DNA from: Minisyncoccota bacterium | GTDB taxonomy: Bacteria > Patescibacteriota > Minisyncoccia > Phycocordibacterales > UBA9973 | Length of the DNA: 64,000 nt | Assembly: GCA_041664465.1 (NCBI GenBank) | Contig: JBAYKP010000001.1 | Coordinates: 68,204-132,203 of the forward strand | Direction of reading: 5' to 3' | Shown: positions 1-64,000 of the stretch, one piece after another | How positions within the stretch are numbered: position 1 is the first letter of the stretch | Layout of the letters: each line of letters opens with the position of its first letter | Notes under the pieces: generated by a model | What the model saw: only the letters and a program-made list of their open reading frames with translations | The model's database searches: none | Told to the model about the DNA's origin: nothing | Made by a program: the position numbers and the translations under genes

Positions 1-677
1 TTTGCAAGTTTGCTAACTACTTTGCCTTCCTTCTTTTCGTATTGCATGAAGACATTATTCCAAATTTCTATCACTCTACCTTCGTCATCTGCTTTTACAA
101 ATTCATCATGAGACATATCACCTAGTGCTACTTCATTAGTATCATAAAAGATTTCAGTATCAGGACCACAAGGGCCATTGTCCCCTGCACTCCACCAATT
201 ATTGAGAGCTGGCATAAAATAAATTCTATTTTCTGGTAAATATTTCTTCCAAATTTCCGCTGCTTCTATATCTCTCGGTGCATCTTCATTGCCTTCAAAA
301 ACAGTTACATAAATTCTACTCATATCAAGCCCTAGACCTTCTTCTTGGTCTGTTAGAAATTCAAAGCTCCACTTGATAGCTTCTTCTTTAAAATAATCAC
401 CTAGCGACCAATTCCCAAGCATTTCAAAAAATGTAAGATGTCTATTGTCGCCCACTTCATCTATATCTCCAGTTCGTACGCATTTTTGCACGTCTACCAA
501 GCGAGTTCCCATTGGATGCTTCTGACCAAGTAAATATGGCACGAGTGGTTGCATTCCAGCAGTATTGAAAAGAACCGAAGGGTCATTTTCGGGGATAAGT
601 GAAGCGGAAGGGATTATTTTGTGTCCTCTATTTTCAAAAAATTTGAGAAACTTTTGGCGGATTTCATTGGAAGTCAT
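1..677 (-). CDS. alaS: alanyl-tRNA synthetase, N-terminal ~225 aa (gene continues beyond the window start)
   Basis: The reverse-strand translation starts at ATG 677: [51 protein letters not shown]...[38 protein letters not shown]. This is the class II AlaRS catalytic-core signature. It is absent from the ORF track only because it is truncated. Confidence 0.85.
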
Positions 678-681
678 ATAT

Positions 682-1155
682 TTATATTATATCTTCTTTA
701 AAGTATTTACTCTTTTTAATTCTCTCTTCTATGAACCACAAAACGATAAATATAAATAGTGTGAATGTCATAGCAATAACTGCAATACTATAAAGTCCTA
801 ATCCACAAGCCATACCTATACCTGCCGCTACCCAGAGACTGGTTGCAGTCGTAAGGCCTACCAATTTAGAATCTTTATTGAAAATAATTCCAGCTCCCAA
901 GAATCCAACACCCACAACAATCTGAGACACAACCATGAGTGGATTCATCCCAGAAAACCCTGCATAGTACTTTACCATTTCATTTGAAATAACTACGAAC
1001 AAAGCCGAACCCATAGATACAAGTGCATAGGTACGCATACCGGCCGTCTTGTGCGCCCAGACACGCTCAGTCCCTATAATCATCCCCAACAATAAAGCCA
1101 CGAAAAGACGTGACACAATACTTAAAGTAGCCCCATCTAAAATATGTAATGTCAT
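682..1155 (-). CDS. MgtC/SapB family membrane protein
   Basis: The N-terminus [31 protein letters not shown] matches the MgtC GxERxxxxKxAGxRT motif. The protein has multiple TM helices. Confidence 0.7.
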
Positions 1156-1184
1156 AATCTACTTATTATAAACTTAAGTTACGA

Positions 1185-1610
1185 TTATTTCAACTTATTA
1201 AAGTTAGTATTTTCTTCTGTATCTTTTATTACTTTCTCTTCTTCCTCTGTAATATATTTGTCCTCACTTTTGAGCGTATTCTCTACCCACATAAAGTAAG
1301 GGATGTTCGTCATATCAGTATTGCATCTGGCCACCATTGGTATCTTATATGAATGTTCGGCTTCTATATGTTTGACTAATTTGTCACTTAGAAACTTTTG
1401 AGTTGAGAACATAAGCATATACTGATCCGTCTCTTGGATAACACCTTGCCATGGATATATAGAATTGATAACCCAATAATCCATAGAGATAGCCAGCTTC
1501 TCTTGTATAGCCCCATACCCCAAAGTTCTAGCTTCATCTATACTTCCGCAAATAGTATAAACAAAAACAATATCATCTATCCCCTTTTCAATTTTTTCAA
1601 AAATACTCAT
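1185..1610 (-). CDS. cutA: CutA1-like divalent-cation tolerance protein
   Basis: VFVYTICGSIDEARTLGYGAIQEKLAISMDYWV..IYPWQGVIQETDQYMLMFST and a C-terminal IPYFMWV resemble the CutA fold signature. The fit is moderate. Confidence 0.55.
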   Translation of the reverse strand: MSIFEKIEKGIDDIVFVYTICGSIDEARTLGYGAIQEKLAISMDYWVINSIYPWQGVIQETDQYMLMFSTQKFLSDKLVKHIEAEHSYKIPMVARCNTDMTNIPYFMWVENTLKSEDKYITEEEEKVIKDTEENTNFNKLK

Positions 1611-1793
1611 ATATGATTTCCTTAAATTATTTAATAATTATTTTTTCCATAACAACTTTCGACGACCGCGTAAAAGCGTTATGGTTTTTAAAAATTCTTA
1701 TGCCACCAAACTTTAACTCTAAATTTAACTGTTTTAAAAATAATAGAGATAACGTATCTAAATGATTCTAATTTTAATTTAATTTTTTTCATA

Positions 1794-3578
1794 TTATATA
1801 AATTCAGCTTGATAACATTTCTCGCAATACACTATCTCCTTCCTGTCTTCACTTATTGCTGTTTCAAAATTATTCTGACATGGTTCACTCCCATGAGCAT
1901 GTTCTACTGTATTTCTGTATTCTTTATTCTCTGATTCTATACCACCACACATACATTTCCTAGTTTCTAATTTTAATGGATTTGTTTTCTTAAGCCTTTC
2001 ATAATGTCTACAATTAGGGCACAAATGAGGTAAAGCTATTTTCATAGAACGATATAAGATTAATTCATCAGGTAATATTTTGTATGCAGTTGTGCATTGC
2101 TGATTGCAATCTCCTCCATTATGCTCACATTCTATAACTTCATCTAAAATTGAATCTTCTACATTATCAATATGATCTGGTAAATCAACTGATTTCATTG
2201 TTATTGTGTAATCTCTTTCTGTAGAATCACTCCAAATGAAACCCTTCTCAAGAGCTTGATCTTTAGTTAAAGGAAACCATTGATGAGCCCATGATTCATT
2301 GTAGGTCCACATAGAATGCTCTTTGGGATAAAAATCTCCATATTTATAAACTCTACCCTCTTTGTCTATATAAGGCATATCATTCATGTGTTTTTTAATC
2401 CTTGGAATTAATTCTTCATATTCTTCCTTCGTATATTGCTTATTCAAAATACAATATTTTTTATGTCTTAATTTCGCACAACCAAAAAGATTTGTTCCTC
2501 CATAAACATTTTCGCAATATTCTGAATCAATAGTATTATTACTTGATCGTGTAAAAAAGGTATTTTGGCAACGTATAGCCCCTGTTGCTTCATATAAAAG
2601 CTCTGAAGTATCTCCCCCGAGAGTCATATCATAACTATCTTTTAATAATAAACCTCCATGAAAAATATACTTACAATTTTGAACCCCATGAGTCGCAGAA
2701 AAGCAATTCTTGCAACTTTTTGAATTTTGTATATCATCTCCTGAAACATCGATCGAATTAGAAATTAAGGCAAATTTTCTTGGTATTTTATAATACAGCT
2801 CAGCAAATTTTATTTTTGCTTTCTCAATAATAGAATAGCTTCCTAAATTATATTTTAATATTTCTTCTTCATAATCTTTTTTAGAATATTGTTTATTCCA
2901 AATACAATACTTTTGATTCCTCAAATTTATACAACCAAAACACTTAGAGCACCCAAGACAATTAAAAAGAAAAGAAGAATCTATACACTCATCGGAAAAA
3001 TAAGTAAATTTTGTATTATATAAATCACCTGAATTTAAAATTTCATAAACATGATCAGCATTTATTACAAAGTCTGCATCAAGAGAGTCTTTGGTAAATA
3101 TTGGGGTTAAACAATAATAACAATTAATACACTGCATGCCACTGAAGACAAAGGTGCAATTTTTACAACGAATAATTCCATTGCAATATTTGCAATCAGT
3201 TGAATTTTGAATATTAGTTGCCTGGCATGGCACAACTTTTCTCAATTCATCTAATTGCTCAAAAAATGGTTTAGAAAAATCATATTCTTTGCCATAAGAA
3301 AGTGGATTCCAGCTATCACTCCACCAACAATCATTACAAAAGACAACTACTTCTCTGGTTGGAGAAAACAAACTGATGGTATCTTTACCGCAGTTATCGC
3401 AAGAATCTTTATATAAAGTTCTTTCTGAGATATTATTTAACCTATTTATTAATCTACACTCTGGGCAGAAAGTTGGTGGTGGAACTTTAATTTTCTCATA
3501 AAATGAGAAATCATCAGGCTCAATGGTGAAATTAAGCTTGCAGTTCTGACAGGTTCTGTTTTCTGGTTTATGCTCCAT
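1794..3578 (-). CDS. cytoplasmic multi-CxxC (zinc-ribbon-rich) protein of unknown function with an internal duplication
   Basis: 594-aa ORF with more than 20 CxxC/CxxxC pairs. The module ...C..CFGC..L...KYCI(W/L)NKQY(S/T)K(K/E)(D/E)YEE... occurs twice. No signal peptide and no recognised catalytic motif. Confidence 0.5.
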   Translation of the reverse strand: MEHKPENRTCQNCKLNFTIEPDDFSFYEKIKVPPPTFCPECRLINRLNNISERTLYKDSCDNCGKDTISLFSPTREVVVFCNDCWWSDSWNPLSYGKEYDFSKPFFEQLDELRKVVPCQATNIQNSTDCKYCNGIIRCKNCTFVFSGMQCINCYYCLTPIFTKDSLDADFVINADHVYEILNSGDLYNTKFTYFSDECIDSSFLFNCLGCSKCFGCINLRNQKYCIWNKQYSKKDYEEEILKYNLGSYSIIEKAKIKFAELYYKIPRKFALISNSIDVSGDDIQNSKSCKNCFSATHGVQNCKYIFHGGLLLKDSYDMTLGGDTSELLYEATGAIRCQNTFFTRSSNNTIDSEYCENVYGGTNLFGCAKLRHKKYCILNKQYTKEEYEELIPRIKKHMNDMPYIDKEGRVYKYGDFYPKEHSMWTYNESWAHQWFPLTKDQALEKGFIWSDSTERDYTITMKSVDLPDHIDNVEDSILDEVIECEHNGGDCNQQCTTAYKILPDELILYRSMKIALPHLCPNCRHYERLKKTNPLKLETRKCMCGGIESENKEYRNTVEHAHGSEPCQNNFETAISEDRKEIVYCEKCYQAEFI

Positions 3579-3579
3579 A

Positions 3580-3622
3580 ATTCTTAATTCGTAATTCTTA
3601 ATTATTAATTCTTAATTCTTTA
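3580..3622. repeat. tandem heptamer TTAATTC (x~6) immediately upstream of the start codon of the Cys-rich gene
   Basis: ttcttaattcgtaattcttaattattaattcttaattctt. The same heptamer array is found upstream of frr at 12678-12722. Confidence 0.6.
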
Positions 3623-3630
3623 CTTCTAGA

Positions 3631-4863
3631 TTATGCCACAATACAGCCACCTAGGCAAATGTCGCCATCGTAGACTACGATAGACTGACCTTTATCCACC
3701 AGTACATTTTTATTAAAAGTTATTTCACAGGTCAGACCTGTGCAGACTACTTTGCAATCTAAAAGCTCTCCGTGGTAACGAATTTGAGCAGTATACCCGC
3801 CTTGACTCGTCGGCGAGGCAGGAGCTTTATTTTTTTCTGGTATCTCTAGAATCCAATTTGCCTTACTACATAGGACCGTCCTATGTAGTATACCAGTTGG
3901 ACTGGTATATTCTTCCCCTAGGCAAGGCCTAGGGGAAACTGTAATTGTGTTTTTTTCTATATCTTTTGAAACTACATATAAAGGTTTGCTATTATCTTCA
4001 TTTTTGAAAATTGTAAATCCGTGACGTTCTCCGAGTGTGAAGAATATCGCACCGTCGTGTGAACCTATAACTTTTTCTTTTTTATCCTCTTCTCGGCGAG
4101 CAAGTAATACATCCCCCCTCTTAGTTTCAATATAATGTTTAAGAAAATCTTTCATATCTAAAGGACCTAAGAAGCAGACACCTTGACTGTCCTTCTTCAC
4201 TGCTGTCGGAAGTTTATATTTCTCTGCTAATTTGCGCACTTCTGTCTTCTCTAAATGTCCTACTGGAAATAAAGTATGACTCAAATCATCTTGAGTAAGA
4301 GTCCAAAGAAAATATGATTGGTCTTTAGAGGTATCGGGAGATTTAAGTAGGTAATTCTGAATTTTTTCCTCCCCTGCTAAGGGGAGGTGGCTCCTAGCCG
4401 GAGGGGTCTGACCCCCTCGCCCTTCGGGCACTCCCCCTTGGCAGGGGGAGATTGAATTCACTGCATAATGCCCTGTTGCAATAAAATCTGCTCCACGCTC
4501 TTTTGCAAATTCCCAAAAGACTCCAAACTTCACCATGCGGTTGCACATTACATCTGGGTTTGGAGTGTTCCCCTTTTTGTACTCTTCTATCATATAGTCT
4601 GCCACACCTTTCTTGTAAGCCTCTTCTGCATCACATTCTAAAAATGGTATATCGAGATGTGCACAGACTCGCATTGCATCACGTCTTTCATCCTTCCAAG
4701 TGCACTCTATAAAGTCCGGCGACCACGTACGAATAAAAACCCCAACGACGTTGAATCCTTGATCTTTAAGAAGTGCTGTCGCGACGGAGCTATCCACTCC
4801 ACCCGACACACCCACAAATACAGTTTTATTTATTTTCTTTCCCATCTTGCGAAAATTCCACAA
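3631..4863 (-). CDS. mnmA: tRNA-specific 2-thiouridylase MnmA, enlarged by in-frame palindromic insertions
   Basis: MGKKINKTVFVGVSGGVDSS (PP-loop), FIATGHYA, DQSYFLW, ICLGG. The likely true start is M at 4845. The protein is ~410 aa against ~360 typical, because of the inserts at 4368-4450 and 3866-3935. Confidence 0.9.
   Translation of the reverse strand: MWNFRKMGKKINKTVFVGVSGGVDSSVATALLKDQGFNVVGVFIRTWSPDFIECTWKDERRDAMRVCAHLDIPFLECDAEEAYKKGVADYMIEEYKKGNTPNPDVMCNRMVKFGVFWEFAKERGADFIATGHYAVNSISPCQGGVPEGRGGQTPPARSHLPLAGEEKIQNYLLKSPDTSKDQSYFLWTLTQDDLSHTLFPVGHLEKTEVRKLAEKYKLPTAVKKDSQGVCFLGPLDMKDFLKHYIETKRGDVLLARREEDKKEKVIGSHDGAIFFTLGERHGFTIFKNEDNSKPLYVVSKDIEKNTITVSPRPCLGEEYTSPTGILHRTVLCSKANWILEIPEKNKAPASPTSQGGYTAQIRYHGELLDCKVVCTGLTCEITFNKNVLVDKGQSIVVYDGDICLGGCIVA
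3728..3740. repeat. short palindrome caggtcAgacctg (AGGTC-N-GACCT module) inside mnmA
   Basis: Perfect 6-bp arms. The same module is found at 5355-5410. Confidence 0.4.
3866..3935. repeat. three adjacent GC-rich palindromes inserted in frame in mnmA
   Basis: ctacataggac-c-gtcctatgtag (11-bp arms), taccagt-tgg-actggta, and cccctaggc-aag-gcctagggg (9-bp arms). They encode ...HRTVLCSK...SPRPCLGEE. Confidence 0.7.
4368..4450. repeat. 83-nt composite GC-rich palindromic element inserted in frame in mnmA
   Basis: cctcccc-tgctaa-ggggagg, gagggg-tctgac-cccctc, and ctccccc-ttggca-gggggag hairpins in an otherwise AT-rich gene. It encodes ...PCQGGVPEGRGGQTPPARSHLPLAGEE... between the conserved GHYA and DQSYFL motifs. 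Confidence 0.75.
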
Positions 4864-5747
4864 GGAAGTAATCTTTTACTCCCACTTTCTTCTATAACAA
4901 GCTCCCCTCCCTCTATTTTACCTTTATAATCCTTCATTAAATCTCGTAAATTATTTTCGTAAACAATAGAAGAATACCCTGCAGTATACCCATTTATAAG
5001 AATAAATAAAGGGTCATCTGAGAGAACTTGCCCACATAAATTCATAAGATTTAGAAAATCTTCTTCTATCTTCCAAAGTTCATCTTTCGGACCATGCCCA
5101 AAAGATGGTGGATCCATAATGATTGCATCATATTTTCTTCCTCTCTTTACTTCTCTTTTCAAAAATAAAACTACATCTTCTATAAGCCATCTGATAGAAG
5201 CATCTTTGAGTCCTGAGAGTTCTGCATTTGTCCTTGCCCATTCTACTGCATTTTTAGATCCATCTACGTGGCAAACTTCCGCTCCAGCTAAAGCAGCAGC
5301 AAGTGTCGCTCCGCCAGTATAAGCAAATAAATTTAAAACAGAAATTGGTTTATTCCCATAGGTCAGACCTAGGGACTTTTTACTTTCTGCCCCTAGGTCT
5401 GACCTATGGGAATTCTTAATCAATTCTTTCATCCATTCCCAATTTGAAAGTTGCTCGGGGAAAAGTCCTATGTGTTTAAAAGAAGTCGGCTTTATAGAAA
5501 ATTTTAAATCTCCATAAGATATATTCCAATTATTTGGAACACCGTTTTTAATTATCCATTTATTCTTTGTGCCATTACGAATAAATTCCAAGTGAGCTTC
5601 TTGCCACTCTTTATCATTTAAATTCTTTTTCCAAAGAGCTTCAGGATCCGGACGTGACATAGTATACTTGCCATATCTCTCAAGCTTTTGTCCCTCGCCT
5701 GAATCAAGTAATTCGTATTCTTTTTGTTTTGTAGTTTTTAAAATCAT
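4830..5747 (-). CDS. class I SAM-dependent rRNA methyltransferase, RlmI/RlmK-like (COG1092 / PF10672-like)
   Basis: VLNLFAYTGGATLAAALAGA (SAM-binding motif I) and KYDAIIMDPPSFGHG (motif IV). The overall order resembles RlmI/YccW-type 23S rRNA m5C methyltransferases. It carries an in-frame palindrome at 5355-5410. Confidence 0.65.
   Translation of the reverse strand: MILKTTKQKEYELLDSGEGQKLERYGKYTMSRPDPEALWKKNLNDKEWQEAHLEFIRNGTKNKWIIKNGVPNNWNISYGDLKFSIKPTSFKHIGLFPEQLSNWEWMKELIKNSHRSDLGAESKKSLGLTYGNKPISVLNLFAYTGGATLAAALAGAEVCHVDGSKNAVEWARTNAELSGLKDASIRWLIEDVVLFLKREVKRGRKYDAIIMDPPSFGHGPKDELWKIEEDFLNLMNLCGQVLSDDPLFILINGYTAGYSSIVYENNLRDLMKDYKGKIEGGELVIEESGSKRLLPCGIFARWERK
5355..5410. repeat. 20-bp perfect inverted repeat (cccataggtcagacctaggg ... 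ccctaggtctgacctatggg) with a 16-nt spacer, in frame inside the methyltransferase gene
   Basis: Read directly. It encodes the extra segment ...ESKKSLGLTYGNKP... immediately before the SAM-binding motif. Confidence 0.7.
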
Positions 5748-5757
5748 TCTTTTTAAA

Positions 5758-6429
5758 TTATTTAAGGTATTTTGCTATGTTTTTTTTATGTTCAGTAAAA
5801 TTCACTGCATAATGTACTTTACCATCTTTATCATGAAGATAAAATAGATAAGAAGTGACTATTGGATTTATCGCAGCTTTTATTGCCCGAAGTCCTGGAT
5901 TTCCAATAGGTTTTTGTGGTAAACCACTTTCTTTATATGTCGCAGGGGCTATATCAACCTGGAGAGGAATACCTAGTTTTATCCTTTTCCATAAAATCCC
6001 AGAGATTATACCTATGTCTTCCTTGCCACTCGCTTCCTTCTCTAAGATAGAAGCCATTATTATAATATCTTCCAAGCTTCGACCTGACGACTTTATATCT
6101 TGATCAAGTAGCAATACTCTCTTCGTAAAATTTAAAGTCATTGCCTTTAATACTTCATCTGGCGTAGCAAAAGGGAAAAAGAAATACGTATCAGGAAACA
6201 AGTACCCTTGCTTACTCCTAGGATCATTTAGAAATACATCTTTATTAAAATTTGAAATTTTTTCTGAAAGTAATCTAACTATATCTTCATTGGTACTACC
6301 TTCTATAAAAGTAATTTTAATTTGATCTATTTTATGGTCTCCTCTTATTGCTGGCCATAAGATAAAAGAAAACAAAATAACAACTAAAAATACTACTACG
6401 TACTTTATTTTTTCACTTAAATTTTCCAT
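5758..6429 (-). CDS. mltG: endolytic murein transglycosylase MltG (YceG family)
   Basis: An N-terminal TM segment, then QGYLFPDTYFF, ASILEKEA and GLPQKPIGNPGLRAIKAAINP motifs typical of MltG. The start is taken at M 6429 (MENLSEKIK...) rather than the upstream M at 6474. Confidence 0.8.
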   Translation of the reverse strand: MENLSEKIKYVVVFLVVILFSFILWPAIRGDHKIDQIKITFIEGSTNEDIVRLLSEKISNFNKDVFLNDPRSKQGYLFPDTYFFFPFATPDEVLKAMTLNFTKRVLLLDQDIKSSGRSLEDIIIMASILEKEASGKEDIGIISGILWKRIKLGIPLQVDIAPATYKESGLPQKPIGNPGLRAIKAAINPIVTSYLFYLHDKDGKVHYAVNFTEHKKNIAKYLK

Positions 6430-6430
6430 A

Positions 6431-7729
6431 TTATATAGGCAAATCTGAAGGTGGCTTTGCAATCTTGGATTCAATACGCTTGAAGCTTGGGGTCTCAGAA
6501 ACCATACCTGGGAAGTGATAAATAGTAGCTAATTCTTCAAGAGAAAGAACAAATATCTGAGATCTACCAGATGGGAAAAAGGCAGATATCAAGCTCGGAT
6601 ATTTTATAGAGTTCTGGATTGGAGGATGGAAGAATACTCGTAAACGATAGAAGTCGAGCATTCTCTTCTTGATCTTAGTCAGTGCGAGTCCTGTAGGGTC
6701 TGCCCAAGGTGCATCAAACTGAGTAGCATTTAAACGTTCAAGCTGGTTGGAATTGGGCTGAGCAAATTGGCGAAAAACAAGACGGCAAGACTTGCGAAGC
6801 TCATTGAACTTTTCAAGAGAATGCAGTCTCTTATCTGCAAATACTATAATTCTAATACCAACATCAAAATGTATCTGCCCAAGACATGCCGTCATCTGCT
6901 TGACGATAAGATCCAAGAATCCAGGAGCTCGAACTTCAAAAGTATCTATACCACCGAGACCCATACCTTTACCATATTTCGTAAAGGGCTCAAGCATATT
7001 TCTAATATATTCTTCGGCATAATCATAAAAGTTGAGATGCTTGTGAGTCAGAGGACCGTGATACATCTTGATATCTTGTCTGATAATTATCTGAATCCAC
7101 ATTTGCTGACCTTTTGGCAGAGAACCTAGATATTCAATAGTAGGAGTAAGCGGATCAACTTTGAACTCTTCTTTAATCCCACTTTTCATATCATCCATCT
7201 GTTTGTATGTCCTTATAGGCTGAACATCATCTTTTTCTTTGGCGAATTCAGCACCCCACATATTCCAATCTCCGTTTTTCGTGTATTGAGGAATATTCCA
7301 AACATAATCTTCAGCTTCCATAACTTTGGCTTGCGGATATTGAGCGTATATCTGAGTCTCTACCAAGTCTCTGATTCTAGATGGGGTACGAATATAAAAA
7401 TGTACTCGTCCATCAATAGAGACCATTTCAAGTGAAAACCAAAGCCACGGAGCACCTATCATATATTCTTCCCAGAATCCTTTCTTACTTCGATGATAAA
7501 AAGCATTCGAGAAAACGAGCTCCATCGCGGCTGGAGTCTTGATCACATCTCTTGGGACTTGAATTTCAAGAAGCACCCATTTAATACCAGCAATAAAACG
7601 CTCTTGTCGGTAGTGATGCCACAAATATACGGCTGCATACGCTAAAGGAATCGGCATCAAGTAACCGATGAAAACGATCAGCATTTGTAAAAGATTGAAA
7701 GTATGAGTATTAAGAAAGTCTTGTATCAT
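6431..7729 (-). CDS. conserved hypothetical protein, N-terminal membrane anchor, no recognisable catalytic motif
   Basis: 432 aa, with a TM segment near the N-terminus (LLQMLIVFIGYLMPIPLAYAAVYLW). No Walker A. Contains W-rich segments and ends ...SLEELATIYHFPG.... Confidence 0.4.
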   Translation of the reverse strand: MIQDFLNTHTFNLLQMLIVFIGYLMPIPLAYAAVYLWHHYRQERFIAGIKWVLLEIQVPRDVIKTPAAMELVFSNAFYHRSKKGFWEEYMIGAPWLWFSLEMVSIDGRVHFYIRTPSRIRDLVETQIYAQYPQAKVMEAEDYVWNIPQYTKNGDWNMWGAEFAKEKDDVQPIRTYKQMDDMKSGIKEEFKVDPLTPTIEYLGSLPKGQQMWIQIIIRQDIKMYHGPLTHKHLNFYDYAEEYIRNMLEPFTKYGKGMGLGGIDTFEVRAPGFLDLIVKQMTACLGQIHFDVGIRIIVFADKRLHSLEKFNELRKSCRLVFRQFAQPNSNQLERLNATQFDAPWADPTGLALTKIKKRMLDFYRLRVFFHPPIQNSIKYPSLISAFFPSGRSQIFVLSLEELATIYHFPGMVSETPSFKRIESKIAKPPSDLPI

Positions 7730-7870
7730 ATTTTACCAAACTCTAAGATTGCTAGATGAAGTGAAAAATCCAAACAATATAGCAATTAATATAATGCCTA
7801 AAATTATTAATATTATGTTTATAATGCCACGATTATACATACAAGTATTATAGCATATTATTGCAAAAGA

Positions 7871-7904
7871 AAAGCACTACTCCCGTAGGGAGTAGTGCTT
7901 TTCT
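7871..7904. terminator. rho-independent terminator hairpin (bidirectional) downstream of the sigma-r4 gene
   Basis: aaaagcactactccc-gta-gggagtagtgcttttc. Perfect 11-bp stem flanked by A/T runs. Confidence 0.65.
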
Positions 7905-7914
7905 TGTTCTAAAT

Positions 7915-9006
7915 CTAAACAATCGTATACAAACCTGCCTTATTCTTCTTAAAATATTTAGTATTTTGCAAATTGACTAGGATGGTATTTTTCTTTAAAT
8001 ATCTCTCCTTCATAACTTGATCAATAATATCTGTCTTTGCCATAGGACCATTCTTCTTTAAAAGTTCTTTGATCACATCACGAACCACTCCAGACTTATA
8101 ACCCCATTCAGAAAGTGCATAAATACCACGGCCTACTAAGACAAATCTAGGATCTTTGATAAGCTCGTTGTGGCAAGTAGCTGTATGACATTTCTTATCG
8201 AAAGTATTGGCTACAGCTTTAGCTACTTCTCTGAAGTGCATAGGGCTCCCATGCTTACGCATCATTAAGAAAGCATAATCCTTCACTCCTCTTGCTTTAA
8301 TAGAAGAAGATGAAGCTTTACCCCATTCTCCAAGTGGATTCTTCTTAAGAGTTTTAGATATCGTGAGCCACCTCTTGGCTATTTCTTCGTTCTTGTATTG
8401 TTCGGATAATTCTTTGACTTCGTCTAAAAATCTTTTTACTAATTCTCCTTCGGAAACTAATTCGTCACTGGAAAGATTCTCATAAAGACTCTTCAATGTT
8501 TTATGAACTTGATCTGAAATATCAGAATCTACGCTCCAGCGAGTTTTGAAATTTACATCTTCTTTGTGTTTAGTGAAATCATCACTCAGGGTTAGATATA
8601 AGTGAATGTGATTCTTTGTAATTTTATCTTTAGAAAGATGATCTAGGAATTCGTGCTCAGAAACAATAGCCCCCATAGAATGCATCAACTTTTTTAATTC
8701 TTCAAAAACTGGTTTCTCATTCTTAAAGGCTTCTCCCTTGCGAATAAGCGAAAGAGCCCCATTCTCAATCTGACGAACACGTTCACGAGTGATACCATAC
8801 TTTCCTCCGATAGCTTCGAGGGTCTTTCTTTCTCCGTCATCAGTAATCCCGAAACGATTTACGATAACTTCGTAAGCACGTGTCGGTAAGTTGGAGAGAA
8901 TCCTTTTGGTAACTTGTTTTGGTTTAAATGTAATAGTATTCGCCATAAAATTTAATTGATATATATTTTGTATTTTTATAATATCACTACTATCTAATAA
9001 AGTCAA
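7915..9006 (-). CDS. sigma-70 region-4-like HTH domain protein (probable transcription factor)
   Basis: N-terminal ...GERKTLEAIGGKYGITRERVRQIENGALSLIRK matches the sigma-70 region 4 consensus (TLEEVG..F.VTRERIRQIE.KAL.KLR). Probable start is MANTITFK at 8946. The C-terminal half is winged-helix-like with no other recognised domain. Confidence 0.5.
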   Translation of the reverse strand: MTLLDSSDIIKIQNIYQLNFMANTITFKPKQVTKRILSNLPTRAYEVIVNRFGITDDGERKTLEAIGGKYGITRERVRQIENGALSLIRKGEAFKNEKPVFEELKKLMHSMGAIVSEHEFLDHLSKDKITKNHIHLYLTLSDDFTKHKEDVNFKTRWSVDSDISDQVHKTLKSLYENLSSDELVSEGELVKRFLDEVKELSEQYKNEEIAKRWLTISKTLKKNPLGEWGKASSSSIKARGVKDYAFLMMRKHGSPMHFREVAKAVANTFDKKCHTATCHNELIKDPRFVLVGRGIYALSEWGYKSGVVRDVIKELLKKNGPMAKTDIIDQVMKERYLKKNTILVNLQNTKYFKKNKAGLYTIV

Positions 9007-9018
9007 ATATTAAATAAC

Positions 9019-10878
9019 TTACTTTTTGCCGGCTGCTGTCTTGGCCTTAGACCTATCTTGCTCTGTTAGAAGTTTCTTACGTAAACGTACATTTTTAGGA
9101 GTAATTTCTAGAAATTCATCATCAGCCATTATTTCTAATGCTCTTTCGATAGAAAGCCTATATGGAGGTTTGACGTTCACTGCTTCATCCGTTCCGCTTG
9201 AGCGCATATTGGAAAGTTGTTTACCTTTTGTCGGATTCACACTCATTTCATCGCCTTTTGTAACATTACCGATGACCATACCCTCATAGACTTCATCTCC
9301 GTGTTCTACATAAAGTATTCCTCTTTCTTGTAAAGTCCAAAGTGAAAATGCCGCAACTTTACCTGCTACCATTGAGGTCATTGATCCTACATCTCGCTTT
9401 TTTATTTCTCCTGCATAATCTTTAAAGCCGATAAATCTTGAAGCAATAAGTCCTTCACCTTTCGTATCTACGACGAACTGCCCTCTATACCCTAAGAGTC
9501 CACGTGTAGGAATTTCCATAAGCATTCTTACTATTCCTTCTTTCTCATGCATACTTGTGATAAGCCCACGACGAGCTGTAAGCTTCTCTATAACTGCTCC
9601 TGAGACATCACTTCGCACATCTACAGTCACCTCTTCATAAGGTTCAACTTTTCTACCATTTTCTTCTTTTATAATTACGTGAGGTTGAGAAACTTGGAGT
9701 TCATATCCTTCACGACGCATATTCTCAAGTAAGATTGCAATGTGAAGTTCACCTCGTCCGTAAACTAGGTAACCTTCTTGTTGTTCTTCTTGATCTGTTC
9801 CATCAAAATTAATTTTAAGTCCAACATTTATTTCAAGTTCTTTCTCAAGACGCTCTCTAATCTGACGACTTGTGACATACTTACCTTCACGTCCACAGAA
9901 TGGTGAATCATTCACTAAAAAGTTTAGAGAAATAGTAGGCTCATCAATAGCAATAGAAGGCAAGATTTCAGTCCCTGGATTATCACAAAGAGTCTCTCCT
10001 ATATATACGTCTGGAATTCCAGCAATAATAGCAATATCTCCAGATGAGATAGACTCAACTTCTTTTCTTTTAATCCCATCGAAAGTAAACATTTTTGAAA
10101 TACGGGCATTGCGTAATGTGCCATCTGTATTCTTCACTATAATAGTAGAGCCTGTCTTCATAGAACCAGTATAGATGCGAACAATAGCAAGACGCCCCAT
10201 GAAGTTGTCATAACCAAGGTTGAAAACTTGTGCTTGGAATGGAGCAGTATCATCAGTCGAAGCTTCCTTCACATCTGAGAGGATTAGATCAAGCAATGGA
10301 GTTAAGTCTTTGGAATCATCTCCTAGTTTTAAGAATGCTTTACCCTCTCTACCAATAGCATAAATAGTTTTGAAATCTATTTGCTCCTCTGTTGCTCCAA
10401 GCTCTAAGAATAATTCAAGAACTTCTTCGTGAACACGGTCAGGATTAGCAGCTTGTTTATCTATTTTATTTATGACAACGATTGGTTTTAATCCAAGCTC
10501 TAAAGACTTCTTAAGAACGAATCTAGTCTGAGGCATTGGACCTTCTTGTGCATCTACAAGGAGGAGCACGGAGTCAATAGCACGAAGAACGCGCTCAACT
10601 TCCGAGCCGAAATCCGCGTGACCTGGAGTATCTACGATGTTTATCTTTGTACCTTTATAATTTACCGAAGTATTCTTAGAATAAATAGTAATACCACGCT
10701 CAAGTTCAAGGGCATTTGAGTCCATAGTGACGCCTTCTTCTACCATCCCGCATTGCTTCATAAGTTGGTCTGTCAAAGTTGTTTTCCCATGATCCACGTG
10801 GGCGATTATAGCTATATTGCGGATTTCTGTTGTTTTCATAAAATAAAATCGCCAAAAGGCGTTTAGATATATTAGCAA
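9019..10878 (-). CDS. typA: translational GTPase TypA/BipA
   Basis: IRNIAIIAHVDHGKTTLTDQL (G1), DTPGHADF (G3), NKIDK (G4) and an EF-G-like domain architecture. Likely start is MKTTEIRN at 10839. Confidence 0.9.
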   Translation of the reverse strand: MLIYLNAFWRFYFMKTTEIRNIAIIAHVDHGKTTLTDQLMKQCGMVEEGVTMDSNALELERGITIYSKNTSVNYKGTKINIVDTPGHADFGSEVERVLRAIDSVLLLVDAQEGPMPQTRFVLKKSLELGLKPIVVINKIDKQAANPDRVHEEVLELFLELGATEEQIDFKTIYAIGREGKAFLKLGDDSKDLTPLLDLILSDVKEASTDDTAPFQAQVFNLGYDNFMGRLAIVRIYTGSMKTGSTIIVKNTDGTLRNARISKMFTFDGIKRKEVESISSGDIAIIAGIPDVYIGETLCDNPGTEILPSIAIDEPTISLNFLVNDSPFCGREGKYVTSRQIRERLEKELEINVGLKINFDGTDQEEQQEGYLVYGRGELHIAILLENMRREGYELQVSQPHVIIKEENGRKVEPYEEVTVDVRSDVSGAVIEKLTARRGLITSMHEKEGIVRMLMEIPTRGLLGYRGQFVVDTKGEGLIASRFIGFKDYAGEIKKRDVGSMTSMVAGKVAAFSLWTLQERGILYVEHGDEVYEGMVIGNVTKGDEMSVNPTKGKQLSNMRSSGTDEAVNVKPPYRLSIERALEIMADDEFLEITPKNVRLRKKLLTEQDRSKAKTAAGKK

Positions 10879-10920
10879 TATATCATATATTTTCTAAAAT
10901 GTAAACAAAAAGTAAATTTA

Positions 10921-12066
10921 CTATAATAACTTCACTATATCGTGATAAGTTATGAATACCATTAAGATCATAAGTAATCCAAATCCTACCATATTTACCC
11001 AATTGGCTATTTGAGGTTTTATTCTTGAACCTTTAATTTTCTCAATCAATAAGAATAAGAGTCGCCCTCCATCAAGTGCTGGAAATGGCAATAAATTTAT
11101 AACGGCTAAGTTTACAGATATAAGTGCGGTAAATGAAAGCAAATAAATGAATCCAAATTTCGCTGCGTCACCGACTGCTCCCACTATTCCTATCGGACCT
11201 GTCACAGCCGACATATCGCCCTTACCTATAACTGCATTACTAATTAATTTATAGAATCCGACAGCCGTACCAACAGTCAAATCAGAAGTGAGCTTCAATC
11301 CTTCCCAAACTGCTTTATGGATTGGAAGTTTAAGAGTACCTATCGTATCCATAGAAATACCAATCATCACACTGTCGCCTGTCTTATTTATTTTTGGCGT
11401 AACTTTAATATCTATGGGTTCTTTGCCACGTACGAGCGAGACATTTATTTCTTGCCCATTATGATTTTTCACAAAAGTCTGGACACTTTCTGCTCCGAAA
11501 TTTGATGATGAAAGTTTCGTAGAATCTGTAGGTGTATCTAGTGAGAGTATCTTATCTCCTATTTTAATTCCACTAATTTCGGCCGGGGAATTAGCCAAGA
11601 CACTTGTAACAGTCAAAGCTTGATTCTCTACAAGAGCTCCTTTTGGTGCCATACCAACAGATGAAGGAAGTCCTGACATAAATCCGACAGAAAGCAAAAG
11701 CCACGCAACTAGGAAATTCATAACTACTCCGGCTACCAAAACAAGTGCTTGAATATATTTTGGCTTATAAGCCAAACTTCTACTTTCTGCCTCTACTTTT
11801 TCTGGTGTTTTATCTTTATCTAAAAATCCAACTTCTAGAAAGTCAGCTTCGTCGAGATTCTCTCCATAAATTTTCACATAGCCACCAAACGGCAAAGCAT
11901 TTAGATTGTAAGTCGTCTCACCTATTTTCTTCCCCCAAATTTTAGGTGGAAATCCAAAAGAGAATTCATCCACTCGTATCCCCGACTTCTTGGCAACAAT
12001 AAAGTGCCCAAATTCATGCGACACCACAAGAACTAATAAAATAACAATAAAAATTATAATTGACAT
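10921..12066 (-). CDS. rseP: site-2 protease RseP (M50 zinc metalloprotease with PDZ domain)
   Basis: HEFGHFIVAK (HExxH) in the first TM segment, a central PDZ-like segment, and the C-terminal LDGG motif (LLPFPALDGGRLLF). Confidence 0.85.
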   Translation of the reverse strand: MSIIIFIVILLVLVVSHEFGHFIVAKKSGIRVDEFSFGFPPKIWGKKIGETTYNLNALPFGGYVKIYGENLDEADFLEVGFLDKDKTPEKVEAESRSLAYKPKYIQALVLVAGVVMNFLVAWLLLSVGFMSGLPSSVGMAPKGALVENQALTVTSVLANSPAEISGIKIGDKILSLDTPTDSTKLSSSNFGAESVQTFVKNHNGQEINVSLVRGKEPIDIKVTPKINKTGDSVMIGISMDTIGTLKLPIHKAVWEGLKLTSDLTVGTAVGFYKLISNAVIGKGDMSAVTGPIGIVGAVGDAAKFGFIYLLSFTALISVNLAVINLLPFPALDGGRLLFLLIEKIKGSRIKPQIANWVNMVGFGLLMILMVFITYHDIVKLL

Positions 12067-12104
12067 GAGAGTATCATACCATATTTTAATATTTAGATAA
12101 AATT

Positions 12105-12132
12105 AAAACTCCCGAAACATATCGGGAGTTTT
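12105..12132. terminator. rho-independent terminator downstream of frr
   Basis: aaaactcccga-aacatat-cgggagtttt. Confidence 0.55.
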
Positions 12133-12136
12133 AATT

Positions 12137-12673
12137 TTAGTTATTCATCAGGTCGGTTTCTTTTTTGGCGAAAATTGCTTCAAGGTTTTGGTTCGCTTCA
12201 TCTACGCACTTCTGTATATCATCTTTGGCTCTCTTGGCTTCGTCTTCTGGTAATTCGTTGGTTGTGTCTATTTCAGTTTGTCTTTCTTTTCTGACACTTA
12301 TGCGGGCATCTTCTAACTTCTCTTTCAAAATTTTCACAAGCTTTGATCGATTCTCTGTTGTAAGCATTGGGAAGATAGCGCGCACACCATCACTATCTGA
12401 CACGACTGAAAGTCCAAGGTTCGCAGCTTGGATAGCACTTTCTATTCCCTTAATCTGACTTTTGTCCCAAGGGGCTATTCTAAGAGTCTTTGAATCCTCT
12501 ATAGAGACACTTGCGACATTCTTAATCGGCATGTATGTGCCATAACTCTCGACATTTATAGAGTCCAGTATCATAGGAGTTGCTCTACCTGTATGAACAG
12601 ACCCATACTCTTTCCCTAGCCACTCTTCTACTGTTTTTAATTGTGTTTTAAAACTTGTTGTATTGTATGCCAT
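12137..12673 (-). CDS. frr: ribosome recycling factor
   Basis: 178 aa. ...LDSINVESYGTYMPIKNVASVSIEDSKTLRIAPWDKSQIKGIESAI... matches the RRF family over its full length. Confidence 0.9.
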   Translation of the reverse strand: MAYNTTSFKTQLKTVEEWLGKEYGSVHTGRATPMILDSINVESYGTYMPIKNVASVSIEDSKTLRIAPWDKSQIKGIESAIQAANLGLSVVSDSDGVRAIFPMLTTENRSKLVKILKEKLEDARISVRKERQTEIDTTNELPEDEAKRAKDDIQKCVDEANQNLEAIFAKKETDLMNN

Positions 12674-12677
12674 AATT

Positions 12678-12722
12678 TATTTTAATTCTTAATTCTTAAT
12701 TCTTAATTCTTAATTCTTAATT
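12678..12722. repeat. tandem heptamer TTAATTC x6 immediately upstream of the frr start codon
   Basis: ttaattcttaattcttaattcttaattcttaattcttaatta. The same array is found at 3580-3622. Confidence 0.6.
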
Positions 12723-12729
12723 ACTTTAA

Positions 12730-13431
12730 TTATATCACAAGAGCTATATGCTCCAAAATCATTTTGACCGATGCGCCGGGGATGCTTAGAAAACCTCGGC
12801 AATTTTTAAGTTCTTCTAGAATAAATTTCAAATCTTCATTATTCAGATCTTTCTTCCACTTTTCATACACTCTCCTCTCGATACCATTCACGAGCGAGAT
12901 AGCATAATACCGAAGCCCTCCACTATTCTCATTATCTTTAAATTCTTTTATTATTTCTGCCACTTTTTCGATTCTTTCTTTTGGATTCATTTTCACAAAC
13001 TCCCCACCTATTTTATTCTCAAAATTATTATCTCTTTTTAAATTCTTTATCAGATGCACTCGTGAAAGTATCGTCTCGGCAAGTAATGATGCATCAGGCA
13101 CAACAATGAAGAAGTGCGTATCGTCCATAGGCTCTTCTATTATTTTAAGCAGACTTTGCTCAGCTTCACGATTGATAAATTTGGCTCCAATAATGCAAAC
13201 TTTCTTCTTGCCATCTACCCCTTTATTCTTGTGCCAATCCTTAATATTGTGTCCATCTTCTATATTAAATGCATCATAGAGATTAAGCAATACATCTGGG
13301 CTTCTTTTATTTATATCACCTCGTTCTTCTAAATATATACGCAAAAGATAGACAATCTCTTCTGGATTACCCTCTACAACATAACTATGATACAAATTCT
13401 GTGGGAATAATTGACTAAAATCCATATACAC
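12730..13431 (-). CDS. holB: DNA polymerase III delta-prime subunit-like clamp-loader protein
   Basis: AEQSLLKIIEEP (box VII, AxNALLKxLEEP) and SRVHLI (SRC motif). It is short, like CPR HolB. Confidence 0.65.
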   Translation of the reverse strand: MYMDFSQLFPQNLYHSYVVEGNPEEIVYLLRIYLEERGDINKRSPDVLLNLYDAFNIEDGHNIKDWHKNKGVDGKKKVCIIGAKFINREAEQSLLKIIEEPMDDTHFFIVVPDASLLAETILSRVHLIKNLKRDNNFENKIGGEFVKMNPKERIEKVAEIIKEFKDNENSGGLRYYAISLVNGIERRVYEKWKKDLNNEDLKFILEELKNCRGFLSIPGASVKMILEHIALVI

Positions 13432-14552
13432 TATTGTACCTCAAATGGGAAATATTCGGAAAGCTCGCCTGAATAATAGAATTCATAAGAAAGACCTCCG
13501 AAAGTATAATCTCTATCACTAATAGTAATAGTGGAGCCTCCAACTTCTGGATTCTCTTTTGGTATTGATTTATTGAACCCTAAATTGAATAAAGTAGCGA
13601 GAACTTCTGGACGATCGTTGATAAGGAAGCCTGCCGTCTCCCACTGATGCATTATTTCCTTTAAAAATACAGCCGTATACATATAAGAATAATAATGATT
13701 CTTATCATCTGCTAATCTATTCATCAATTCTGTATCAGGATTGGCATCTCCATAATTAAAAATATTTTCATAATTAGCCCCTAGATAAAATGGACTTTGG
13801 CTATCTTTCAAATTACTTTCAATAATTTTAGCCGTTTCAAATTTAACACCTGCTACTCCATAAGAAAATTTCGTACCATTACCGAGAACTTTCAATGGTT
13901 CAAAATATTTCTTGAATGATTCACGATTGGCCGTAAAGAATCTAAATTGCTCCGAGATAACAGTCGAGACTATGATTCTAGAAGGTACACCCGAGTCCTT
14001 ACTTGCTTGCAGTATCACATCTTTATCTTTCACCAAAGCATCTCTTAAGGTCATCCACTCAGGAGAAGACATCCAAGAGAAAATACTCTGAGCCGAAGGA
14101 TTGTCCCCTAAAGAAAATATATTCTGTCCAATGCTATCACAACTAGCCACTTTATCTTTTAAGAATGAATTATTATTCTCGGTGACAAGTAGAATTGCAT
14201 TTATCATTTTCTCGGCTACGATTTGCGACTTGGTTGTGATGTATGCATCTAGTATCCTCTCGCCATTCTCTGGCAAGATAGAAGTAATCGTCATAACTTT
14301 GCATTCTACTCTAGGGTCTAATTTGTTGAAATTGGTGGCTGTCGTAGTTTTTTTAAAAATTGGCAAAATCGCCTCCTTTTTACTGGCATTATTGAAAAAG
14401 GCATTACGAGAATCAATACTACCTTTCACATCTGTCAGGTGAAGTCGCATAGCTACAAAAACACCAGAAAAAACTATTCCCAAAAGAGCAAAGCCACACA
14501 CAATAACAATTAATATTATTTTTAATGTCTTTTTATTTTTTATAAATTTCAT
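13431..14552 (-). CDS. hypothetical membrane-anchored extracytoplasmic protein
   Basis: An N-terminal TM segment (ILIVIVCGFALLGIVFSGVFVA), then a ~340-aa domain with no recognised motifs. It lies between holB and mreB. Confidence 0.4.
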   Translation of the reverse strand: MKFIKNKKTLKIILIVIVCGFALLGIVFSGVFVAMRLHLTDVKGSIDSRNAFFNNASKKEAILPIFKKTTTATNFNKLDPRVECKVMTITSILPENGERILDAYITTKSQIVAEKMINAILLVTENNNSFLKDKVASCDSIGQNIFSLGDNPSAQSIFSWMSSPEWMTLRDALVKDKDVILQASKDSGVPSRIIVSTVISEQFRFFTANRESFKKYFEPLKVLGNGTKFSYGVAGVKFETAKIIESNLKDSQSPFYLGANYENIFNYGDANPDTELMNRLADDKNHYYSYMYTAVFLKEIMHQWETAGFLINDRPEVLATLFNLGFNKSIPKENPEVGGSTITISDRDYTFGGLSYEFYYSGELSEYFPFEVQ

Positions 14553-14554
14553 TT

Positions 14555-15604
14555 TTATCTTTTACTTAAAATTGTTTTCTTGTAAGTTTCTAAATGGTTC
14601 AATGCTTCTCCTGTTCCTTTCACAACACAGAGAAGTGGATCCTCAGCTACTCTGGCTTTCACTCCTGTACGTCTATAAACAAGCTCAGATAAATTACGTA
14701 ATTGAGAAGACCCCCCTGTCATAATAATTCCATCATCAATAATATCGGCTGAAAGTTCAGGTGGAGTAAGGGATAGGACTTCCTTGATAGCTCCTATCAT
14801 TGTACGTAATTCTTTATCTATCGCTCGCACTATTTCATTGGTAGATATCTGAGCTGTGCGTGGAAGACCTTGGATAAAGTCTCGCCCTTTGATAGTAATA
14901 GTCAGTTCTTCTTCGAGTGGTATAGCGGCACCTATCTTTATCTTTATGGCTTCAGCAGTTCTATCACCAATAGCTAGGTTGAAAGTCTTCTTTATATAGT
15001 CTGCAATCGCGAGGTCTATCTTATCTCCAGCACATTTGACTGAAGTAGAAGCCACAATACCGCCAAGAGCAATCACTGCGACGTCAGTCGTACCTCCACC
15101 GATATCCATTATCATATGTCCTTTTGATTCGTGTATCGGTATACCTGCTCCGATAGCTGCCAAGATAGGCTCCTTCACAACGTAAGCATTTGAAGCTCCT
15201 GCTTTCACTGCTGCTTCTACTACCGCACGACGCTCTGTAGAAGTAATACCGGCAGGGACCGAGACCATCACATCTGGTTTGAATAAATTATATTTGCCTA
15301 AAGTTTTAGTTATGAAATAACGAAGCATTGCTTCGGTTACTCTATAGTCAGCTATCACGCCATCTTTCATTGGACGATAGACAATGATACTTTCAGGAGT
15401 CTTGCCTATCATTTCTTTGGCCTCAATACCTATAGCCAGAATTGTATTGTCTTGCTCAGAGACAGCGACAACAGAAGGCTCATTCAGGACGACACCCTTC
15501 CCAGGCAAATACACGAGAGTGTTCGCAGTCCCTAAATCAATCCCTAATTTTTTAGAAAATATAGCCATATGTTTATTAGTAATAGCACTATAACATAAAA
15601 ACAC
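14555..15604 (-). CDS. mreB: rod-shape-determining protein MreB
   Basis: LGIDLGTANTLVY (phosphate 1), DIGGGTTDVAV (phosphate 2) and TGGSSQLRNL (adenosine motif). Likely start is MAIFSKKLGIDLG at 15568. Confidence 0.9.
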   Translation of the reverse strand: MFLCYSAITNKHMAIFSKKLGIDLGTANTLVYLPGKGVVLNEPSVVAVSEQDNTILAIGIEAKEMIGKTPESIIVYRPMKDGVIADYRVTEAMLRYFITKTLGKYNLFKPDVMVSVPAGITSTERRAVVEAAVKAGASNAYVVKEPILAAIGAGIPIHESKGHMIMDIGGGTTDVAVIALGGIVASTSVKCAGDKIDLAIADYIKKTFNLAIGDRTAEAIKIKIGAAIPLEEELTITIKGRDFIQGLPRTAQISTNEIVRAIDKELRTMIGAIKEVLSLTPPELSADIIDDGIIMTGGSSQLRNLSELVYRRTGVKARVAEDPLLCVVKGTGEALNHLETYKKTILSKR

Positions 15605-15642
15605 AATGTTTAAAATATATGAATTTATGCTAACATATTAGT

Positions 15643-17640
15643 ATGTATATAGTCACAGTCATTCCAATACAAAAAGGATTCCAAAAGGAAAACCTCTCTT
15701 ACTTTTCGCCACAAGATATTCCGCTTGGAAGTATCGTCTCTATCCCTATCAAATCTAAAACCGTAGATGCAATTGTAATAAACGTAGAAGACGCTCGTAA
15801 TTTAAAATTTGACTTAAAAAAGGCTGATTTTCAATTAAAAAAGATAATCGGGGTGAAAGGTCATTCCCCTTTCTCGTCTGCCTTTTTTAGTGCTTGTGAA
15901 AAAATGAAAGATTATACAGTGAGCAATACTGGTACTATTATTAAAGCGCTTCTTCCTAGTGCTTTTTTAGAAAATTTAACCGCCTTATCGGCGGTCCGCC
16001 GAAAAGGCGGAAAGGAAGACTCCATAGAAATAAGTCCAGAAGAAAATATTAATGAAAAAATAGAACTAAAAAATATCAAACAAGAAAAATTAATATTCCA
16101 AGCTCTGACACCTGATCGTATGAGCTGGTATAGGACACTCATAAGAGAAGCCTTTGCTAAGAAAGAATCCGTCTTCATCTGCGTCCCGACTCATTATGAT
16201 ACAGAACAATTCAAGAACGAGCTCACGAAAGGTATTAGCCAATACGTCTTCTCTTTCCATGGAGATTTAAATAAGAAAACTCTCATTAGTAGCTACAACT
16301 CTTGCATCAATGAACCTCATCCGATACTTATCATCGGAACTGGAATGTTCTTGTCAATCCCGAGAGACGATATTAAAACTATCATCATAGAACATGAGAA
16401 TTCCGACGCTTACAAACAATATGCTAGACCTTTCATTGATATCAGAACTTTTGCTGAAATACTTTCTTCTATAAATAAAGTTAAACTAATTTTCGGTGAT
16501 ACGCTTCTCCGCCCAGATACACTTTATAGGCACGATGAAGGCGAGCTTGGCGAAGTCGCCTCTCCCTTATTTCGTTTACCACAAGCTGAAAGGCAAATGG
16601 TCGTAGATATGAAGGAAGAAATAGATGAAAAAGGTTCAAAGACTTTCACTGTCTTATCAGAGACAACAAAAAAGATGATCTCTTACGCAATAGAACACAA
16701 TGAATCTGTATTATTGTTTACTATACGTAAAGGACTTGCTGGGGTGACAGTCTGCCACGATTGTGGGAATACACTTCTCTGCCCTAATTGCTCTACCCCC
16801 GTAGTCTTGTATGGATCCAAGCAACGTAATGCTACGAAGATAGTAAATTCGCGTATATTTATGTGCAACAAATGCGGACACAAAGAAAATACCGAAGTAA
16901 GATGTGCTATTTGTTCTAGTTGGAATCTTACCCCGCTTGGTATTGGTACTGACAGAGTATATGAAGAGGTTTCGAAACTTTATCCAAATACAAAAATAAT
17001 CCAGATGGATAAAGAGACAATTGGTACAGATAAAGAAGCTAAAGAAGCAATAACCTTATTCTATAAAAATCCTGGAAGCATTCTCATAGGAACTGAGATG
17101 GTTTTCTCTTATTTAAATACGGGGGTTATACATAGTGCTATCATTTCGCTCGATGGACTTCTCTCTATTCCAAGTTTCAATATTACACAAAAGATTCTAC
17201 ACATAATGGAAAAGCTCCATGAGATAACGAAACGTAATCTCGTAATCCAGACTCGTATCCCAGAGAATGGAATCTTGGAGCATATTCTAAATGGCAATGT
17301 CCTACCCCTCTATCGCGAAGATTTGAAAGAAAGGAAACAGTTTGGCTATCCACCATTTAAACGACTTATAAAAATAACTTTCGCAGGATCTGCCACAGAT
17401 ACAGAGAAAGCCCGCTCTTTCATAGATAGATATCTAGGAGGATATGAGCCACAGATATTCAGTGCCTTTATAGGGAAAGTGAAAGGTGAATACATTACCA
17501 ATACAATCATCAAGATAGATCCTACTCTCTGGCCATTACCGATAGATGACAAGAATACTTTAAGCACACACCTCTCGGAGAATCTCCATCATCTCTCCCC
17601 ATCATTCTCTATAAACGTAGACCCCGAAGATTTGCTATAA
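15643..17640 (+). CDS. priA: primosomal protein N' (PriA) homologue with degenerate helicase ATPase motifs
   Basis: PriA architecture is present: an N-terminal 3'-DNA-binding-like domain, and the Cys-rich zinc region CHDCGNTLLCPNCSTPVVLY...MCNKCGHKEN...CAICSS. Walker A (GxxGSGKT) is replaced by ALTPDRMSWY, and DEEH is replaced by IIEHENSDAYKQ. Confidence 0.75.
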   Translation: MYIVTVIPIQKGFQKENLSYFSPQDIPLGSIVSIPIKSKTVDAIVINVEDARNLKFDLKKADFQLKKIIGVKGHSPFSSAFFSACEKMKDYTVSNTGTIIKALLPSAFLENLTALSAVRRKGGKEDSIEISPEENINEKIELKNIKQEKLIFQALTPDRMSWYRTLIREAFAKKESVFICVPTHYDTEQFKNELTKGISQYVFSFHGDLNKKTLISSYNSCINEPHPILIIGTGMFLSIPRDDIKTIIIEHENSDAYKQYARPFIDIRTFAEILSSINKVKLIFGDTLLRPDTLYRHDEGELGEVASPLFRLPQAERQMVVDMKEEIDEKGSKTFTVLSETTKKMISYAIEHNESVLLFTIRKGLAGVTVCHDCGNTLLCPNCSTPVVLYGSKQRNATKIVNSRIFMCNKCGHKENTEVRCAICSSWNLTPLGIGTDRVYEEVSKLYPNTKIIQMDKETIGTDKEAKEAITLFYKNPGSILIGTEMVFSYLNTGVIHSAIISLDGLLSIPSFNITQKILHIMEKLHEITKRNLVIQTRIPENGILEHILNGNVLPLYREDLKERKQFGYPPFKRLIKITFAGSATDTEKARSFIDRYLGGYEPQIFSAFIGKVKGEYITNTIIKIDPTLWPLPIDDKNTLSTHLSENLHHLSPSFSINVDPEDLL

Positions 17641-17671
17641 ATAAAAACATATGCTAATATAAACCCCATAT

Positions 17672-17920
17672 ATGATTACAGTAATTGAGGTAAAAAAGAA
17701 TACAAACGAGAACAATATGAATCTAATTCGTAGATTTAGTCGTAAGGTTTTAGAATCTGGAATTATTCAAAAAGTTAAAAGTAAGCGTTACAACGAGAGA
17801 GCTCCCTCAAAAGTCAAAGTAAAGATAGCAACCTTAAAGAAAATCAATCGCCGAAAGACTCTTCTCAAATTACAAAAGCTCGGTAAGGCTCCTATACAGA
17901 CCAAGCGTGGACATCGTTAA
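17672..17920 (+). CDS. rpsU: 30S ribosomal protein S21
   Basis: The small basic protein ...LIRRFSRKVLESGIIQKVKSKRYNERAPSKVKVK... resembles bS21 (ALRRFKRSCEKAGVL..RRREFYEKPT). Confidence 0.7.
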   Translation: MITVIEVKKNTNENNMNLIRRFSRKVLESGIIQKVKSKRYNERAPSKVKVKIATLKKINRRKTLLKLQKLGKAPIQTKRGHR

Positions 17921-17932
17921 TAAATATAAATT

Positions 17933-18325
17933 ATGAGTATGATAGAGAAAGAATTTTCCACTATTGTAAATCTTACAAAAGGCAAGCTACCACGCTTGCC
18001 TTTTGTCTTTATTAAAAATGCTATCCTAGGTAAAAAATATGATCTAGAAGTAGTGTTCTTGACATCCAAAAAACAGAAAGAGATAAATAAAATCTACAGA
18101 AACATAGATAAAACAACCAATATTTTATCTTTCCCTTTGACAAAGACTTCGGGGCAAATAACATTTGATTTATCAAAAGTTAAGAAAGATGCTCCACTTT
18201 TTGATATGATTTACCCCAAATTTCTTAAATATCTGTTTATACACGGGGCTTTGCATTTGAAAGGATACGATCATAGTGCTATAATGGAAAGACAAGAAAA
18301 GAAATTTCTAAAAATGTTTTCTTAG
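17933..18325 (+). CDS. ybeY: endoribonuclease YbeY (rRNA maturation factor)
   Basis: The C-terminal HGALHLKGYDH is the YbeY HxxxHxxGxxH zinc motif. Confidence 0.85.
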   Translation: MSMIEKEFSTIVNLTKGKLPRLPFVFIKNAILGKKYDLEVVFLTSKKQKEINKIYRNIDKTTNILSFPLTKTSGQITFDLSKVKKDAPLFDMIYPKFLKYLFIHGALHLKGYDHSAIMERQEKKFLKMFS

Positions 18326-18331
18326 CTTTTT

Positions 18332-19507
18332 ATGGCAATTAAAAATAATATAAATGTTGGTATAGATATAGGGACTCACACTATTAAGGTAGTAGTCGTG
18401 GGTTATGACAAGGAAACGAAAGCTCCCTCTTTATTGGCGACTGGCTCGGCCGAAACGACAGGGATGAGATTGGGCTATATCACAAACATAGACCAAGTAG
18501 CCGACGCACTCAAGAAAGCAGTCAAGCAAGCGGAAACGTCACTTGGTTTCAAGATTCGTAAAGCTTGCATTTCTATAAGTGGCATAAGTCTAAGCTCTTC
18601 TATCTCTACAGGCTCCGTTATCATTTCTCGTGCTGATCAAGAGATAACCGAGCTAGATATCTCTAAAGCATTAGCAATGAGCGAAGAGAATCTAGAAATT
18701 TTAAATAAGAAAATCATACACATCATCCCAGTTGAATACAAACTTGACGGTAAAATTATCCACGGACGACCAGAAGGAATGCATGGCATTAAGCTTGAAG
18801 TGAAAACTCTATTCGTTACTTGCTTGAAACAAAACATAGATGATCTCATCACTGTATTAGGGCTCGCCAACATAGAAGCCATAGATGTACTAGCCACGCC
18901 CGTCGCATTATCTGGAATATTACTCAATACCAAGCAGAAGACAGCTGGGTGCGCGCTTATAGATATTGGAGCTGAAACTGTCTCCTTATCAGTCTTTGAA
19001 AATAATCTGCTTATATCTCTGCAAGTCTATTCTCTCGGCAGTATGGATATTACCAAAGACGTCGCTCTCGGTTTCAAAATAGGATTAGATGAAGCCGAAA
19101 GTGTAAAGCTAGGAAGTGTCCTCGGCGGAGATTATCCAAAGAAAAAAGTTGATGAAATTATCGAAGCAAGACTAGGTGACATATTTGAATTAGTCGAGAA
19201 TCATTTGAAAAGAATCAAACGCAACGAACTTCTTCCAGCTGGAGTAATCATCACAGGTGGAGGAGCCAACATTCTCCGTATCGAAGAAATTGCTCGTAAA
19301 CAATTAAACCTTCCGGCCAAAGTAGGACCAGCCGATGGGACTATCAATAATAAATTAAAAATAAAAGATCCGACTTGGTATGGAGCCTTCGGACTTGCAT
19401 TATATTCTCCACAAATAATAAATCACAGCATAGAAAATTCTATCGGAGATAGTATGAGGCAAGCCAAAGGATTTTTCAAATCAATTTTCTCGCAACTTTT
19501 ACCTTAA
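18332..19507 (+). CDS. ftsA: cell division protein FtsA
   Basis: VGIDIGTHTIKVVV (actin-fold phosphate 1), DIGAETVSLSVF and ITGGGANI. It lies immediately upstream of ftsZ. Confidence 0.85.
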   Translation: MAIKNNINVGIDIGTHTIKVVVVGYDKETKAPSLLATGSAETTGMRLGYITNIDQVADALKKAVKQAETSLGFKIRKACISISGISLSSSISTGSVIISRADQEITELDISKALAMSEENLEILNKKIIHIIPVEYKLDGKIIHGRPEGMHGIKLEVKTLFVTCLKQNIDDLITVLGLANIEAIDVLATPVALSGILLNTKQKTAGCALIDIGAETVSLSVFENNLLISLQVYSLGSMDITKDVALGFKIGLDEAESVKLGSVLGGDYPKKKVDEIIEARLGDIFELVENHLKRIKRNELLPAGVIITGGGANILRIEEIARKQLNLPAKVGPADGTINNKLKIKDPTWYGAFGLALYSPQIINHSIENSIGDSMRQAKGFFKSIFSQLLP

Positions 19508-19620
19508 TATATTTAAATTAGGAAACAAATGAGACATTGCGTCAAATGTTCCCTTTTTATAAATATCTGGTATTATATACACAGTAAAAATTATTATTAA
19601 TTATAATGCTATAAAATATT

Positions 19621-20805
19621 ATGCCTAAAATAAACCCAGACATAGAATCATTCGCTAGAATTAAGGTTATCGGTATTGGTGGTTCAGGGAAAAATGCCCT
19701 CAATCATATGATAGCCTCAAAAGTAAAAGGAGTGGAATTCATAGTTATGAATACTGATACTCAGGATTTGCATAACTCACTCGCTGAAAAGAAGGTCCAC
19801 CTTGGTAAAAATTTAACTAAAGGTCTCGGAGCTGGAATGAATCCAGAAATTGGAAAGCGTGCCGCCGAAGAAACAAAAGCTGAGATTCAAGATGTTATCA
19901 AAGGAGCTGATATGGTATTTATCGCTTGCGGTATGGGAGGAGGTACTGGTACAGGAGCTGCTCCTATCGTCGCTCAAGCTGCCAAAGAGCAAGGAATTCT
20001 TACTGTCGCCGTTGTCACTAAACCATTTTCATTTGAAGGAAATCAAAGAATGAAGATAGCCGAAGCTGGACTCTCCGAGCTTGAACGTGAAGTTGATGCA
20101 ATTCTTGTAATTCCAAATGATAGACTTATAGTTATTTCTGGTAAAGATGTCGGATTCAGACAAGCCTTCGAACTTTGTGATGAAGTGTTGAAGCAAGCCG
20201 TAGAAGGTATCTCTGAACTTATCACCACCCCTGGAATGATCAACGTAGACTTCGCAGATATCAAAGCTGTAATGTCCGATGCAGGAAGTGCTCTTATGGG
20301 AGTAGGAATTGCCGCTGGAGAAGGTAGAGCTGAGAAGGCTGCCTTACAAGCTATCAATTCCCCACTTCTAGATCTTTCTATTTCTGGAGCAAAAGGAGTT
20401 CTCTTTGCTATCTCAGGAGGAGATGATCTCACTATCCACGAAATCCAAGAAGCCGCTAAGATAATCACTGAGTCTATCGATAAAGAAGCCAAAGTAATAT
20501 TTGGAACTATTAGCGACGACAAGCTCAAGAAAGGCGAAATGAAAGTGACAGTCATCGCGACTGGCTTCCCTACTGATATGCCGAAGCGTTCACTATTCCA
20601 GATTCATCAAAAGGCCAATGAGCCAACAGTAAATTCTTCTACCAAAGAAGAGATTCTACAAGCGGTCAATGGTAAAGATTCTTCTTCTGATTACATCAAG
20701 AAAAATGATAAAGATAAAACAGAAAAAGCAGAAGATGATCTATTCATAGATGATACTGATGATTGGAGTACAGTGCCTGCGTTTTTGAGAAGAAATAAGA
20801 AATAG
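19621..20805 (+). CDS. ftsZ: cell division GTPase FtsZ
   Basis: GIGGSGKNA, the GGGTGTGAAP tubulin signature, and NVDFAD. Confidence 0.95.
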   Translation: MPKINPDIESFARIKVIGIGGSGKNALNHMIASKVKGVEFIVMNTDTQDLHNSLAEKKVHLGKNLTKGLGAGMNPEIGKRAAEETKAEIQDVIKGADMVFIACGMGGGTGTGAAPIVAQAAKEQGILTVAVVTKPFSFEGNQRMKIAEAGLSELEREVDAILVIPNDRLIVISGKDVGFRQAFELCDEVLKQAVEGISELITTPGMINVDFADIKAVMSDAGSALMGVGIAAGEGRAEKAALQAINSPLLDLSISGAKGVLFAISGGDDLTIHEIQEAAKIITESIDKEAKVIFGTISDDKLKKGEMKVTVIATGFPTDMPKRSLFQIHQKANEPTVNSSTKEEILQAVNGKDSSSDYIKKNDKDKTEKAEDDLFIDDTDDWSTVPAFLRRNKK

Positions 20806-20812
20806 AATTTTT

Positions 20813-20838
20813 AAAAAATCCCCATTAGGGGATTTTTT
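20813..20838. terminator. rho-independent terminator after ftsZ
   Basis: aaaaaatcccc-atta-ggggatttttt. Confidence 0.6.
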
Positions 20839-20860
20839 AAATTATGTTAAAATAGCCAGT

Positions 20861-21787
20861 ATGTACGATTTAATAATATTAGGTGGAGGGCCGGCTGGAT
20901 CAGGAGCTGCTGTCTATTCTGCCCGCAAACAACTTAAAACTGCTATTATCACCAATGAATTCGGAGGCCAATCCATAGTCTCAGAGCTTATTTATAATTG
21001 GATTGGTACACCTGAAATTTCGGGTCAGGATTTAGCAACGAATTTGAAAAAGCATGTCCTTTATTACAAAGGACCGTATTTAGATATTATCGATGGAGAG
21101 AAAATAATTTCTGTTACTAAAAATGACAAAATAATTACTATTAAATCTGAATCTGGTAAAGAATACACTACAAAAGCCTTACTCATATCAACTGGCAGTA
21201 GTAGACGAAAGTTAGAAGCAATAAATGCAGACAAATATGAGCACAAAGGGATTACCTACTGTGCTTCCTGTGATGGACCTTTATATGAAGGACAAGATGT
21301 GCTTGTGATAGGTGGCGGTAATGCTGCTTTTGAAACATCTGCCCAGCTTCTAGCATATTGTAAGAGCGTCACTCTTATACACAGAAGCGATAAATTCCGA
21401 GCCGACGAAATCACTGTAGAAAAATTACTTGAAAATCCAAAATTCAAAGCAATTAAAAATGCAAATATCACGAGAGTAGATGGCGAACAATTCGTAAGCT
21501 CTCTTACCTATACAGACAAAATAACTGGCGAAGAGCACACACTCAATTCTACAGGGATATTCATAGAGATAGGTCAAATCCCCAATACCAATTTTGTAAA
21601 AGATATAGTAAATATAGATGAATTTGATAAGATTATCGTAGACCCTATGTCTCAAATGTCTAGTACAGAAGGCATCTGGGCAGCTGGAGACTGCACCAAT
21701 GGACAGTATCATCAGAACAACATCGCCGTCGGCGACGCCGTCAAAGCACTAGAAGATATTTATATTTGGATACAGAAGAATAAATAG
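20861..21787 (+). CDS. trxB: thioredoxin-disulfide reductase
   Basis: LIILGGGPAGSGAAVY (FAD GxGxxG), the CASCDG redox centre and VIGGGNAAFE (NADPH site) match the TrxB layout. Confidence 0.85.
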   Translation: MYDLIILGGGPAGSGAAVYSARKQLKTAIITNEFGGQSIVSELIYNWIGTPEISGQDLATNLKKHVLYYKGPYLDIIDGEKIISVTKNDKIITIKSESGKEYTTKALLISTGSSRRKLEAINADKYEHKGITYCASCDGPLYEGQDVLVIGGGNAAFETSAQLLAYCKSVTLIHRSDKFRADEITVEKLLENPKFKAIKNANITRVDGEQFVSSLTYTDKITGEEHTLNSTGIFIEIGQIPNTNFVKDIVNIDEFDKIIVDPMSQMSSTEGIWAAGDCTNGQYHQNNIAVGDAVKALEDIYIWIQKNK

Positions 21788-21794
21788 TTTAATC

Positions 21795-22547
21795 TTAAAT
21801 TTTATGTATTTGTTCAAGTTGCTCTTTGGTATTCACTCCAAGAGCTTCTTTGGGATCTATAGATATTGACTCTATTTTTTTATGTTCATCAAAAGCCATA
21901 CCAACTAAGTCGGTAAGATAATATTCATTCTGAGTATTATTATTCTTAAGTAAATGTAAATGACTCCACATCCAAGTAGCATCAAAGCACATATAAGCTG
22001 GGTTTACTTCTTTAATTTCTTTTTCTTCTTCTGTGGCATCTTTCACTTCAACTATTTTTATAATATTATTATTTTCATCTCTTACAAATCTTCCAAAATT
22101 TAAAAAAGCTTCTCTCCAATCATAAAAATCATCTACTGTAGCTGTCGCCATTGTTAATACTGAATTTGATTTTATGTGTGAATTTACTAAATTTCTAATA
22201 GTAGATGAAGTTATTAGTGGATGATCAGCATAAAGAACGAGAACGGTATCCGCCCCCTTAGCTTCATTTTCTGCTGACATAACAGCGTGCCCTGTACCAA
22301 GCTGTTCTGCTTGTACCGCATATGTGTAATCATCACCTAAAACACTTCGAATCATATCCCCCTTTTGCCCAATAACTATTATTGGATTAGGACAGACACC
22401 TGATTCTTTTACTGAATCAAGCAAATGATTAATAAAAGATTTACCATGAAGAAGAGTTAAAGCTTTTGGTAATTCTGATTGCATTCGTTTACCATGACCT
22501 GCTGCTAAAATTATGATTTGTGTATTTTTCATATTAAATGTGGTCAC
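21795..22547 (-). CDS. sugar-phosphate nucleotidyltransferase (GlmU N-terminal-domain-like; no acetyltransferase LbH domain)
   Basis: IIILAAGHGKRMQSELPKAL (LAAGxGxRM..KxL) and LYADHPL. The ORF is only 250 aa, so the hexapeptide-repeat C-terminal half of GlmU is absent. Confidence 0.7.
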   Translation of the reverse strand: MTTFNMKNTQIIILAAGHGKRMQSELPKALTLLHGKSFINHLLDSVKESGVCPNPIIVIGQKGDMIRSVLGDDYTYAVQAEQLGTGHAVMSAENEAKGADTVLVLYADHPLITSSTIRNLVNSHIKSNSVLTMATATVDDFYDWREAFLNFGRFVRDENNNIIKIVEVKDATEEEKEIKEVNPAYMCFDATWMWSHLHLLKNNNTQNEYYLTDLVGMAFDEHKKIESISIDPKEALGVNTKEQLEQIHKI

Positions 22548-22627
22548 TTATAATTTTCTGCTGAAAATTTATGCGACCCCGCCTCGGCTCGACAGCCTCC
22601 GGCTCGCACAAAATCTCCCAGATTTTG

Positions 22628-22700
22628 TGCGCGGTGAGGGATTTGAACCCCCGGCCTACCCCACGTCAAGGGGTCGCTCTACCAACTGAGCTAACCGCGC
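22628..22700 (-). tRNA. tRNA-Val (anticodon GAC)
   Basis: Reverse complement is GCGCGGTTAGCTCAGTTGGTAGAGCGACCCCTTGACGTGGGGTAGGCCGGGGGTTCAAATCCCTCACCGCGCA. The 7-bp acceptor stem, D, anticodon (loop TTGACGT) and T arms all fold. No encoded CCA. Confidence 0.8.
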
Positions 22701-22718
22701 AAAAAATTAAAAAACGGG

Positions 22719-22805
22719 CGGAAGCGGTGAGATTCGAACTCACGATACGGTTTCCCGCATGTCACTTTTCGAAAGTGATGCCTTCAACCTCTCAGCCACG
22801 CTTCC
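22719..22805 (-). tRNA. tRNA-Ser (anticodon CGA), type II with a long variable arm
   Basis: Reverse complement is GGAAGCGTGGCTGAGAGGTTGAAGGCATCACTTTCGAAAAGTGACATGCGGGAAACCGTATCGTGAGTTCGAATCTCACCGCTTCCG. Anticodon loop is TTCGAAA. No encoded CCA. Confidence 0.8.
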
Positions 22806-22869
22806 CAAATATTAACCTTCTGATTATAAACAAAAACCCTCGAATTATCAAGGTCTAAATTATTAATTA

Positions 22870-24381
22870 TTAATTATCCATTAGACTCTCCCCTGTCATT
22901 TCTTCTGGCTTTTTAATATCTAAAATTTTAAGTATACTCGGAGCCACGTCCGCCAATGTACCCTTATGTAAAGTCCCTGTCATATTCGTCAGAATAAATG
23001 GCACTGGATCAGTCGTGTGCGAAGTATGCCTCTCTCCTGTCTTCTGATCTATGTTTATCTCTGCGTTCCCGTGATCGGCTGTGATGCAAGCCACCCCATT
23101 ATTTATATTCAGAGCTTCTAAGACTCTGCCCAATTCTTTATCTACTTCTTCTATTCCTGTTATTATTGCTTTCACATCTGCGGTATGTCCTACCATATCG
23201 GCATTAGCAAAATTTATAAATATGAAATCCGTTCCTTTCTGTATTTGCTCTATTGCTTTCTCTGCTACTCCCTCGGCTGACATCTTGGGTGCTAGATTGT
23301 AAGTAAGTACCCCTTTGGGACTTTGCACTAGTATATCTTCTTCATTTTGATATGGTTTCTCTTCTCCGCAATTAAGGAAATAGGTAGCATGAGCAAATTT
23401 CTCCGTCTCGGCGATATGAGCTTGTGTGAGACCATTTTCACTTATAACTTTCCCCAACGTGTCATTTACCTTTATTGGTTGGAAAATAATAGGACAATTA
23501 TATTCTTTGCCATAATCGGTCATTGTGACTAGGAGAATATTCTCTGTCCTCGACTTCTCCATTAATTTCTCGGTAATCATTCGCATACGATCAGCTCGGA
23601 AATTAAACAAGAAAAATCCATCATTTTTATTTAAAGTATATGTACCCCCTTCTTTATTTTTGCAAACAAATGGCTCTAATGATTCATCAGACGAGAGACC
23701 CTCTTTATATAAATTCTTTAGAAAGATGGATGGCTTTATGTCACACATTCTTCCCTTGCCATCAAATATTACTTCTTCTGCTTTGTCCAAGCGTTCCCAT
23801 CTCTTGTCTCTATCCATTGCATAAAGACGCCCAGAGACAGAAGCTATCTCGCCAATGCCCAACTTCTCTATAAAATCTTCAAGCTGTTTTATATAACCTA
23901 CACCAGATTGGGGTGGGACATCACGCCCATCGGTGATAATATGAATGGCAATTTTCTTAATCCCATAATCCTTCGCCATTTGAAGAAATGCAAAAAGGTG
24001 CGTTATATGGCTATGCACTCCTCCGTCTGAGACAAGCCCAGCAGTATGAAGAGTGGAATTATTCTTCACAATATGCTCAAACAAAAGTTTAAAAGTGGGA
24101 TTATTCTTGAATTCACCTGTTTCTATCGCTTTATCAATTCTGACTAAATCCTGATCAAGTGGACGCCCTGCTCCTATCGTCATATGACCTACTTCACTAT
24201 TACCCATCTGACCATATGGTACCCCCACAGAGAGCCCTGAGGCCTCCAAAATAGTATGCGGATACTTCGCCCATATATTATCCCAAATAGGCTTCTTGGC
24301 TTCTGCTATGGCATTATCTTTCGTATCTTCTCTATACCCCCAGCCATCAAGGACTATCAAGGCAATTTGTTTCTTTTGCAT
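22870..24381 (-). CDS. gpmI: 2,3-bisphosphoglycerate-independent phosphoglycerate mutase
   Basis: ALIVLDGWGYRED and GNSEVGHMTIGAGR (catalytic Ser in SEVGH). The ~500-aa length and downstream motifs match iPGM. Confidence 0.9.
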   Translation of the reverse strand: MQKKQIALIVLDGWGYREDTKDNAIAEAKKPIWDNIWAKYPHTILEASGLSVGVPYGQMGNSEVGHMTIGAGRPLDQDLVRIDKAIETGEFKNNPTFKLLFEHIVKNNSTLHTAGLVSDGGVHSHITHLFAFLQMAKDYGIKKIAIHIITDGRDVPPQSGVGYIKQLEDFIEKLGIGEIASVSGRLYAMDRDKRWERLDKAEEVIFDGKGRMCDIKPSIFLKNLYKEGLSSDESLEPFVCKNKEGGTYTLNKNDGFFLFNFRADRMRMITEKLMEKSRTENILLVTMTDYGKEYNCPIIFQPIKVNDTLGKVISENGLTQAHIAETEKFAHATYFLNCGEEKPYQNEEDILVQSPKGVLTYNLAPKMSAEGVAEKAIEQIQKGTDFIFINFANADMVGHTADVKAIITGIEEVDKELGRVLEALNINNGVACITADHGNAEINIDQKTGERHTSHTTDPVPFILTNMTGTLHKGTLADVAPSILKILDIKKPEEMTGESLMDN

Positions 24382-24639
24382 ATTATTATTGTACCATAAA
24401 ACTATATCATTTTAAAAATAAAAACGCCCACATATTTAATAATTATATGCAGGGTTTTATTTAGACTTAGTAGCATTTCTTTTTGCTACCTTTTTTCGAG
24501 CTTTTTTGAATTTAGCTATCCTAATAGCTTTTTTTATTCTCTCAACAATTGCGTGAACCTCTAGGTCATATTCTGTCCAAAATTTAGTTCTCATAATTTC
24601 TACAATTTTAAGTTTATTTTAATAGTACAACTATGAGAA

Positions 24640-24835
24640 AATAAAGGCAATAAAGTTGCTAATAAATTTCACCGGGACCGTGAGTACACTTATCGACGAT
24701 TACATCGTCAGGTACTTTTCGCTCTGTTTAGCAACAGAGAACGAAAAGTCTTTCGCTTCCCGGACGCGAGATATGCAGATATCTCGCTTAGGGTCACAAA
24801 TTAAAAACACCCTCTTTCGAGAGGTTTTTAATTTG
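24640..24835 (-). ncRNA. candidate structured RNA or multi-hairpin terminator region immediately 3' of tRNA-Glu
   Basis: Four consecutive stem-loops on one strand. One is gggtcacaaattaaaaac.ccctct/agagg.tttttaatttgtgaccc, a ~22-bp stem overlapping the tRNA 3' acceptor strand. The others are cgcgagatatgc-a-gatatctcgc, cttttcgctctgtt/aacagagaacgaaaag and gacgat-gta-atcgtc. No ORF of significance. Confidence 0.25.
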
Positions 24836-24907
24836 TGACCCTACCGGGAATCGAACCCGGATTACCGGCTTGAAAAGCCGATGTCCTAACCGTTAGACGA
24901 TAAGGCC
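24836..24907 (-). tRNA. tRNA-Glu (anticodon TTC)
   Basis: Reverse complement is GGCCTTATCGTCTAACGGTTAGGACATCGGCTTTTCAAGCCGGTAATCCGGGTTCGATTCCCGGTAGGGTCA. The acceptor stem has two G-U pairs and the anticodon loop is TTTTCAA. Confidence 0.75.
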
Positions 24908-25012
24908 AAAATATAACTCAAATAGTATAACATTTTTATATGAAAAATCAAATTTTAAAATAAAAAAAATTCTGCAATCAACGCTACAGAATTTTTTTAA
25001 ACTTTCATCCCC

Positions 25013-25219
25013 TCATTTTTGGGGGAGGCGGCGGGAAAATATCGCAATGGCAATAATCCCTAGGGAGATTGCTATCCCAAAGGCCCCGAGAGTTTCAGTG
25101 GCTTTTAAATCTAAACCATCAACCACAACTCCATAATTATTTGCCAGACGACAACAACAAAACAAAATGAAGGAAACTACTCCTAGAATAATTCCTCTTG
25201 TCAAATTTTTTTTCCACAT
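25013..25219 (-). CDS. small two-TM membrane protein of unknown function
   Basis: 68 aa. The N-terminal hydrophobic segment contains CCC and there is a C-terminal TM followed by RRLPQK. Lies downstream of the two-TM paralogue operon. Confidence 0.4.
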   Translation of the reverse strand: MWKKNLTRGIILGVVSFILFCCCRLANNYGVVVDGLDLKATETLGAFGIAISLGIIAIAIFSRRLPQK

Positions 25220-25422
25220 AGCAACAAAGAATTGAGATGAATATTGGAACTTTTTTTCTTTACCTTACTCCAAATTCCTTCTTTTAGCAACACCCTGTAC
25301 GAGATGAGTACCTCGGTTGCCCCATATCTTTCCTTCTTCTTTTAGTTTATAATTAAACATATGGTAGATACTAATTAGTCTATTTATCTTGCCACGTAAT
25401 TATCATTAAATTAATTAATAAT

Positions 25423-25533
25423 ATGGATGATACAAAATGCCCAGTATGTGGCAATATGCCATGTACTTGTGAAGCAAAGGAGAAATGTCCTGTATGTGGA
25501 AATGAGCCTTGTACTTGTGCCCCAAAGGAATAA
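25423..25533 (+). CDS. 36-aa 8-cysteine mini-protein (two CPVCGNxPCTC repeats; metallothionein- or zinc-knuckle-like)
   Basis: ATG...TAA encodes MDDTKCPVCGNMPCTCEAKEKCPVCGNEPCTCAPKE. It is followed within 27 nt by a perfect terminator hairpin. Too short for the ORF track. Confidence 0.45.
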   Translation: MDDTKCPVCGNMPCTCEAKEKCPVCGNEPCTCAPKE

Positions 25534-25559
25534 ACTAGTGTTTTAGAAATACTCAATCA

Positions 25560-25597
25560 AAAGCACCGCGACGTAGTCGCGGTGCTTTTGTGTTTTG
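25560..25597. terminator. bidirectional rho-independent terminator shared by the mini-protein gene (+) and the two-TM operon (-)
   Basis: aaagcaccgcgac-gta-gtcgcggtgcttttgtgtttt. 10-bp GC-rich stem with T runs on both strands. Confidence 0.7.
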
Positions 25598-25635
25598 TGC
25601 TATATGCTATGTGTTACATGCTATATGCTTTTGTA

Positions 25636-25956
25636 TTACTGTAAATTTCCAACTGTATAGTCGCCGTTTTGAATCTTGATACCTTTCGTGCCCAATGTAG
25701 TAAGTAAGATATTCATAATTCCAAAGACAGCCACCATAATAAACATTCCGACTACTCCCCAAAGCATATGTTGCTTGCTAGTCTTCCTTATCTCTTCATT
25801 ATCCGGAGACAATAAATATTTCGCAAGTCCATATATAAAGTATATGATAGCCAAAGCAAATAGGAAAGTAATAAGAGGATTGATGATAACCCTATTGATA
25901 CTTGCCATAAGACTGACAACATTTGCTTCTGCAACTGGAATGATTTGAAAATTCAT
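25636..25956 (-). CDS. secreted two-TM hairpin protein, paralogue D (VirB2/TrbC-pilin-like module)
   Basis: Start taken at MNFQIIP. The module is hydrophobic helix (PLITFLFALAIIYFIYG), LSPDNEEIRK loop, then W-containing second helix (MLWGVVGMFIMVAVFGI). It is shared with ORFs 25964-28434. Confidence 0.55.
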   Translation of the reverse strand: MNFQIIPVAEANVVSLMASINRVIINPLITFLFALAIIYFIYGLAKYLLSPDNEEIRKTSKQHMLWGVVGMFIMVAVFGIMNILLTTLGTKGIKIQNGDYTVGNLQ

Positions 25957-25963
25957 AATAATA

Positions 25964-26338
25964 TTAACAAGGCAATAATTGACCAGAAGGAGTGTAAGTA
26001 GGAGTACAAGGAACGATCTGTCTACCTGATGCATTACCTACTCCGAAAGTATTCATAACGATACCTATAATTCCCCAGAAAGCCACAATAACAAAAAGAC
26101 CGATAAGCCCATTGATGATTTTCGCACGGCCACCTTTCTTAGCTTCTTCATCAGAAGACATAATGAACTGAACTATACCCCAGACGAAGTAGATAACTGC
26201 GACAGTAATCAACAAAGGAAGAACATAAGCTAAAAGTTGATTTATTCTAATAAGAATGGTATCAAAAGTTGTTGATTCAGCAAAAACAACAAATGGTGAG
26301 AAAGCCAAAACAGAACCTAATGCAATAATTTTTTTCAT
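25964..26338 (-). CDS. secreted two-TM hairpin protein, paralogue C (signal peptide + VirB2/TrbC-like module; Cys/Pro-rich tail)
   Basis: Signal peptide MKKIIALGSVLAFSPFVVFA, then helix LPLLITVAVIYFVWG, SSDEEAKK loop, helix LIGLFVIVAFWGIIGIV. The C-terminus ends VPCTPTYTPSGQLLPC. Confidence 0.55.
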   Translation of the reverse strand: MKKIIALGSVLAFSPFVVFAESTTFDTILIRINQLLAYVLPLLITVAVIYFVWGIVQFIMSSDEEAKKGGRAKIINGLIGLFVIVAFWGIIGIVMNTFGVGNASGRQIVPCTPTYTPSGQLLPC

Positions 26339-26453
26339 AAAAAACTTTAATAATAAATTATAATAATTTGTTAAATCCTACCGACCGTAGGAGATAAAAC
26401 TAAACGTACAATACTATATGTATATTATAACAACAATGTTTAATATACACAAT

Positions 26454-26810
26454 CTACTGAATCTTTTCTGGAAGACTTGGAAGAGCCGACTTGACCCCAA
26501 ATGTACCAGAGAAAATTCCAACCAATCCCCAAATACTGACCATCACAAATAAAGTGATAATACCCCAGAACATGAAACTTTTCCCATCTTTACGCTTCTC
26601 TTCATTGTCAGGATTCAAGAAATATTTAATAATCCCGTAGACAAAGCCAACGACAGCCAAAGCCACCAATAAAGGGACAACGGCATTCATCAATGTACAA
26701 GTGATAAAGTTGATAATATCCGTCAGACTCTTCATCTCTCCCACTCCCGGACAACTACTAACTGCTCCGTTCAAATTTGACCCTGCTGCATATGCAATCA
26801 ATGTATTCAT
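26454..26810 (-). CDS. two-TM hairpin protein, paralogue B (VirB2/TrbC-like module)
   Basis: VPLLVALAVVGFVYGIIKYFLNPDNEEKRKDGKSFMFWGIITLFVMVSIWG. No obvious cleavable signal peptide in the annotated ORF. Confidence 0.5.
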   Translation of the reverse strand: MNTLIAYAAGSNLNGAVSSCPGVGEMKSLTDIINFITCTLMNAVVPLLVALAVVGFVYGIIKYFLNPDNEEKRKDGKSFMFWGIITLFVMVSIWGLVGIFSGTFGVKSALPSLPEKIQ

Positions 26811-26869
26811 TTTATAAATTTATATTATACTTTTAATTCTTCGACCTATTTAATAAATCAAGTAATAAA

Positions 26870-27328
26870 TTAAGCACCATTGGTAATATCTTTGACTGTC
26901 GATCCGATCGCTTGGGCTATAACATAGGCTCCTAAGAGTAATGCTCCACCGATAACTGTATAAAGGAGCGTCCTGTGCGCTATCTCAAGCTCACTTGGAT
27001 TCCCTTGAGCCTTCACATAGAGGAAGCCAGCATAAATAATAGCCAGAGCAAGGATAGGTATACCCACAACGAGGACGATATTGATAATGGCTTCTATGAA
27101 TTTCGGAATCGTATCTAGATTCTCTCCTAGCGGATTCTTGATCCCCGCATCAACTTTGACTCCTGCAGGACAAGTAGTAGCTGTTGTTTCTACCCCATTA
27201 CATTTAATAGCAAACGCCACAGGACTCAATAGTATAAAACCTAAAACTAAAATAGGTCCTAATTTTAATATATTCCCCAAAATACTATACTTTTTTCTTT
27301 TTAAATTTTTCATACTTTGTCTCGCCAT
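26870..27328 (-). CDS. secreted two-TM hairpin protein, paralogue A (signal peptide + VirB2/TrbC-like module)
   Basis: A basic N-terminus plus signal peptide ...ILVLGFILLSPVAFA, then two hydrophobic helices separated by KAQGNPSELE. Confidence 0.55.
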   Translation of the reverse strand: MARQSMKNLKRKKYSILGNILKLGPILVLGFILLSPVAFAIKCNGVETTATTCPAGVKVDAGIKNPLGENLDTIPKFIEAIINIVLVVGIPILALAIIYAGFLYVKAQGNPSELEIAHRTLLYTVIGGALLLGAYVIAQAIGSTVKDITNGA

Positions 27329-27366
27329 AGCTATTGCGTCGGCGGATTAAAATTTGTTAATAATAA

Positions 27367-28434
27367 TTACTTTTGTAATGATGATTTGTCTAAGAATGTA
27401 TTGATTTCTGCATTTTTATCAAGCAAAGTTGTCATAATAGTATTCACGACAAGCCAAGCTGCGAGAGCCACGATATATCCGATAACTACATTGAAGAGTA
27501 TATGCCTTGCTTTCTCTGTCTGGCCTGCACTCCCACCAGCCGTCAAGAATAAATAGGCAGTATACATTATGATAAGAGCTACCAATGGAGTCGCAATAGT
27601 AAATAATACGAATTTAATAAGATTATTTAGCAATAACATAAAATAATTGAAATCACAGGGATTCTTGTATTGACCAGTCACTTTGTCTATCTCGCCAGTA
27701 TTACAAGTGGGGACAATTTTACTGCCATTATCTTGGATAACGGGAGTAGGAGTATTGATAGGAGTGACAGGAGCATTTTTATCTATCAATGTATCGAATC
27801 CAATTTGTTTATGAGTAACATTACCGTCTAAATTTAAATCTAGTGATGCGTCATAAGAGTGCCCTGCAGTTAAACCCTCTACTTTAAATTGAAATGTCCC
27901 ATCAGAAGCTGAATTAATAGTCCATACTTTAAATGGAGCTTGCGCCGTCCTATCATACACTGATAATTGATAAGCTTGACTTGTCATCAGACCAGAAGCT
28001 TTCAATAAAACAGAGGTCATAGTGACAGAAGTAATATCGTATTGAAATACAATATACTCTGCGGTAATGATTCTAAAAATGTCAGAGCTGACGGTACTCA
28101 AATTACTAAAATTCATCACTGTAATCTTGCCATCTGTAGCACCAACGGGCACTTTAACTTTGATTTCAGTAGCCGTACAACTTTCTACAATAGTTCGGAC
28201 CGTATTAAATGTTACATAATCTAGACGCTGGAAATTCTCACCCTTAATAGTAATGACGTCACCTATCTTTGCAGAAAGCGGGCTAATGCTTGTAATCACG
28301 GGAGTAACTTTGGCATTTAGAAGTGAAGAATCATCACATTTCACTGCAGCAAAAACCTTATTCACATTTATAAAACTACTTATAAAAATAATGACCAGTA
28401 TTAAACTAAATATAATTCCAATATTTTTTTTCAT
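27367..28434 (-). CDS. secreted IPT/TIG-domain protein with a C-terminal two-TM pilin-like module (fusion paralogue)
   Basis: Signal peptide, then ITSISPLSAKIGDVITIKGENF...TEIKVKVPVGATDGKITV (IPT/TIG-like Ig fold), a beta-rich middle, then the C-terminal FVLFTIATPLVALIIMYTAYLFL..GQTEKARHILFNVVIGYIVALAAWLVV module shared with the four downstream paralogues. Confidence 0.55.
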   Translation of the reverse strand: MKKNIGIIFSLILVIIFISSFINVNKVFAAVKCDDSSLLNAKVTPVITSISPLSAKIGDVITIKGENFQRLDYVTFNTVRTIVESCTATEIKVKVPVGATDGKITVMNFSNLSTVSSDIFRIITAEYIVFQYDITSVTMTSVLLKASGLMTSQAYQLSVYDRTAQAPFKVWTINSASDGTFQFKVEGLTAGHSYDASLDLNLDGNVTHKQIGFDTLIDKNAPVTPINTPTPVIQDNGSKIVPTCNTGEIDKVTGQYKNPCDFNYFMLLLNNLIKFVLFTIATPLVALIIMYTAYLFLTAGGSAGQTEKARHILFNVVIGYIVALAAWLVVNTIMTTLLDKNAEINTFLDKSSLQK

Positions 28435-28437
28435 AAA

Positions 28438-29751
28438 TTATTTTGTATTATAATTTCTAAGAATAAGATCCAGCTGGCTGGAAGCTTTATTGATAGCATC
28501 TGTTACTGAAAGCTTGTTGGACAATGAATTCTCTATCAATTCTTTAAAAATAGAATCGGATTGTTCTTTGTCGGGATCAAGCCATGAACGAGCGATAATA
28601 GCAGAGTCAAAGAAAGTGACCAGATATGGGTCTTTGGGCATATCTCTAAGCAAAGACCTCGTCGCTGTAGGTATTGAAGTGCTAATGCCTAACTCTTTAA
28701 GGAAATCAGGGGCAGTTATAAGGGATGAGACTCCTAGGGCAGAGGCTAAATTCATGGACTTTTTATTGGCGACTAACGTATAGATATTGCCATACGTGCG
28801 TTTGATACTGGTCCCCTTTGTCTGAGGGATAGTAGTAACATCAAAACTCAAATTTGGATTGACGGATTGTATTTTAAATAATTCACTGGCATATCCTATA
28901 TAAAAAGCAAGCTTTCCACTTGAAAACATTTCAAAAGAATTTGGCATTGAGCGATTCCAAGAATAAGATTCATTGGAAGGATTTGAGAATTCTAAGAAGA
29001 AATTTACAATCTGTTCAAATGGGGCAACCCCACTAGGCAGAGTATCTTTAATCGTTAGAGCATATCCGGTACTTGTTCGCGCAACTATAGAATTATCGCT
29101 TTCAAGTAAAAGCATTGAGAGAATATCTTTGGAGTGATTCACATTATCATACTGACCGAAGGCTATCATACTTTGTGTGATAGTGCCATCACTTTTTTTC
29201 TTTATCAATTTAGAACCTAAATTAAATAATTCATCCCAAGAAGTCGGAGGATAAAGAATCCCCTCATTGGAAAGCATATTTTTGTTGTAATATAAAACTA
29301 ATGGATCTACTAGTAAAGGAGACCCTATCACTCCATCATTCGCGAGCAAGATATCAGCTCCATCAATATATGAAGTTCGGAAAGATTTCTCGGATAAGCT
29401 AGCGTATGGAATTTTGTAAATAAAATTACTGTTCTTTAGAATCATATCGGGAGTCAGGATGAATAAATCAGGAGCAGAGTCTTTTGCTATTGCTTCTATA
29501 AGGTTCTGTTCATAGCTATCACTCTTCTGTTCTTTATAAGTCACAGTAAAGGGGGCATTGGAGCCAGCGATACTTTCAACTAGTGATGAGACTTGCGCAC
29601 TAGGCAAAGTCCCCCAAATAACAATCTTACCAGAAATCGCATTGGTCCCGCTACTACTCCCACCAATTTTAAGAATTCCAGAGAATATCAAAACTCCAAA
29701 AACAAAGAAGGCTAAAAATATTGCAACCAAGATTGTTTGAAAATTATTCAT
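28438..29751 (-). CDS. ABC transporter substrate-binding protein (family 1, sugar-type), membrane-anchored
   Basis: An N-terminal TM segment, then KIVIWGTLP...LFILTPDMI...PLLVDPLVLYYNKNML, typical of extracellular solute-binding protein family 1. Confidence 0.55.
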   Translation of the reverse strand: MNNFQTILVAIFLAFFVFGVLIFSGILKIGGSSSGTNAISGKIVIWGTLPSAQVSSLVESIAGSNAPFTVTYKEQKSDSYEQNLIEAIAKDSAPDLFILTPDMILKNSNFIYKIPYASLSEKSFRTSYIDGADILLANDGVIGSPLLVDPLVLYYNKNMLSNEGILYPPTSWDELFNLGSKLIKKKSDGTITQSMIAFGQYDNVNHSKDILSMLLLESDNSIVARTSTGYALTIKDTLPSGVAPFEQIVNFFLEFSNPSNESYSWNRSMPNSFEMFSSGKLAFYIGYASELFKIQSVNPNLSFDVTTIPQTKGTSIKRTYGNIYTLVANKKSMNLASALGVSSLITAPDFLKELGISTSIPTATRSLLRDMPKDPYLVTFFDSAIIARSWLDPDKEQSDSIFKELIENSLSNKLSVTDAINKASSQLDLILRNYNTK

Positions 29752-29752
29752 A

Positions 29753-30295
29753 CTAATATGTGAAAATTATACCATAATGATGCTCACTTGTGGTAATTTC
29801 TTCTGCAAATTTAAAACCTCTCTTAAGGAATAAATCTATCGCCTCCCTTTTTTCTATTACTCTTTCCCCTGATGGACCCATGCTATTAAAAGATGCTAAC
29901 CACTCTATGAAAAGAATTTTGCCATCATTTTTTAAAATTCTTTTGGCTTCATCTATAAGCCCGAGCTTGTCCTCAGCTTGGAATAAGACATTGGCAATAA
30001 TGACAGCATCCATAGAATGATCGGCTATCTTCGTGCCACCCTTTTTCTCTATATCGCCCCAGATACATTCTACATTTAAAACACCGTTTTCTTTTATTTC
30101 ATTTTCAAGTTTCTTGACTAGATTCTTCTGGACTTCTATGGCATAGACGTGACCTGTATGCCCGACGTGCCTGCCAGCAGAAATAGCATAAGCCCCAGTC
30201 CCAGCTCCAAAGTCTGCGACTCGCATACCTTCTCGTAATCCTAATTGAGCAACATTTTTTTCTGGATTAGAAAACATAATTATATTATAGCACAT
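29753..30295 (-). CDS. class I SAM-dependent methyltransferase (Methyltransf_11/UbiE-like)
   Basis: VADFGAGTGAYAI (motif I), DAVIIANVL and GKILFIEW motifs. Likely start is MFSNPEK at 30277. Confidence 0.6.
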   Translation of the reverse strand: MCYNIIMFSNPEKNVAQLGLREGMRVADFGAGTGAYAISAGRHVGHTGHVYAIEVQKNLVKKLENEIKENGVLNVECIWGDIEKKGGTKIADHSMDAVIIANVLFQAEDKLGLIDEAKRILKNDGKILFIEWLASFNSMGPSGERVIEKREAIDLFLKRGFKFAEEITTSEHHYGIIFTY

Positions 30296-32749
30296 TTATA
30301 AACAAGTAATAGATGCGATGGAGTCGCCGGCGTGAAGTTTCATGATAGTGACGCCTTGAGTCTGGCGTCCGGAGGTAGGAATGGACTTCAAGTCTACGCG
30401 AATAACTTGGCCTTTCTGTGAGACGGCAATAATTTCATTTTCTTCACCGACAATTTTAGCCACGATGAGCTTGCCTGTCTTTGGGGTTACTTTGGCGGTT
30501 TTAATTCCAGAACCACTTCGCTTTTGAGTTTTGTATTCTTTGATATTTGTCTTTTTGCCGAGACCATTAGAAGAAAGTGTGAGTAAAGCTAGAGCAGTCT
30601 CACCTTTAGGAATACGATCTACCCCTACTATGAAATCTCCCTTCCCAAGCTTCATCGCACGGACTCCACCTGCACCACGCCCCATCTCACGGACATCACT
30701 TTCTTTGAATCTGATAGACTGACCATTGGTCGTGGCAAGCATTATGTCGTCACCTTTTGTAATAGCTAATACCGCCTCAAGCTCATCATCCTTATCAAGC
30801 TTGATAGCCAATAAGCCACTTCGGCGTACATCTTTGAAACTTTCGGCTGAGACTTTCTTCGTCACGCCCATTTTCGTAACCATCATCAAGTGCTCTATAG
30901 TCTTCTTGGTTTCTTTATCTATCGGCAAAATAGAAGTCACCTTCTCATCGCCAGTAAGAGCCATAAAGTTCATTATGGATTTGCCTTTTGTGGCACGTTT
31001 ACCTTCTGGAATATCATACATTTTAATCTGATAAGCTTTGCCAAGATTTGTAAAGAATAATAATTCGCTGTGAGTATTGGCTGAGACGAGCATTGTCACA
31101 AAGTCTTCTTCTTTCGTTTCTATATCTATGACGCCCACTCCACCACGTTTCTGATTCTTGTATTCAGATGGATCAGTACGCTTGACGTAGCCACCCTTGG
31201 TGAAGACAAGGACTGACTCTTTCTCAGGAATAAGATCTTCTTCATTGATAGATTTGACTCCACCTTTCACAATGCGAGTGCGTCTCTCATCGGCATACTT
31301 TTCTTTGATATCTGAGAGCTCATCTCCAATAACTTTGAGCATCTTCTTTGGGCTGGCAAGTAATGCTTCAAGAGCTTTGATAAGTTCTTGCTTCTCTTTA
31401 AGTTCAAGCTCTACATTTTTTCGCTCAAGACCTGCGAGTTTCTGAAGCTTCATTTCTAAAATGGCTGTCGCTTGTAAGTCAGAGAATTTAAATTCTTTCA
31501 TCAAATTTAATTTGGCGGTCGCTGTATCTTTCGAAGCACGAATGAGCGAGATGACGCGATCAATGTGATCAAGCGCTTTCTTAAGTCCAAGAAGGATATG
31601 CTCGCGCTCTTTGGCTTTCCTTAAGTCAAACTCCGTACGACGACGAACAATCACAACTCTGTGATCTATAAATAAAGAGAGCAAACTCTTGAGCGATAAT
31701 GTCTGAGGCACGCCATCTACAAGCGCTACGATATTATAATTGAAAGATTGCTCAAGCTGAGTATGCTTGTAAATATAATTTAAAACTTTCTCTGGAATTA
31801 CGCCGGACTTCAAATCAATAGCGATACGAATATCTTTGGTAGATTCATCACGAAGACCCTTAATACCTTCAAGCTTTTTCTCTTGGATAAGGAGTGCAAT
31901 AGCTTCTATTAAATTGGATTTATTTACTCTATAAGGAATAGAAGTGATAATAATCTGAAATGTGCCAGACTTCTGCTCCACTATCTCAGCTTCACCGCGA
32001 GTAACGACTCCACCACGGCCAGTAGAATAAGCATGAAGTAAATCTGTCTTGTTGTAAACAATACCCCCAGTTGGAAAGTCAGGACCCTTGACGAATTCCA
32101 TCAAGTCTTCAGTCGTAGCATCTTTGTTCTCTATAAGGTGCAGTGTCGCATCTATAACTTCCGATAGATTGTGTGGAGGAATGTTGGTCGCCATACCGAC
32201 AGCGATACCGAGCGTACCATTTAGAAGTAAATTTGGAACAGCAGTAGGAAGCACTACAGGCTCCTTACGAGTCTGATCATAGTTCGGATGAAAATCAACA
32301 GTTTCTTTCTCTAAATCAAGGAGTAAGAGAGATGAAATTTTTGACATTTTAGCTTCCGTATAACGCATTGCCGCCGCTCCATCGCCATCGATAGAACCAA
32401 AGTTACCTTGACCATGAATAAGTGGATATCTATAAGAGAAATCTTGCGCCATTCCTACCATTGAATCATAGACAGCTACATCGCCGTGAGGATGGTATTT
32501 ACCGAGCACATCTCCGACTACGGCTGCACTTTTACGAAATCTGGCAGAGGAAGTAAGCCCCATTTCATTCATTGCATATAGAATACGACGATGCACCGGT
32601 TTAAGACCATCACGGACATCTGGCAAAGCACGATCAGTAATGACTGACATCGCGTAGTCTATAAATGAATCTTTCATCTCGCGACTGATATCAACTCCCA
32701 CTACATTTATATGTTCTTTTTTAATTTCTGGTTCTTTTTCTTTTGGCAT
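30296..32749 (-). CDS. gyrA: DNA gyrase subunit A
   Basis: [25 protein letters not shown] (active-site Tyr), and the C-terminal beta-pinwheel repeats. Confidence 0.95.
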
Positions 32750-32750
32750 A

Positions 32751-33086
32751 TTATTGATTAGGATATTCTACTGGTATTAAATCTATCTTCTTCTCTAATT
32801 TTGTATTAACTGGCTGGCTGGTAACTTCTTTTTTATTTGTAAATGGAGAATTTGCGACACTTGCTCCTATATTCTTAAATGTATCCGATAATGAATTCTT
32901 GAAAAGTTGGAATGGCTTGATGTCTTTGTTCGTTTGCTCTGCTACTTTTCCATTCCCAAAACGAGTTCCTAAATTATAAATCCAAATAAAAGAAACGAAA
33001 GACATACAAAGTATAAGAACAGCGACAAATATTAATTTGCGAGTCTCTTCACTTTTTGATTGTAACTTTTTTATATATGCTCTCAT
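32751..33086 (-). CDS. hypothetical single-TM protein
   Basis: 111 aa with a TM segment [20 protein letters not shown]. No motifs. Confidence 0.35.
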
Positions 33087-33088
33087 AA

Positions 33089-33715
33089 CTAATTTGATAA
33101 TACTATAATTTCTCCTTCACGGCCAATTAATTCTTTGGCTTTGATTGTGAGCTTATCTACTCCTACTATTTTATCTTGCCCTCCTTCTTTGAGGAATGCT
33201 TTCAAAGTCTTCTCATCATAGTCCATCGGTATAATTATTTTTGGTTCTAGAGATACGGCTAGTTTGTAAGCTTCAGATGGATCTAGTAAATCGTGGTTGC
33301 CAATAGGTACAAATAAAATATCAGGATTTCCTATGTCTCCGCGAACCTCTGCCGTTACTTTATTGTTGGACATACAGCCCAAGAAACAAATTGAGATATT
33401 CTCAATAGAAAGAGAATAAATAGTATTGATATATTTTTTCTCATTTAGAATCGTCTCTGTCATTATTCCTTTTATGAAAATATCTTTGACTTCATAGTCT
33501 CCGGGACCTTTAACTTCAAACGGTACTGTCTCTCCGTGTGAGACCATATCAAAGCCATTATAATCTGGATGATTAGTTGTAGAAAGAGCTATATCAGAAC
33601 CAAAGCGTGCACCTTTGAATTCTCCCTTGGAATCTTTGCTTATAGGATTAACCGCCACCACCAAATTCCCCTGCTGAATCTTGAAAAATTGTTTGCCTAG
33701 ATATGTGATAATCAT
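33089..33715 (-). CDS. MBL-fold metallo-hydrolase (UlaG/Lactamase_B_3-like)
   Basis: MIITYLGKQFFKI... The N-terminal ITYLGH-like strand and overall length fit MBL-fold hydrolases. The metal-binding histidines are not all evident. Confidence 0.45.
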   Translation of the reverse strand: MIITYLGKQFFKIQQGNLVVAVNPISKDSKGEFKGARFGSDIALSTTNHPDYNGFDMVSHGETVPFEVKGPGDYEVKDIFIKGIMTETILNEKKYINTIYSLSIENISICFLGCMSNNKVTAEVRGDIGNPDILFVPIGNHDLLDPSEAYKLAVSLEPKIIIPMDYDEKTLKAFLKEGGQDKIVGVDKLTIKAKELIGREGEIIVLSN

Positions 33716-33760
33716 AAGTATATTATAGCAAATATTTGGAAAATAAGGAAGTGAGAATAT

Positions 33761-34372
33761 CTATTTTCCTACGCAATAATTGTAGATAGAATAATTATAA
33801 TCTGCATGAAGATAATTATTGGGACTAAAAGGATCTATTACATCAATGTGCCCCAAATTATTTTTATCAGAAGTATTTTCAAGCCAAGTGCAAAGTAAGT
33901 AATGAGTTGCATTATAACTACCTAAAGTTCCATTTGATCTATAGTGATAAAGTCTATTTACAGATTGTCCAGGAGGATTACCGCTCCAAGGGAACATTCC
34001 CGATGCAACATTTACCGGGTCACGAGGAACATAAGACATACTACCACTATTAACAAGTGGCAAAAATAAATTGTTCCAAGAATTTAAACCAGTATCCCAA
34101 GCTGGATTTGTATTTGCATAAGTTCCTGATATTGCAGAAGTCGTGCCAGTTGCTGGATATCCACCATGAGTATCATAATATAATTCTAGGGCGATACTCA
34201 TTTGACGAAAGTCTGACTTTCTTCTAGAATCATTAGCTTTTATTTTTGCCTCATGTAAGAAAGACAACACAACTGTTGATAAAATTCCAATAATTGCAAT
34301 TACAACTAAAAGTTCAATTAAAGTAAACCCTTTATTTGATGAAATTAAATTTTTCTGCAAAAATTTAAACAT
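33761..34372 (-). CDS. type IV pilin (prepilin with N-terminal methylation motif)
   Basis: KGFTLIELLVVIAIIGILSTVV is the class III signal / N-methylation site (G|FTLIEL). Confidence 0.8.
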   Translation of the reverse strand: MFKFLQKNLISSNKGFTLIELLVVIAIIGILSTVVLSFLHEAKIKANDSRRKSDFRQMSIALELYYDTHGGYPATGTTSAISGTYANTNPAWDTGLNSWNNLFLPLVNSGSMSYVPRDPVNVASGMFPWSGNPPGQSVNRLYHYRSNGTLGSYNATHYLLCTWLENTSDKNNLGHIDVIDPFSPNNYLHADYNYSIYNYCVGK

Positions 34373-34598
34373 ATAGTTTATTATACTACTTATATAATAT
34401 ATATGTAAATTATGTCATTTTAAATAATGACAAGTCCTCTTATTTAGACTATTTTCTTGCAGAATATCTTCTTTTATAGTATAGTAACTAGATTATCAGC
34501 CAGATTGGAATATAACCCTTATTGTTAAAGCTTTTTTAACAAAAGACATCCAAGCTGTGCCGCAATAGTGCGGTTTTTTTAGTTCCAAAATAAGAATT

Positions 34599-35729
34599 AT
34601 GACAAAAACAAATGATGATGTAGTTTCAAGCATCGCAGAACATGCAAAAATTGAACTTTCAAGTATCGGTAAAATGCTTGATAAAGCCGAGCTTCCACCA
34701 CAAGTGGATGCCCTCGTAGAAGGTCCTGTAATTTCTATTCAGAAATCTTCTGTGTATATTGACCTCGCTCCTTTTGGAACAGGTATTATATATGGACGTG
34801 AATTTATAAATGCAAAAGATATAATTAAGAAAGTAAATATCGGTGATGTTGTAAAAGCCAAAGTTGTCGGTACTGATAATGATGAAGGTTATATAGAATT
34901 ATCTTTGAAAGAAGCAAAGCAAGCCCTCATTTGGAGTGAAGCTGATAAAGCTATCAAATCCAAAGTTGCTCTTGAGCTTACAGTCAAAGAAGCAAATAAA
35001 GGCGGACTTATCCTAGAGTGGCAAGGTATTGCTGGATTTCTTCCTGCATCTCAGCTTAAGAGTGAGCACTATCCTCGCGTAGAAGATTCCGATAAAGACA
35101 AAATTTTGAAAGCTTTGAAAATGCTCGTTGGTAAACGTATCAACGTCGTGATGATTTCAGCTCTTCCAAAAGAAGGCAAGCTAATCTTCTCCGAAAAAGA
35201 TAACAATCCAGAAGAACGTCAAGAAATTATCGGTAAGTATGAAGTCGGCAATGAGCTTGAATGCGTCGTCGCTGGTATCGTAGACTTCGGAGTATTCTTA
35301 AAAGTGGAGGAGGGCTTAGAAGGGCTTGTCCACATATCTGAGATTGATTGGGGTTTGGTAGATGATCCAAGAACAATGTTTAAAGTGGGAGAGAAAATCA
35401 AAGCTAAGATAATTGATATCAAAGATGGGAAAATTTCTTTATCAATCAAAGCTTTGAAAGAAAATCCCTGGAAAGAATTTGAAAATAAACTTAAAAAGGG
35501 CGATATCGTCTCAGGAGTCGTCATCAAGTTCAACAAGCATGGAGCTCTCGTCTCTATCAAGCAAGGTGTAGCAGGACTTGTCCATAACTCAAGCTTCGGA
35601 TCAGAAGAGAAATTAAAGAAGACTTTAGAACTTGGTAAAACTTACAACTTCCAAGTAACTCTCTTTGAACCAAAAGACCAGAGAATGACTCTAGTTCACT
35701 TAGACGACACAGCAAAAAAAGCAGAATAA
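34599..35729 (+). CDS. rpsA: 30S ribosomal protein S1 (four S1 domains)
   Basis: Repeated S1/OB motifs (GDVVKAKVVG..., GEKIKAKIIDIKDGKISLSIK, GDIVSGVVIKFNKHGALVSI). Confidence 0.8.
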   Translation: MTKTNDDVVSSIAEHAKIELSSIGKMLDKAELPPQVDALVEGPVISIQKSSVYIDLAPFGTGIIYGREFINAKDIIKKVNIGDVVKAKVVGTDNDEGYIELSLKEAKQALIWSEADKAIKSKVALELTVKEANKGGLILEWQGIAGFLPASQLKSEHYPRVEDSDKDKILKALKMLVGKRINVVMISALPKEGKLIFSEKDNNPEERQEIIGKYEVGNELECVVAGIVDFGVFLKVEEGLEGLVHISEIDWGLVDDPRTMFKVGEKIKAKIIDIKDGKISLSIKALKENPWKEFENKLKKGDIVSGVVIKFNKHGALVSIKQGVAGLVHNSSFGSEEKLKKTLELGKTYNFQVTLFEPKDQRMTLVHLDDTAKKAE

Positions 35730-35740
35730 TGTATCCATTA

Positions 35741-35767
35741 AAAAATCCCTCATCTGAGGGATTTTTT
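35741..35767. terminator. bidirectional terminator between rpsA (+) and pth (-)
   Basis: aaaaatccctca-tc-tgagggatttttt. Confidence 0.6.
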
Positions 35768-36353
35768 AATTATACAACGTCATTGCTTTATCTTTCCCTT
35801 CAACTGAAAGTATTGTGATTATTTCTCTAACTTTTTTGGAAATCTTTTTTATTTCTTTCAACTCATCTTCTTTATATGCCCCCAACAAAAATTTAAGTAT
35901 TGCTTCCTCCCCTTTCGGCTTTTTAATTTTCCCTGTTGGTGTGACTGGTGATACCCCAATACGTATACGAACAAACTCGCGAGATTTTACTTTCTTTATC
36001 ACAGATTCCAAACCATTATGCCCTCCTGAGCTACGATTGAAAGAAATTTTTAGACTACCAAGCGGTAAATCTATATCGTCATAAACTACTACTAGATTTT
36101 TCAATTTCTTTTTGTCATCTATTACCTGAGCTACAACATTCCCCGAATTATTCATAAAAGTATTCGGTAAAATAAATTCTACTTTCTCGCCATCAAGCTC
36201 TCCTTTACTTCTAAATGATTTTAATTTCATATCATCCTTCCAATCCAAAAAGTCATTGGCCTTCGCAATATTTTGAAGAATCATTCGCCCAGTATTGTGC
36301 CGAGTATTTTCATATTCTTTTCCTGGATTGCCCAGCCCTACTGTTAATATCAT
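35766..36353 (-). CDS. pth: peptidyl-tRNA hydrolase
   Basis: MILTVGLGNPGKEYENTRHNTG (catalytic His motif), DDIDLPLG and SSGGHNGL. Confidence 0.9.
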   Translation of the reverse strand: MILTVGLGNPGKEYENTRHNTGRMILQNIAKANDFLDWKDDMKLKSFRSKGELDGEKVEFILPNTFMNNSGNVVAQVIDDKKKLKNLVVVYDDIDLPLGSLKISFNRSSGGHNGLESVIKKVKSREFVRIRIGVSPVTPTGKIKKPKGEEAILKFLLGAYKEDELKEIKKISKKVREIITILSVEGKDKAMTLYN

Positions 36354-36449
36354 TTTTTTATTGTAACATAAAAAATAATTTTGATTTTACACCACACCAC
36401 ACTAAAACATATTCTGTCAATAGATATTATGTGATAAAATAGCCACTAT

Positions 36450-37037
36450 ATGGAAAATAAAACAAGTTTAAATGTTCCTGTTAAATCAAAATGGAAAGAA
36501 TTTTTAGAAAATGGTTGGGATTTACTCAAATTTGCAGTAGTGGCTCTAATTATCGTCTTACCTATCCGTATGTGGATAGCACAGCCATTCGTAGTCTCAG
36601 GCGAGTCTATGTACCCTACATTCGACAATGGTCAATACTTAATAATAGATGAGATATCTTATATCTTAGGTAACGCCCAAAGAGGAGATGTTGTCGTCTT
36701 TCGTTATCCCAATGATACAAAAAGGTTTTTTATAAAAAGGGTTATCGGTTTACCAAATGAGAAAATAATCGTAAATAATGGAGAAGTAACAATTATAAAC
36801 AAAGAGCATCCAGATGGTTTCAAAATGGTAGAACCATACATCAATGAGAAATTCTTCACCGGCTCTACATATGAGACAAAAGATAACGAATACTTTGTAA
36901 TGGGAGACAATAGAAACAGAAGCTCCGATTCTAGATTCTGGGGAATACTTCCTAAGAATTTAATGATTGGTAAAGTTTTCTTGCGACTTCTCCCTATTAA
37001 GACGATGTCTTATATGCCTGGGAAATATAATCAATAA
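36450..37037 (+). CDS. lepB: signal peptidase I
   Basis: SGESMYPTF (Ser box), GDVVVFRYP, FIKRVIGLPNE (Lys box) and GDNRNRSSDSRFWG. Confidence 0.85.
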   Translation: MENKTSLNVPVKSKWKEFLENGWDLLKFAVVALIIVLPIRMWIAQPFVVSGESMYPTFDNGQYLIIDEISYILGNAQRGDVVVFRYPNDTKRFFIKRVIGLPNEKIIVNNGEVTIINKEHPDGFKMVEPYINEKFFTGSTYETKDNEYFVMGDNRNRSSDSRFWGILPKNLMIGKVFLRLLPIKTMSYMPGKYNQ

Positions 37038-37066
37038 TAAATAATAATTAATAAATTTTAAACAGA

Positions 37067-38362
37067 ATGAATTCTCAAAATAAAAAAAATAAAGATCCTT
37101 TCCAATCTATAAAAGGGATGCGGGATATAATAGATGAACAATACTATCACTTCCAAGGATTTTTCGAAAAAGCTCAAGAAATTGCTGTCTATTATGGCTT
37201 CAAACCAATAGAGACGCCAATAGTAGAACAGGAAGGAGTCTTCACATCTTCTATCGGAGAAGGAACAGATATTATAGATAAAGAAATGTACACCTTGAAA
37301 ACAAAGGGCGGTGACCACTTGGCTCTTCGCCCTGAGCATACTGCCGGCCTTATGCGTAGCTATATAGAACACGGAATGCAATCTCTACCTCAGCCATTAC
37401 TCTTCTATAGTTATGGACCTACTTTTAGACACGATAATCCACAGAAAGGACGCTATCGCCAATTCTATCAATTTGATATGGATGTAATCGGTAGTGAGAA
37501 AAGTATCTTAGACGCTCTCGTAATTAAAACAACTTGGACAATACTAGAAGAAGCTGGTGCCAAGAATTTATCTGTGGATATCAATTCCATTGGTGACAAA
37601 GAATGTCGTAATGGATATATCCGCGAGCTTGTCGCTTATTACAAGAAAAATATTCATCTCCTTCCCGCCATTGATCGTGAAAGATTGAAAACTAATCCGC
37701 TTAGAATTCTAGATTCAAAAGAAGAGAAAACTATTGAGCTCAATCAAAACGCTCCTGATACTCTCTCGCATTTATGTACCGAATGTAAAAAACATTTCAA
37801 AGAAGTCTTGGAATATCTTGAGAAAATGGAAATCCCCTACAATATAAATAAATGTCTAGTCAGAGGTCTTTCTTATTATACTAGAACTGTTATTGAAATA
37901 ATGATAGAGGATGAAGAGACTAGCAAGAAAATAACAATCGCTGGCGGAGGACGCTATGACTACTTGGGCAAACAATTAGGCTCTAAGAAAGATGTCGGAG
38001 CTGTCGGTGTCTCCATCGGAGTAGATAGAGTAGTAGAAGCTCCTTGGTTTTCCAATTTAACTCCTCGCATTATAAAAAAGCCGAAGATATATTTCATCCA
38101 GCTTGGTTTCGATGCTAAATTAAAATCATTAAATGTCATAGAAATACTCCGCAAAGGCAAAGTGCCAATAGCTCAATCTATTTCTAAAGATAATCTAGGT
38201 GCTCAGCTAGCCGTAGCTGAAAAGCTTGGAATGCGATACGCCATAATCTTTGGACAGAAAGAAGCAATGGAAAATTCTGTAATTTTTAGAGATATGAGCA
38301 ATAGATCTCAAGATACAGTCAAGCTACCAAATCTACTTGATTACATCAAAAATCTTAAATAA
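37067..38362 (+). CDS. hisS: histidyl-tRNA synthetase
   Basis: KGMRDI, LALRPEHTAGL (motif 2 region), QFDMDVIG, GGGRYD (motif 3), and a C-terminal anticodon-binding domain. Confidence 0.9.
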   Translation: MNSQNKKNKDPFQSIKGMRDIIDEQYYHFQGFFEKAQEIAVYYGFKPIETPIVEQEGVFTSSIGEGTDIIDKEMYTLKTKGGDHLALRPEHTAGLMRSYIEHGMQSLPQPLLFYSYGPTFRHDNPQKGRYRQFYQFDMDVIGSEKSILDALVIKTTWTILEEAGAKNLSVDINSIGDKECRNGYIRELVAYYKKNIHLLPAIDRERLKTNPLRILDSKEEKTIELNQNAPDTLSHLCTECKKHFKEVLEYLEKMEIPYNINKCLVRGLSYYTRTVIEIMIEDEETSKKITIAGGGRYDYLGKQLGSKKDVGAVGVSIGVDRVVEAPWFSNLTPRIIKKPKIYFIQLGFDAKLKSLNVIEILRKGKVPIAQSISKDNLGAQLAVAEKLGMRYAIIFGQKEAMENSVIFRDMSNRSQDTVKLPNLLDYIKNLK

Positions 38363-38367
38363 AAAAT

Positions 38368-38910
38368 ATGATTAAAATTGTTCAAAGTGAAGATCCAGTC
38401 CTACGCAAAATATCAAAGGAAGTTCCTCTCGCTCTCATCAGCAAACCGAAAATACAAAAAATCGTACAAGATATGATGGTGGCTTTAGATTCTCAAGATG
38501 ATGGTGTAGCTATTGCTGCTCCACAGATAGGAGTATCACTTCGTATCTTTGTAATCTCTGGAAGAATTTTCGATGAAGATTTCATTAGAGGAAAAGGCTC
38601 AACGCAAGGCGATCTCTACAAGAAAGCTCGTCGCCCTGATATGGTCTTTATCAATCCAATATTGAAGAAGATATCTAAAGATAGAAAGCTCCTATCCGAA
38701 GGATGCCTCTCTGTCCGACCTCTATATGGCAAAGTCCGCCGTGCCACTCGTGCCTCAGTCGAAGCTTATGATGAAAATGGCAAGAAATTTAGCAAAGATG
38801 GAAATGGATTACTCGCTCATATTTTTCAACACGAGACAGATCATCTAGATGGAATACTCTTCACAGACAAAGCAAAAGATATACACGAAACGCTTTTAGA
38901 TGAAGAATAA
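38368..38910 (+). CDS. def: peptide deformylase
   Basis: GVAIAAPQIG (motif 1), EGCLSV (motif 2) and HETDHLDG (motif 3). Confidence 0.9.
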   Translation: MIKIVQSEDPVLRKISKEVPLALISKPKIQKIVQDMMVALDSQDDGVAIAAPQIGVSLRIFVISGRIFDEDFIRGKGSTQGDLYKKARRPDMVFINPILKKISKDRKLLSEGCLSVRPLYGKVRRATRASVEAYDENGKKFSKDGNGLLAHIFQHETDHLDGILFTDKAKDIHETLLDEE

Positions 38911-38911
38911 A

Positions 38912-38936
38912 CCTAGCAAGAACGGTTCTTGCTAGG
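38912..38936. repeat. REP palindrome cctagcaagaac-G-gttcttgctagg (12-bp arms), followed by two half-copies that overlap the 3' end of the RAYT gene
   Basis: Perfect palindrome. Half-repeats ttcttgctagg run to ~38975. Confidence 0.75.
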
Positions 38937-38955
38937 TTCTTGCTAGGTTTTCTTG

Positions 38956-39636
38956 CTAGGTTTGAGGTTCTAGGGTTTCAAAATAATTTTCAACAAATTC
39001 CTTAAAAGATTGTTTATTATGAAAATAATCTGGAAAATTATCTTTATTTAAAATACTATTTTCTATTCTATCATCTCCTGTATAATCTTGATAACTAGAA
39101 TATTTATATGATTCTAAAAAGTTCTTCATATCTACTGATGACTTATTCAAATTATCTTCCCACTCAGGAAATTCTATCTCTAATGAATTAAGATGAATAT
39201 ATGCAAATAATTGTCTTAAATAATTATCATCATTCCCTACTAATTTAGCTTTAAATAATCCTCCAAATAATGCTCCTTTTCTTTGATATTTTATATTAAA
39301 AAACATTGAATATCCTACTCCTAATTTTCTCATAAATTTAGTTATACCACCATCAACATCTTGTCTAACTAATATGTGAAAGTGATTGTTCATCAAACAC
39401 CACGCACCAATAGAGATAATACTCTTTTCTTTTTTGATTTTTAAAATATCATAGTATTTTTTATTTTGATTATTTACAAGATTATCAATCCGAAAAGATT
39501 CTTCAGAGTTTGCGAGATAAAGAAGCATAATAAATCTTTCATAATCTCCTTTGATTTTAAAAATTACTCTCTTATCAATACCCCTATTATAAATATGGTA
39601 ATATTCTCCTGTTATAAATGGATCTTTCCTTAACAT
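38956..39636 (-). CDS. IS200/IS605-family Y1 (HUH) transposase, REP-associated tyrosine transposase (RAYT)-like
   Basis: GEYYHIYNRG..., LMNNHFHILV (HUH motif) and ...QLFAYIHLNSL (candidate catalytic Tyr). It is flanked on both sides by the same 25-bp REP. Confidence 0.6.
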   Translation of the reverse strand: MLRKDPFITGEYYHIYNRGIDKRVIFKIKGDYERFIMLLYLANSEESFRIDNLVNNQNKKYYDILKIKKEKSIISIGAWCLMNNHFHILVRQDVDGGITKFMRKLGVGYSMFFNIKYQRKGALFGGLFKAKLVGNDDNYLRQLFAYIHLNSLEIEFPEWEDNLNKSSVDMKNFLESYKYSSYQDYTGDDRIENSILNKDNFPDYFHNKQSFKEFVENYFETLEPQT

Positions 39637-39662
39637 AATTATATTATATCAATTTCAAACGC

Positions 39663-39687
39663 ACCTAGCAAGAACGGTTCTTGCTAG
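39663..39687. repeat. REP palindrome copy (same orientation as 38912) plus a half-copy
   Basis: cctagcaagaacggttcttgctagg, followed by tagttcttgctagg. Confidence 0.75.
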
Positions 39688-39716
39688 GTAGTTCTTGCTA
39701 GGTTCTATAAAATATA

Positions 39717-40295
39717 TTACTTCCTTTTTATAAAACCCCAAAAAATTGTTATTATGCCAAAAATAAATGGAATTAAAGCTACCTTATAATTATTTGAATT
39801 AAAAAATGAAATAACCCCTGCTATAATTAAAAATATACCGAAAAGTAAATTGTAATAAAAATAAAATTCTTTAGGATTTGATTTATCAAAATTTATCCCA
39901 ACCCCTTTAAGAATTGTAAATATTAATGGATTTTGTATTGCAATAACCTTTTCTGTAAAAGTATTATCATTTCTTCTATTATAACTAATAAAACCAGCTA
40001 CTAAAAACACAAAAAGAAGCATTGGTATAGTATAAAGAAAAACAGGAAGCATTTCTTTTAATCCAGATAATCCACTTGTTAAAAGCATCACGATGACAAC
40101 AAATAAAATTATTAACAAGAATATAGATATACCTGTTTTAAATATTTCCTTTATTTTTGTTTTTGTTTTTTTATCTACTTCATTAATAAATTCAACTGGA
40201 ACTACTTCTTGAACAGATTCACTAGTTATAATTTTCTCTGAAACATTATTCACATTTTGTTCTTGATTCATAAATAAATTATACCACATGGTCAA
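39717..40295 (-). CDS. hypothetical polytopic membrane protein
   Basis: 192 aa with four predicted TM helices. It lies between REP copies 39663 and 40351. Confidence 0.4.
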   Translation of the reverse strand: MTMWYNLFMNQEQNVNNVSEKIITSESVQEVVPVEFINEVDKKTKTKIKEIFKTGISIFLLIILFVVIVMLLTSGLSGLKEMLPVFLYTIPMLLFVFLVAGFISYNRRNDNTFTEKVIAIQNPLIFTILKGVGINFDKSNPKEFYFYYNLLFGIFLIIAGVISFFNSNNYKVALIPFIFGIITIFWGFIKRK

Positions 40296-40350
40296 GTAAT
40301 ATTGCGAATAGTCTCACGAAATATCAAAAGGTGATATCGTGATATCGAAA

Positions 40351-40375
40351 CCTAGCAAGAACCGTTCTTGCTAGG
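40351..40375. repeat. REP palindrome copy in inverted orientation (central C)
   Basis: cctagcaagaac-C-gttcttgctagg, preceded by the direct repeat gtgatatcgtgatatcg. Confidence 0.7.
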
Positions 40376-40404
40376 TGGAGGAGGTGTGATATACTCTGTG
40401 GTAT

Positions 40405-41280
40405 ATGAATACAGAGAAAAAGAATCTAAAATTTATATTCTTTGGGACACCCTATGCCGCAAGTAAGACATTGCAAATACTTAAAGAAAGAGGATATATA
40501 CCAGAAGTGATTGTGACCTCTCCCGATGCAAAAAAGGGGCGTGGCTTGGAAATGCACGAAACGTCAGTATCAACTTGGGCTAAGGAGAATAATATAAAAT
40601 GCTTAAAGCCTGAAAAAATTGATGAAGAATTTATAAATAATATTTTCCCTAGCCACAAGTCCGACTTGTGGCCGATACTTTCTGTAGTTGTGGCTTATGG
40701 GAAAATACTCCCAGAAATACTAATCAAAAAGCCTGAATTTGGAACTATAAATGTTCATTATTCCCTTCTTCCAAAATACAGAGGTGCATCTCCTCTTGAG
40801 GCTTGCCTATTAAATGGAGATGAAGTTACTGGGGTAAGTATTCAGCAGATGGAATATAAATTAGACAGTGGGCAAATATTACGAGAAGAGAAAATAGATA
40901 TAGGTATAAATGATACTAAAGAAGAATTACGTGAGACTCTCATAAGTCTAGGAGGAAATGTCTTATGTGATATTTTACCCCAAATAGTAAACCAAGAAAT
41001 TAAATCAAAAGCTCAAGATGAGAATCTAGCGACCTTCTGTAAGAAAATTAAAAAAGAAGATGGGGAAATCAATCTAGAAGAAAATGCTAAAGAGAATTGG
41101 AATAAATACAGAGCTTACTCTGGCTGGCCTGGGGTATTCTTCTTTGCAACTAAACATAATAAAAAGATAAGGTGCAAAATAACCAAAGCTAAATTAGAAA
41201 ATAATCAATTTATTATTGAAAAAATAATACCGGAAAGTAAAAAGGAGATAGATTATGAATCTTTCTTAAAACAAAATTAG
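40405..41280 (+). CDS. fmt: methionyl-tRNA formyltransferase
   Basis: KFIFFGTPYAA, VVVAYGKILP, INVHYSLLPKYRGASPL. It carries a 21-bp palindrome (40653-40673) in frame (...PSHKSDLWPI...). Confidence 0.85.
   Translation: MNTEKKNLKFIFFGTPYAASKTLQILKERGYIPEVIVTSPDAKKGRGLEMHETSVSTWAKENNIKCLKPEKIDEEFINNIFPSHKSDLWPILSVVVAYGKILPEILIKKPEFGTINVHYSLLPKYRGASPLEACLLNGDEVTGVSIQQMEYKLDSGQILREEKIDIGINDTKEELRETLISLGGNVLCDILPQIVNQEIKSKAQDENLATFCKKIKKEDGEINLEENAKENWNKYRAYSGWPGVFFFATKHNKKIRCKITKAKLENNQFIIEKIIPESKKEIDYESFLKQN
40653..40673. repeat. palindrome gccacaagtc-c-gacttgtggc in frame inside fmt
   Basis: 10-bp arms. A near-identical element (gccataagtccgacttatggc) lies inside rnhB. Confidence 0.65.
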
Positions 41281-41663
41281 TATTTGGAAGTAAAGGGATT
41301 CCTCTTGGAAATTCCTTTAATCATTTTCTTGACGCTTATTGCTCCTCTTTTGAAAAGAGTCTCCTTCTTGTTTTTATAATTTTTAATTTTTTTAATAACT
41401 TCATCCTTAGCATCATCTATGGCTTTGTATAAATCACTTTTCTCAGAATCCGTGAAGAACTTCTCCCCATCTACACTCACATCAAATTCTGCCTTAAAAT
41501 AATCTCCTTGCTTGTGGTGCTTCGTCGTCTTCCCTACTTCTACATAAATAATCATTTCCTTATCAGCACCAACATATCTACTTATTGACTCTATTTTCTT
41601 ATTAACGTAATCACTAATAGCACCTGTCAATTCCATATTCGTTGCTTTTATATTTATAGACAT
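41277..41663 (-). CDS. hpf: ribosome hibernation promoting factor (HPF/RaiA family)
   Basis: From M at 41663: MSINIKATNMELTGAISDYVNKKIESISRYV...EKSDLYKAIDDAKDEVIKKI, matching the HPF/YfiA family. The ORF-track start at 41753 is probably too long. Confidence 0.75.
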   Translation of the reverse strand: MSINIKATNMELTGAISDYVNKKIESISRYVGADKEMIIYVEVGKTTKHHKQGDYFKAEFDVSVDGEKFFTDSEKSDLYKAIDDAKDEVIKKIKNYKNKKETLFKRGAISVKKMIKGISKRNPFTSKY

Positions 41664-41694
41664 ATATTTAAAGAAATTATTGATAATACTTATA

Positions 41695-41955
41695 TTATAG
41701 CAAATTTTCTGGAATATTAATTGAAAGTATTTTGCTAGGACTTTGATGCCCACTTATAATACGCACAGATTTTATATTTATCGCATAAATAGAGGCTATT
41801 ATCTCTTTTATTCTGGTATTTGCTAGATTTCTTTCTGCTTTTTCTTTTACAGAAATAATAAAAGTATTGGGAGATTTCTTAAGAATTTTCTCTTTCTTTG
41901 CTCCCGCTTCTACTTTAACTTTTATATACATCCCGTTAAATAAATTATCTTCCAA
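41695..41955 (-). CDS. DUF167/YggU-family protein
   Basis: NGMYIKVKVEAGAKKEKI...ISVKEKAERNLANTRIKEIIA...VRIISGHQSPSK matches the UPF0235 pattern. Confidence 0.55.
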   Translation of the reverse strand: MEDNLFNGMYIKVKVEAGAKKEKILKKSPNTFIISVKEKAERNLANTRIKEIIASIYAINIKSVRIISGHQSPSKILSINIPENLL

Positions 41956-43444
41956 AGAATAACATTCCGATTAATCCCACAAGAATGAGATATGCCATAC
42001 AAGGTATGAAGACGCCTTTCAATATATCTAGCTCTTGATTTTTGACTCTTACGACGGCTTCGGCTGTCAAGATATCTGCTAGAGCTATCATATTCCCAGC
42101 GGCTGCTCCTACGACTCCTAGAGATAAAATTGCTTGCGGATTGAAACCAAGTGGCACAGATGCCATAGAGAAAAGATTACCAAATAGAATATTGGAAACT
42201 GTGACACTCCCAGTGATAAATCCTCCAAATGCTCCAATAAATGGCGCAAAGAAAGGCAAAAGTGAAGTCTCAAAGAATTGTGCAATTATTGTAATCACTG
42301 AAGGAAGACCAGATGTATTCTGCCCAGAATTTATCATTACTTGCACCATCGCCAGCATAGAAACTATGACTAGGAATGGTGGAATGGCTTCTCTTATTCC
42401 TACTTTGACAGAATCCGCTAAAACTTTCCTCTCACTTTTCCACATATATGCTACAACAAGACCAGCGAGAATGAAAGCAAATCCGGGATTGAATAAATTG
42501 AAGATATACTTGAAGCCAAGATTTATCGGTAATCCTATTTTGCCCAAGAAAATTTTACCAAGTATTAAAAATAAAACTAGAATAACATAAGGCAGAAAAG
42601 ATTTGAATGGTGACATCGTTGCCGTTATATCTTTTTCATTTTTCAAACTTAAACTTTCTTTGGGGACAAAGATATGAAGCTTGGTCGTAATAAGGACTAG
42701 AATTATACCAATGGTAGATCCAAGTATTGATGGGAACTCTGGCCAAAATTTTGCAAATAAAATAGATGGAACGACGAAGACAATCCCCGACCAAATAGCA
42801 AAAGGTAGAGCTCCAAAGAATTCCTTTTTCCTATTTTCTCTACCTAGTGTTATAGCCCAAAGCATAAATATTGGAACTATCAATCCTACAAGATTGAGGA
42901 GTGAAGCATAGAATGGAACTGATGACACACTCAATCCTGCGAAGCCTACAGTTATAGGTGTCCCAGCTGCGCCGAAGACTCCAGCCGTACTGTTTCCTAG
43001 TAGACCCACTATTAATGCTCTTATAGGGCTAAGGCCTAACCCCATAAGAAGTGGTACAGCTATAGCCGCCGGGGTACCGAAGCCTGCTGTCCCCTCGAGG
43101 AATGCTTCAAAGAGCCAAGCAATGACGATAATCTGCACTCTGTAGTCATGAGATAAATGCTCCAGATAATAAGAAATATTACTGATAACTTTAAAATCTT
43201 TTAGAATTTCTAGAAAGAAAATAGCTCCAAAGATAATAATGAGGATATCAAAAGCGACAAAGAATCCCTTACCGAAAGATATTAAGAGGAATGAAGGATA
43301 AATCCCCCAATAGAAAATAGCCAGCACTATATATAAGATAAAAGTTATTAAAGAAGCTTTAAGTAAAGAAGTTTTATAAATCAATAGAAAAAATACAAAG
43401 AATAGAAACGGGATTAGAGCTAAAATTATAGGTAAATTATTCAT
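41945..43444 (-). CDS. L-lactate permease (LctP family)
   Basis: FLEGTAGFGTPAAIAVPLLMGLGLSP and NSTAGVFGAAGTPI are LctP-family signatures. About 12 TM helices. Confidence 0.8.
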   Translation of the reverse strand: MNNLPIILALIPFLFFVFFLLIYKTSLLKASLITFILYIVLAIFYWGIYPSFLLISFGKGFFVAFDILIIIFGAIFFLEILKDFKVISNISYYLEHLSHDYRVQIIVIAWLFEAFLEGTAGFGTPAAIAVPLLMGLGLSPIRALIVGLLGNSTAGVFGAAGTPITVGFAGLSVSSVPFYASLLNLVGLIVPIFMLWAITLGRENRKKEFFGALPFAIWSGIVFVVPSILFAKFWPEFPSILGSTIGIILVLITTKLHIFVPKESLSLKNEKDITATMSPFKSFLPYVILVLFLILGKIFLGKIGLPINLGFKYIFNLFNPGFAFILAGLVVAYMWKSERKVLADSVKVGIREAIPPFLVIVSMLAMVQVMINSGQNTSGLPSVITIIAQFFETSLLPFFAPFIGAFGGFITGSVTVSNILFGNLFSMASVPLGFNPQAILSLGVVGAAAGNMIALADILTAEAVVRVKNQELDILKGVFIPCMAYLILVGLIGMLFFGR

Positions 43445-43458
43445 AATAATAAAATTGA

Positions 43459-43833
43459 TTAAATCTCTTCTATATCATCTTTAATCTCTCTCAAATCTTT
43501 CTTAATCTCTGAGAGAGAAACTTCTTCTTTCTTAATTTCTGATTCGGTTTTCTCATCTATTCTCTTTTCTTTCTTGATTCCTGAAATAATAATCTTATCC
43601 CCAACAAAGAATGAAACGAAAAGTCCGGTAATAATAGAAATGAAAACACCTAAAGCCATAGAAACAAAGCCTGACATCCCGATATCATCGGCGATCATCC
43701 AGACTCCTCTCCAGATAAGGATAACTCCGATACTTCCGATAAATGCATAAAGGATAGGCCAATGAGAAAGCTTGTGCCTTAATTTTATTTCAAAACGATT
43801 ATAAACTTTCACAACTTCATTAATTAATTTCAT
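43459..43833 (-). CDS. hypothetical membrane protein with a charged C-terminal tail
   Basis: Two TM helices, then a K/E-rich tail. Confidence 0.35.
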   Translation of the reverse strand: MKLINEVVKVYNRFEIKLRHKLSHWPILYAFIGSIGVILIWRGVWMIADDIGMSGFVSMALGVFISIITGLFVSFFVGDKIIISGIKKEKRIDEKTESEIKKEEVSLSEIKKDLREIKDDIEEI

Positions 43834-43888
43834 ATTATATATAATACCATAAACAATAATAAAAAATAAGATACTCTCAAAAATAAAA

Positions 43889-43919
43889 GAAATGCCCCAA
43901 GCTTCGCTTGGGGCATTTC
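43889..43919. terminator. rho-independent terminator downstream of the cold-shock gene
   Basis: gaaatgcccca-agcttcgc-ttggggcatttc. Confidence 0.65.
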
Positions 43920-43933
43920 TTCAAAAATTCGTA

Positions 43934-44146
43934 CTATACGCGTTCTACGTTGACAGCACTTGTCTTCTTTTCTCCGTTTCTTTCATTCTCTTCTATTTGG
44001 AATGTGACAGTATCACCTTCGCGAAGATCTTCAAATGAAACTCCAACTACTTTATCCTTGTGAAAAAAGACGTCGTTTGATTGTCCTTCAACTGTGATGA
44101 AACCAAATGGTTTGTCAGTCACAATTTTCTTGATAGTTCCTTTCAT
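43934..44146 (-). CDS. cspA: cold-shock protein (CspA family)
   Basis: MKGTIKKIVTDKPFGFITVEG...DVFFH matches RNP1/RNP2 (KGFGFI, VFVHF). Confidence 0.85.
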   Translation of the reverse strand: MKGTIKKIVTDKPFGFITVEGQSNDVFFHKDKVVGVSFEDLREGDTVTFQIEENERNGEKKTSAVNVERV

Positions 44147-44277
44147 AATATGTGTTTAATTAAATGAATAATGTACAAAATAGAAATTACTAAATCGACT
44201 TATTTCAGATAATAGCTTTTGTCTACTAAGAATACTCCTAATAGACATATTAAGCAATGGAACGACCAGATTGTATA

Positions 44278-44419
44278 TTACTTGATTTTCTTGTGGACAG
44301 ACTTTTTCTTGTCAGTTTTATTCTTAAGCATTACCTTCTTTGTTATCAAACGCTTAGCTGTCTTGTGTGACCCTTTTGACTTTTTGTGGGGTTTTAGCCC
44401 TGTTGCTCTTTTGGCCATA
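44278..44419 (-). CDS. 46-aa highly basic small protein (possible divergent ribosomal protein, e.g. bL35-like)
   Basis: MAKRATGLKPHKKSKGSHKTAKRLITKKVMLKNKTDKKKSVHKKIK. Absent from the ORF track (<60 aa). It is antisense to the spurious + ORF 44219-44434. Confidence 0.3.
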
Positions 44420-44553
44420 TATATTTTGTTTTAATTCAATTAATAATACGTTTATTATACTTCAAATTAGAAAATATTCCTATCTATTGTATAAGAATAT
44501 CTAAAATTATATAATACAGGTATTATTAATAATTTCATAAAATCAAAAATAAA

Positions 44554-44769
44554 ATGAAAAAATATATATTTATAATAATTGTTATTATTATAGTAATTTG
44601 TCTAGGAGTATATCTTTACTTTGCAAAATATAGTAAGAAAAATACTACTAGTAATCTAGCAAATGTGAACGTCTCCGGAGAGCAGGCAGTTGCTACTGGA
44701 GTAGACAAGACCAATCCGTTCAATGTCGATGTGAACCCTTATCAAGGTTATAAGAATCCATTTAAATAA
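44554..44769 (+). CDS. small membrane-anchored protein, unknown function
   Basis: N-terminal TM segment IFIIIVIIIVICLGVYLYF. Confidence 0.3.
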   Translation: MKKYIFIIIVIIIVICLGVYLYFAKYSKKNTTSNLANVNVSGEQAVATGVDKTNPFNVDVNPYQGYKNPFK

Positions 44770-44775
44770 AATTTT

Positions 44776-45978
44776 ATGAAAAAATACATAAATATTTCCA
44801 TCTCTATATTGTTTTCTCTTTCAATGATTTTACTAGCAAGTACAAATGTCTTAGCTGCTACTGGAATACCTAAGTCCGTAAAAAATGTTGATGATTCAAA
44901 TATAGTTTACCCCATTGTAGAGCTTGGTAGTTGCAAAGATAAAGCTGACTGTGCAAGCTTCTGCTCTAAGAGTGAGAACATGGTAGCCTGTATGAATTTC
45001 GCAGAGAAACAAGGACTCCTTTCGGGGGAGGATTTAAGAATCTCCAAGATTGTAGCTGAAAAAATTTCTAAAGGTCAAACTCCAGGACAATGTAAAGATC
45101 AAGATAGCTGTGAGAAATTCTGTAAAGATAAAGTTGAGAATATAGACGCTTGTATCTCTTTCGCAGAAGAGTTGAATATCTTACCAGCGAGTGAGCTTGC
45201 TCAAGCAAAGAATATAGCAAAAGCTTTGAAAGAAGGAGCAAAGCTACCAGGGCAATGCAAAACGAAAGATGACTGTGAAAATTATTGTGAAGATGGTGCT
45301 CATATAGATGAATGTCTATCTTTTGCAGAAGCTGCAAATATCCTCCCCCCAGATGAATTAAAAGATGCCAAGAAAATGGCTTCATTCTTGAAAAATGGCG
45401 AAACACCTGGAAAATGTAAAGACAAGAAAGATTGCGAAAATTATTGTAATGATTCCGCCAATGGAGATGAATGTCTAAATTTTGCTAAAAAGGCAGGACT
45501 CATATCTAAAGAAGAAGAGGATATGATGAATAATGGTGGAGAAAAGATCAAGCAAGCCTTGGAGAATTTACCGCCAGAAGTTAAGGGCGAAGTCGAGGCT
45601 TGTCTAAATAGCAAGATAGGAGCCGATAAATTAGATAAAGTGATGAATAAAGAAGAAAATCTTACCAAGAATCAAGGCGAAAGTCTTCAAAGTTGCTTTG
45701 CTGGAATAGAAGCTAAAATGAAAGCCATTATGATGGAGAAGGCCGGTAGTCAAGGTAAGGGCGAAGGATTCGGAGCTCCTGGTGATAGAGGCCCAAGTGG
45801 TAATATAGATATGGGGCAACGTGGACCAAGCGAAGATCAGATTAAAAATATGATGCCAAAGAATCTACCAGAATCTGCTTCCCTTCCACAAGTAGACTGT
45901 GCAAGCTTCAAAGCTGTTCCCTCTTGTAGCTATGTACCCGAAGGAGTCAGAGATCAGTGTGAGAAATGCAAAGAATAA
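44776..45978 (+). CDS. secreted protein with four tandem ~45-aa four-Cys modules plus a Gly/Pro C-terminal region
   Basis: Signal peptide, then the module G(Q/K)CK.K.DCE.(F/Y)C.D...(ID/GD)(A/E)C(I/L)(S/N)FAE....L....EL..AK repeated four times. Confidence 0.5.
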   Translation: MKKYINISISILFSLSMILLASTNVLAATGIPKSVKNVDDSNIVYPIVELGSCKDKADCASFCSKSENMVACMNFAEKQGLLSGEDLRISKIVAEKISKGQTPGQCKDQDSCEKFCKDKVENIDACISFAEELNILPASELAQAKNIAKALKEGAKLPGQCKTKDDCENYCEDGAHIDECLSFAEAANILPPDELKDAKKMASFLKNGETPGKCKDKKDCENYCNDSANGDECLNFAKKAGLISKEEEDMMNNGGEKIKQALENLPPEVKGEVEACLNSKIGADKLDKVMNKEENLTKNQGESLQSCFAGIEAKMKAIMMEKAGSQGKGEGFGAPGDRGPSGNIDMGQRGPSEDQIKNMMPKNLPESASLPQVDCASFKAVPSCSYVPEGVRDQCEKCKE

Positions 45979-46018
45979 AATTTTGAGATAAAAAATGCGA
46001 CTTTTAAGTTTACAATAT

Positions 46019-47413
46019 TTATCTTTTAAACCATTCTCTTACTACACTTTCTGCTGGTTTGTTGCGGACACTGTGAGCCATTTGGGGCTGTGAATTACTA
46101 GGTAGAATGACGTCTGTATACCAATATCCATATGATTCAACTCCGCCTACTTTAAAATATTTACCATCGGTTTCTTTGATAGCTTCCATCATTGCTTCAT
46201 AAGCAATAGCCTGAGAAGAGAAATCTACTTCCAAATTTTTCTGGAAACATGGGTCATCCATTTTCTTAATACAGAACATATCTTCACTCCATCCTTTTTC
46301 TAAGAATTCTTTTGATGATTGAACAAGGATTCTTAAATGAATTGGTTTATTATATTTGCTGAATCCTTTACCTACATTCATAAAGTTCTCTAAATAAAGC
46401 CCTTTAAGATTATCCACATTCACTACTTTATTGCTTCTATTATTCAAGATATTTGTCGTTGGGGTATATATGTATCCATCCACTTGTTTTAAAAGATTAT
46501 CAAGTTTGTTTAAGTTTGAATCCCACAAAGGATCAATCATCAATAGCACCTTTCCTTTATAGACATTTCTCACTTTCCCCAATAGAACAAGCATATCTTT
46601 CTCGTAAGCATCTTCGAAATCTTTGATGCTTGGCTGATAATCAAAGTGATTGATCATGAGTGCATCTATCCCCGTTTCTTCTGCAATTTTTGCTTGATTT
46701 AAGACGAAGGGCTCCCAATTTTTAATAAGAGTACCAAGCCAAGTTGCATTAGGAATATCTGAAACTACTTGTTTCCCCGGAGCAAGATTAAGATAAAGAA
46801 TCATTTTCAAATTCTTTTCTTTAGCTTTATCTACTACGAACCTTAAATCCCCTTCTTTTATTGCAGCTTTTTCTGGGCCATCAATCAAAGCATTTTTGAA
46901 ATCTGAGAAGTGCACGTAGTTTGAGAAACTAATTTGATCTGCTCCAAGGTTCACTACCCTATCAAGAGTTTCTTCATAGGCTTTTCTCATTGGCTTAGAG
47001 TCTAGGGCTATACAGCTTTTATTCAAGTTTGGTTCTTTGATCCAAGTATCCTTTATTCCTATGGTTCTATTTATTTCACCTACAAAAGGGGCACCTTCTA
47101 CAGATGGCATCTCATACTTACCCAGATAACTTTTAGGGTAACTTACTTCACTTTTAGTGATAGCACAGTAAGGGTCTTTGACTGCGACATTAGAAACATT
47201 AGGATTTTTATAGAAATCTGGATAATTAATTTTATTTATATCTGTGGATATAGTTATGGCATTGACCAAATCCACCTTCTCCATTTTCGAAGCACACCAA
47301 GGAGCCGTAGGCCAAGGACCTGCAGGAGGACACAATTTGAATACAAACATTAAAATAGTAGAAACAATAAATAGAAAAACAAAACTAATTATTATAATTG
47401 GAAATCTTTTCAT
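46019..47413 (-). CDS. secreted protein, possible TIM-barrel glycoside hydrolase-like
   Basis: N-terminal TM/signal segment. Length and alternating beta/alpha character are consistent with a glycosyl hydrolase, but no catalytic motif was confidently identified. Confidence 0.3.
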   Translation of the reverse strand: MKRFPIIIISFVFLFIVSTILMFVFKLCPPAGPWPTAPWCASKMEKVDLVNAITISTDINKINYPDFYKNPNVSNVAVKDPYCAITKSEVSYPKSYLGKYEMPSVEGAPFVGEINRTIGIKDTWIKEPNLNKSCIALDSKPMRKAYEETLDRVVNLGADQISFSNYVHFSDFKNALIDGPEKAAIKEGDLRFVVDKAKEKNLKMILYLNLAPGKQVVSDIPNATWLGTLIKNWEPFVLNQAKIAEETGIDALMINHFDYQPSIKDFEDAYEKDMLVLLGKVRNVYKGKVLLMIDPLWDSNLNKLDNLLKQVDGYIYTPTTNILNNRSNKVVNVDNLKGLYLENFMNVGKGFSKYNKPIHLRILVQSSKEFLEKGWSEDMFCIKKMDDPCFQKNLEVDFSSQAIAYEAMMEAIKETDGKYFKVGGVESYGYWYTDVILPSNSQPQMAHSVRNKPAESVVREWFKR

Positions 47414-47421
47414 ATAAATTT

Positions 47422-47688
47422 TTATTTAAAACATTTGTTCCAAAAGTAAGCCATGAGCCAACCGAAAATATAACCAACAACGAAGGTTATAATAATGAGG
47501 ACGAGAGCCTTAATGAGACTGAATGGCATAATGAATATCGGTAGACCAATCATATGCATATTGAGCACGAAATTGACTAGCATTTGAGCCAGACCCAAAG
47601 CGACCAAGAGACTCCAAATTAGATGCATAAAACTTATAAGAAAACCAAAAGTTAACCCGGTTTTATTTTTACTTATTTGCATATCCAT
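47422..47688 (-). CDS. small polytopic membrane protein
   Basis: 88 aa with three hydrophobic helices. Confidence 0.3.
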   Translation of the reverse strand: MDMQISKNKTGLTFGFLISFMHLIWSLLVALGLAQMLVNFVLNMHMIGLPIFIMPFSLIKALVLIIITFVVGYIFGWLMAYFWNKCFK

Positions 47689-47752
47689 AAATTAATTTTT
47701 AGATTAATTGATAATGTATACATTATACCACTTTTTATTAGTCTAGTGTAAA

Positions 47753-48418
47753 TTATCCTAGCTCTTTGGATATTCGCCCTTCTAAATATTGAATTCTTTT
47801 CTCCAATCTACCTATACCCTGCGTGGCTTGGGCAACCATTTTCTTATTGATTTCAGAATTTATAGTGTATTCATTCGAGAATGCTTTTCTTATTGTTTCT
47901 AATAGTTTATTCGTTGGTGGTAATTTCTCTTTCTTCTTTTGGAGTCTATCTAGTGCACTCCGGGCTTCTTCTAATTTAAAACCCAATTGCTCATAATCAA
48001 GCCGGTTATCCCCATACGTCCTCCCATTACTATCTATCATTATCACTTTCACAACATCAAAATCTTCATCCATAGAATCACTAATCTCGACAGGCACTGC
48101 TGTGTCACTGTCGATTTCAAATGATCTAAATTTATTCTCATTTTTATCACCTTCGTTTTTATTATCTTTTTTACTTTCATTATTTCCTCCTTCATTTCCC
48201 TCATTCTTACTATTTATTATCTCAATATCTGATTTAAGTTTTTCTATTTCTTTATTTCTATACTCCTTGCTTTCAGTTTTTAATTTACCTTTTTTATCTC
48301 CTTCATTGACAATTTTAATAGACTCAACAGGAAGTGCTTTCTCAATAGCACCTTCTTCTGCCTTTATAATTTCCCCTTCTATTTTAACATCTTTATTACT
48401 CTTATTATCTATACTCAT
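47753..48418 (-). CDS. hypothetical K/E/N-rich low-complexity protein
   Basis: 221 aa with a charged low-complexity centre (NEGNEGGNNESKKDNKNEGDKNENK). Confidence 0.35.
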   Translation of the reverse strand: MSIDNKSNKDVKIEGEIIKAEEGAIEKALPVESIKIVNEGDKKGKLKTESKEYRNKEIEKLKSDIEIINSKNEGNEGGNNESKKDNKNEGDKNENKFRSFEIDSDTAVPVEISDSMDEDFDVVKVIMIDSNGRTYGDNRLDYEQLGFKLEEARSALDRLQKKKEKLPPTNKLLETIRKAFSNEYTINSEINKKMVAQATQGIGRLEKRIQYLEGRISKELG

Positions 48419-48440
48419 AATCTGTATTATATCACTAAGT

Positions 48441-49169
48441 TTACATCCTATCCAGAGATTTTACTGTCACCTTCCCATCAATTATTGTATAACTGAATTC
48501 TGCTTTCTTTTGGATATGTCCATCTTCGTAGGTCAGTATCATAGTCCCCTTTTTTGTGGACGGATTTATATTCACCACAGTTGCATACCACGAGCCACCT
48601 AAAACGGGCTTGTCGGAGACAATTGTACCTATATTATCGCGGACATATTTATCAACTAAATTCCGGTCTTGTAATGATTCGCAGTCTATTTGGGACATTT
48701 GAGGCCCAGAGGCTATTTGGTTAGAATCTTTGTATACATAAGTTCCATCTCCTCTATCTATCATTTCACAACCTAAGGTAACAGCACTTCCTTCGCCGAA
48801 TTCAATTTTCAATTGCTCTGTCACACTCATTCCCTCTCCTTCAGATTCCCACCAAACATCTGCAATACGACCACTTATCTTGGGATCCATTGGACCTACC
48901 GTGCCACTAAATTTCCCCACCTTACTGTCTTTCTCGGCGAGTAAGCTCTGGTATTCACCAGTCACATTACTCCCTGAAATATTCATTTGAAGCCACATCC
49001 GATCGACAAATCCCCTAGAAGTTACTTTAGAATATTGATAGCACATACTTATAGGTTCTTGGGGTATTACCACAACATCTTTCTTTGTATTTTTATTTCT
49101 TGATATTACAAAAGCAATTCCAGTAAGAATAATGACAAACAAAACAACATAAATTAGTATTTTTTTCAT
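48441..49169 (-). CDS. hypothetical secreted or membrane-anchored protein
   Basis: N-terminal TM segment ILIYVVLFVIILTGIAFVI, then a beta-rich domain. Confidence 0.4.
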   Translation of the reverse strand: MKKILIYVVLFVIILTGIAFVISRNKNTKKDVVVIPQEPISMCYQYSKVTSRGFVDRMWLQMNISGSNVTGEYQSLLAEKDSKVGKFSGTVGPMDPKISGRIADVWWESEGEGMSVTEQLKIEFGEGSAVTLGCEMIDRGDGTYVYKDSNQIASGPQMSQIDCESLQDRNLVDKYVRDNIGTIVSDKPVLGGSWYATVVNINPSTKKGTMILTYEDGHIQKKAEFSYTIIDGKVTVKSLDRM

Positions 49170-49630
49170 TATTTTTTTACAATCTCTCTTAATCTATCAA
49201 TAAAGGCTTTTTCCCAAAATTTCATTGAATATGAGCCTATAAGTGGCCCCGCTACGAGCCTTAGCCAAAAGCTATGAATATCAACCTCATAGGTATAATT
49301 AATTCTTGTTCCCTCTTCTACCTCTTCCATCAGAAATTCTTCATGCCCAGATATGCCTAATTTGGGATTCTCATTGAGAGATATATATCCCACCCCCGGG
49401 ATAATTTCTGTTTTCATTTTGACTGGGAATACTGTACCGAAGGACTTCACTTTTGCATCAATTTCCAATTTATTGCCATCTCTCTTGGTAATAACCAATG
49501 ACTCTGCAACTGTTGGGAAATTCTTTGGCATATTTTCAAAATCAGTAACAATTTTAAAAACTTCACCAATAGGAGCTTTAATAACCCATGAGCCTTTTAA
49601 ACTAATATGTTTCATTGTTTTATTATACAA
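49169..49630 (-). CDS. SRPBCC (START/polyketide-cyclase-like) domain protein
   Basis: ...SLKGSWVIKAPIGEVFKIVTDFENMPKNFP... is the typical N-terminal strand/helix of Polyketide_cyc2-like proteins. Confidence 0.5.
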   Translation of the reverse strand: MYNKTMKHISLKGSWVIKAPIGEVFKIVTDFENMPKNFPTVAESLVITKRDGNKLEIDAKVKSFGTVFPVKMKTEIIPGVGYISLNENPKLGISGHEEFLMEEVEEGTRINYTYEVDIHSFWLRLVAGPLIGSYSMKFWEKAFIDRLREIVKK

Positions 49631-49746
49631 TAAAAACTGAAACTTTTTAAATCCAACAAAACCTAGTAATAACGTCTTGCTAGATAAATATGGCTCAAAA
49701 TTTTGCTCCGAAATTGGAAGGAAATTCGAATGGAAATATTAAATAA

Positions 49747-50256
49747 TTGATATCATATGATATAATAAAAATTATGGGAAAGATAAATATCTACATTGAT
49801 GGAAATAATTTATATCGCTCGGCCAAAGAATTAGGATTTGAAATTGATTATAAAAAGTTCCGTGTATGGTTATCTCAAAAATATAATACAAAAAACATAT
49901 TTCTTTTTATTGGGTATTTAGAAAATAGAAAAGATTTTTATAATTATCTTAAAAATTGTGGTTTTGATTTAATATTTAAAGAAGCAGTTCTTCATGAAGG
50001 TAATATTAAGGGAAATTGCGATGCCGAACTTGTATTAAAATCGGTTGATGATTATCATCTAAAGAATTTTGATAAATTTATACTAATTTCTAATGATGGA
50101 GATTTCGGTTGTCTTATTGAATTCTTAATAAATAAAAATTGTTTTGACATTATATTATCTCCTGATAGAAAGAAGTGTTCTATTTTATTGAGAAATAAAA
50201 CAAATAAGATTTTATATTTAAACGAAATTTATAAAAAGTTCTCAAAAAAGAAATAA
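49747..50256 (+). CDS. NYN-domain (PIN-like) putative ribonuclease
   Basis: INIYIDGNNLY, GNCDAEL, ILISNDGDF: the acidic residues of the LabA/NYN fold. Confidence 0.6.
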   Translation: MISYDIIKIMGKINIYIDGNNLYRSAKELGFEIDYKKFRVWLSQKYNTKNIFLFIGYLENRKDFYNYLKNCGFDLIFKEAVLHEGNIKGNCDAELVLKSVDDYHLKNFDKFILISNDGDFGCLIEFLINKNCFDIILSPDRKKCSILLRNKTNKILYLNEIYKKFSKKK

Positions 50257-50414
50257 TATAGTCTATATAAAAAGAAAAAGCTCCCGGTATGGGCGCACCC
50301 ATACAGGGATCTCTTTCATAATGATATCAGTATTATATCATATTGCCGAAAGTATGCAAGTATTTTATTTAGGTTCGAACTTCTACCAAAGCAGGGAAAA
50401 TAGATCTTAAATTA

Positions 50415-50438
50415 CCTAACAAGAACCGTTCTTGCTAT
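50415..50438. repeat. degenerate REP copy (cctaacaagaac-c-gttcttgctat)
   Basis: Two mismatches relative to the 38912 REP. It is intergenic, next to the R-M/MazG block. Confidence 0.5.
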
Positions 50439-50444
50439 ATTTAA

Positions 50445-50840
50445 TTAGTTTTGATTATTATTTTCTAACTTTTTTATCTTTTTGAATTTATACCACCCAA
50501 TAATTACTGGTAAGACAAAAGTTAAAATATAATAAATATAAACATCGATTTTATAATAACCAGTTACTTTAAGTACTTTAATCATGAAAATATAATCCAA
50601 AGCCACTGCCATAATAGCCCAAATAACCCCTAATCCGATATAACACCCAAATTCTTCTCTTTTAATTTTCTTAAGCAACACCCAAAGAGTAAACGCTATT
50701 CCGAAAGGCATAATGCTCCAGCCTATAAATTCTTTTGGCACAAAAGCAAAAAATACAAATCCTAAAACATAGCCAAAAAGCCAAACAATAAATCCCCAAA
50801 AAACAGTATTAAGAAAAATTTTCCCTTTATTTGTTTCCAT
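50445..50840 (-). CDS. hypothetical four-TM membrane protein
   Basis: Hydrophobic profile only. Confidence 0.35.
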   Translation of the reverse strand: METNKGKIFLNTVFWGFIVWLFGYVLGFVFFAFVPKEFIGWSIMPFGIAFTLWVLLKKIKREEFGCYIGLGVIWAIMAVALDYIFMIKVLKVTGYYKIDVYIYYILTFVLPVIIGWYKFKKIKKLENNNQN

Positions 50841-50843
50841 AAA

Positions 50844-51092
50844 TTAATATCTATATTTATAAGGCTTCACCGTTCCTTTCTTCCCTGAATAAGGATTATA
50901 ATTCCCTTTTGTAGAATAGTTATCTAACTTGGTTTTATTTGGAGAAGTTCGGTAAGAAGGTGCTACATATTTCATAGTGGAAGGTTTAAAATAACCTTTT
51001 ACTTTAACAGTCTTGGCTTCTACAGATGAGACAGATACAAACAACCCTAATAATAGAAACCCTAGAATACTTAAAACTGCAAGTTTTTTCAT
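50844..51092 (-). CDS. small secreted K/Y-rich protein
   Basis: Signal peptide MKKLAVLSILGFLLLGLFVSVSSVEA, then a Lys/Tyr-rich 55-aa tail. Confidence 0.35.
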   Translation of the reverse strand: MKKLAVLSILGFLLLGLFVSVSSVEAKTVKVKGYFKPSTMKYVAPSYRTSPNKTKLDNYSTKGNYNPYSGKKGTVKPYKYRY

Positions 51093-51152
51093 ACAATATT
51101 TGAAGTGATTATTAATATCCTAATCATATGCCTATTTATGGATAAATCAAGG

Positions 51153-51866
51153 CTAAATACTTTTTATTGAATGAATAACCTTATCCATAAAATTATCATA
51201 GTCATTTAATATAATTCCATCTCCAAAAGTCACGAGTGATTTTTTTGATAATTTTAATTCAATACTATTTTTAATACTTAAATAATATTTCTTATATTGA
51301 GATTTTTTTATTATTTTATCTTTTATTAGATCCGGAAATTTAATCATAAATATTAATGTTTTTGTGGGCGTATGGAAAAATACATCTTCATCGTCTTGTG
51401 ATAATTTAAAATACTTATGGATATTATTGTCCGTAATTTTTTCCCACTTTGTGATCATACCCTTATTGTTATAATAAGGTAATTCTTCTGGTAAAACTAA
51501 AATCTGATAATATTTTTTCTTATTAGCTCTTATATTTGCTGTTTCTCCTAACATATTTTCAAAATAATTATTTGAATTTTGAGAATAATTATTCATGACA
51601 AATTTAACAGCAACTCCGGCAAGATCTTTTTTGTCTTTAAAAATAGTAATATCTACTGTCTTGTCCATATATCTACCTTCCATTTTAGCTTCTTTCCCCT
51701 TCCCCAAACCAAGGGAACTGACAGTGTATTTATTCCCAAGTCTTTTTTCTAAATCTTTCGCAATTGCCCCATGAAGTATTTTTAACTTTTCATTACTTCG
51801 TGAATGTGTTTGTAAAAATTTTACAAATGATTGACTTACTATTTTCAAAAATTTTTGATTATTCAT
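51153..51866 (-). CDS. putative type II restriction endonuclease (partner of the adjacent methyltransferase)
   Basis: It lies immediately downstream of, and is co-oriented with, the N6A MTase, 23 nt apart. The candidate PD-(D/E)xK-like segment MDKTVDITIFKDKK gives no family-level match. Confidence 0.35.
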   Translation of the reverse strand: MNNQKFLKIVSQSFVKFLQTHSRSNEKLKILHGAIAKDLEKRLGNKYTVSSLGLGKGKEAKMEGRYMDKTVDITIFKDKKDLAGVAVKFVMNNYSQNSNNYFENMLGETANIRANKKKYYQILVLPEELPYYNNKGMITKWEKITDNNIHKYFKLSQDDEDVFFHTPTKTLIFMIKFPDLIKDKIIKKSQYKKYYLSIKNSIELKLSKKSLVTFGDGIILNDYDNFMDKVIHSIKSI

Positions 51867-51889
51867 TTTTATGATTATTATATTAATTA

Positions 51890-53356
51890 TTAAAATAAAG
51901 ATGGCTGAACTTTATAAAATTGAGGATGAACAAAATCTTTCATGAAACTTTTAGCATATGATTTATATCCACCACGATAACTTTTGGAAATTGAATTTAT
52001 ATACTCTTCCATTGAATTTGAATTTAACACTTCGCAAAGGGCATATAGATCAACATCTTTATTTTTTGGTTTTATACAATAACCAGAATAAAAACTTGTT
52101 TTTTCGTCTTCTATTACAAAAAAGTGAGGAGTGAGATTCATTGTACTAGTTATTATTTTTTTACCAAAACCAGTTTTTAAACTTTGGTTTCTTCCAAAAG
52201 AATAAAATTCTTCATAATTTTTACCACCACCCTTGTCTCTTTTTTCTAAAATATCACGATTATATAAAAAATATTTATATGCTTCTGGATATTTATTTAT
52301 AAAAATATTTTTAGGAATTATTCTTTCATTTTTATACGGAAAAATCAAAAAAAGATTCTGATTTTTCCCTTTATAAGTAGATGCTTTAATAATTGGAACA
52401 CACAAATTTCTCTCTATTTTAAAATTATCTTTATAAAAATATATTTTATCTATTTTTTCAGGAGAAAATATATAAACATCATCTTTTAATGTAGCAATTC
52501 CATAATGGATGTCCGCTATTTCTTGAAGTGTTGAATATTTTTTATTTAATTTATCTATTTTTTTAGAATATTCTTCACTTAAAAATTGCCATGGTTTTAA
52601 CTTATCTTCTATATTTTTCAATATCTTTTTATAAACAATATCATTAAAATTATTTTTATAGTTCTCTGTATATAAAAAATTATGGGTATTTTCTTTATTT
52701 AAAAATGTTATGGCGGTGTAAGTTGTTGCGTCTTTAAATACCTGAAAGTGATCAAAATTAATGATTTTTGTTAAATGTGGATAAATTAAATTTCTTAAAT
52801 TTCTCCCAGCACTAGAGTGAAAATGAGAGTTAGGTGTAATAAAAGAAAGTTTCCCGTTTTCTGTTAATAAATTCAGAGACTGCTCAAAAAAACAAAAATA
52901 TAAATCAATGGAGCCATTAGATGCTGATATAAACTTCTTTTGTATTTCATCTCTTTTTTCATTAAGATTTTGTATTCTCACATATGGAGGATTACCTATT
53001 ATAAAATTAAATTTCTCTTTAAAATCATGAAAACAAAAATCATTAATAATTGAGTTATATTGGGTAATTTCTTCATTAGATAATTCTTGTAAATTTTGTT
53101 TTGTTTTGTTTATATATTCTTCTGAAATGTCAATAAAATAAAGATTGTTTTCAATTACATCTTTTATTGATTTTCCAGATATTTTAGAAAATTTCTTAAC
53201 TATTGGAATAGAAAAAGCACCTTCTCCACATCCAGAATCTAATATTTTTTCTGATCCTGTTATTTTTGTATCTTTAAATACTTCATCAATCATAAAATCA
53301 ACTATCCATTCCGGAGTAAAAACAACGCCATTTTCTTTTTTAGATTTAACATTCAT
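51890..53356 (-). CDS. N6-adenine DNA methyltransferase (gamma-class; TaqI/Eco57I-like)
   Basis: GVVFTPEWIVDFM (motif X), LDSGCGEGAF (motif I FxGxG) and IIGNPPY (motif IV) in gamma-class order. A C-terminal target-recognition region. Confidence 0.8.
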   Translation of the reverse strand: MNVKSKKENGVVFTPEWIVDFMIDEVFKDTKITGSEKILDSGCGEGAFSIPIVKKFSKISGKSIKDVIENNLYFIDISEEYINKTKQNLQELSNEEITQYNSIINDFCFHDFKEKFNFIIGNPPYVRIQNLNEKRDEIQKKFISASNGSIDLYFCFFEQSLNLLTENGKLSFITPNSHFHSSAGRNLRNLIYPHLTKIINFDHFQVFKDATTYTAITFLNKENTHNFLYTENYKNNFNDIVYKKILKNIEDKLKPWQFLSEEYSKKIDKLNKKYSTLQEIADIHYGIATLKDDVYIFSPEKIDKIYFYKDNFKIERNLCVPIIKASTYKGKNQNLFLIFPYKNERIIPKNIFINKYPEAYKYFLYNRDILEKRDKGGGKNYEEFYSFGRNQSLKTGFGKKIITSTMNLTPHFFVIEDEKTSFYSGYCIKPKNKDVDLYALCEVLNSNSMEEYINSISKSYRGGYKSYAKSFMKDFVHPQFYKVQPSLF

Positions 53357-53398
53357 ATTAATATATTATATCATTTTATACATACAAACTATAATTTT

Positions 53399-53785
53399 TT
53401 ATAGTTTATTATATTTCGTATGCTTTCCTTTGGCTTTCTTTACTGGGTATTTTTCTTCGTTTTTCTTCATTTTTTTATCTAATGCGTCTATAATATCTAT
53501 CTTCAAATCATGGCTCATAAGTAAAACCCAATAGAAGACGTCTGCCAGCTCTTCCCCAATATGCTCTTTGTGTGACTTTATATATTCTTCAATTTCTTCT
53601 TTTGATTTCCATTGAAAATGCTCCAGAACTTCAGAAGCCTCAAGTGAAAGAGAAATTGCTAAGTCTTTTGCATTATGAAATTGCTTCCATTTTCTAGCAT
53701 TTCGGAAAGCTAGTATCTTCTGTATTGATTCACTCAAATCTCCTTTCATAATTTGAAGTATAGCTCTATTTCCCTTTTGAGACAA
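53399..53785 (-). CDS. MazG-like nucleotide pyrophosphohydrolase
   Basis: FRNARKWKQFHNAKDLAISLSLEASEVLEHFQW and EELADVFYWVL. This is the EExxE/D metal-binding helix pattern of the MazG/NTP-PPase family. Confidence 0.65.
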   Translation of the reverse strand: MSQKGNRAILQIMKGDLSESIQKILAFRNARKWKQFHNAKDLAISLSLEASEVLEHFQWKSKEEIEEYIKSHKEHIGEELADVFYWVLLMSHDLKIDIIDALDKKMKKNEEKYPVKKAKGKHTKYNKL

Positions 53786-53882
53786 TATGGGGGATTTTTG
53801 GGATAAGTATTAAAGTAATATACCTTTTGCTTTTTTAGTCTATTTTTGCTACTATATTCTAGTCTATTATTAATAGACGTAT

Positions 53883-53954
53883 TCCGTGGTAGCTCAGCGG
53901 TAGAGCGGTCGCCTGTTAAGCGATTGGTCGTAGGTTCGATCCCTACCCACGGAG
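53883..53954 (+). tRNA. tRNA-Asn (anticodon GTT)
   Basis: TCCGTGGTAGCTCAGCGGTAGAGCGGTCGCCTGTTAAGCGATTGGTCGTAGGTTCGATCCCTACCCACGGAG. Cloverleaf with anticodon loop CTGTTAA. The antisense ORF 53746-53961 (VGIEPTT) is a tRNA artefact. Confidence 0.85.
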
Positions 53955-54054
53955 CAGACAAATTAACTCATTATTTTTAATGAGTTTGTTGTAGATTGAC
54001 AGCTTTGCTATTTAAGGGTAATGTGAAGAAAAATAACTTAAAAATGAAATAATC

Positions 54055-54282
54055 ATGAGAAAACCATTTTATGAATCAATTCTTTCTTCTCTTCATGAGG
54101 TAATGAACTTAGAACAATTAAAAGTGTTGGCTAAGTTAATTATTGAAACTGAAATTCCCAAAGAGCATAGGGATGTGGTTGCTGAAGCATTTTTACTTGC
54201 ACAAGCTTGTATTAGATATGCAGGTGGCGAAATCTTAGTTGATATTGTTATCTCTTCTCTTAAAGAAGAAAATCTAAATTGA
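54055..54282 (+). CDS. hypothetical protein
   Basis: 75-aa ORF with no motifs. Confidence 0.3.
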   Translation: MRKPFYESILSSLHEVMNLEQLKVLAKLIIETEIPKEHRDVVAEAFLLAQACIRYAGGEILVDIVISSLKEENLN

Positions 54283-54330
54283 AAAATGTAATGTAAAAGA
54301 AATTATTGTTTTACTTAAAAATGAAAGATT

Positions 54331-54918
54331 ATGAAAAAATTAGTAATTTACAGATGTTTACCTTTCAAGGATTGGCATCAACCATTTGATAAAGATGGTA
54401 GCAGGTGGCTTATTGGTGGATACAGGCAAGAATGCAGTTGTCCATACGGAAGCCATTGGGATCCAAGATTTTTAGATTACAAAGATCCACTAAACTTAAA
54501 AGAAATTCTCTCCATGCAAGAAGGAATAAAACTTTTAACTTTTTACTCTTGGAAAGACGAAGAATATGTGGCTTTTCATACATTTAAAAATGTTGAATTT
54601 TATTCTGATTTTATGCGTATACTGTTTAAGGAAAAAGTGGATGTTTGTGAGTACGGAGGAACTGGAGAGCAGCTTACGGGAACCAGGCTTATTGCGGTAA
54701 TTGAAGATGCAGGTGAAATCAACGCTTTTGGAAAAATTGGAGGCATTGATGAGTTTATTGATGAGCTGTCAAAATTAACTGGCATTTCAATCCAGGAGAT
54801 TAAACAACAAATTAATGAATTAGATGAAACACCCATTCCATCAGAACTAAAAATTTCAATAGAAGAAATTACTGAGGAAGCTAAGAGGTCGGGCAATCTT
54901 GCTCCAATTTTTGGGTAA
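54331..54918 (+). CDS. hypothetical protein
   Basis: 195-aa ORF containing CSCPYGSHWDP. No recognised domain. Confidence 0.35.
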   Translation: MKKLVIYRCLPFKDWHQPFDKDGSRWLIGGYRQECSCPYGSHWDPRFLDYKDPLNLKEILSMQEGIKLLTFYSWKDEEYVAFHTFKNVEFYSDFMRILFKEKVDVCEYGGTGEQLTGTRLIAVIEDAGEINAFGKIGGIDEFIDELSKLTGISIQEIKQQINELDETPIPSELKISIEEITEEAKRSGNLAPIFG

Positions 54919-55037
54919 ATTAAACTAAACCGCTAGTTGTCGGGTAGTAGTAGAAACTGCTATTCACACTAGCGGTTTTCTATTTATCTAATTAAGGTTC
55001 CAATTCTGTCCCTCCCCACCTCCCCACCTTCCCCACT

Positions 55038-55070
55038 CAAAACCCCCTAGCTTTGCTTCGGGGGTTTTGT
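55038..55070. terminator. bidirectional rho-independent terminator
   Basis: aaaaccccc-tagctttgcttc-gggggtttt. Confidence 0.65.
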
Positions 55071-55094
55071 TATTGAGGAATTTATAGGAATCAA

Positions 55095-55796
55095 TTAGTG
55101 TACAACTACTGTATGGGCATTATTGGCGGCTGATTTCTTTGCTACCATACGAGCAACTACTATGATTGCTAATACCAAGAGTATGAACATAATCCATTGG
55201 AATAGTGAACTTGGTAAGAAGCTACCAGAACCTTTCAAGGACAAAGCTGTGACTCCATTGGTGTCTACTTGCTGTGTTGCATAAGGTTGATAAGCACTTG
55301 CTACCATCATATTGTTGGAGTAACCTCTGTTGGCATCGAAATTTACATACTGACCAGTATTACCTTTGTTGCCTGTGGCTGTTGGAATTGTAGTAGTAGT
55401 CGTATTTGCATTTATGACAGAAGCTCCTTGTGTATTACCAGTGGTAACATATCTGACAGTTTGCTGTTGGGGTGCATATTGGACGACTTGCTGTTGCGGA
55501 ACGTACTGAACAGTTTGCTGTTGAGGTACGTATTGTATCTGAGTTGTAGTTGGCTGTGCATATACATAAGTATAAGGTTGCCTTACATAATTGCTATTAA
55601 TAGAATTATTATAATAAGAAGGAGTGCTAAGGTCTGTAACACTTGTGCTATAGCCATTATTATAATATCCATCACTATAATAAACAGCGGCAGAAGCATC
55701 ATGATACGAAACGGCAAGAATAGCAAAGATTCCGAGAGCTATTAAGTTTTTTAAAATATTCTTTTTCATAAGCCATATTATATCATATAAGTACAT
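55095..55796 (-). CDS. secreted Y/Q/T-rich repeat protein with a C-terminal TM anchor
   Basis: Signal peptide (likely start MKKNILKNL at 55769), QYVPQQQTV x3 repeats, T-rich segments, and a C-terminal TM helix FQWIMFILLVLAIIVVARMVAKK. Confidence 0.45.
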   Translation of the reverse strand: MYLYDIIWLMKKNILKNLIALGIFAILAVSYHDASAAVYYSDGYYNNGYSTSVTDLSTPSYYNNSINSNYVRQPYTYVYAQPTTTQIQYVPQQQTVQYVPQQQVVQYAPQQQTVRYVTTGNTQGASVINANTTTTTIPTATGNKGNTGQYVNFDANRGYSNNMMVASAYQPYATQQVDTNGVTALSLKGSGSFLPSSLFQWIMFILLVLAIIVVARMVAKKSAANNAHTVVVH

Positions 55797-55883
55797 ACTT
55801 TGTCAAGCACTTAAACTACGGCTAAAACCCTTGATAAATAAGCCCAAAAAAGGTAAAGTATATTTGTTTCGCTTTTAAAAATT

Positions 55884-58538
55884 ATGATAACGAAATTGAA
55901 AAATAACAAAAAGAGAGTTCGCCTAGAGGACTATATCTCCCCTGTTAGCTACAATCTGACCTTACATCCTGACCTTTTGTCTTCTACTTTTTCGGGACGC
56001 GAAATTATAAAAATAAAAGTGGATAAAGAAATAAAACAAATCACTTTGCATAGTAAAGATATAGATATAGAAACGGTAGAGCACATAGCAGATGGCACGC
56101 AACAATTTGCCCATAAAATCACATACGATGCAAAGAGAGAAACTGCAACTTTCTATTTTAAAAATAAAATAAAAAAAGGGCAGAGCGAGCTCTCAATTAT
56201 TTTCAGTGGTATCATCAATGATAATTTGAGAGGATTTTATAAAAGTAGATACATACTAGATGGTGAAGAGAAATTCATAGCCACGACCCAGTTCGAAGCA
56301 ACAGATGCTCGCCGTGCTTTCCCTTGCTTTGATGAGCCAGCACACAAAGCAATATTTGAAGTATCGCTCGTAATACCTGAGAATCACACAGCCATATCAA
56401 ATACTTTACCTATTGAAATAAAGGAGCACAGTCTCGGATACAACATAGTATCTTTCTCTCCCACGCCGATAATGTCTACTTACCTACTCGCATTTATTAT
56501 CGGCGAGTTTGAATATGTGGAGGGATATACCCGTCCGAACGGGTCATCCGGGCAGGCTAAGGACAAGGTTCTTGTCCGTGTATTCACAACTTCTGGTAAA
56601 AAGCATCAAGCCAAATTTGCATTGGAAGTCGCTATCAAATCACTTGAATTTTATAATGAATATTTTGATATACCCTATCCACTTCCTACCTTAGACCTCA
56701 TCGCTATCCCCGACTTCGAAAGTGCGGCAATGGAGAACTGGGGGGCCATCACTTTCCGCGAGACGGCTATACTCGTTGATGATCTACATACTTCCCTTTC
56801 AAACAAACAATGGGCAGCGATAGTGATAGCCCACGAATTGGCACATCAGTGGTTCGGCAATCTAGTGACGATGCATTGGTGGACAGACCTCTGGCTCAAT
56901 GAAGGCTTTGCTTCATATATGGAAAATTTATGTACGGATCACCTCTTTCCAGACTGGCATGTATGGGATTTAAATATTGCCGATAGATATGCTGTCGCTC
57001 TCAAGCTTGATTCACTTGCCACTTCACATCCAATAGAAGTAGTCGTCCACCACCCAGATGAAATAAGTGAAATCTTTGATATGGTCTCTTATGCTAAAGG
57101 CTCTGCGATGATAAAAATGCTGGCAGAATATCTAGGGCACGACAAATTCCGCGATGGGCTACGTCACTATTTGAAAAAGCACAGTTATGGTAATACCAAT
57201 ACCGTAGATCTCTGGAATGCTTTTGAGAAAGTAAGCAAAAAGAAAGTAATAGAAATAATGAATTCTTGGACGAAAGAAACCGGCTATCCACTCGTGACAA
57301 TTTCCCCTAGGCAAGGCCTAGGGGAAATGTGGGAAATCAGACAAGAGCGATTTTTCTCAAGTAGAGTGAAAGCTTCTGAATATAAAAATTCAAAAAGTAA
57401 AAAACACTTGTGGCAAATACCTGTGAAATACGAAAGCCTGTCGGATAATAGAGAAGTTATGGATATGCTCATGACTAAAAAATCTGCTCCAATGATTGGC
57501 ACCTCTATCGGCAAAGTAAACAAAGAAGAAGGAACATTTATACGAGTCTGCTATGATCAAGAGACTCTTAAAAAATTGAAAGAAGAAATACAAAATGGGA
57601 AACTTTCTGTGAAAGATAGACTGGGAGTTATTCGTGATATGTTCGCTCTGGCTGAAGGTGGATACATCAGTACGATAGAAGTACTTGAATTCTCTCTCGT
57701 ATATAAAAATGAAACAGAGTTCATCGTCTGGTCTGAAATAGCGAGTGGTATAAATAGAGTGGCAAATATATTGGGCGAAGAAAAATTTAAAAATCTATAC
57801 GATAAATACGTACTCACATTATTTAGTCACATCGCAAAAGAATTGGGGTGGGGAGAAACCCCCTCGCCCTCTGGGCACTCCCCCTTAACAGGGGGAGACA
57901 AACACTCACAAGTTTTCTTGCGGAGTCTAGCACTCTCTATGTCGGCACATTATGGAGACAAGAAAGTAATTACCGAAGCCAAAAAACTCTTTAAAAATAA
58001 GGCTAAAATGCCAATAAGAGCTGACATCCGCGGAGTAGTCTACAACATTGTGGCTGCAAGTGGCGGGGAGAAGGAATGGAAACTTTTCGAAAAGTTATAC
58101 AAAGAAGAAGAATTTCATGAAGAGAAGGATAGATATGCTAGGGCATTAACTTCATTTAAAAATAAAGATCTACTTCGGAAAACTTTAAACTTTGCTATAT
58201 CAAGAGACGTTCGTGTTCAAGACGCTCCATTCATAATAGTGGCCGTCTGGCAGAATAGTATAGGTAAAGACATTACTTGGAAGTTTATAAAAAGTAATTG
58301 GAAAATAATTGTGAAAAAGTTTGGCGAGGGTGGACATTTCCTCTCCCGAGTCCTCTCTCCTCTCGGTACTCATACAAAAGAAAAAGATTACAAAGACATT
58401 AAAAATTTCTTTGCTAAAAATGTCGCCCCTGGCTCTGCCCGCACCCTCCTCCAATCCTACGAACGCATCGAGTCCAACATCGCTTGGCTCAAAGATGACA
58501 AAGCCTCTATCAAATCTTGGCTAACAAAAAATTACTAG
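55884..58538 (+). CDS. pepN: aminopeptidase N (M1 family)
   Basis: GAMENWG, the HELAHQWFGNLVTMHWW zincin motif, and LWLNEGFASY. It carries in-frame palindromic inserts at 57304-57324 and 57845-57897. Confidence 0.9.
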   Translation: MITKLKNNKKRVRLEDYISPVSYNLTLHPDLLSSTFSGREIIKIKVDKEIKQITLHSKDIDIETVEHIADGTQQFAHKITYDAKRETATFYFKNKIKKGQSELSIIFSGIINDNLRGFYKSRYILDGEEKFIATTQFEATDARRAFPCFDEPAHKAIFEVSLVIPENHTAISNTLPIEIKEHSLGYNIVSFSPTPIMSTYLLAFIIGEFEYVEGYTRPNGSSGQAKDKVLVRVFTTSGKKHQAKFALEVAIKSLEFYNEYFDIPYPLPTLDLIAIPDFESAAMENWGAITFRETAILVDDLHTSLSNKQWAAIVIAHELAHQWFGNLVTMHWWTDLWLNEGFASYMENLCTDHLFPDWHVWDLNIADRYAVALKLDSLATSHPIEVVVHHPDEISEIFDMVSYAKGSAMIKMLAEYLGHDKFRDGLRHYLKKHSYGNTNTVDLWNAFEKVSKKKVIEIMNSWTKETGYPLVTISPRQGLGEMWEIRQERFFSSRVKASEYKNSKSKKHLWQIPVKYESLSDNREVMDMLMTKKSAPMIGTSIGKVNKEEGTFIRVCYDQETLKKLKEEIQNGKLSVKDRLGVIRDMFALAEGGYISTIEVLEFSLVYKNETEFIVWSEIASGINRVANILGEEKFKNLYDKYVLTLFSHIAKELGWGETPSPSGHSPLTGGDKHSQVFLRSLALSMSAHYGDKKVITEAKKLFKNKAKMPIRADIRGVVYNIVAASGGEKEWKLFEKLYKEEEFHEEKDRYARALTSFKNKDLLRKTLNFAISRDVRVQDAPFIIVAVWQNSIGKDITWKFIKSNWKIIVKKFGEGGHFLSRVLSPLGTHTKEKDYKDIKNFFAKNVAPGSARTLLQSYERIESNIAWLKDDKASIKSWLTKNY
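57304..57324. repeat. palindrome cccctaggc-aag-gcctagggg in frame in pepN (the same element is found in mnmA at 3915-3935)
   Basis: Identical 21-mer to the mnmA copy. Here it encodes SPRQGLGEM. Confidence 0.7.
57845..57897. repeat. GC-rich composite palindromic element in frame in pepN (same family as mnmA 4368-4450)
   Basis: ggggtggggagaaaccccctcgccctctgggcactccccc-ttaaca-gggggag shares ccccctcgccct.cgggcactccccctt..cagggggag with the mnmA element. It encodes GWGETPSPSGHSPLTGGD. Confidence 0.7.
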
Positions 58539-58570
58539 AACAAAACTGACTAGGTCTTGCCTAGTCGGTT

Positions 58571-59296
58571 TTAGTGTATAAATGACTTGCGATGGATTGG
58601 GGTCTGACCGTGAGTTCTGATGGCAGAATAGTGAGCGCGGGTACCATAACCCATATGCTTATTGAAACCGTATTCGGGGTAATCCAAAGCATACTTTGTC
58701 ATAATCCTATCTCGCGAAACTTTCGCCACAATGGATGCCAAAGAAATAACCGGATGAAGCTCATCCCCTCTTATAATCGTCTCCTGATTTATGTACTCTA
58801 CTGGGGCATGAAGTCCACCATCGAGAAAAATCTTGAACGAAGAGAGCGAAACAGAATCTTCCAAATTTTTATCGGCGTCGGAGCCCTTTAGGGTAAGCCC
58901 TGAAAAATTTGGAAGATTCTGTGAAGCGACTTTATCAAGTGACTGATTCAAAGCTTTCTGAATACATTTTGCAATTCCAAATTTATCAATATTCTCGGGG
59001 GAAACAAAAGACACAGCATAGTCGCAAAGACCTTCGGTCTTTGCGACTTTCAAATATTCAAACCACTCTTCCCTTTGCTTCTTACTAAGCTTCTTCGAAT
59101 CTTTTAATTTTGGTAATTTTACATAGGACGGTCCTATGTCTTTTTTGCCATAAGTCCGACTTATGGCTGATTCAATAAAATTATTATCCTTAATTAAAAA
59201 AGCACAAACAGCCACTGGCCCTGCCAAAGGGCCCCGACCAACCTCATCTATGCCAATTATGTATTTTGTGGTGTCTAAAGCTCCCATATAGAACAA
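58571..59296 (-). CDS. rnhB: ribonuclease HII
   Basis: IIGIDEVGRGPLAGPVAVCA (DEVGRG catalytic motif). It carries two in-frame palindromes at 59121-59167. Confidence 0.85.
   Translation of the reverse strand: MFYMGALDTTKYIIGIDEVGRGPLAGPVAVCAFLIKDNNFIESAISRTYGKKDIGPSYVKLPKLKDSKKLSKKQREEWFEYLKVAKTEGLCDYAVSFVSPENIDKFGIAKCIQKALNQSLDKVASQNLPNFSGLTLKGSDADKNLEDSVSLSSFKIFLDGGLHAPVEYINQETIIRGDELHPVISLASIVAKVSRDRIMTKYALDYPEYGFNKHMGYGTRAHYSAIRTHGQTPIHRKSFIH
59121..59167. repeat. two palindromes (acataggac-g-gtcctatgt and gccataagtc-c-gacttatggc) in frame in rnhB
   Basis: They are related to the mnmA element ctacataggaccgtcctatgtag and the fmt element gccacaagtccgacttgtggc. They encode ...RTYGKKDIGPSYVKLPK.... 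Confidence 0.7.
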
Positions 59297-59325
59297 TCAT
59301 ACCTTATTTGCTATACTAAGAAAAT

Positions 59326-62300
59326 ATGGACCCAAAGCCTGAATTAAACGCCAACTTCATACATCTGCATACCCACTCTCATTATTCTCTCTTAGACGGG
59401 CTTTCGAAGATTCCAGATATGGTCAAAACTGCCAAGAAAAATGGGATGAATGCCCTGGCTATTACTGACCACGGGAATATGTATGGAGCCATAGAACTCT
59501 ACAAAGAAGCTCATAAAGCGGGCATTAAGCCTATCATTGGAGTGGAAGCCTACATCGCCTTCCATGGAAGAAAAGACAAAGAACCCGGAGTAGACAACAG
59601 ACGATACCATCTAACACTTTTGGCCAAGAATAAACAAGGTTACAAGAATCTAATGCATCTAGTCTCTATTGCGAATATGGAAGGCTATTATTACAAACCT
59701 CGTATGGACAAAGAAATTCTAAGAGAATTTCACGATGGAATCATTTGCCTTTCTGGTTGTATGGGTAGTGAGCTCTCTCAAGCAGTCCTCGCCAACAACA
59801 ATGAAAAAGCCGAAGATCTCATAAAAGAGCATCAAGAAATTTTCGGTCTTGAAAATTATTTCCTTGAAGTTCATTCTCATCCTCACGTAGAAAATGATAA
59901 AAAATTAAGAGATGGAATTATTGCTCTTGGAAAGAAATTTAATATTAAAATTGTCGCTGGTCAAGATTCTCACTACCTTTGTGTGGATGATTACAAAGCC
60001 CATCACACTCTCCTTGCAGTTAATACTGGAACTGATGGTGGTAAAGAAGGAACTGGTTTTGAATTCCCTGAAGATGACTTCTCTCTTATAGATGAGAAAA
60101 CTGCTTTGAAATATTTCGCAGACTGCAAGGAAGCCGTGACCAATACGAAATTTGTGACTGACTTGTGCGAGTCATACGACCTTGAGCTAGGGAAAGCTTT
60201 CTTTCCTGACTTCCCTATTCCAGAAGGTCAAACTGCCGATGAAGTCCTCCGCGCACTTGCTTATAAAGGTTTCGAAACGAGAAAGCTTGAAAAAACGCCT
60301 ATTTATATAGATAGATTGGAATATGAATTAAAGCTTATAAAGCAGAAAGGATACCCCGCATACTTCCTCGTCGTCTCTGACTTACTTCAATTCTCAAGAG
60401 ATAATGATATATACACAAACATCCGAGGATCCGTCGCCGGATCTCTCACGACTTATCTCACAGGTATTACAAAAGTTGATCCTATACTTTACAAATTGCC
60501 ATTTGAAAGATTCCTAAATCCAGAACGTCCATCTCTGCCTGATATAGATATGGACTACGCTGATAATCGTCGCGATGAAGTGATCGCTTATGCCAAGAGG
60601 AAATATGGCGAAGACAAGGTCGCTCAGATCGGTACTTTCGGAACGATGATGGCGAAAGGCTCCGTGCGCGACGTTGCTCGCGCACTCGGCCACCCTTATG
60701 TCGTTGGTGATAGAATTTCAAGTATGATACCTCTTGGCTCTCAAGGAATGCCAATGACTATAGATCATGCTATGAAGATAGTCCCTGAATTGAAAACTGC
60801 TTACAAAGAAGAAAAAGATACAAAAGAAATTATAGACTTAGCGAAAAAGATGGAAGGATGTGTCCGCCATATTTCCGTCCACGCGGCGGGAGTCGTCATG
60901 TCCCCTCGTCCTCTCTATGAATTTACTCCTATTCAATATGACCCAAAGGGTGGAAATATCATCACTCAATATGATATGTATAGTATTGAGGATGCCGGAC
61001 TGCCGAAATTTGATTTCCTTGGTATTAGAAATTTAGCCATCTTGGCAGAAGCAGTAAGATTAGTGAAAATAATACATAAAATAGATATAGATATAGATAC
61101 GATAGATCTAAATGATAAGAAAACTTTTGAAATGCTTTCCCGAGGAGAGACTATGGGATTATTCCAACTCAATGGTTCTGGAATGACAAGATACTTGAAA
61201 GAATTAAAACCTTCTACTATTCATGATATCAATGCGATGGTAGCTTTATATCGTCCTGGACCGATGGAAATGATCCCTGAATATATCAAACGCAAACACA
61301 ATCCAAAAGCTATCACTTACCTTGATCCTAGATTGAAAGATATCCTAAGTATGTCTTATGGAATCATTACTTACCAAGATGACGTTTTAATGACGGCTAT
61401 CAATCTGGGTGGATATTCTTGGCTTGAAGCCGACAAACTTCGTAAAGCGATGGGTAAGAAAATTCCTGAAGTCATGGAAGCCGAAAGAGAGAAGCTTCTA
61501 GCTGGTCTCGTCAAACACGGAATGAGTGATAAAAAGGCGGAAGAGATATGGACATTAATTGAGCCATTTGCAGCCTATGGATTCGGGAAGGCTCACGCGG
61601 CAAGCTACGGACTAGTAGCATATCAGACAGCCTATATGAAAGCCAATTACCCTGTGGAATATATGTCGGCAATTATGACTTCTGAATCAGGTGATATAGA
61701 AAAAGTAGCAGAAATAATTCATGAATGTGAGAAAATGCAAATCAAAGTCCTTCCTCCAAATATCAATGAAAGTTATGGTGGATTCACTGTAATAAAAGGC
61801 AGTGACCATACGACTGACCGAACTATTCGCTTTGGATTTTATAATATTAAAAATTTGGGAGTAGATATCGCCGACTCTATCATAGAAGAAAGGAAGAAGA
61901 ATGGTCACTTTAAATCTTTGGCTGATTTCTTTGAAAGAATTAATCACAAGAATTTAAATAAAAAGTCAGTGGAAGCTCTCGCCAAGTGTGGAGCAATGGA
62001 CGACTTTGTCACTCATAGAAATATGGTAATGGGTAATCTGGAGAAGCTTATAGCTTTCAACAAGGAAGCCAAAGGATCGGGAGCACAGGATTCTCTCTTT
62101 GGAAGTATTGGTGGAATAGAAGTGAAACTTTCACTTGATGAACAAATAGAAGCCACTTTGCAAGAGAAACTAACTTGGGAGAAAGATCTGCTAGGGCTCT
62201 ATGTCTCAGGGCATCCACTGGATAATTATAAAGACAAGATAGATAAATTTGGCACATTGATTAAAAAAGTAAAAGAAGAATTAAAGGTGAATATGCCAGT

Positions 62301-62535
62301 CACTATCGCGGCTATCATAGATGATATCCGAATAGTTACTACCAAGAATAATAACAGAATGGCTTTCATAAAAATTTCTGACTATACAGGAAGTATAGAT
62401 GCGGTAGTCTTCTCGAAGCTTTTCGAAACCCATAAAGATATCCTAATAAAAGATACGATCATCGCCCTCACAGGCAAAGTCACAGAGAGAAATGGTGAGA
62501 AAAGTATAATGATAGATAATTTTAAGAAGATTTAA
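59326..62535 (+). CDS. dnaE: DNA polymerase III alpha subunit
   Basis: FIHLHTHSHYSLLDG (PHP domain), the palm/fingers motifs and a C-terminal OB fold. 1069 aa. Confidence 0.95.
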   Translation: MDPKPELNANFIHLHTHSHYSLLDGLSKIPDMVKTAKKNGMNALAITDHGNMYGAIELYKEAHKAGIKPIIGVEAYIAFHGRKDKEPGVDNRRYHLTLLAKNKQGYKNLMHLVSIANMEGYYYKPRMDKEILREFHDGIICLSGCMGSELSQAVLANNNEKAEDLIKEHQEIFGLENYFLEVHSHPHVENDKKLRDGIIALGKKFNIKIVAGQDSHYLCVDDYKAHHTLLAVNTGTDGGKEGTGFEFPEDDFSLIDEKTALKYFADCKEAVTNTKFVTDLCESYDLELGKAFFPDFPIPEGQTADEVLRALAYKGFETRKLEKTPIYIDRLEYELKLIKQKGYPAYFLVVSDLLQFSRDNDIYTNIRGSVAGSLTTYLTGITKVDPILYKLPFERFLNPERPSLPDIDMDYADNRRDEVIAYAKRKYGEDKVAQIGTFGTMMAKGSVRDVARALGHPYVVGDRISSMIPLGSQGMPMTIDHAMKIVPELKTAYKEEKDTKEIIDLAKKMEGCVRHISVHAAGVVMSPRPLYEFTPIQYDPKGGNIITQYDMYSIEDAGLPKFDFLGIRNLAILAEAVRLVKIIHKIDIDIDTIDLNDKKTFEMLSRGETMGLFQLNGSGMTRYLKELKPSTIHDINAMVALYRPGPMEMIPEYIKRKHNPKAITYLDPRLKDILSMSYGIITYQDDVLMTAINLGGYSWLEADKLRKAMGKKIPEVMEAEREKLLAGLVKHGMSDKKAEEIWTLIEPFAAYGFGKAHAASYGLVAYQTAYMKANYPVEYMSAIMTSESGDIEKVAEIIHECEKMQIKVLPPNINESYGGFTVIKGSDHTTDRTIRFGFYNIKNLGVDIADSIIEERKKNGHFKSLADFFERINHKNLNKKSVEALAKCGAMDDFVTHRNMVMGNLEKLIAFNKEAKGSGAQDSLFGSIGGIEVKLSLDEQIEATLQEKLTWEKDLLGLYVSGHPLDNYKDKIDKFGTLIKKVKEELKVNMPVTIAAIIDDIRIVTTKNNNRMAFIKISDYTGSIDAVVFSKLFETHKDILIKDTIIALTGKVTERNGEKSIMIDNFKKI

Positions 62536-62537
62536 AT

Positions 62538-62574
62538 AAAATAGCCCCGCCAACTTCGTTGGCGGGGCTATTTT
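62538..62574. terminator. bidirectional rho-independent terminator after dnaE
   Basis: aaatagccccgccaac-ttcg-ttggcggggctatttt. Confidence 0.7.
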
Positions 62575-62578
62575 ATTA

Positions 62579-63169
62579 TTACACTATAGCATCCTCACTA
62601 TCTATCATTTTCATTATTTTAATCACCTGTTTTGAGTATCCAGGGATGATAGAATCTGGGTTATATTTCTTCAAAATCTTTTCTGTGGTCATTCCATCTT
62701 TGTAATGCTTAGCATTGGCATTGTTACCACTAAGAGTTTTGGAAATATGCTCTATGGATTGATCTACGGATGGAAATCCACTTTTACATGAAGCCCAACC
62801 GAAGTTGTTATTTGGAGCTTTAGGATTCTTGCATGCTTGCTTTCCTCCTGTCGTCTCACGCATAGCTATCGCTGGAAGTAATCTATAATCTATATCATAT
62901 TTCTCTGCTTCCACAACGAACTTCATCCCATAACCAGCGAGCGGAGCATCATATTTCTTAAAGAATTCATCCACTTGTTTGGCTTTTAAAGCCTGTTTTT
63001 CGAGATCCTCCTTTTCTTGCGTTGTTATCGCTGAATCAGATGTCTCAACTTTATTATCTTTAATCACAGTCATGTCTGTAATACTTTGTATTCCTGTAAG
63101 TGGCAGAACCACGGCTAACATAGGAATAGCGACAATTGACTGCAAGTAACGTATTATTTGTTTATTCAT
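62579..63169 (-). CDS. hypothetical secreted protein
   Basis: N-terminal signal/TM segment (VAIPMLAVVLPLTG). It contains ...LPAIAMRETTGGK.... No confident family. Confidence 0.35.
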   Translation of the reverse strand: MNKQIIRYLQSIVAIPMLAVVLPLTGIQSITDMTVIKDNKVETSDSAITTQEKEDLEKQALKAKQVDEFFKKYDAPLAGYGMKFVVEAEKYDIDYRLLPAIAMRETTGGKQACKNPKAPNNNFGWASCKSGFPSVDQSIEHISKTLSGNNANAKHYKDGMTTEKILKKYNPDSIIPGYSKQVIKIMKMIDSEDAIV

Positions 63170-63597
63170 AGTTAACGGCTATACGGACCGTCAGACGCCC
63201 CTAAGGGTTCTACCTTAATCTAACTTTTTGAACTAATCAGATGTAAAGTAAAAAGCTCCTTATACATAATCAATGAATGACAACATACTTGGAACTCCTT
63301 ATATAGTAGCACACAGGCTCATAAAAGTCAATAGTTATAACATAGTTTTATCTATCGTCAAATAGCAAAAACCCTTATTGTATAAGGGTTTTTGCTCATT
63401 ATTTCCTTGACACCCATACGGTTACTGTGTCAAAATAAGCCCTAAAAACAAGGATATCTGGGTATTTTTGACACTTTCCCCTATTTGTATTATAAAAACG
63501 CTAATTTATAAAGATATTTGCTAGATTTTACTTCATAGATTATTTTATCTAAAATTTACACACCACCCTTGCGGGTACTTTTTATGTGTAAAACTTT

Positions 63598-63783
63598 TTA
63601 TACTTTTGAGAATGAACGATTATAACGTTCAACTAAATCACTTTGATCTTTGTTTGATTCTCTTATTACATTCTTTATAAAGCTTTTGTGGTCTCGAGAA
63701 GATGTATTTTGGATAACAGAATAAAGACCCTCTTTATTAGACGTATTACTTTTGCCCATGATTTTATTGATTAATTTCTTCAT
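63598..63783 (-). CDS. hypothetical small protein
   Basis: 61-aa hydrophilic ORF. Weak. Confidence 0.2.
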   Translation of the reverse strand: MKKLINKIMGKSNTSNKEGLYSVIQNTSSRDHKSFIKNVIRESNKDQSDLVERYNRSFSKV

Positions 63784-63792
63784 AAAATTATC

Positions 63793-64000
63793 TTAATTTA
63801 ATAACTTTTCCAAGTCTTCTTTAGTATAACTTATCTTTAAATAAGAATCAATCTTTTCTATATTCAGTTCAAATTTCATACTATCATTTTCAAAATTCTT
63901 AATTATAAGGTTTAACTGTAATGCTTTACCAAATTCTTCCTTTAATTTATTGACATTATTCTTGGCTTGAAAGAATGCCTTAATAAAGAAATCTTTAGGA
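63793..64000 (-). CDS. hypothetical protein, C-terminal fragment (gene begins beyond the window end)
   Basis: Open reverse-strand frame to the window edge, ending ...KEDLEKLLN* with stop at 63793-63795. Confidence 0.3.
   Translation of the reverse strand, partial: PKDFFIKAFFQAKNNVNKLKEEFGKALQLNLIIKNFENDSMKFELNIEKIDSYLKISYTKEDLEKLLN

Follow-up and report, generated by a model that had tools for sequence, protein, structure and literature searches.

A perfect hairpin in frame within a Paceibacterota methyltransferase gene is probably one copy of a dispersed palindromic repeat family

The window analysed here is a 64,000-nt stretch of a 133-kb contig from the genome of an ultra-small bacterium of Candidatus Paceibacterota (CPR). 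Its minus strand contains, at 4830–5747, a gene for a 305-aa class I SAM-dependent methyltransferase. The protein belongs to PF10672 (43 bits against a cut-off of 27), and its closest solved relative is PDB 2igt, an uncharacterised Agrobacterium protein (phmmer, E = 2.6e-64), on which the model of the host protein was superposed by Foldseek with a TM of 0.86. The preliminary description had called the product an rRNA methyltransferase. This name is no more than a guess at family level; the models for RlmI, RlmK and related enzymes matched only the catalytic domain and scored far under their cut-offs (52.5 bits against 712 for the RlmI equivalog NF011707, over the catalytic domain and not the full length). 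To the right of the window, the contig runs on for about 1.7 kb.

Within this gene there is a palindromic element of 62 bases (5352–5413, minus strand), which reads ATTCCCATAGGTCAGACCTAGGG-GCAGAAAGTAAAAAGT-CCCTAGGTCTGACCTATGGGAAT in the mRNA sense. Its two arms are 23 nt each and 100% complementary; the plus-strand left arm at 5352–5374 (ATTCCCATAGGTCAGACCTAGGG) corresponds to the 3′ arm of the hairpin in the mRNA and the right arm at 5391–5413 (CCCTAGGTCTGACCTATGGGAAT) to the 5′ arm, and they are separated by a linker, or loop, of 16 nt at 5375–5390. A 20-bp perfect inverted repeat had been proposed at 5355–5410; the repeat is real, but the 20-nt arms are only the inner part of the longer ones, and the 16-nt spacer and the internal palindromy of the arms were found as described. 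Each arm contains a 19-nt unit conserved in the family presented below, CCATAGGTCAGACCTAGGG at 5356–5374 on the left and CCCTAGGTCTGACCTATGG at 5391–5409 on the right, with an inner palindrome TAGGTC-N-GACCTA in each (5359–5371, where the centre base is A, and 5394–5406). When compared as direct repeats, the two arms are 81% alike. The linker is A-rich on the mRNA strand (GCAGAAAGTAAAAAGT) and encodes A E S K K, and its ends (NCA..AAAGN) are common to other long copies of the family.

A chance origin of the hairpin is excluded, because nothing comparable appeared in shuffled sequence and the z-scores of its folds were extreme. With up to three mismatches allowed, the 20-mer had no match in 100 dinucleotide shuffles, and perfect hairpins with a stem of at least 12 and a loop of at most 30 numbered 22 in the window as against none in 20 dinucleotide shuffles. 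The sense-strand RNA of the element folded into a 25-bp helix (−49 kcal/mol, z = −10.7), and its DNA fold reached −27.9 kcal/mol (z = −10.0). An Rfam scan of the element returned no family at the gathering score; below threshold there were only matches to animal miRNA precursors, that is, generic hairpin noise. We also rejected an intrinsic terminator, with no terminator-like sites in 4800–5800 and a sense strand that runs on as GGGAATAAACCAATT without a T run, and a promoter, since promoter-like matches were at chance level.

The element is read as N-SHRSDLGAESKKSLGLTY-GN in the host ORF, and its translation, N SHRSDLGAESKKSLGLTYG N, covers residues about 112–132 (predicted peptide stretch of the insert, SHRSDLGAESKK). 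The reading frame is intact, from which we infer that the element is read through in frame and translated. In the phmmer alignment to 2igt, a gap of 18 residues falls exactly at SHRSDLGAESKKSLGLTY, a few residues upstream of VLNLFAYTGG (motif I, FAYTGG), so that the contribution of some 18 residues directly before the SAM-binding motif, suggested earlier, was borne out. The AlphaFold model of the host protein has a mean pLDDT of 86, with residues 115–131 below 50; this low-confidence loop joins helix 97–113 to strand 136–140 (β1 of the Rossmann fold), ahead of FAYTGG. The model thus predicts that the insert forms an extra, unstructured, Lys/Ser/Gly-rich surface loop of about 18–20 residues.

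No second full copy of the element was found in the 64-kb window, either with the 20-mer at up to three mismatches or with a covariance model (R1, see below), and only related single units were present. These are palindromes and are given here without strand. A unit TTCCCCTAGGC-AAG-GCCTAGGGGAA lies in frame in the neighbouring mnmA at 3913–3937, a site that in orthologues is occupied by a single unit of family A (PRSDLG / HRSDLW), and a second, identical copy lies at 57300–57328, in frame in the gene for an M1 aminopeptidase (55884–58538, plus strand). The RNase HII gene contains GCCATAAGTC-C-GACTTATGGC at 59147–59167, which is the unit of family A after compensated changes that turned G-C into A-T pairs. 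A formyltransferase gene has, in frame at 40652–40672, the unit GCCACAAGTC-C-GACTTGTGGC, whose half-arm variants also occur in a diverged full copy elsewhere (L014:6721-6774). Near the 3′ end of mnmA, at 3725–3743, there is CACAGGTC-T-GACCTGTG; at the orthologous position in three other loci (L019, L020 and L024) the centre base is flipped and the outer pair is compensated.

The window is rich in such palindromic inserts. It has 24 GC-rich perfect hairpins with a stem of at least 9, where shuffles had 1.9 ± 1.2, and many of the 24 lie within genes. MnmA (3631–4863) alone contains a GC-rich insert at 4370–4451 and a triple hairpin at 3864–3937 besides the single unit at 3725–3743, and the M1 aminopeptidase carries copies of two MnmA inserts (57300–57328 and 57847–57898). 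RNase HII has a family-D-type repeat at 58851–58922 and three more hairpins, and YbeY and the formyltransferase have one hairpin insert each. In a comparison of seven MnmA orthologues, inserts varied at five sites or more, and the families found there differed.

Searching for the arms elsewhere, as the preliminary description had advised, showed that they are present at non-orthologous Paceibacterota loci, both intergenic and in frame. The exact two-arm pattern occurred at 3 loci in species-representative genomes, and the 19-mer CCATAGGTCAGACCTAGGG at 15 metagenome loci. The covariance model R1, built from 15 copies, found two further, more diverged copies; on the element in the window it scored 79.6 bits on the minus strand and 58.4 on the plus strand. 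Matches from genome collections were titled Nomurabacteria, Paceibacterota or Patescibacteria. The building block of the family is a palindromic unit of 19–25 nt, ..CCATAGGTC-N-GACCTATGG.., which occurs in three forms: as a long form of two inverted units with an A-rich linker of 16–24 nt and conserved linker ends, as a linker-free, perfect palindrome of 43 nt with a GGGGAWTCCCC centre, and as a single unit of 19–25 nt on its own. The A-rich linker was on the mRNA strand in all 15 long copies (72–90 bits in the sense and 51–65 in the antisense orientation). Contigs of 704, 593 and 457 kb had one exact copy each, and on the contig L015 four copies lay within 4 kb.

The intergenic copies were mostly found in tiny spacers between ribosomal-protein genes (L3|L4, L14|L24, L5|S14, S14|S8 and S8|L6); about 10 of 13 distinct copies lay in spacers of the S10/spc operon, with the next ATG 6–12 nt downstream. 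Copies in frame were found in genes for MnmA (L011), a XerC/D-type recombinase (L010, two copies) and an R3H-domain protein (L002/L016). The coding copies have TTC...GAA flanks in common, apparently because the arms are longer in this subfamily and not because the flanks are a target. In phages, the 19-mer had no match in IMG/VR, and blastn gave no match in 50,697 phage records. When the insert peptide was used as a 30-aa phmmer query against 1.84 billion representatives, nothing was found at E ≤ 0.001, and a concatenated query of 42 aa brought up no candidate either; for such short queries the sensitivity is low, and these results are not evidence of absence.

We compared 120 close Paceibacterota orthologues of the methyltransferase. 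Universal presence of the segment would have spoken against an insertion; it is not universal, because the baseline length of the orthologues is 287 aa without it (..IKK-RSEPISVL..), and many of the 120, including the two nearest relatives, lack it. In other orthologue lineages the same loop carries at least five unrelated short inserts. Family A (SHRSDL..) is present in the window and in P0004, with decayed copies in P0010 and P0042; family B (GKRPCLKGAQGKA) has a 12-bp hairpin in its DNA; family C (YELRIKN) is encoded by a tract of the heptamer GAATTAN; family D (SLDNFSGPR..PDHEKLSKDS) has DNA arms of about 23 nt; family E reads EECYPVGDSAESRIKN; and a further type was seen in P0068 only. 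Remnants are frequent at the site, for example ..TTYGNKPIS in P0042 and ..CGKRPCS in P0066. An ortholog with 4% protein divergence (P0003) has an apparent family-D remnant there, one with 7% (P0002) has family B with a different hairpin (AGGCCTTGCCTT..AAGGCAAGGCCT), and in one with 10% (P0006) the site is empty. The independent assembly L020 has a family-A element at the orthologous methyltransferase site. It is clear that the segment is not universal and that the occupants of the insert site change quickly.

The way in which coding copies are read follows from the arms themselves. The first arm, CCATAGGTCAGACCTAGGG, contains TAG in two of its three frames and the sole open frame gives HRSDLG, while the second arm has two open frames, LGLTYG or PRSDLW. 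Every coding copy uses the HRSDLG...LGLTYG (or PRSDLW) readings, and it is because only one frame of the first arm lacks TAG that the surviving coding copies are in frame; copies in the other frames would truncate the gene, and genomes carrying them should therefore be selected out. The four long coding copies measured 60, 66, 66 and 66 nt. Ten intergenic copies measured 63–68 nt, and only 5 of them were multiples of 3. These sequences show that the in-frame status reflects a filter and not design, as survivorship predicts. The intergenic spacers in this genome are about 10 nt, so insertions would persist only in spacers or in tolerant loops with an open frame.

The signs of a mobile element were also looked for. 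No target-site duplication was evident at more than 20 junctions, neither a transposase nor specifically a RAYT (Y1 HUH) transposase was found among the 20 ORFs of the window or in the Pfam annotations of loci L019–L026, and no insertion sequence was found in the loci examined. Mobility is consequently inferred from the distribution of the copies and from presence or absence in close relatives. The fact that the long copies share one orientation is compatible to the same degree with a hairpin-dependent transposition of single strands, as in REP/IS200 systems, and with selection.

The element had been compared to a MITE inserted in frame. Insertion of a repeat-like element that is read in frame is supported, with the qualification that no target-site duplication and no related transposase were found; the architecture is nearer to a REP dimer (BIME), and the behaviour to the palindromic elements of Rickettsia (RPEs). 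Like the bacterial MITEs Correia, ERIC, RUP and BOX, it is small, looks non-autonomous, has terminal inverted repeats and occurs both between and within genes, and MITEs sometimes create in-frame fusions, as here (PMC10969869, PMC2229807). MITEs, however, have inverted repeats flanked by a target-site duplication, whereas here there are inverted repeats only, and no parent insertion sequence with matching ends was seen in the loci examined. In addition, almost the entire element consists of its terminal repeats, which are themselves palindromes that also occur alone, and it is this occurrence of the arms as separate palindromic units that places the architecture nearer to a REP dimer than to a MITE.

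REPs are imperfect palindromes of 20–40 nt, often arranged as head-to-head pairs with a linker (Di Nocera et al. 2013, PMC3733652), and similarly the units described here occur alone at 19–25 nt and as inverted dimers with linkers of 1–24 nt. REPs are also found in transcribed spacers within operons and occasionally inside genes, different REPs occupy about the same recB site in Xanthomonas species, and REPs are believed to function in RNA as hairpins, while RAYT tyrosine transposases are believed to mobilise them in the form of single-stranded hairpins (PMC3733652). On the other side, no RAYT was found among the 20 window ORFs or in L019–L026, the stems here are long and perfect (19–23 bp), a large share of the copies is coding, and the GTAG/CGTC tag of REPs is missing, with GTAG, CTAC, CGTC and GACG all absent from the consensus CCATAGGTCAGACCTAGGG and its flanks (PMC3733652). 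The copy number also appears to differ. Contigs of 457–704 kb have one exact copy each, L015 has 4 copies in 4 kb, and many copies of the family are coding, in counts that cover contigs and not whole genomes; typical REP or RPE families are far more abundant, and the low number of exact copies per genome counts against a typical repeat of either kind.

In behaviour the element comes closest to the palindromic elements of Rickettsia, RPE-1 to RPE-10, which were described by Ogata et al. (2000/2002) and are summarised in two later accounts (PMC10969869, PMC1779305). Both are interspersed palindromes that lie between genes and, in frame, in unrelated housekeeping genes (PMC10969869, PMC1779305); both are translated into extra peptide where the fold allows it, at tolerant surface positions, with several families per genome; and both are found in small-genome, host-dependent bacteria, have no known transposase and leave old copies as lineage-specific inserts. 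They differ in size, RPEs being 100–150 bp long and the repeats described here 43–68 nt, with single units of 19–25 nt (PMC1779305, PMC10969869). The host phylum is Paceibacterota and not Rickettsiales, and sequence relatedness is without support. The copy number is apparently much lower here, the element is composed of two inverted units, and its site changes occupants rapidly. Perfect inverted repeats that keep both pairing and coding are also found in translated mitochondrial genes of Nematomorpha, although there the arms encode conserved protein and are not dispersed, whereas here they belong to a repeat family and form an extra, dispensable, disordered loop (PMC6649704). In the full-text literature, with subscription journals mostly outside it, we found no description of RPE-, REP- or MITE-type repeats in CPR/Patescibacteria, and the element is apparently undescribed in CPR bacteria.

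Taken together, the sequences show the hairpin in the methyltransferase gene to be one copy of a dispersed Paceibacterota palindromic repeat family, best read as a REP/BIME-like dimer that behaves like an RPE and is probably translated and tolerated as a passenger. Copies would spread by a transposition-like or recombination-like process acting on a single-stranded DNA hairpin, as has been proposed for REPs and for IS200/IS605-type elements, and inserted copies would later decay by deletion, which would produce the variation in loop length. The copy in the methyltransferase is most likely a passenger that the enzyme tolerates and that takes no part in catalysis.

A different explanation is that selection keeps the hairpin for its function as a structure in RNA or in single-stranded DNA, with its home role between ribosomal-protein cistrons, for example as an RNase III processing site or as a delimiter of the unstructured start region in an organism that makes no use of Shine-Dalgarno sites, and that in the methyltransferase gene it also modulates the stability or translation of the mRNA. 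We consider this unlikely, but it accounts for several observations. The arms and part of the linker are far more conserved than the flanking synonymous sites and spacers. Between the window and L020, the elements differ by two substitutions in 60 nt, which together make one compensatory change of an A-T to a C-G pair, and by a 6-nt indel in the linker, while the rest of the methyltransferase gene has diverged by 20.6% (40% at third positions). Similarly, L001 and L015 have S14|S8 copies that are identical at all 38 arm positions, with 20–28% divergence in the flanking genes and 25–38% in the spacers. A decaying passenger would be expected to be less conserved, and in this respect the observations speak against the passenger reading. 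Pairing is also kept perfect by compensation in L014:6721-6774 (four compensated arm changes, zero mismatches) and in the single units of MnmA, where amino acids change and the pairing stays. The single orientation relative to transcription and the position of most intergenic copies shortly before an ATG in the S10/spc operon would also be expected. No Shine-Dalgarno motif was seen at the genes of the window, and a 25-bp RNA helix is long enough for RNase III.

Against a selected hairpin, the closest relatives lack the methyltransferase copy and some other orthologues have it in decayed form, the coding hosts are unrelated genes, and four copies (L010b, L012, L013 and L015_d) have 1–3 unpaired positions. 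The proximity to start codons is accounted for by the very short spacers alone. Finding copies by an exact arm match inflates their apparent conservation, and a covariation test on 15 long copies was not significant (one covarying pair, with the observed score reached by 52 of 500 shuffles); the test was underpowered, because most of these copies had been found by that same exact match. Arm conservation beyond that of neutral sites points either to a constraint on the hairpin at the level of nucleic acid or to fold-back or template-switch copying that homogenises the arms; a further possible cause is that insertions hit the same sites repeatedly and recently. The concentration of copies in ribosomal-protein operons, in an organism whose genes lack a Shine-Dalgarno motif, makes an RNA-level role conceivable, and the bias of the intergenic copies towards these operons hints at function or at targeting.

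We also asked whether the protein segment itself might be what is selected, that is, an adaptive, lineage-specific, Lys-rich loop, in contact with RNA for example, whose palindromy is incidental. Its hydrophilic, basic character and its place next to the cofactor-binding motif would suit such a role; it is nevertheless very improbable, as the loop is predicted to be disordered, close orthologues have either no insert at the site or one of at least five unrelated sequences, the same DNA occurs in non-coding spacers, and the single units alter their amino acids yet keep their base pairing. Equally hard to accept is that the palindrome arose in place, by inverted duplication or template switching, unrelated to sequences elsewhere. 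Template switching can create and perfect palindromes, and the flips of the centre base (A/T, C/G) and the linker-free perfect palindromes fit fold-back copying; many assemblies, however, have the same 19-nt arms with similar linkers, which occupy more than 10 non-orthologous loci, so this process may maintain the arms but cannot explain their dispersal. An artefact of assembly or amplification can be dismissed: although chimeras of multiple-displacement amplification can yield perfect inverted repeats by fold-back, the identical protein is on record at NCBI, JGI and ENA and the contig at ENA, the same element lies at the orthologous site of the L020 assembly and others of its kind in JGI, ENA, NCBI and Logan assemblies, and the reading frame is intact.

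A more far-reaching version of the repeat-family reading, which we put forward only tentatively and regard as rather unlikely, is that Paceibacterota run an active hairpin system, in which a superfamily of short units would continually insert, have its palindromes perfected through fold-back or template-switch copying, and give way to other units at a few recurrent sites. The long form would have been adopted as a functional RNA hairpin between cistrons of the S10/spc operons in these bacteria, which lack Shine-Dalgarno sites, and the coding copies would be spill-over. If this were true, the hairpin could mark sites of RNA processing or set an unstructured start region about 10 nt downstream, and the coding copies would be a main source of variation in loop length in CPR housekeeping proteins.

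Coding palindromic repeats have long been seen as a peculiarity of Rickettsia, and the dispersed family described here is a comparable case in CPR/Paceibacterota, host-dependent bacteria with reduced genomes. It suggests that in tiny genomes with very short spacers, selfish hairpin repeats are pushed into permissive protein loops. The family is a concrete source for many short insertions in CPR proteins that have had no explanation, and it bears on annotation, alignments and structure prediction in this large group of uncultured bacteria. A single loop with at least five repeat families, together with the conservation of the arms and the operon bias, offers testable ways to approach the movement of such repeats and the question whether some have gained a role at the RNA level.

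Within mnmA, window positions 4370-4451 hold a GC-rich insert with several small hairpins; it measures about 80 nt and encodes about 30 amino acids (SPCQGGVPEGRGGQTPPARSHLPLAG). The same insert was found in the MnmA of L023, a locus from another assembly, while the other MnmA orthologues have different inserts at this site or none; in that of L011, another mnmA-bearing locus, exactly this site is occupied by an element of family A, the dispersed palindromic repeat. An in-frame piece of 52 nt with 83% identity to the mnmA insert was observed in the M1 aminopeptidase gene (57847-57898), and the coding sequence of that gene also includes a perfect hairpin with a 10-bp stem (56464-56505). Elsewhere in mnmA, at 3864-3937, three perfect hairpins with stems of 13, 9 and 11 bp follow one another and encode the peptide ..SPRPCLGEEYTSPTGILHRTV... 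A similar triple arrangement is present in mnmA of L011, with a family-A unit in the first place.

The RNase HII gene (58571..59296, minus strand) carries four palindromic inserts, at 58851-58922, 59020-59048, 59121-59139 and 59147-59167. One of them, with perfect 20-nt arms and a 32-nt loop, reads NLPNFSG..DKNLEDS and is similar to the insert of family D that other genomes carry at the methyltransferase site. A perfect hairpin with a 13-bp stem also lies in the coding sequence of ybeY (17975-18006).

In other assemblies, a gene for a XerC/D-type tyrosine recombinase (L010:4303-5328, minus strand) holds two copies of family A in frame; one is intact and the other has three mismatches. Intergenic family-A copies are concentrated in the spacers of S10/spc ribosomal-protein operons (L3|L4, L14|L24, L5|S14, S14|S8 and S8|L6), as observed in L015:1-4062 and in L001, L003, L005, L006, L008, L012, L013 and L014. 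The copies fill these spacers almost completely, and 6-12 nt separate the end of a copy from the next ATG.

At 3579-3627 and 12682-12739 the heptamer AATTCTT, whose coding-strand form is GAATTAA, forms tracts that abut, on the upstream side, the start codons of the ORFs 1794..3578 and 12137..12673, respectively. A closely related GAATTAN tract is present in frame (YELRIKN or YELGIRN) at the methyltransferase insert site of many orthologues. The palindrome ACCTAGCAAGAAC-S-GTTCTTGCTAGGT, with a 13-bp stem, occurs four times in the window, always between genes (38909-38963, 39661-39703, 40348-40376 and 50412-50440); some copies have extra tandem half-copies and runs of A and T on their flanks. 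These palindromes may act as bidirectional terminators or belong to another repeat family. At 24789-24843 there is a perfect inverted repeat with 20-nt arms and a 15-nt loop, whose right arm extends into the 3' end of a tRNA gene (24836-24907, minus strand).

As for gene content, five ORFs in a run (25636-28434) match type IV secretion pilin (PF18895/TrbC), and an IPT/TIG domain is present in one of the five. A stretch of low GC content (26%) at about 50000-54000, which may be an acquired island, includes an MmeI/Eco57I-type methyltransferase-like ORF (51890..53356; according to the Pfam note on locus L026), just upstream of which lies an NYN-domain ORF (49747..50256).

Shine-Dalgarno motifs were essentially absent from the 30-nt stretches that precede about 45 of the ORF starts in the window. 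Many of the genes carry a TATAAT-like box, placed 5-12 nt ahead of the ATG; this suggests that translation is initiated on leaderless transcripts or independently of Shine-Dalgarno motifs.

Follow-up and report, generated by a model that had tools for sequence, protein, structure and literature searches.

A PriA homologue of Paceibacteria with degenerate ATPase motifs, a predicted pseudohelicase

RESULTS

An intact PriA homologue without a canonical ATPase site

The stretch of DNA analyzed here (the window, 64 kb) carries a priA-like gene. Both sequence and fold identify its product as a PriA homologue, and alignments show that it has lost the residues for ATP binding and hydrolysis. We consider it probable (about 65%) that this protein is the PriA orthologue of Paceibacteria (CPR/Patescibacteria) and acts as a pseudohelicase, one that would recognize forks and recruit the replicative helicase without ATP.

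The open reading frame lies at 15643–17640 (+), begins with ATG and encodes 665 aa followed by a stop codon. NCBIfam priA models matched its product with E-values of 8e-64 and 3e-55, under their curated cutoffs (TIGR00595, 187.8 against a cutoff of 230.35; NF004066, 216 against 813). A HMMER search of the PDB matched Klebsiella/E. coli PriA over query residues 162–577 (E = 1e-26), and the Pfam domains DEAD, ResIII and Helicase_C gave no match in the protein even at E ≤ 1. An AlphaFold model was obtained with pLDDT 87.4 and pTM 0.85. The nine highest-ranking Foldseek matches of this model were all PriA structures, led by E. coli PriA bound to a fork (8FAK; TM 0.77/0.80, E = 6e-42); Mfd, the family ranked next, reached only E = 1e-8. 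Two RecA-like lobes and a C-terminal domain are present in the PriA-specific arrangement. Sequence identity to canonical PriAs is ∼21%. These data bear out two claims of an original prediction made for this DNA, that the gene encodes a PriA homologue and that its 665-aa frame is intact; the frame is, moreover, under strong purifying selection (see below).

Four SF2 motifs are degenerate

Motif register was set with HMMER, against Klebsiella/E. coli PriA, and with MAFFT, for which the protein was aligned to E. coli PriA and to a set of seven canonical PriAs representing five phyla. The register was identical throughout. Motif I (Walker A; 16099–16122, +) reads QALTPDRM (Q153–M160) versus canonical GVTGSGKT. 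Every glycine and Ser/Thr of the P-loop is absent, and Lys230 of E. coli is replaced by Arg159. Motif II (Walker B; 16390–16401, +) reads EHEN (E250–N253) versus canonical DEEH. The original prediction had called these two motifs lost and had named mis-registration as the possible error. Because all alignments agree, both were registered correctly, and neither GKT nor DEEH occurs in canonical form anywhere in the 665-aa protein. The extent of the loss had been underestimated, since motifs III and VI are changed as well, which makes four degenerate motifs, not two. Motif III (16495–16509, +) reads GDTLL versus canonical GSATP (SAT replaced by DTL), and the remnant of motif VI (17212–17235, +) reads KLHEITKR versus QVAGRAGRAGKQG, a 5-residue deletion that removes the arginine finger. 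All seven canonical PriAs compared keep GVTxSGKTE, DEEH, SATP and GRAGR, so that SF2 ATPase/helicase motifs I, II, III and VI of the priA-like protein all depart from the canonical form. Motif V is retained (17083–17100, +; LIGTEM versus LIGTQM in E. coli).

To see how residues vary across the family, we counted them in 151 sequences, comprising the query and 150 divergent cluster representatives (35–65% identity). Arginine occupies the Walker A lysine position in 151/151 and is one of 18 invariant columns; Glu or Asp directly precedes it in 139. Most members have Arg, Lys, His or Asn at the position of catalytic Glu321; Glu remains in only eight, and DEEH is intact in a few (P0206). The motif VI deletion that removes GRAGR is present in 151/151, and the Thr of motif V is kept in 147. 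We suspect a salt bridge between Arg159 and Glu250/Glu252. Degenerate Walker A and B motifs, together with the Lys-to-Arg change in Walker A, are the marks of a PriA pseudohelicase, and loss of both ATP hydrolysis and duplex unwinding is predicted from these changes.

Predicted DNA-binding elements are retained in part, without a winged helix

The N-terminal 3'-end-binding domain (3'BD; residues 1–110; 15643–15972, +) is recognized by Pfam PF17764 above its cutoff (E = 1.8e-7; 31.4 bits, cutoff 22.7). In its pocket, Tyr20 corresponds to E. coli Tyr18 and is kept in 148/151 family members. The position of E. coli Lys61 is Lys or Arg in 145/151, and that of Asp17 is Ser or Thr. Downstream of this domain, a short charged linker of ∼37 residues (111–147; 15973–16083, +), modeled with low confidence as a single helix (pLDDT 48–50), stands in for the winged-helix (WH) domain. 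E. coli residues 109–181 thus have no counterpart, and the PriA domain order, which had been described as present, is incomplete.

RecA-like lobe 1 (residues 148–335; 16084–16647, +) holds degenerate motifs I, II and III and is modeled with pLDDT >90. It is followed by lobe 2, which contains the cysteine-rich region (CRR), and by the C-terminal domain (CTD; residues 561–665; 17323–17637, +), which is confidently modeled, aligns with E. coli 600–732 and has a conserved YPPF. The aromatic-rich loop (SDAYKQYARPFIDIR; 16402–16446, +), which binds DNA in E. coli PriA (PMC5175346), is partly retained. Its Tyr327 is Tyr in 135/151 members and its Arg338 is Arg in 144/151, whereas Trp333 is replaced by Pro in 146/151. 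With this Trp-to-Pro change and no WH domain, the protein may not bind DNA in the way that E. coli PriA does. Taken together, the retained 3'BD, part of the aromatic-rich loop, motif V, the CRR and the CTD point to DNA binding and partner recruitment as the likely functions kept.

The CRR spans residues 368–426 (16744–16920, +). It had been described as a Cys4 zinc region, a description excluded by the cysteine count: the region has four CxxC pairs, eight cysteines in all (C371/374/380/383/408/411/421/424). All eight are invariant among 76 sequences, in keeping with PriA, and two zinc sites are predicted from them. Asp373 is the counterpart of E. coli Asp438, and 146/151 family members have Asp there. 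Relative to E. coli PriA, the CRR β-hairpin is extended by ∼13 residues. An SSWNL patch (16915–16929, +) aligns with E. coli Ser481-Thr482-His483, the residues on which PriB docks (PMC10175261). In the family, the equivalent of Thr482 is Trp (Trp427, family-specific; Trp in 148/151) and that of His483 is Arg, Asn or Lys.

Motif loss is shared by a large, strongly selected clade

At E ≤ 1e-30, the priA-like family comprises 1731 cluster representatives; relatives occur in no fewer than 564 Paceibacteria/Patescibacteria genomes at species level. Arginine at the Walker lysine position and the motif VI deletion occur together in 150/150 divergent representatives (35–65% identity). Since hundreds of homologues carry the same changes, the degeneracy is neither a sequencing artefact nor chance. 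Loss of the ATPase motifs is a lineage trait that extends well beyond this single genome, to a major and very large Paceibacteria branch of the ultra-small CPR bacteria. Database records of the homologues are in some cases titled primosomal protein N', and many NCBI records are titled 'hypothetical protein'. An exact match to the protein of the window was sought in a contig index and is not recorded there.

Against the closest genomes, the gene has a pN of ∼0.10 and a pS of ∼0.8. Synonymous sites are saturated even in these comparisons, so dN/dS was dropped and only pN versus pS is reported. Lobe 1, which holds three of the degenerate motifs, has a pN of 0.077–0.085 in comparisons with the four closest genomes, which places it with the most constrained regions. 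The priA-like gene is therefore under strong purifying selection.

In a neighbor-joining tree, the family sits on a long stem branch relative to canonical PriAs (support 43/50 bootstraps, an approximate value given numerical warnings at very high distances). A mixed profile built from the least-degenerate CPR members and canonical PriAs, used to look for intermediates or canonical Patescibacteria PriAs, recovered the same subfamily only. A tblastn search of a plasmid/chromid collection with E. coli PriA and the query yielded canonical PriA outgroups from other phyla and no Deinococcus-Thermus or actinobacterial PriA. The NCBIfam PRK14873 PriA models, which we take to be of the Actinobacteria/Deinococcus type, scored the protein far below PRK05580-type models (78 versus 216 bits). 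This difference hints that catalysis may have been lost independently of the Deinococcus case.

The gene lies in a conserved cluster with cell-division genes

The priA-like gene is divergent from mreB (14555–15604, –; Pfam MreB_Mbl, E = 2e-132). Downstream, and on the same strand, lie a small basic ORF starting 31 bp after priA (17672–17920, +), ybeY (17933–18325, +; PF02130, E = 2e-20), ftsA (18332–19507, +; Pfam FtsA and SHS2_FTSA) and ftsZ (19621–20805, +; Pfam Tubulin and FtsZ_C). The stretch joining priA to the genes downstream has no terminator-like site. The cluster is closed by a strong one behind ftsZ, a bidirectional hairpin with a 14-bp stem and then a T-run on both strands (20810–20841). 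An operon with rpsU, ybeY, ftsA and ftsZ had been proposed. The same-strand cluster and the last three genes hold, whereas rpsU corresponds only to a weak, sub-threshold TIGR00030 match (E = 1e-4; 22 bits, cutoff 28.95), and the small ORF probably encodes a divergent ribosomal protein S21. Among 80 related loci, mreB adjoins priA in 69 and the S21-like ORF follows it in 60. The arrangement mreB/priA–S21-like–ybeY–ftsA–ftsZ holds down to 40% identity. The genes trxB, rrf and holB also occur in the cluster. Elsewhere in the window, an ORF at 22571–22858 was rejected as a gene, as it is antisense to tRNA-Val and tRNA-Ser.

DISCUSSION

Precedents for a PriA without catalysis

Deinococcus radiodurans PriA is a published pseudohelicase: it has neither ATPase nor helicase activity, yet binding to forks and to DnaB persists; in Deinococcus-Thermus PriA, the Walker A lysine is an arginine (PMC4504706). 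The Deinococcus precedent named in the original prediction is real, and it includes the same Lys-to-Arg change. Both the Deinococcus and the Paceibacteria proteins match Walker A and Walker B poorly, have arginine for the GKT lysine, keep the remaining parts of PriA and come without a known PriB or DnaT. Loss of ATPase and helicase activity has been demonstrated for the former and is presumed for the latter. The Paceibacteria protein differs in coming from another phylum, in having also lost motifs III and VI, in its missing WH domain and in its compact size (665 aa).

In E. coli, the priA300 allele (K230R) is dead for ATPase, helicase and translocase activity and yet is nearly wild type in vivo; the K230R protein supports primosome assembly and is active in restart assays, and a helicase-dead priA allele requires PriB (PMC5778457). 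As K230R is the very substitution seen in Walker A here, this variant is a direct experimental model for a scaffold-only PriA. It is, however, a single engineered change in an otherwise canonical protein that needs PriB, whereas in the Paceibacteria protein four motifs and the WH domain are gone and the CRR residues equivalent to the PriB-docking ones are changed.

Canonical PriAs (8FAK, 4NL4 and 6DGD) share the fold with TM-scores of 0.63–0.80 and have in common with the Paceibacteria protein the 3'BD, two RecA-like lobes, an eight-Cys CRR in lobe 2, the CTD and motif V. Unlike them, the Paceibacteria protein has degenerate motifs I, II, III and VI, no WH domain, a longer CRR hairpin and scores below the family cutoffs. 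The second-best structural match (TM 0.68/0.71) is 6DCR, an E. coli construct deleted for the WH domain, which has the same domain complement. That deletion was engineered into an active helicase, whereas in Paceibacteria the domain is naturally absent.

Alternative readings

An accessory role, in which a canonical, active PriA is encoded elsewhere in the genome and the dead copy modulates it or competes with it, is unlikely. Such a role would fit a protein that scores under every curated PriA cutoff, and the search for a second copy covered ∼2% of each related genome. That search took in the 64-kb window and, at ∼14 kb per genome for 80 related genomes, a further 1.13 Mb; it returned no second PriA and no PriA-type Walker A string. 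In at least 60/80 genomes the gene is part of a conserved housekeeping cluster, its homologues are titled primosomal protein N' by the sources, and CPR genomes are small and seldom have paralogues of replication proteins. Another reading is a role away from restart, for example as a sensor of forks or DNA structures tied to cell division or the envelope. The synteny with ftsA/ftsZ and mreB that persists down to 40% identity, the uninterrupted run of genes up to the terminator-like site behind ftsZ, the long stem branch with 21% identity to canonical PriAs and the family-specific CRR surface (Trp427) could all be read in this way. But the cluster also includes unrelated housekeeping genes (S21-like, ybeY, trxB, rrf and holB), so synteny may have no functional meaning, and the retained domains are exactly those required for fork recognition. 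We regard such repurposing as quite improbable.

Very doubtful is a residual NTPase or translocase with a non-canonical site, in which, for instance, Arg159 contacts the phosphate. Conservation of Arg159, of Glu252 and of Glu/Asp at the Asp320 position would be expected of such a site, as would the few members that still read DEEH (P0206), and E. coli PriA has been proposed to possess a weak second site for nucleotides (PMC5778457). Yet the P-loop glycines and Ser/Thr are gone, the catalytic Glu has given way to other residues, and all 151 members lack the arginine finger. In E. coli PriA, K230R by itself abolishes ATPase activity, and the inactive D. radiodurans protein carries this substitution too. 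As for a decaying pseudogene or an assembly artefact, absence of the catalytic motifs would fit either, but the conservation data refute both. The 665-codon frame is intact, full-length homologues number in the hundreds, pN is low with saturated pS, the replacement residues are themselves conserved and the structure model is confident.

A model for ATP-independent fork recognition

The favored reading remains a pseudohelicase orthologue of PriA. By analogy with its characterized relatives, the protein would bind forks, recruit the replicative helicase and act in restart, and because of the D. radiodurans precedent and E. coli priA300, we propose that it may do so purely as a scaffold. Abandoned replication forks or D-loops would be bound through the 3'BD and the surface formed by the lobes, CRR and CTD. 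The protein would then constitute an ATP-independent platform at the fork, on which the conserved CRR face bearing Asp373 and Trp427 is a candidate for docking, and the replicative helicase would be brought back directly or via a loader. Because genes for DnaB, a helicase loader and SSB are not in the 64-kb window, we infer helicase recruitment purely by analogy. Forks with a duplex lagging arm would require another helicase.

A broader scenario is speculative, and we hold it with little confidence: PriA in Paceibacteria, and perhaps in much of CPR, would be a minimal, ATP-independent form that restarts or even organizes replication and in which catalysis was lost once and early, a partner other than PriB would dock on a lineage-specific CRR surface with invariant Asp373 and Trp427, and co-location with ftsA/ftsZ/mreB would reflect coupling of fork rescue to division. 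If true, these bacteria would have a natural minimal restart system with partners and wiring unlike those of E. coli and Deinococcus.

An ATPase-dead PriA was known already from Deinococcus; what is added here is a case from a very large clade of Paceibacteria. With at least 564 species-level genomes, it makes a second and far larger group with a strongly selected, predicted catalytically dead PriA, and the diversity within this family is as deep as that between bacterial phyla. This lends support to the idea that what cells need PriA for is recognizing forks and nucleating primosomes, and that unwinding is dispensable. It also bears on a question posed in review, whether PriA can act by itself in bacteria that lack PriB, PriC and DnaT. 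A minimal genome's compact, WH-less PriA that needs no ATP would be a handy model for it. The many 'hypothetical protein' titles at NCBI arise because these proteins score below the curated PriA cutoffs, and replication restart may thus be under-annotated in CPR genomes.

A PriA protein with degenerate ATPase motifs

The priA-like gene (15643–17640, + strand) starts with ATG and has 665 codons. Against Pfam, the only domain recognised in its product was the PriA 3'-end-binding domain (3'BD; PF17764, residues 18–105, 31.4 bits, cutoff 22.7); DEAD, ResIII and Helicase_C gave no match at E ≤ 1. NCBIfam models NF004066 and TIGR00595 matched with E values of 8e-64 and 3e-55, but their scores of 216 and 188 bits lie far below the curated cutoffs (813 and 230). 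Klebsiella and E. coli PriA were the closest solved relatives by HMMER (E 1e-26, query residues 162–577).

We aligned the protein by HMMER and, independently, by MAFFT with E. coli PriA and with seven canonical PriAs, the latter drawn from Pseudomonadota (gamma and alpha), Bacillota, Cyanobacteriota, Bacteroidota and Fusobacteriota. The motif register was identical in every alignment, so the original prediction had read the degenerate motifs I and II correctly. Motif I (Walker A), canonically GVTGSGKT, is Q153-ALTPDR-M160, with Arg159 at the position of Lys230, and motif II (Walker B), canonically DEEH, is E250-H-E-N253. The extent of the degeneracy had been understated, since motif III reads GDTLL for GSATP and motif VI, canonically QVAGRAGRAGKQG, reads KLHEITKR with a five-residue deletion. 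Motif V is kept (LIGTEM for LIGTQM). All seven canonical PriAs keep GVTxSGKTE, DEEH, SATP, GTQ and GRAGR. These comparisons confirm the observation of a PriA with degenerate ATPase motifs. Arg159 has a conserved acidic neighbour and faces Walker B positions that are conserved as acidic; a salt-bridge network involving it may occupy what was once the nucleotide pocket.

An AlphaFold2 model built from an alignment of 76 family members was confident (mean pLDDT 87.4, pTM 0.85). [quoted passage not shown] The PriA domain order proposed originally thus holds for 3'BD, lobes, CRR and CTD, but the winged-helix (WH) domain of E. coli PriA (109–181) has no counterpart. Nor is the zinc region a Cys4 site, as had been proposed: it holds eight cysteines, arranged as four CxxC pairs (C371, 374, 380, 383, 408, 411, 421 and 424). 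All nine top Foldseek matches in the PDB were PriA, led by fork-bound E. coli PriA (8FAK_H, TM 0.77/0.80, E 6e-42), then an E. coli WH-deletion construct (6DCR, TM 0.68/0.71) and apo Klebsiella PriA (4NL4, TM 0.67/0.65); the first non-PriA family, Mfd, reached merely E 1e-8. The fork-bound conformation of E. coli PriA is pore-forming (PMC10175261), and the better fit of our model to it is only a hint.

Conservation across the CPR family

The predicted ATPase-dead PriA is a lineage trait under selection. A first database search returned 1258 relatives, with 67–92% identity among the best 120. When 1.84 billion cluster representatives were searched exhaustively, 1731 matched at E ≤ 1e-30, and the top 150 of these are 34–65% identical and all about 520–680 aa. 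Scanning one genome per species placed relatives in at least 564 genomes, titled Paceibacteria, Paceibacterota, Nomurabacteria, Minisyncoccia or Patescibacteria group (here, the CPR family). Among the query and the best 150 representatives, Arg occupies the Lys230 position in 151/151, Glu or Asp replaces the preceding glycine in 139/151, and the motif VI deletion is universal (151/151); the catalytic Glu321 position is still Glu in merely 8/151. Replacement motifs such as DR..YRTLIRE, EHEsS.aYKQ and GDTLLRP are conserved in their own right, and Arg159 is among just 18 invariant columns of a divergent 54-sequence alignment.

Between the priA-like gene and its closest genomes, pN was about 0.10 and pS was saturated at 0.75–0.85. 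With pN values of 0.077–0.085, lobe 1, which holds the dead motifs, ranks among the regions under the strongest constraint, and the protein diverges across loci about as much as FtsA and YbeY. Canonical PriAs share 38% identity with one another but merely 21% with the CPR family, whose sequences group in a neighbour-joining tree (approximate support, 43/50 bootstraps) as a single clade with a long stem. Every member has lost Walker A and motif VI. Motifs II and III have decayed unevenly: a few distant members still have DEEH (P0206) or GATTP (P0212). This patchiness suggests a single early inactivation, through loss of Walker A and motif VI, after which other catalytic positions drifted lineage by lineage.

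DNA recognition and a proposed role

We compared the family with residues listed for E. coli PriA (PMC5778457, PMC5175346, PMC10175261), using the same 151 sequences. In the 3'-end pocket, Tyr18 is Tyr in 148/151 and Lys61 is Lys/Arg in 145/151; Asp17 is Ser/Thr. In the aromatic-rich loop, Tyr327 (135/151) and Arg338 (144/151) are retained, and Trp333 is Pro in 146/151. On the PriB-docking surface of the CRR, Asp438 is kept (146/151), Thr482 is Trp (148/151) and His483 is Arg/Asn/Lys. From these counts, the DNA-recognition apparatus is largely kept, and the partner-docking face is conserved, yet differs from the one in E. coli. E. coli PriA has a CRR beta-hairpin shorter by about 13 residues.

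The Deinococcus precedent named in the original prediction is real: the PriA of D. radiodurans has the same K-to-R change and shows no ATP hydrolysis or DNA unwinding, yet it binds both ssDNA and forks and associates with DnaB in a complex (PMC4504706). E. coli PriA K230R (priA300) lacks ATPase, helicase and translocase activity, yet still supports primosome assembly and near-normal growth via the PriA–PriB pathway (PMC5778457). By analogy, the priA-like protein would most likely recognise abandoned forks or D-loops independently of ATP, through its 3'BD and a surface of lobes, CRR and CTD, and then recruit the replicative helicase, with the conserved Asp373/Trp427 face of the CRR as a candidate docking site. 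Within the reach of sequence analysis and structure prediction, the dead-PriA interpretation is supported.

In our literature search, Deinococcus–Thermus was the only group described as having a PriA pseudohelicase; a 2017 review calls helicase activity conserved 'except in Deinococcus', and we found no literature linking PriA motif loss to Patescibacteria/CPR. The CPR PriAs are therefore a new, very large group of predicted PriA pseudohelicases. Some actinobacterial PriAs are labelled probably non-helicase by UniProt/HAMAP. The priA-like protein shares the Walker lysine-to-arginine change with Deinococcus PriA, but differs in phylum, lost motifs III and VI, lost WH domain and compact size. 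It scored more weakly with NCBIfam PRK14873 than with PRK05580-type models, which is only suggestive of a loss independent of that in Deinococcus.

Gene neighbourhood and the search for a second PriA

The priA-like gene is divergent from mreB and is followed on its own strand by an 82-aa S21-like ORF, ybeY, ftsA and ftsZ (gaps of 31, 12, 6 and 113 bp). The originally proposed rpsU-ybeY-ftsA-ftsZ cluster holds for the last three genes, but rpsU is a weak match: the basic ORF (17672–17920, + strand) hits TIGR00030 below cutoff (E 1e-4, 22 bits against 28.95) and has no Pfam match at 1e-3. Since 60 of the 80 related loci nonetheless keep this ORF in the same place, it probably encodes a divergent S21. 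No terminator-like site lies within the priA-like-to-ftsZ cluster, and a strong bidirectional hairpin (20810–20841) lies directly 3' of ftsZ. The order rseP-rrf-holB-(hypothetical)-mreB, then divergently priA-S21like-ybeY-ftsA-ftsZ-trxB, is kept down to 40% identity; across the 80 loci, many incomplete at their ends, mreB was found in 69, ftsA in 56 and ftsZ in 49. Six loci (L007, L014, L027, L039, L047 and L058) have 1.2–2 kb of additional DNA separating the S21-like ORF from the priA-like gene. A 373-aa ORF with no Pfam or NCBIfam family (13431–14552, – strand), flanked by mreB and the holB-like gene, occurs in only 39/80 loci; it is therefore a variable element inserted into a gene order that is otherwise constant. 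The holB-like ORF itself (DNA polymerase III delta'; 12730–13431, – strand, 233 aa, 47 bits against NCBIfam cutoffs of 140–340) is a second strongly diverged or shortened replication protein near the priA-like gene.

Other replication genes in the window are gyrA, dnaE, rnhB and the holB-like ORF; the 64-kb window holds no second PriA, DnaB, loader or SSB. In tblastn searches with canonical PriAs against the window and the 80 related loci (1.13 Mb), the priA-like gene was the sole match, and the same sequences contain no PriA-type Walker A string. Because about 2% of each genome was covered, this absence of a second PriA is weak evidence.

Elsewhere, ORFs at 1794–3578, 6431–7729 and 46019–47413 (all – strand; 594, 432 and 464 aa) match no Pfam family at E ≤ 1e-5. 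A 95-aa ORF (22571–22858, + strand) was rejected as spurious, being antisense to tRNA-Val (22627–22700) and tRNA-Ser (22717–22805). The genes def and fmt flank an IS200-like Y1 transposase domain (38956–39636, – strand; PF01797, E 2e-8). The stretch at about 50000–54000 has a GC content of 0.26, against about 0.36 elsewhere in the window, holds an Eco57I/MmeI-type restriction-modification methylase (51890–53356, – strand) and ends beside tRNA-Asn (53883–53955, + strand); it resembles an acquired island with a tRNA gene as its insertion site. In the plasmid collection, Pseudomonas aeruginosa plasmids of about 160–200 kb (matches H14–H21 and H87–H98) have a priA homologue, annotated as such, whose identity to E. 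coli PriA is about 39%.

Follow-up and report, generated by a model that had tools for sequence, protein, structure and literature searches.

A conserved array of five predicted VirB2/TrbC-superfamily pilins in the core chromosome of Paceibacteria

Introduction

TrbC/VirB2 pilins polymerise into helical extracellular filaments, with or without phospholipid, and some of them are cyclised. In the classical conjugative systems, such as Agrobacterium VirB2 (T-pilus, PDB 8exh), RP4 TrbC and R388 TrwL (PDB 8s6h), one pilin gene encodes a signal peptide and then, over about 70 residues, a hairpin of two helices. Bartonella (trwL, Trw system) and Anaplasma (virB2) have several divergent VirB2 copies next to one another; these copies are recent lineage-specific amplifications that are thought to give surface variation. 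To our knowledge, the known monoderm T4SSs make no pilus, including those of the Mycoplasma ICE with Mbov_0395 and of pLS20. The Mbov_0395 family (NF045849) comprises small two-TM proteins of a monoderm T4SS that are ICE-borne and single-copy, and we know of no ectodomain fusions among them. Modular type IV pilins such as Streptococcus sanguinis PilB (PMC8179133) join a pilin module to an adhesive globular domain.

Arrays of VirB2-like pilins have already been published for Patescibacteria. In the T4SS locus of Southlakia, a series of genes for predicted pilin subunits is essential (PMC10633639, Wang et al. 2023), a later review counts six VirB2-like pilins in Southlakia epibionticum ML1 (PMC12857230), and 441 arrays have been catalogued in Patescibacteria (PMC12102498, Quinonero-Coronel et al. 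2025). The catalogue defines an array as 2–11 pilin genes (PF18895, PF04956 or CONJScan) of low mutual identity, in tandem or with one non-pilin gene between them. In the single species examined, epibiotic growth requires both the T4SS and its pilin arrays, whose role is an open question of CPR biology. Paceibacteria are the largest CPR class.

Here we describe a further example, found in 64,000 nt of DNA from an ultra-small Minisyncoccota bacterium (the window). Its relatives are Paceibacteria/Nomurabacteria, so that the organism belongs to the CPR, as an earlier sequence-only reading of this DNA had considered. Like the arrays of Southlakia and the catalogue, the locus consists of tandem divergent paralogues (~25% identity) with PF18895/PF04956 matches on the chromosome of a monoderm CPR bacterium, with no relaxase nearby; with five tandem genes that are 17–44% identical, it falls within the published definition (PMC12102498). 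The new element is the age and constancy of the set, whose five members are arranged identically in 67 or more related species.

Results and Discussion

Five co-oriented genes encode a common hairpin module

The sequence-only reading had proposed five co-oriented paralogous genes, and the corresponding open reading frames were found on the minus strand at 25636–28434. The first, g1 (27367–28434), encodes a predicted modular pilin of 355 aa with a signal peptide, and g2 (26870–27328) a protein of 152 aa with a signal peptide and a short ectodomain bearing a Cys pair. The products of g3 (26454–26810, 118 aa) and g4 (25964–26338, 124 aa) are small predicted pilins of constant size; g3 lacks a classical signal peptide (N-terminus MNTLIAYAA), and g4 has a signal peptide and a C-terminal Cys pair. 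The last gene, g5 (25636–25956), encodes a predicted pilin of 106 aa without a signal peptide, counted from the ATG at 25956. The longest g5 frame runs from 25636 to 26034, but the start at 25956 (MNFQIIPVAEAN...) is more likely than that at 26034, because the gene call in a close relative gives 106 aa and the orthologues have a median of 9 residues ahead of the module. The longer form, with a signal-like leader ending in AEA, was dropped in view of its 71-nt overlap with g4 and the absence of the leader from the orthologues. A longer N-terminus of g3 is excluded because an in-frame stop lies two codons 5' of its ATG. Chance frames or a composition artefact were ruled out by homologue counts and synteny.

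Hydropathy analysis of the five window proteins showed two C-terminal TM segments in every one, consistent with the common two-helix membrane hairpin proposed before, and an N-terminal signal-like segment only in g1, g2 and g4, the three proteins with clear signal peptides. The TM segments of g2 are at residues 23–41, 80–98 and 120–138, and those of g4 at 4–22, 35–53 and 77–95. The acidic/basic loop motifs quoted from the sequence were located in four proteins as NPDNEE (g3), SPDNEE (g5), SSDEEAKK (g4) and KAQGNPSELE (g2). A second helix containing Trp, also part of the earlier description, held for four of the five proteins (Trp within or just ahead of the helix) and failed for g2, which has no Trp there.

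BLASTP of the modules gave 31–44% identity among g3, g4 and g5 (E 4e-16 to 7e-25) and 30% between g1 and g2 (E 2e-11). Pairs across these two groups mostly gave E values of 1e-3 to 2e-7, with weaker matches for g1–g3, g2–g3 and g2–g4 (E 0.013 to 0.43). A family HMM, run over every window ORF of 40 aa or longer, picked exactly these five. The module comparisons and the HMM together indicate that the paralogy of g1–g5 is genuine and not a chance product of hydrophobic composition.

Profile matches tie the proteins to the VirB2/TrbC superfamily

The T4SS_pilin family PF18895 (curated gathering cut-off 26.6 bits) matched all five proteins, with scores above the cut-off for g3 (44.7 bits), g4 (38.1) and g2 (27.8) and below it for g1 (24.6) and g5 (21.8). 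The latter two count as members by transitivity, because a family HMM built from orthologues scores both (E 4e-22 for g1, 2e-32 for g5). Among the orthologues, PF18895 was found at E <= 1e-3 in 150/150 g1/g2 and 141/150 g3–g5 proteins. A search with g3 returned 125 homologues, and 119 of the 120 listed carry the PF18895 annotation. One relative bears the NCBI name 'pilin', and an NCBI protein identical to g1 is named 'IPT/TIG domain-containing protein [Candidatus Paceibacterota bacterium]'.

The classical family PF04956 (TrbC/VirB2, cut-off 27.9 bits) matched only g2 in the window, nearly at its cut-off (26.0 bits, E 1.1e-5), and none of the five window proteins reached that value. At E <= 1e-3, 67/150 orthologues of g1/g2 matched it (best E 6.3e-9), compared with 1/150 of g3–g5. 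By these profiles, g2 is the paralogue nearest to classical TrbC/VirB2, and the tie of the predicted pilins to TrbC/VirB2 is one of superfamily and not of PF04956 membership. Similarity to VirB2/TrbC thus exists in both profiles, and the earlier reading of the genes as VirB2/TrbC-pilin-like proved largely correct: as judged by sequence profiles, g1–g5 are ancient paralogues of this superfamily (PF18895) in the core chromosome. They share with the classical conjugative pilins a signal peptide and hairpin layout and, in g2 and its kin, the profile match, but differ in their low sequence identity (~12%), in sub-cut-off PF04956 scores, in being five paralogues instead of one pilin gene, in the monoderm host and in the lack of adjoining virB genes. 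Head-to-tail cyclisation of the full-length protein would be excluded, because some array proteins carry large terminal domains.

The best NCBIfam match of all five window proteins was NF045849 (Mbov_0395 pilin-like conjugal transfer protein), with 10.2 to 36.2 bits, all under its equivalog cut-off of 40 bits; this family would therefore be a related one and not the same one. It also matched 243/300 orthologues (143/150 of g3–g5 and 100/150 of g1/g2; best E 5e-11), and a few orthologues matched the pLS20 conjugation membrane protein. The Mbov_0395 family shares the small two-TM build and the monoderm T4SS, and differs from the chromosomal five-gene set in its single-copy, ICE-borne genes. The consistency of the match to this Mycoplasma ICE family hints that monoderm-type T4SSs may have VirB2-like proteins of their own; published work raises the alternative of an acquisition from diderm systems.

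When the g3 family profile was searched against PDB sequences, the hits were designed or unrelated helical proteins (E > 0.03), and no pilin was among them. A type IV pilin (PilA class) identity was rejected for g1–g5, as the Pfam scan found no N_methyl motif (PF07963) in any of them. The separate canonical PilA-like gene noted earlier was confirmed by this motif at 33761–34372.

A plain hairpin fold with variable terminal extensions

In the AF2 model, g3 is a helical hairpin (H29–65 and H70–103). The model of g1 (pLDDT 78) has beta domains at 46–122 and 129–214 and helices at 262–298 and 303–337, which gives the layout of a signal peptide, two Ig-like beta-sandwich domains, a Pro/Thr linker, a Cys-bridged beta-hairpin and a C-terminal VirB2-like hairpin. 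The first Ig-like domain is IPT/TIG (Pfam TIG, E 1.2e-8), and Foldseek matched the ectodomain to tandem Ig/FN3/IPT ectodomains. Structure comparison with solved conjugative pilins did not distinguish the g1–g5 hairpin from any helical hairpin. Since the fold does not discriminate, the VirB2 relationship rests on the sequence profiles, and filament formation is putative.

Signal-like segments occurred in 60/74 orthologues of g1, 69/87 of g2 and 58/75 of g4, and in only 4/79 of g5. Cys counts in segments predicted to lie outside were mostly even (64 even versus 8 odd for g1, 57 versus 3 for g4), and the loops had nearly no Cys and about 4 Lys/Arg. Extensions were confined to the termini predicted to lie outside, N-terminal in g1 and g2 and C-terminal in g5, and varied between species; they include Ig-like TIG, fn3 and InlB-B repeat domains. 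The lengths of the orthologues accordingly ranged over 109–702 aa (g1), 58–926 aa (g2) and 74–774 aa (g5, with a C-terminal extension of > 100 aa in 21/79), whereas g3 and g4 are of constant size (g4, 100–146 aa). A modular design like that of PilB applies to g1 here and to g2 and g5 in other species, although the pilin fold and assembly machine of PilB are unrelated.

No T4SS genes were found close to the array

No family match to VirB4, VirD4, VirB6 or a relaxase was seen in the 37 other window ORFs scanned, which include every ORF of at least 230 aa and leave aside about 12 ORFs of 107–195 aa; within this set, the absence of such genes reported earlier holds. In the annotated relatives L002, L003 and L004, the 10-kb surroundings of the array were likewise free of T4SS genes, and the array is therefore linked to a T4SS by family only. 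Among the rows listed in Table S1 of PMC12102498, VirB4 is 'Yes' for nearly all Nomurabacteria, including the array-carrying genomes L049 and L055, whereas the array-carrying L073, a draft MAG, is listed without VirB4. The location differs from that in Southlakia, since the array here stands outside a T4SS locus, behind gyrA, a methyltransferase gene and a solute-binding-protein-like gene.

A heteromeric surface structure is the favoured reading

The best explanation of these data, to which we assign a probability of about 0.6, is that g1–g5 are paralogues of the VirB2/TrbC superfamily that a T4SS assembles into a heteromeric surface filament or conduit with divided labour. The proteins would be inserted into the cytoplasmic membrane by Sec/YidC so that the two termini face outwards and the charged loop inwards; g1, g2 and g4 would be trimmed by signal peptidase I, and the paired Cys of the outside segments would form disulfides. 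The pilins would then be pulled from the membrane by a monoderm-type T4SS (VirB4 and partners) whose genes would lie at another place on the chromosome, and built into one heteromeric filament or short conduit for contact with the host cell. The bulk of the structure would consist of g3 and g4, whose size is constant, with g4 raised by its own extended -10 promoter; g1, g2 and g5, whose Ig-like or other extensions differ from species to species, may be low-copy adhesive or tip subunits. We infer this split into major and minor subunits from size constancy and the predicted promoter. Several observations weigh against the heteromeric reading: no T4SS gene is near the array, L073 is listed without VirB4, g1 and g5 score below the PF18895 cut-off, the nearest NCBIfam match is to a Mycoplasma ICE protein that is not known to form a pilus, and the monoderm T4SSs known to us make none. 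A more specific version is tentative: five obligate, non-interchangeable subunits would form one VirB2-type filament or feeding conduit, with g3/g4 as shaft, g5 as adaptor and g1/g2 as Ig-like tip adhesins, the subunit ratio being set by the internal promoter and the g4 leader hairpin and the T4SS lying near oriC.

A heteropolymeric filament, if true, would be a conjugative-type pilus with a minor/major pilin logic that is so far known to us only from type IV and sortase pili, and a class-wide core feature of host attachment in Paceibacteria. The locus offers concrete candidates for proteomics, imaging or binder design: g1, with its Ig-like domains, as a proposed adhesin, and g3/g4 as proposed bulk subunits.

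The proteins could instead remain in the cytoplasmic membrane as small subunits of some envelope complex, for instance a monoderm-type T4SS, or build no more than a short stub across the wall, with the Ig-like parts as anchored adhesins and no extended pilus. The plain hairpin fold, the lack of linkage to virB4, the Mbov_0395 family as best NCBIfam relative, with few matches to pLS20, and the near absence of TrbC matches in the g3–g5 subfamily all agree with this. Membership of the pilin superfamily and the link of g1/g2 to TrbC argue the other way, and five conserved paralogues with signal peptides exceed the needs of a simple anchor; reviews on Southlakia also lean to pilus formation, without direct evidence (PMC12857230). 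We consider this membrane-bound arrangement rather unlikely.

The set is fixed across related species

One-to-one orthologues of g1–g5 in fixed order were found in 67/80 species-level loci, and contig ends account for 7 of the 13 loci without the full ordered set. Orthologues were 46–51% identical, compared with 17–39% for paralogues of the same genome, and the pattern of signal peptides was kept position by position. Duplications were few, and no signs of gene conversion were seen in the orthologous loci. As orthologues are closer to each other than are paralogues within a genome, the set is ancient and not a fast-varying array, and its 1:1 retention since before the species split makes distinct, non-redundant roles most likely for the five predicted pilins, and not antigenic or host-range variation.

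A variable array of interchangeable copies of one major pilin, serving antigenic variation or host-range switching as in Bartonella trwL and Anaplasma virB2, is therefore highly improbable. The divergence of the paralogues and the wide differences in ectodomain length between species (g1, g2, g5) would suit it, and PMC12102498 proposes variation for patescibacterial arrays. However, in contrast to the side-by-side copies of Bartonella and Anaplasma, number, order and orthology here are fixed over deep divergence, and each position keeps its own signal-peptide state. The earlier suggestion of a surface structure that varies through its paralogues was not borne out; of the paralogue expansion with diversified ectodomains, the variable extensions of g1, g2 and g5 stand, and a freely varying copy set does not. 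Paceibacteria thus retain five paralogues as a fixed set at a core site of the chromosome, each position with features of its own, which favours a heteromeric structure with divided labour. The available excerpts of PMC10633639, PMC12102498 and PMC12857230 contain neither a fixed five-member 1:1 orthology nor position-specific extensions.

Conserved neighbours upstream of g1

A gene for a membrane-anchored solute-binding-protein-like protein (SBP; 28438–29751, minus strand) begins the upstream flank, 3 nt from g1. It matches SBP_bac_1 (E 3.6e-14), with distant sugar-type SBPs as best PDB matches, and lies directly upstream of g1–g5 in 65/80 loci (median SBP–g1 gap 2 nt). Between it and gyrA is a gene for a class I SAM methyltransferase (29753–30295, minus strand; Methyltransf_31/11/25 matches), with a median gap to the SBP gene of -1 nt among orthologous loci. 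The order gyrA–methyltransferase–SBP–g1..g5 was found in 59/80 loci. The SBP gene is a conserved operon neighbour and the methyltransferase gene a conserved neighbour, and a functional partnership of either with the predicted pilins is putative. The adjacency says little, because the genomes are compact and the whole neighbourhood, including gyrA and a metallo-beta-lactamase-fold gene, is equally syntenic. A T4SS-independent apparatus of hairpin proteins, anchored SBP and methyltransferase, e.g. for nutrient capture or uptake, is very doubtful: its near-contiguous genes, together in 59–65/80 loci, and the absence of any ABC permease/ATPase family match among the scanned window ORFs speak for it, but the equal synteny and the otherwise T4SS-linked pilin family, near virB4 in 1135/1948 assemblies (PMC12102498), speak against it.

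Predicted regulatory elements within and behind the array

The g3–g4 spacer was always long (median 118 nt, minimum 47) compared with the other junctions (medians 6–25 nt). It contains an extended -10 promoter-like box, TGTTATAAT, at 26424–26432 (minus strand), with TTGTGT at 26447–26452, 17 nt upstream. TGNTANNNT was present in 65/74 orthologous spacers and TATAAT in 58/74, against a chance expectation for the box of about 0.1–0.2 per spacer (a rough estimate from base composition), and a conserved promoter-like element of its own is predicted upstream of g4.

The predicted 5' leader of g4 contains a conserved hairpin (TCCTAC-GGTCG-GTAGGA, 26376–26392, minus strand) followed by a AAATTATTATAA box; apart from a tRNA, the window has no other hairpin of this kind. 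A covariance model (R1) matched the window at 26356–26398 with 56.5 bits; it was found in 31 orthologous loci, in the same place each time, and nowhere else in 1.3 Mb. Rfam held no family for it. Covariation was modest: paired cells were 77.5% versus 72.7% in shuffles, and double-change cells numbered 13 versus 7.6, a value that 10/500 shuffles reached. The element is conserved, and its RNA structure is putative.

A GC-rich 15-bp palindrome lies at 25558–25590, 45 nt past the g5 stop. The terminator scan lists it on the plus strand, and on the minus strand a trimmed stem is followed by TTTTGATT, so that it is likely a bidirectional terminator that closes the array.

Five paralogous genes share a C-terminal hairpin module

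The array consists of five neighboring minus-strand genes: g1 (27367-28434, 355 aa), g2 (26870-27328, 152 aa), g3 (26454-26810, 118 aa), g4 (25964-26338, 124 aa) and g5 (25636-25956, 106 aa). The C-terminal part of all five products comprised two hydrophobic segments with a charged loop between them (the module), and an N-terminal signal-like segment was additionally present in g1, g2 and g4. BLASTP analysis of the module only revealed a g3/g4/g5 subgroup (31-44% identity, E 4e-16 to 7e-25) and a g1/g2 subgroup (30% identity, E 2e-11), with a best E of 2e-7 for cross-group pairs. A module HMM searched against the 64-kb window matched exactly these five ORFs. The sequence-only reading had described five paralogues with a common hairpin module at 25636-28434, three of them with clear signal peptides, and the ORFs, hydrophobic segments, BLASTP and HMM results bore this out. 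The longest ORF of g5 extends to 26034; this start was set aside because of its 71-nt overlap with g4, the 106-aa length in a close relative and the median of 9 residues preceding the module in orthologues.

The array was closed by a GC-rich palindrome (15 bp, 25558-25590). This palindrome is shared with the end of a convergent 36-aa Cys-rich ORF on the plus strand (25423-25533; MDDTKCPVCGNMPCTCEAKEKCPVCGNEPCTCAPKE), which contains two CPVCGNxPCTC repeats and could encode a small zinc-ribbon or metal-binding peptide.

Assignment to the T4SS pilin family

All five proteins matched Pfam PF18895 (T4SS_pilin), with g2, g3 and g4 scoring over the curated cut-off but g1 and g5 slightly under it, and g2 also matched PF04956 (TrbC/VirB2; E 1e-5, 1.9 bits below the cut-off). 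Similarity to VirB2/TrbC, as proposed from the sequence, was thus detectable by profile. PF18895 was matched by 150/150 g1/g2 orthologues and 141/150 g3-g5 orthologues, whereas TrbC/VirB2 was matched by 67/150 of the former and only 1/150 of the latter. Among the listed g3 homologues, for which the source names given were Candidatus Paceibacterota or Nomurabacteria, 119 of 120 carried PF18895 and one was named 'pilin'. The NCBI protein identical to g1, on a 133-kb contig, is annotated as 'IPT/TIG domain-containing protein [Candidatus Paceibacterota bacterium]'. No type IV prepilin motif was found in g1-g5; a separate PilA-like gene was located at 33761-34372, where the earlier reading had placed a pilin apart from the array.

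NCBIfam NF045849, the 'Mbov_0395 pilin-like conjugal transfer protein' of Mycoplasma ICEs, matched 143/150 g3-g5 and 100/150 g1/g2 orthologues (243/300 in total, best E 5e-11); the scores of the window proteins themselves were consistent, all under the cut-off. As judged from these profile matches, VirB2-like proteins may exist on the monoderm (MPF-FATA) side, which sits uneasily with the statement in PMC12102498 that MPF-FATA systems have no VirB2 homologues.

In the AF2 model of g3 (mean pLDDT 71.5), the module formed a helical hairpin (H29-65 and H70-103). In the g1 model (pLDDT 78), a signal helix was followed by two beta-sandwich domains, both well predicted and the first of them IPT/TIG; then came a Pro/Thr linker modelled as disordered, a beta-hairpin with a Cys bridge and the same helical hairpin as in g3. 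The g1 ectodomain resembled generic tandem Ig/FN3/IPT ectodomains, including those of Bacteroides surface glycan-binding proteins. A VirB2 relationship could not be proved by structure comparison (no Foldseek match under E 1, and no pilin in a PDB sequence-profile search), so the family assignment rests on sequence profiles.

VirB2-like pilin arrays have been published for Patescibacteria. Quinonero-Coronel et al. (2025, PMC12102498) ran PF18895 and PF04956 on 3,035 genomes; VirB2-like pilins were reported for 1,948 assemblies, together with 441 arrays of 2-11 genes each at a mutual identity of ~25%, for which host-range versatility was proposed as the function. Thus, g1-g5 add one more array of that sort. 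In Southlakia epibionticum, a series of genes for predicted pilin subunits lies inside the T4SS cluster and is essential (Wang et al. 2023, PMC10633639). A 2025 review (PMC12857230) singles these systems out as the sole monoderm T4SSs that potentially have pili.

Conservation across related species

A profile scan with the g3 family, using one genome per species (GTDB), yielded 80 loci, all from Paceibacteria-type MAGs and with 39-77% identity to g3. When their ORFs were classified by phmmer against the window proteins, the g1-g2-g3-g4-g5 order was intact in 67 loci, and 7 of the 13 departures coincided with contig ends. The gene for a solute-binding-protein-like product (SBP) was immediately ahead of g1-g5 in 65 loci, and GyrA, a methyltransferase (MT) and SBP preceded the array in 59. 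Module identity was 46-51% between orthologues vs 17-39% between same-genome paralogues, indicating that the duplications are older than the divergence of these species.

The architecture depended on position. Signal-like segments were found in g1, g2 and g4 orthologues, in ~38% of g3 and almost never in g5. The size of g3 and g4 was constant, and extensions occurred at the N-terminus of g1 (up to 611 residues) and g2 (up to 836 residues) and at the C-terminus of g5 (up to 649 residues). Those recognized by Pfam were TIG, fn3 or InlB-B-repeat domains. The extensions were confined to termini that VirB2 topology places outside; cysteines in these termini were mostly even-numbered, and the loops contained almost none. 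A Paceibacteria-wide, fixed five-member set behind gyrA-MT-SBP with position-specific architecture, and its link to the Mycoplasma ICE family, were not found in the literature searched.

A putative promoter and leader between g3 and g4

The g3-g4 junction was always long (median 118 nt; 6-25 nt at the other junctions). The spacer contained an extended -10 box (TGTTATAAT, 26424-26432, minus strand), a pattern present in 65/74 orthologous spacers, and ~30 nt downstream a hairpin with a GGTCG loop (TCCTAC-GGTCG-GTAGGA, 26376-26392, minus strand), followed by a AAATTATTATAA box. A covariance model detected this element in 32 sources (the window and 31 other Paceibacteria loci), always at the same spot; it had no match elsewhere in 1.3 Mb, covariation support was only modest, and Rfam has no family for it. 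Judging from these motifs, the spacer could be an internal promoter, with a transcription start predicted ~7 nt beyond 26424, and a conserved leader that might raise g4-g5 expression. A similar string, TTATTAAATAGGTCG, was also present ahead of g3.

Relation to the T4SS and proposed assembly

In line with the sequence-only reading, none of the window ORFs scanned matched a family of T4SS ATPases, VirB6 or relaxases; in annotated relatives, no T4SS genes lay within 10 kb of the array. Its suggestion to look for VirB4 genome-wide could be followed in array-bearing relatives, with a divided outcome: Table S1 of PMC12102498 gives VirB4 as 'Yes' for Nomurabacteria GW2011_GWE2_34_25 (L049) and RIFCSPLOWO2_02_FULL_42_17 (L055), and as 'No' for Greene1014_15 (L073). 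Among the Nomurabacteria rows shown, nearly all are 'Yes'. The same paper locates Paceibacteria virB4 near dnaA/dnaN, a placement that fits an array lying far from virB4.

Most likely, at a probability of about 60%, g1-g5 are hairpins that are inserted via Sec in an N-out/C-out topology and built by a distant chromosomal T4SS into one heteromeric surface filament or conduit. The data show family, fold, signal peptides and conservation directly. We infer that the hairpins would take up this topology, that VirB4 would extract them, and that they would polymerize, with g3 and g4 supplying the bulk of the structure and g1, g2 and g5, which carry the extensions, serving as adhesive minor subunits. 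The proteins might instead stay in the membrane as T4SS subunits without a pilus, a tentative alternative that we regard as unlikely. That the five are interchangeable variants serving surface variation is very improbable, and the variable surface array envisaged earlier is disfavored by the fixed 1:1 orthology and order. An apparatus formed with SBP independently of a T4SS is likewise very improbable.

Neighboring genes

The window is core chromosome, with genes for GyrA, FtsZ, FtsA, MreB, DnaE, PriA, HisRS, signal peptidase I and tRNAs. Directly upstream of the array (28438-30295, minus strand) are the genes for SBP, a membrane-anchored, sugar-type homologue (28438..29751), and the small class I SAM methyltransferase (29753..30295), which are ahead of the array in 59-65/80 species; the start and stop codons of MT, SBP and g1 almost touch (median gaps -1 and 2 nt). 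None of the window ORFs scanned matched an ABC permease or ATPase family. A low-GC stretch (50001-54000; 0.26 vs ~0.36) that adjoins tRNA-Asn (53883-53955) was probably acquired as an island; besides several ORFs without a Pfam match, it carries a DNA methylase-restriction gene of the Eco57I/MmeI-like type (51890-53356). At 38956-39636 (minus strand) lies a gene for an IS200-like Y1 transposase; in three relatives (L002, L003 and L086), a similar gene is found between the S1 and MBL-fold genes, where the window has the PilA-like gene. Large minus-strand ORFs at 1794-3578, 6431-7729 and 13431-14552 (594, 432 and 373 aa) had no Pfam family or only a faint zinc-finger match. A 111-aa ORF between the MBL-fold gene and gyrA (32751-33086, minus strand), without a Pfam match, was conserved in that place in the majority of the 80 related loci.

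Follow-up and report, generated by a model that had tools for sequence, protein, structure and literature searches.

A VirB2-like pilin with a lineage-variable Ig-like ectodomain in a conserved five-pilin locus of Paceibacteria

Patescibacteria account for a sizeable fraction of bacterial diversity, and every member brought into culture lives attached to other microbes. Why should one of them join a large Ig-like ectodomain to a small membrane hairpin of pilin type? The question is raised by a 355-aa open reading frame (ORF) at 27367..28434, on the reverse strand of a 64,000-nt stretch of DNA (the window) from an ultra-small Candidatus Paceibacterota (CPR/Patescibacteria) bacterium. An earlier note on this DNA had read the product as a signal peptide, an IPT/TIG Ig fold and a further beta-rich region fused to the same two-TM module as four short paralogues, and had proposed an unusual pilin-type subunit with an adhesin-like head. 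The protein, here called pilin A, is 100% identical to the NCBI entry [quoted passage not shown]. It matches the Pfam families TIG and T4SS_pilin, and an AlphaFold2 (AF2) model was built from 31 homologues, with a mean pLDDT of 76.

From its N-terminus, pilin A is composed of a signal peptide (aa 1-29, 28348..28434, reverse strand as for all parts of this gene), seen in the sequence and as a helix over aa 2-22 of the model, with predicted cleavage between MKKNIGIIFSLILVIIFISSFINVNKVFA and A; an IPT/TIG Ig-like beta-sandwich (aa 45-123, 28066..28302); a second, FN3-like beta-sandwich (aa 131-214, 27793..28044); a disordered Pro/Thr-rich linker (aa 215-240, 27715..27792; pLDDT below 50 over aa 223-238); and a VirB2-like pilin module (aa 241-355, 27370..27714). 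The first sandwich matches PF01833 over aa 45-106 (E=1.2e-8, 35.2 bits against a cut-off of 20.9) and is modeled at pLDDT above 90 (aa 46-123), and an HMM score above the cut-off together with an Ig-like beta-sandwich places this domain in the IPT/TIG family. The second sandwich is drawn from AF2 strands (aa 131-214, pLDDT 80-90) and from Foldseek matches to Ig-FN3 tandems, and the presence of fn3 (PF00041) in 14 of 104 long members of the pilin A family gives it a consistent basis. When the N-terminal half was compared with the PDB by Foldseek, tandem Ig/FN3 proteins were found at E=6.5e-8 to ~3e-5 among the top 50 matches. A profile of the family matched TIG-containing PDB chains such as BACOVA_02650 (SGBP-B) and CGTase, with BACOVA_02650 the best at E=1.7e-7. 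The signal peptide and the Ig-like fold of the N-terminal region thus stand as the earlier note had them, and its further beta-rich region corresponds to the second sandwich.

No ligand-binding domain was recognizable in the ectodomain by Foldseek or by the profile search against the PDB, and its nearest PDB relatives employ TIG domains as spacers. The closest solved relative, BACOVA_02650, resembles pilin A in having tandem Ig-like sandwiches at the cell surface. However, SGBP-B of Bacteroides is lipid-anchored and its TIG domains space out a separate C-terminal glycan-binding domain, whereas pilin A has no such domain and another kind of anchor. An adhesin-like role for the head may therefore be proposed only with caution, as two Ig-like sandwiches often act as spacers.

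The C-terminal module is predicted to consist of helix 1 (aa 262-300), the polar/basic loop TAGGSAGQTEKARH, helix 2 (aa 303-337) and a short tail. Ahead of helix 1, two invariant cysteines, Cys244 and Cys260, flank a beta-hairpin (aa 246-258) in the AF2 model, and probably form a disulphide. Across 17 long forms the module has 22 invariant columns, the Cys pair among them, and a mean column identity of 69%. PF18895 (T4SS_pilin) matches aa 277-333 of pilin A with E=2.6e-5 and 24.6 bits, slightly under the cut-off of 26.6; the same model is matched at E<=1e-3 by 103 of the 104 long orthologues (best 1.3e-11), and TrbC/VirB2 by 19 of them.

Four short pilin genes follow on the same strand. Pilin B (26870..27328, 152 aa) has a long VirB2-like leader, matches both PF18895 and TrbC PF04956 (26.0 bits for the latter) and has an orthologue in 46 of 50 loci compared below. 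Pilin C (26454..26810, 118 aa; PF18895 E=1.4e-11) and pilin D (25964..26338, 124 aa; E=1.7e-9) occupy conserved positions. Pilin E (25636..25956) is taken here in its 106-aa form: its ORF extends back as far as 26034, but the orthologues measure 104-111 aa and the protein is called at 106 aa in relatives. It matches NF045849 at E=1.7e-8 and PF18895 at E=1.9e-4 (21.8 bits, below the cut-off), while B, C and D score 27.8, 44.7 and 38.1 bits, all above it. All four also hit the NCBIfam “pilin-like conjugal transfer protein” model, with scores under the cut-off.

The relationship between the module of pilin A and these paralogues was seen directly in alignments. Pilin B is the closest, both by BLASTP with the C-terminal 118 aa of pilin A (E=1.4e-9, 30% identity over 103 aa) and by hhalign with the A-module profile (99.6%, E=2e-24). 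The same profile aligned with pilin D at 87% (E=4.5e-6) and with pilin E at 88% (E=3e-6). The direct match to pilin C was weak (E=5e-4), and C is reached through D and E, the three forming a second tight subgroup (99.8-99.9% to one another). The common two-TM module proposed by the earlier note is therefore borne out. A solved VirB2 was not found when the PDB was searched by sequence with the A-module or pilin B profile, the matches being chance ones (rhodopsin and a sodium-channel subunit among them), and Foldseek of the isolated module against the PDB gave nothing significant, with the T-pilus VirB2 chain 8exh_A in second place at E=5.8. Like the VirB2/TrbC/TraA pilins of the T-pilus and F-pilus (PF04956), pilin A combines a Sec-type leader with two hydrophobic helices and a short polar/basic loop, as seen in its sequence and AF2 model, and the Pfam models matched, PF18895 and PF04956, are related. 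Judged by sequence, the module is best assigned as a type IV secretion pilin of the VirB2/TrbC type, homologous to its four paralogues.

A type IV pilus pilin was considered and rejected: none of pilins A-E has the N-methylation motif PF07963, and the module matches PF18895/TrbC. The “pilin-type subunit” of the earlier note is thus right as to pilin, of the type IV secretion kind, and not in the sense of a type IV pilus. The motif is present (E=6.7e-9) in an unrelated gene at 33761..34372, 5 kb away, which is a genuine type IV pilin. Modular type IV pilins are found in Streptococcus sanguinis, where PilB carries a vWA module and PilC a lectin module. Their design is like that proposed for pilin A, a pilin module joined to a functional extracellular module and built in small amounts into an adhesive filament. 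However, they belong to an unrelated pilin family with a class III signal peptide and type IV pilus machinery, and their graft is C-terminal, while pilin A lacks the N-methylation motif and carries its graft at the N-terminus.

Pilin A also departs from the known VirB2/TrbC/TraA pilins. Those are ~60-110 aa long when mature and have no globular domain, whereas mature pilin A, at ~326 aa with two Ig-like domains, does not share this small size. Several known VirB2-type pilins are cyclized head-to-tail, which precludes an N-terminal fusion of the kind that pilin A has. Known VirB2 pilins are encoded in type IV secretion system (T4SS) operons of diderm bacteria, and pilin A is found in a monoderm, away from virB4.

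In the window, the pilin genes lie among core genes (ftsA, ftsZ, gyrA, pth, hisS, dnaE and iPGM). Upstream of pilin A, gyrA, a methyltransferase gene and the gene of a membrane-anchored solute-binding protein (Pfam SBP_bac_1, 28438..29751, reverse strand) lie almost end to end, with gaps of 0, 1 and 3 nt, the last being the distance to pilin A. Because of this tight packing, pilin A, which had been described as the first gene of the operon, leads the pilin genes but is probably preceded by others in the transcription unit. A 15-bp GC-rich hairpin at 25558..25590, directly after pilin E, was recognized by a terminator scan and in the sequence, and likely marks the end of the transcription unit.

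To place the locus in a wider context, we used the module profile to scan a single genome from each GTDB species and obtained 50 loci, nearly all of them in Paceibacteria/Nomurabacteria. About 45 of these show one order: an MBL-fold gene, a small gene, gyrA, the methyltransferase, the solute-binding protein and pilins A-B-C-D-E. The A-B-C-D-E order is invariant, and each position is held by a 1:1 orthologue with a median identity to the window of 52-66%, compared with 56% for the solute-binding protein and 65% for the methyltransferase. The array is a stable five-subunit set. A hypervariable antigenic array was rejected as a reading of the locus, pilins B-E being stable 1:1 orthologues with dN/dS of 0.01-0.14.

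The recurrence of the SBP_bac_1 gene next to pilin A, with little or no gap, in ~45 of the 50 species loci could point to a device for solute uptake, in which the five pilins would form, for example, a hollow filament or channel for host nutrients, the solute-binding protein would capture these and the head of pilin A would dock the device. No ABC permease was seen beside the SBP_bac_1 gene, and a patescibacterial T4SS pilus serving as an uptake conduit has been the subject of speculation in a review (PMC12857230). Adjacency is nevertheless weak evidence, as gyrA and the methyltransferase gene are linked equally tightly. We consider this reading improbable; it overlaps with the display of a head on a filament, proposed below, and the two are not mutually exclusive.

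The ectodomain behaves very differently from the rest of the array. In 26 of the 50 species, pilin A is short (121-170 aa) and has nothing between the signal peptide and the module, which begins at G(L/I)VPxC. These short orthologues have the small single-module form typical of VirB2/TrbC pilins. In 22 species pilin A is long (260-731 aa), with an ectodomain of ~120-585 aa inserted exactly between signal peptide and module, and low-complexity T/P/S/N/G linkers stand directly ahead of the module in every long form. On a GyrA tree the short and long states are interspersed among sister genomes, with differences in length of 471 against 139 aa (loci L003 and L007), 362 against 150 (L015 and L018), 459 against 137 (L013 and L012) and 334 against 154 (L008 and L039). 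The ectodomain of the window can be aligned over more than half its length in three loci only, and among the parts of the array it is the ectodomain of pilin A alone that cannot be aligned between species. The pattern suggests that the ectodomain is frequently lost, gained or swapped. It is also dispensable, because more than half of the species, the 26 with short forms, have an orthologue without it.

That the fusion could be an artefact, with two genes joined by a sequencing or assembly error or an ORF arising by chance, is an explanation to which we give almost no credence. The source is a metagenome-assembled genome, and nothing more speaks for it. Independent samples yielded the same fusion in a relative that is 87% identical, and it recurs in 22 species-representative genomes and in more than 100 clusters at 50% identity; dN/dS is 0.09 in both parts of pilin A.

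When 1.84 billion cluster representatives were searched exhaustively by HMM, 24,237 matched at E<=1e-3, and 99 of them reached E<=1e-30. The top 150 were mostly long forms of 238-820 aa, and the distinct long-form clusters at 50% identity are those just counted. Among 104 long-form ectodomains, Pfam recognized TIG in 26, fn3 in 14, TIG_SUH in 12 and FIVAR in 4, and InlB B-repeat, LysM and others once each; most had no Pfam match. FIVAR, InlB B-repeat and LysM are typical surface-binding modules. Local similarity links 89 of 100 ectodomains, from which it follows that they draw on a shared pool of Ig-like domains, combined in varying number. The head-bearing pilin that the earlier note called unusual is therefore common in Paceibacteria, and the word holds for the characterized VirB2-type pilins, among which we know of none with a head.

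Extension of the array is not confined to pilin A. In another clade a short pilin A goes with a pilin E that is lengthened at its C-terminus by 250-560 aa, made up of a repeated Cys-containing domain. An extended E was found in 12 of the 50 loci (in one of them the extension is N-terminal, not C-terminal), and A and E are both extended in three. About 14 of the 50 species loci have neither, and a head is therefore not essential to the system. In loci L019 and L035 the pilin module is fused to a ~450-aa C-terminal domain with an HExxH motif. No Pfam family matched the C-terminal extensions of pilin E or the HExxH forms.

Despite this turnover, the ectodomain is not decaying. In the comparison with the closest, 87%-identical relative, dN/dS was 0.09 for the ectodomain as for the module, with 0.02 for pilin C, 0.01 for pilin E and 0.03 for GyrA. 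A dN/dS of this size points to purifying selection on both parts and indicates that the head is functional in the short term, whatever its long-term turnover. The same value bears on the possibility that the ectodomain is a cleaved pro-region, cut at the G(L/I)VPxC boundary to leave an ordinary short pilin and a released Ig-domain protein. VirB2, TraA and TrbC prepilins have long leaders and undergo additional processing, and the module boundary is sharply conserved and coincides with the signal-peptidase site of the short forms. However, the residues before GIVP vary in long forms (…NGS/K, …YKG/G, …KWH/G, …KYS/G) and offer no Ala-x-Ala-type site, and a folded leader of 2-6 domains under purifying selection would be unprecedented. 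We regard such cleavage as very unlikely.

Among ten further large ORFs scanned in the window, none was VirB4- or VirD4-like, and neither these ORFs nor the 8 kb around the array in any syntenic locus contain VirB4, VirB6 or any other gene of a secretion system. No VirB4/VirB6/VirB3 machinery was found at this locus, the flanks being housekeeping genes. At the genome level the picture is different. Three carriers of the array, RAAC4_OD1_1, Nomurabacteria GW2011_GWD2_36_14 (which has a long pilin A) and GWE2_34_25, are VirB4-positive (PMC12102498, Table S1), as are genomes with the published patescibacterial arrays. In the same survey VirB4 was found in 2,417 of 3,035 patescibacterial genomes, and VirB2-like pilins in 1,948 of these, often in arrays of 2-11 genes (PMC12102498). 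One such VirB2-like pilin array is essential in the cultured Southlakia epibionticum (PMC10633639), the one species tested, and so is its T4SS. Paceibacterales enriched together with methanogenic archaea count T4SS pilin genes among those that they express highly (PMC10936435). Homology of the module and co-occurrence in the same genomes are thus the two links that suggest a connection of the array to a T4SS.

The lack of adjacent T4SS genes is one of the points in favor of another explanation, that the VirB2-like hairpin is a mere two-helix anchor, or a channel part that does not polymerize, and that the Ig domains are a surface spacer or receptor with no filament involved. VirB2 pilins do occur as a membrane pool prior to assembly, and fusion of the module to unrelated extensions (the HExxH domain in L019 and L035, the repeats of pilin E) is what would be expected of a generic anchor. 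The situation may be compared to that of VirB2 in T4SSs that make no pilus. However, the conservation of the module across the long forms, in its invariant columns and mean identity, exceeds the needs of an anchor, and the module is always accompanied by four pilin paralogues in a fixed order. Two Ig domains and a 25-aa linker would moreover be short for passing a cell wall or S-layer. We consider a mere anchor possible but rather doubtful.

The explanation that we favor, with moderate confidence, is that pilin A is a modular VirB2-type pilin whose Ig-like head, itself exchangeable, is displayed on the filament of a secretion system. Pilin A would be exported by the Sec pathway and its signal peptide removed, after which the two C-terminal helices would enter the membrane as a hairpin, with the short basic loop in the cytoplasm, the N-terminal ectodomain outside and the C-terminal tail outside as well. 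The hairpin would then be pulled from the membrane, as for other VirB2 pilins, by a VirB4-type machine whose gene lies elsewhere in the genome, and pilin A would be built together with the short paralogues B-E into a filament or stalk, probably as a minor subunit. In the F-type pilus the N-terminus of the pilin “extends out” (PMC5018250), and the same outward orientation, known for TraA of pED208/F, is proposed for pilin A. Topology therefore permits a domain grafted to the N-terminus on a flexible linker to be displayed externally, and since the N-terminus of pilin A would point outward, its two Ig-like domains could hang off the filament via the ~25-residue linker and touch a host cell or envelope. 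The head would be an exchangeable accessory that lineages keep, reshuffle or delete, or in place of which they extend pilin E, and its lineage-specific presence, reshuffling and replacement would fit adaptation to host range.

Such a role has parallels among contact proteins of type IV secretion. VirB5 is an all-helical tip pentamer, and PrgB of Enterococcus is an LPXTG wall-anchored protein. Both have the role predicted for pilin A, target-cell contact for a type IV secretion apparatus, but they are separate polypeptides, whereas the head of pilin A belongs to the same chain as its VirB2-like module. Inspection of the pilin A sequence by eye revealed no LPXTG motif, its C-terminus being the pilin hairpin, and no PrgB-related Pfam family matched pilin A. 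A PrgB-type adhesin was not detected in Patescibacteria in a 2025 survey (PMC12102498), and the exchangeable head may be the missing host-contact part of the patescibacterial secretion filament.

Patescibacterial pilin arrays as such are already published (Wang et al. 2023, PMC10633639; Quinonero-Coronel et al. 2025, PMC12102498), and the array described here resembles them in consisting of tandem divergent PF18895 paralogues. The published arrays comprise 2-11 small variable pilins, often beside virB4, with no mention of ectodomain fusions. Ours differs in being a fixed A-E set at the gyrA/solute-binding-protein locus, with 1:1 orthologues in ~45 species, and in having one subunit, A or in other lineages E, with a variable extracellular extension. 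In the literature searched, which took in few subscription journals, no description of ectodomain-fused or “modular” VirB2 pilins was found. A head-bearing VirB2 pilin, the fixed A-E set beside a solute-binding protein and the alternation of A and E as a “socket” thus all appear to be undescribed. We know of no pilus of such proteins ever having been observed in Patescibacteria.

A VirB2-type pilin with a lineage-variable Ig-like head is a concrete candidate for an element of host contact. If the proposal is true, pilin A would be the first pilin of VirB2 type shown to accommodate, and make use of, a large graft, which bears on how pili of this kind are packed and might serve surface display. 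Sister species with and without the head are natural pairs for comparative tests.

A bolder and rather unlikely extension of this proposal would make the locus that of a “display pilus” governing the host range of Paceibacteria: a heteromeric filament of five paralogues on a single-membrane cell, in which the N-terminus of A and the C-terminus of E would be sockets for interchangeable heads. The F-type filament is a five-start helix (PMC5018250), and there might be one paralogue per strand of such a helix, while the solute-binding protein would couple the filament to the capture of host nutrients. The heads counted under this reading are Ig-like adhesins, LysM, FIVAR, the ~450-aa HExxH domain and the new Cys-containing repeat.

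The gene for a solute-binding protein (SBP_bac_1; 28438..29751, minus strand), which has an N-terminal membrane anchor, lies 3 nt from pilin A, the long-form pilin with an Ig-like ectodomain (27367..28434), in the window. The two genes abut, with a small gap or none at all, in ~45 of the 50 species surveyed, and no neighbour of the SBP_bac_1 gene was recognised as an ABC permease or ATPase gene. The solute-binding protein and the pilins may be linked in function.

Within the window's array of VirB2-like pilins, A, B and D begin with a recognisable signal peptide, whereas none was found at the N-termini of pilins C (26454..26810) and E (25636..25956), both on the minus strand. Pilins C and E, which may follow a different insertion route, are also under the strongest constraint (dN/dS 0.01-0.02) and are possible candidates for the core structural subunits. 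The usual signal peptide of pilin A is short (MNKK…). In one clade (loci L004, L016, L027 and L028) it is replaced on the long pilin A by a long B-type leader (MKFLKTKKYSIL…), which may reflect recombination of A with B or a common origin.

Pilin E, the last pilin, is extended at its C-terminus by 250-560 aa in a clade with a short pilin A (L021, L024, L029, L030, L031, L043, L044, L045 and L054; for example, L044:10026-11849). These extensions are homologous to one another and are built of ~120-aa repeats that contain conserved Cys residues along with motifs such as 'PLCWNNNNKPFY…YHAWLDARAP'; no Pfam family was found for them. Both pilin A and pilin E are extended in L042 and L048.

A different layout was observed at two loci outside the gyrA/solute-binding-protein synteny, L019 (7923-9683, plus strand) and L035 (8-1861, plus strand), where the A-type pilin module (the Cys-bracketed hairpin and two membrane helices) is N-terminal and a Pro-rich linker connects it to a C-terminal extension of ~430-490 aa. 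A Pfam scan of the two extensions returned no match; each contains an HExxH motif (HELEH / HELTH), from which one might suppose a metallopeptidase. The same layout was found in P0085, P0096, P0116 and P0138 by the HMM search of cluster representatives. That search also matched 5-8 tandem pilin modules in each of seven single predicted proteins of 500-820 aa (P0076, P0086, P0147, P0153, P0181, P0183 and P0186), which are either pilin arrays that are truly fused or gene calls that read through, for example because the wrong genetic code was used.

The window also encodes, 5 kb upstream, a 203-aa pilin of the type IV pilus/T2SS type (33761..34372, minus strand; PF07963, E=6.7e-9) with the N-methylation motif FTLIELLVV…, which belongs to a filament system other than the VirB2-like array. 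Further along, the 50-54 kb region, with a markedly reduced GC content (0.26 against about 0.35), harbors the gene of an Eco57I/TaqI-like restriction-modification methylase (51890..53356, minus strand) and may be a small foreign island.
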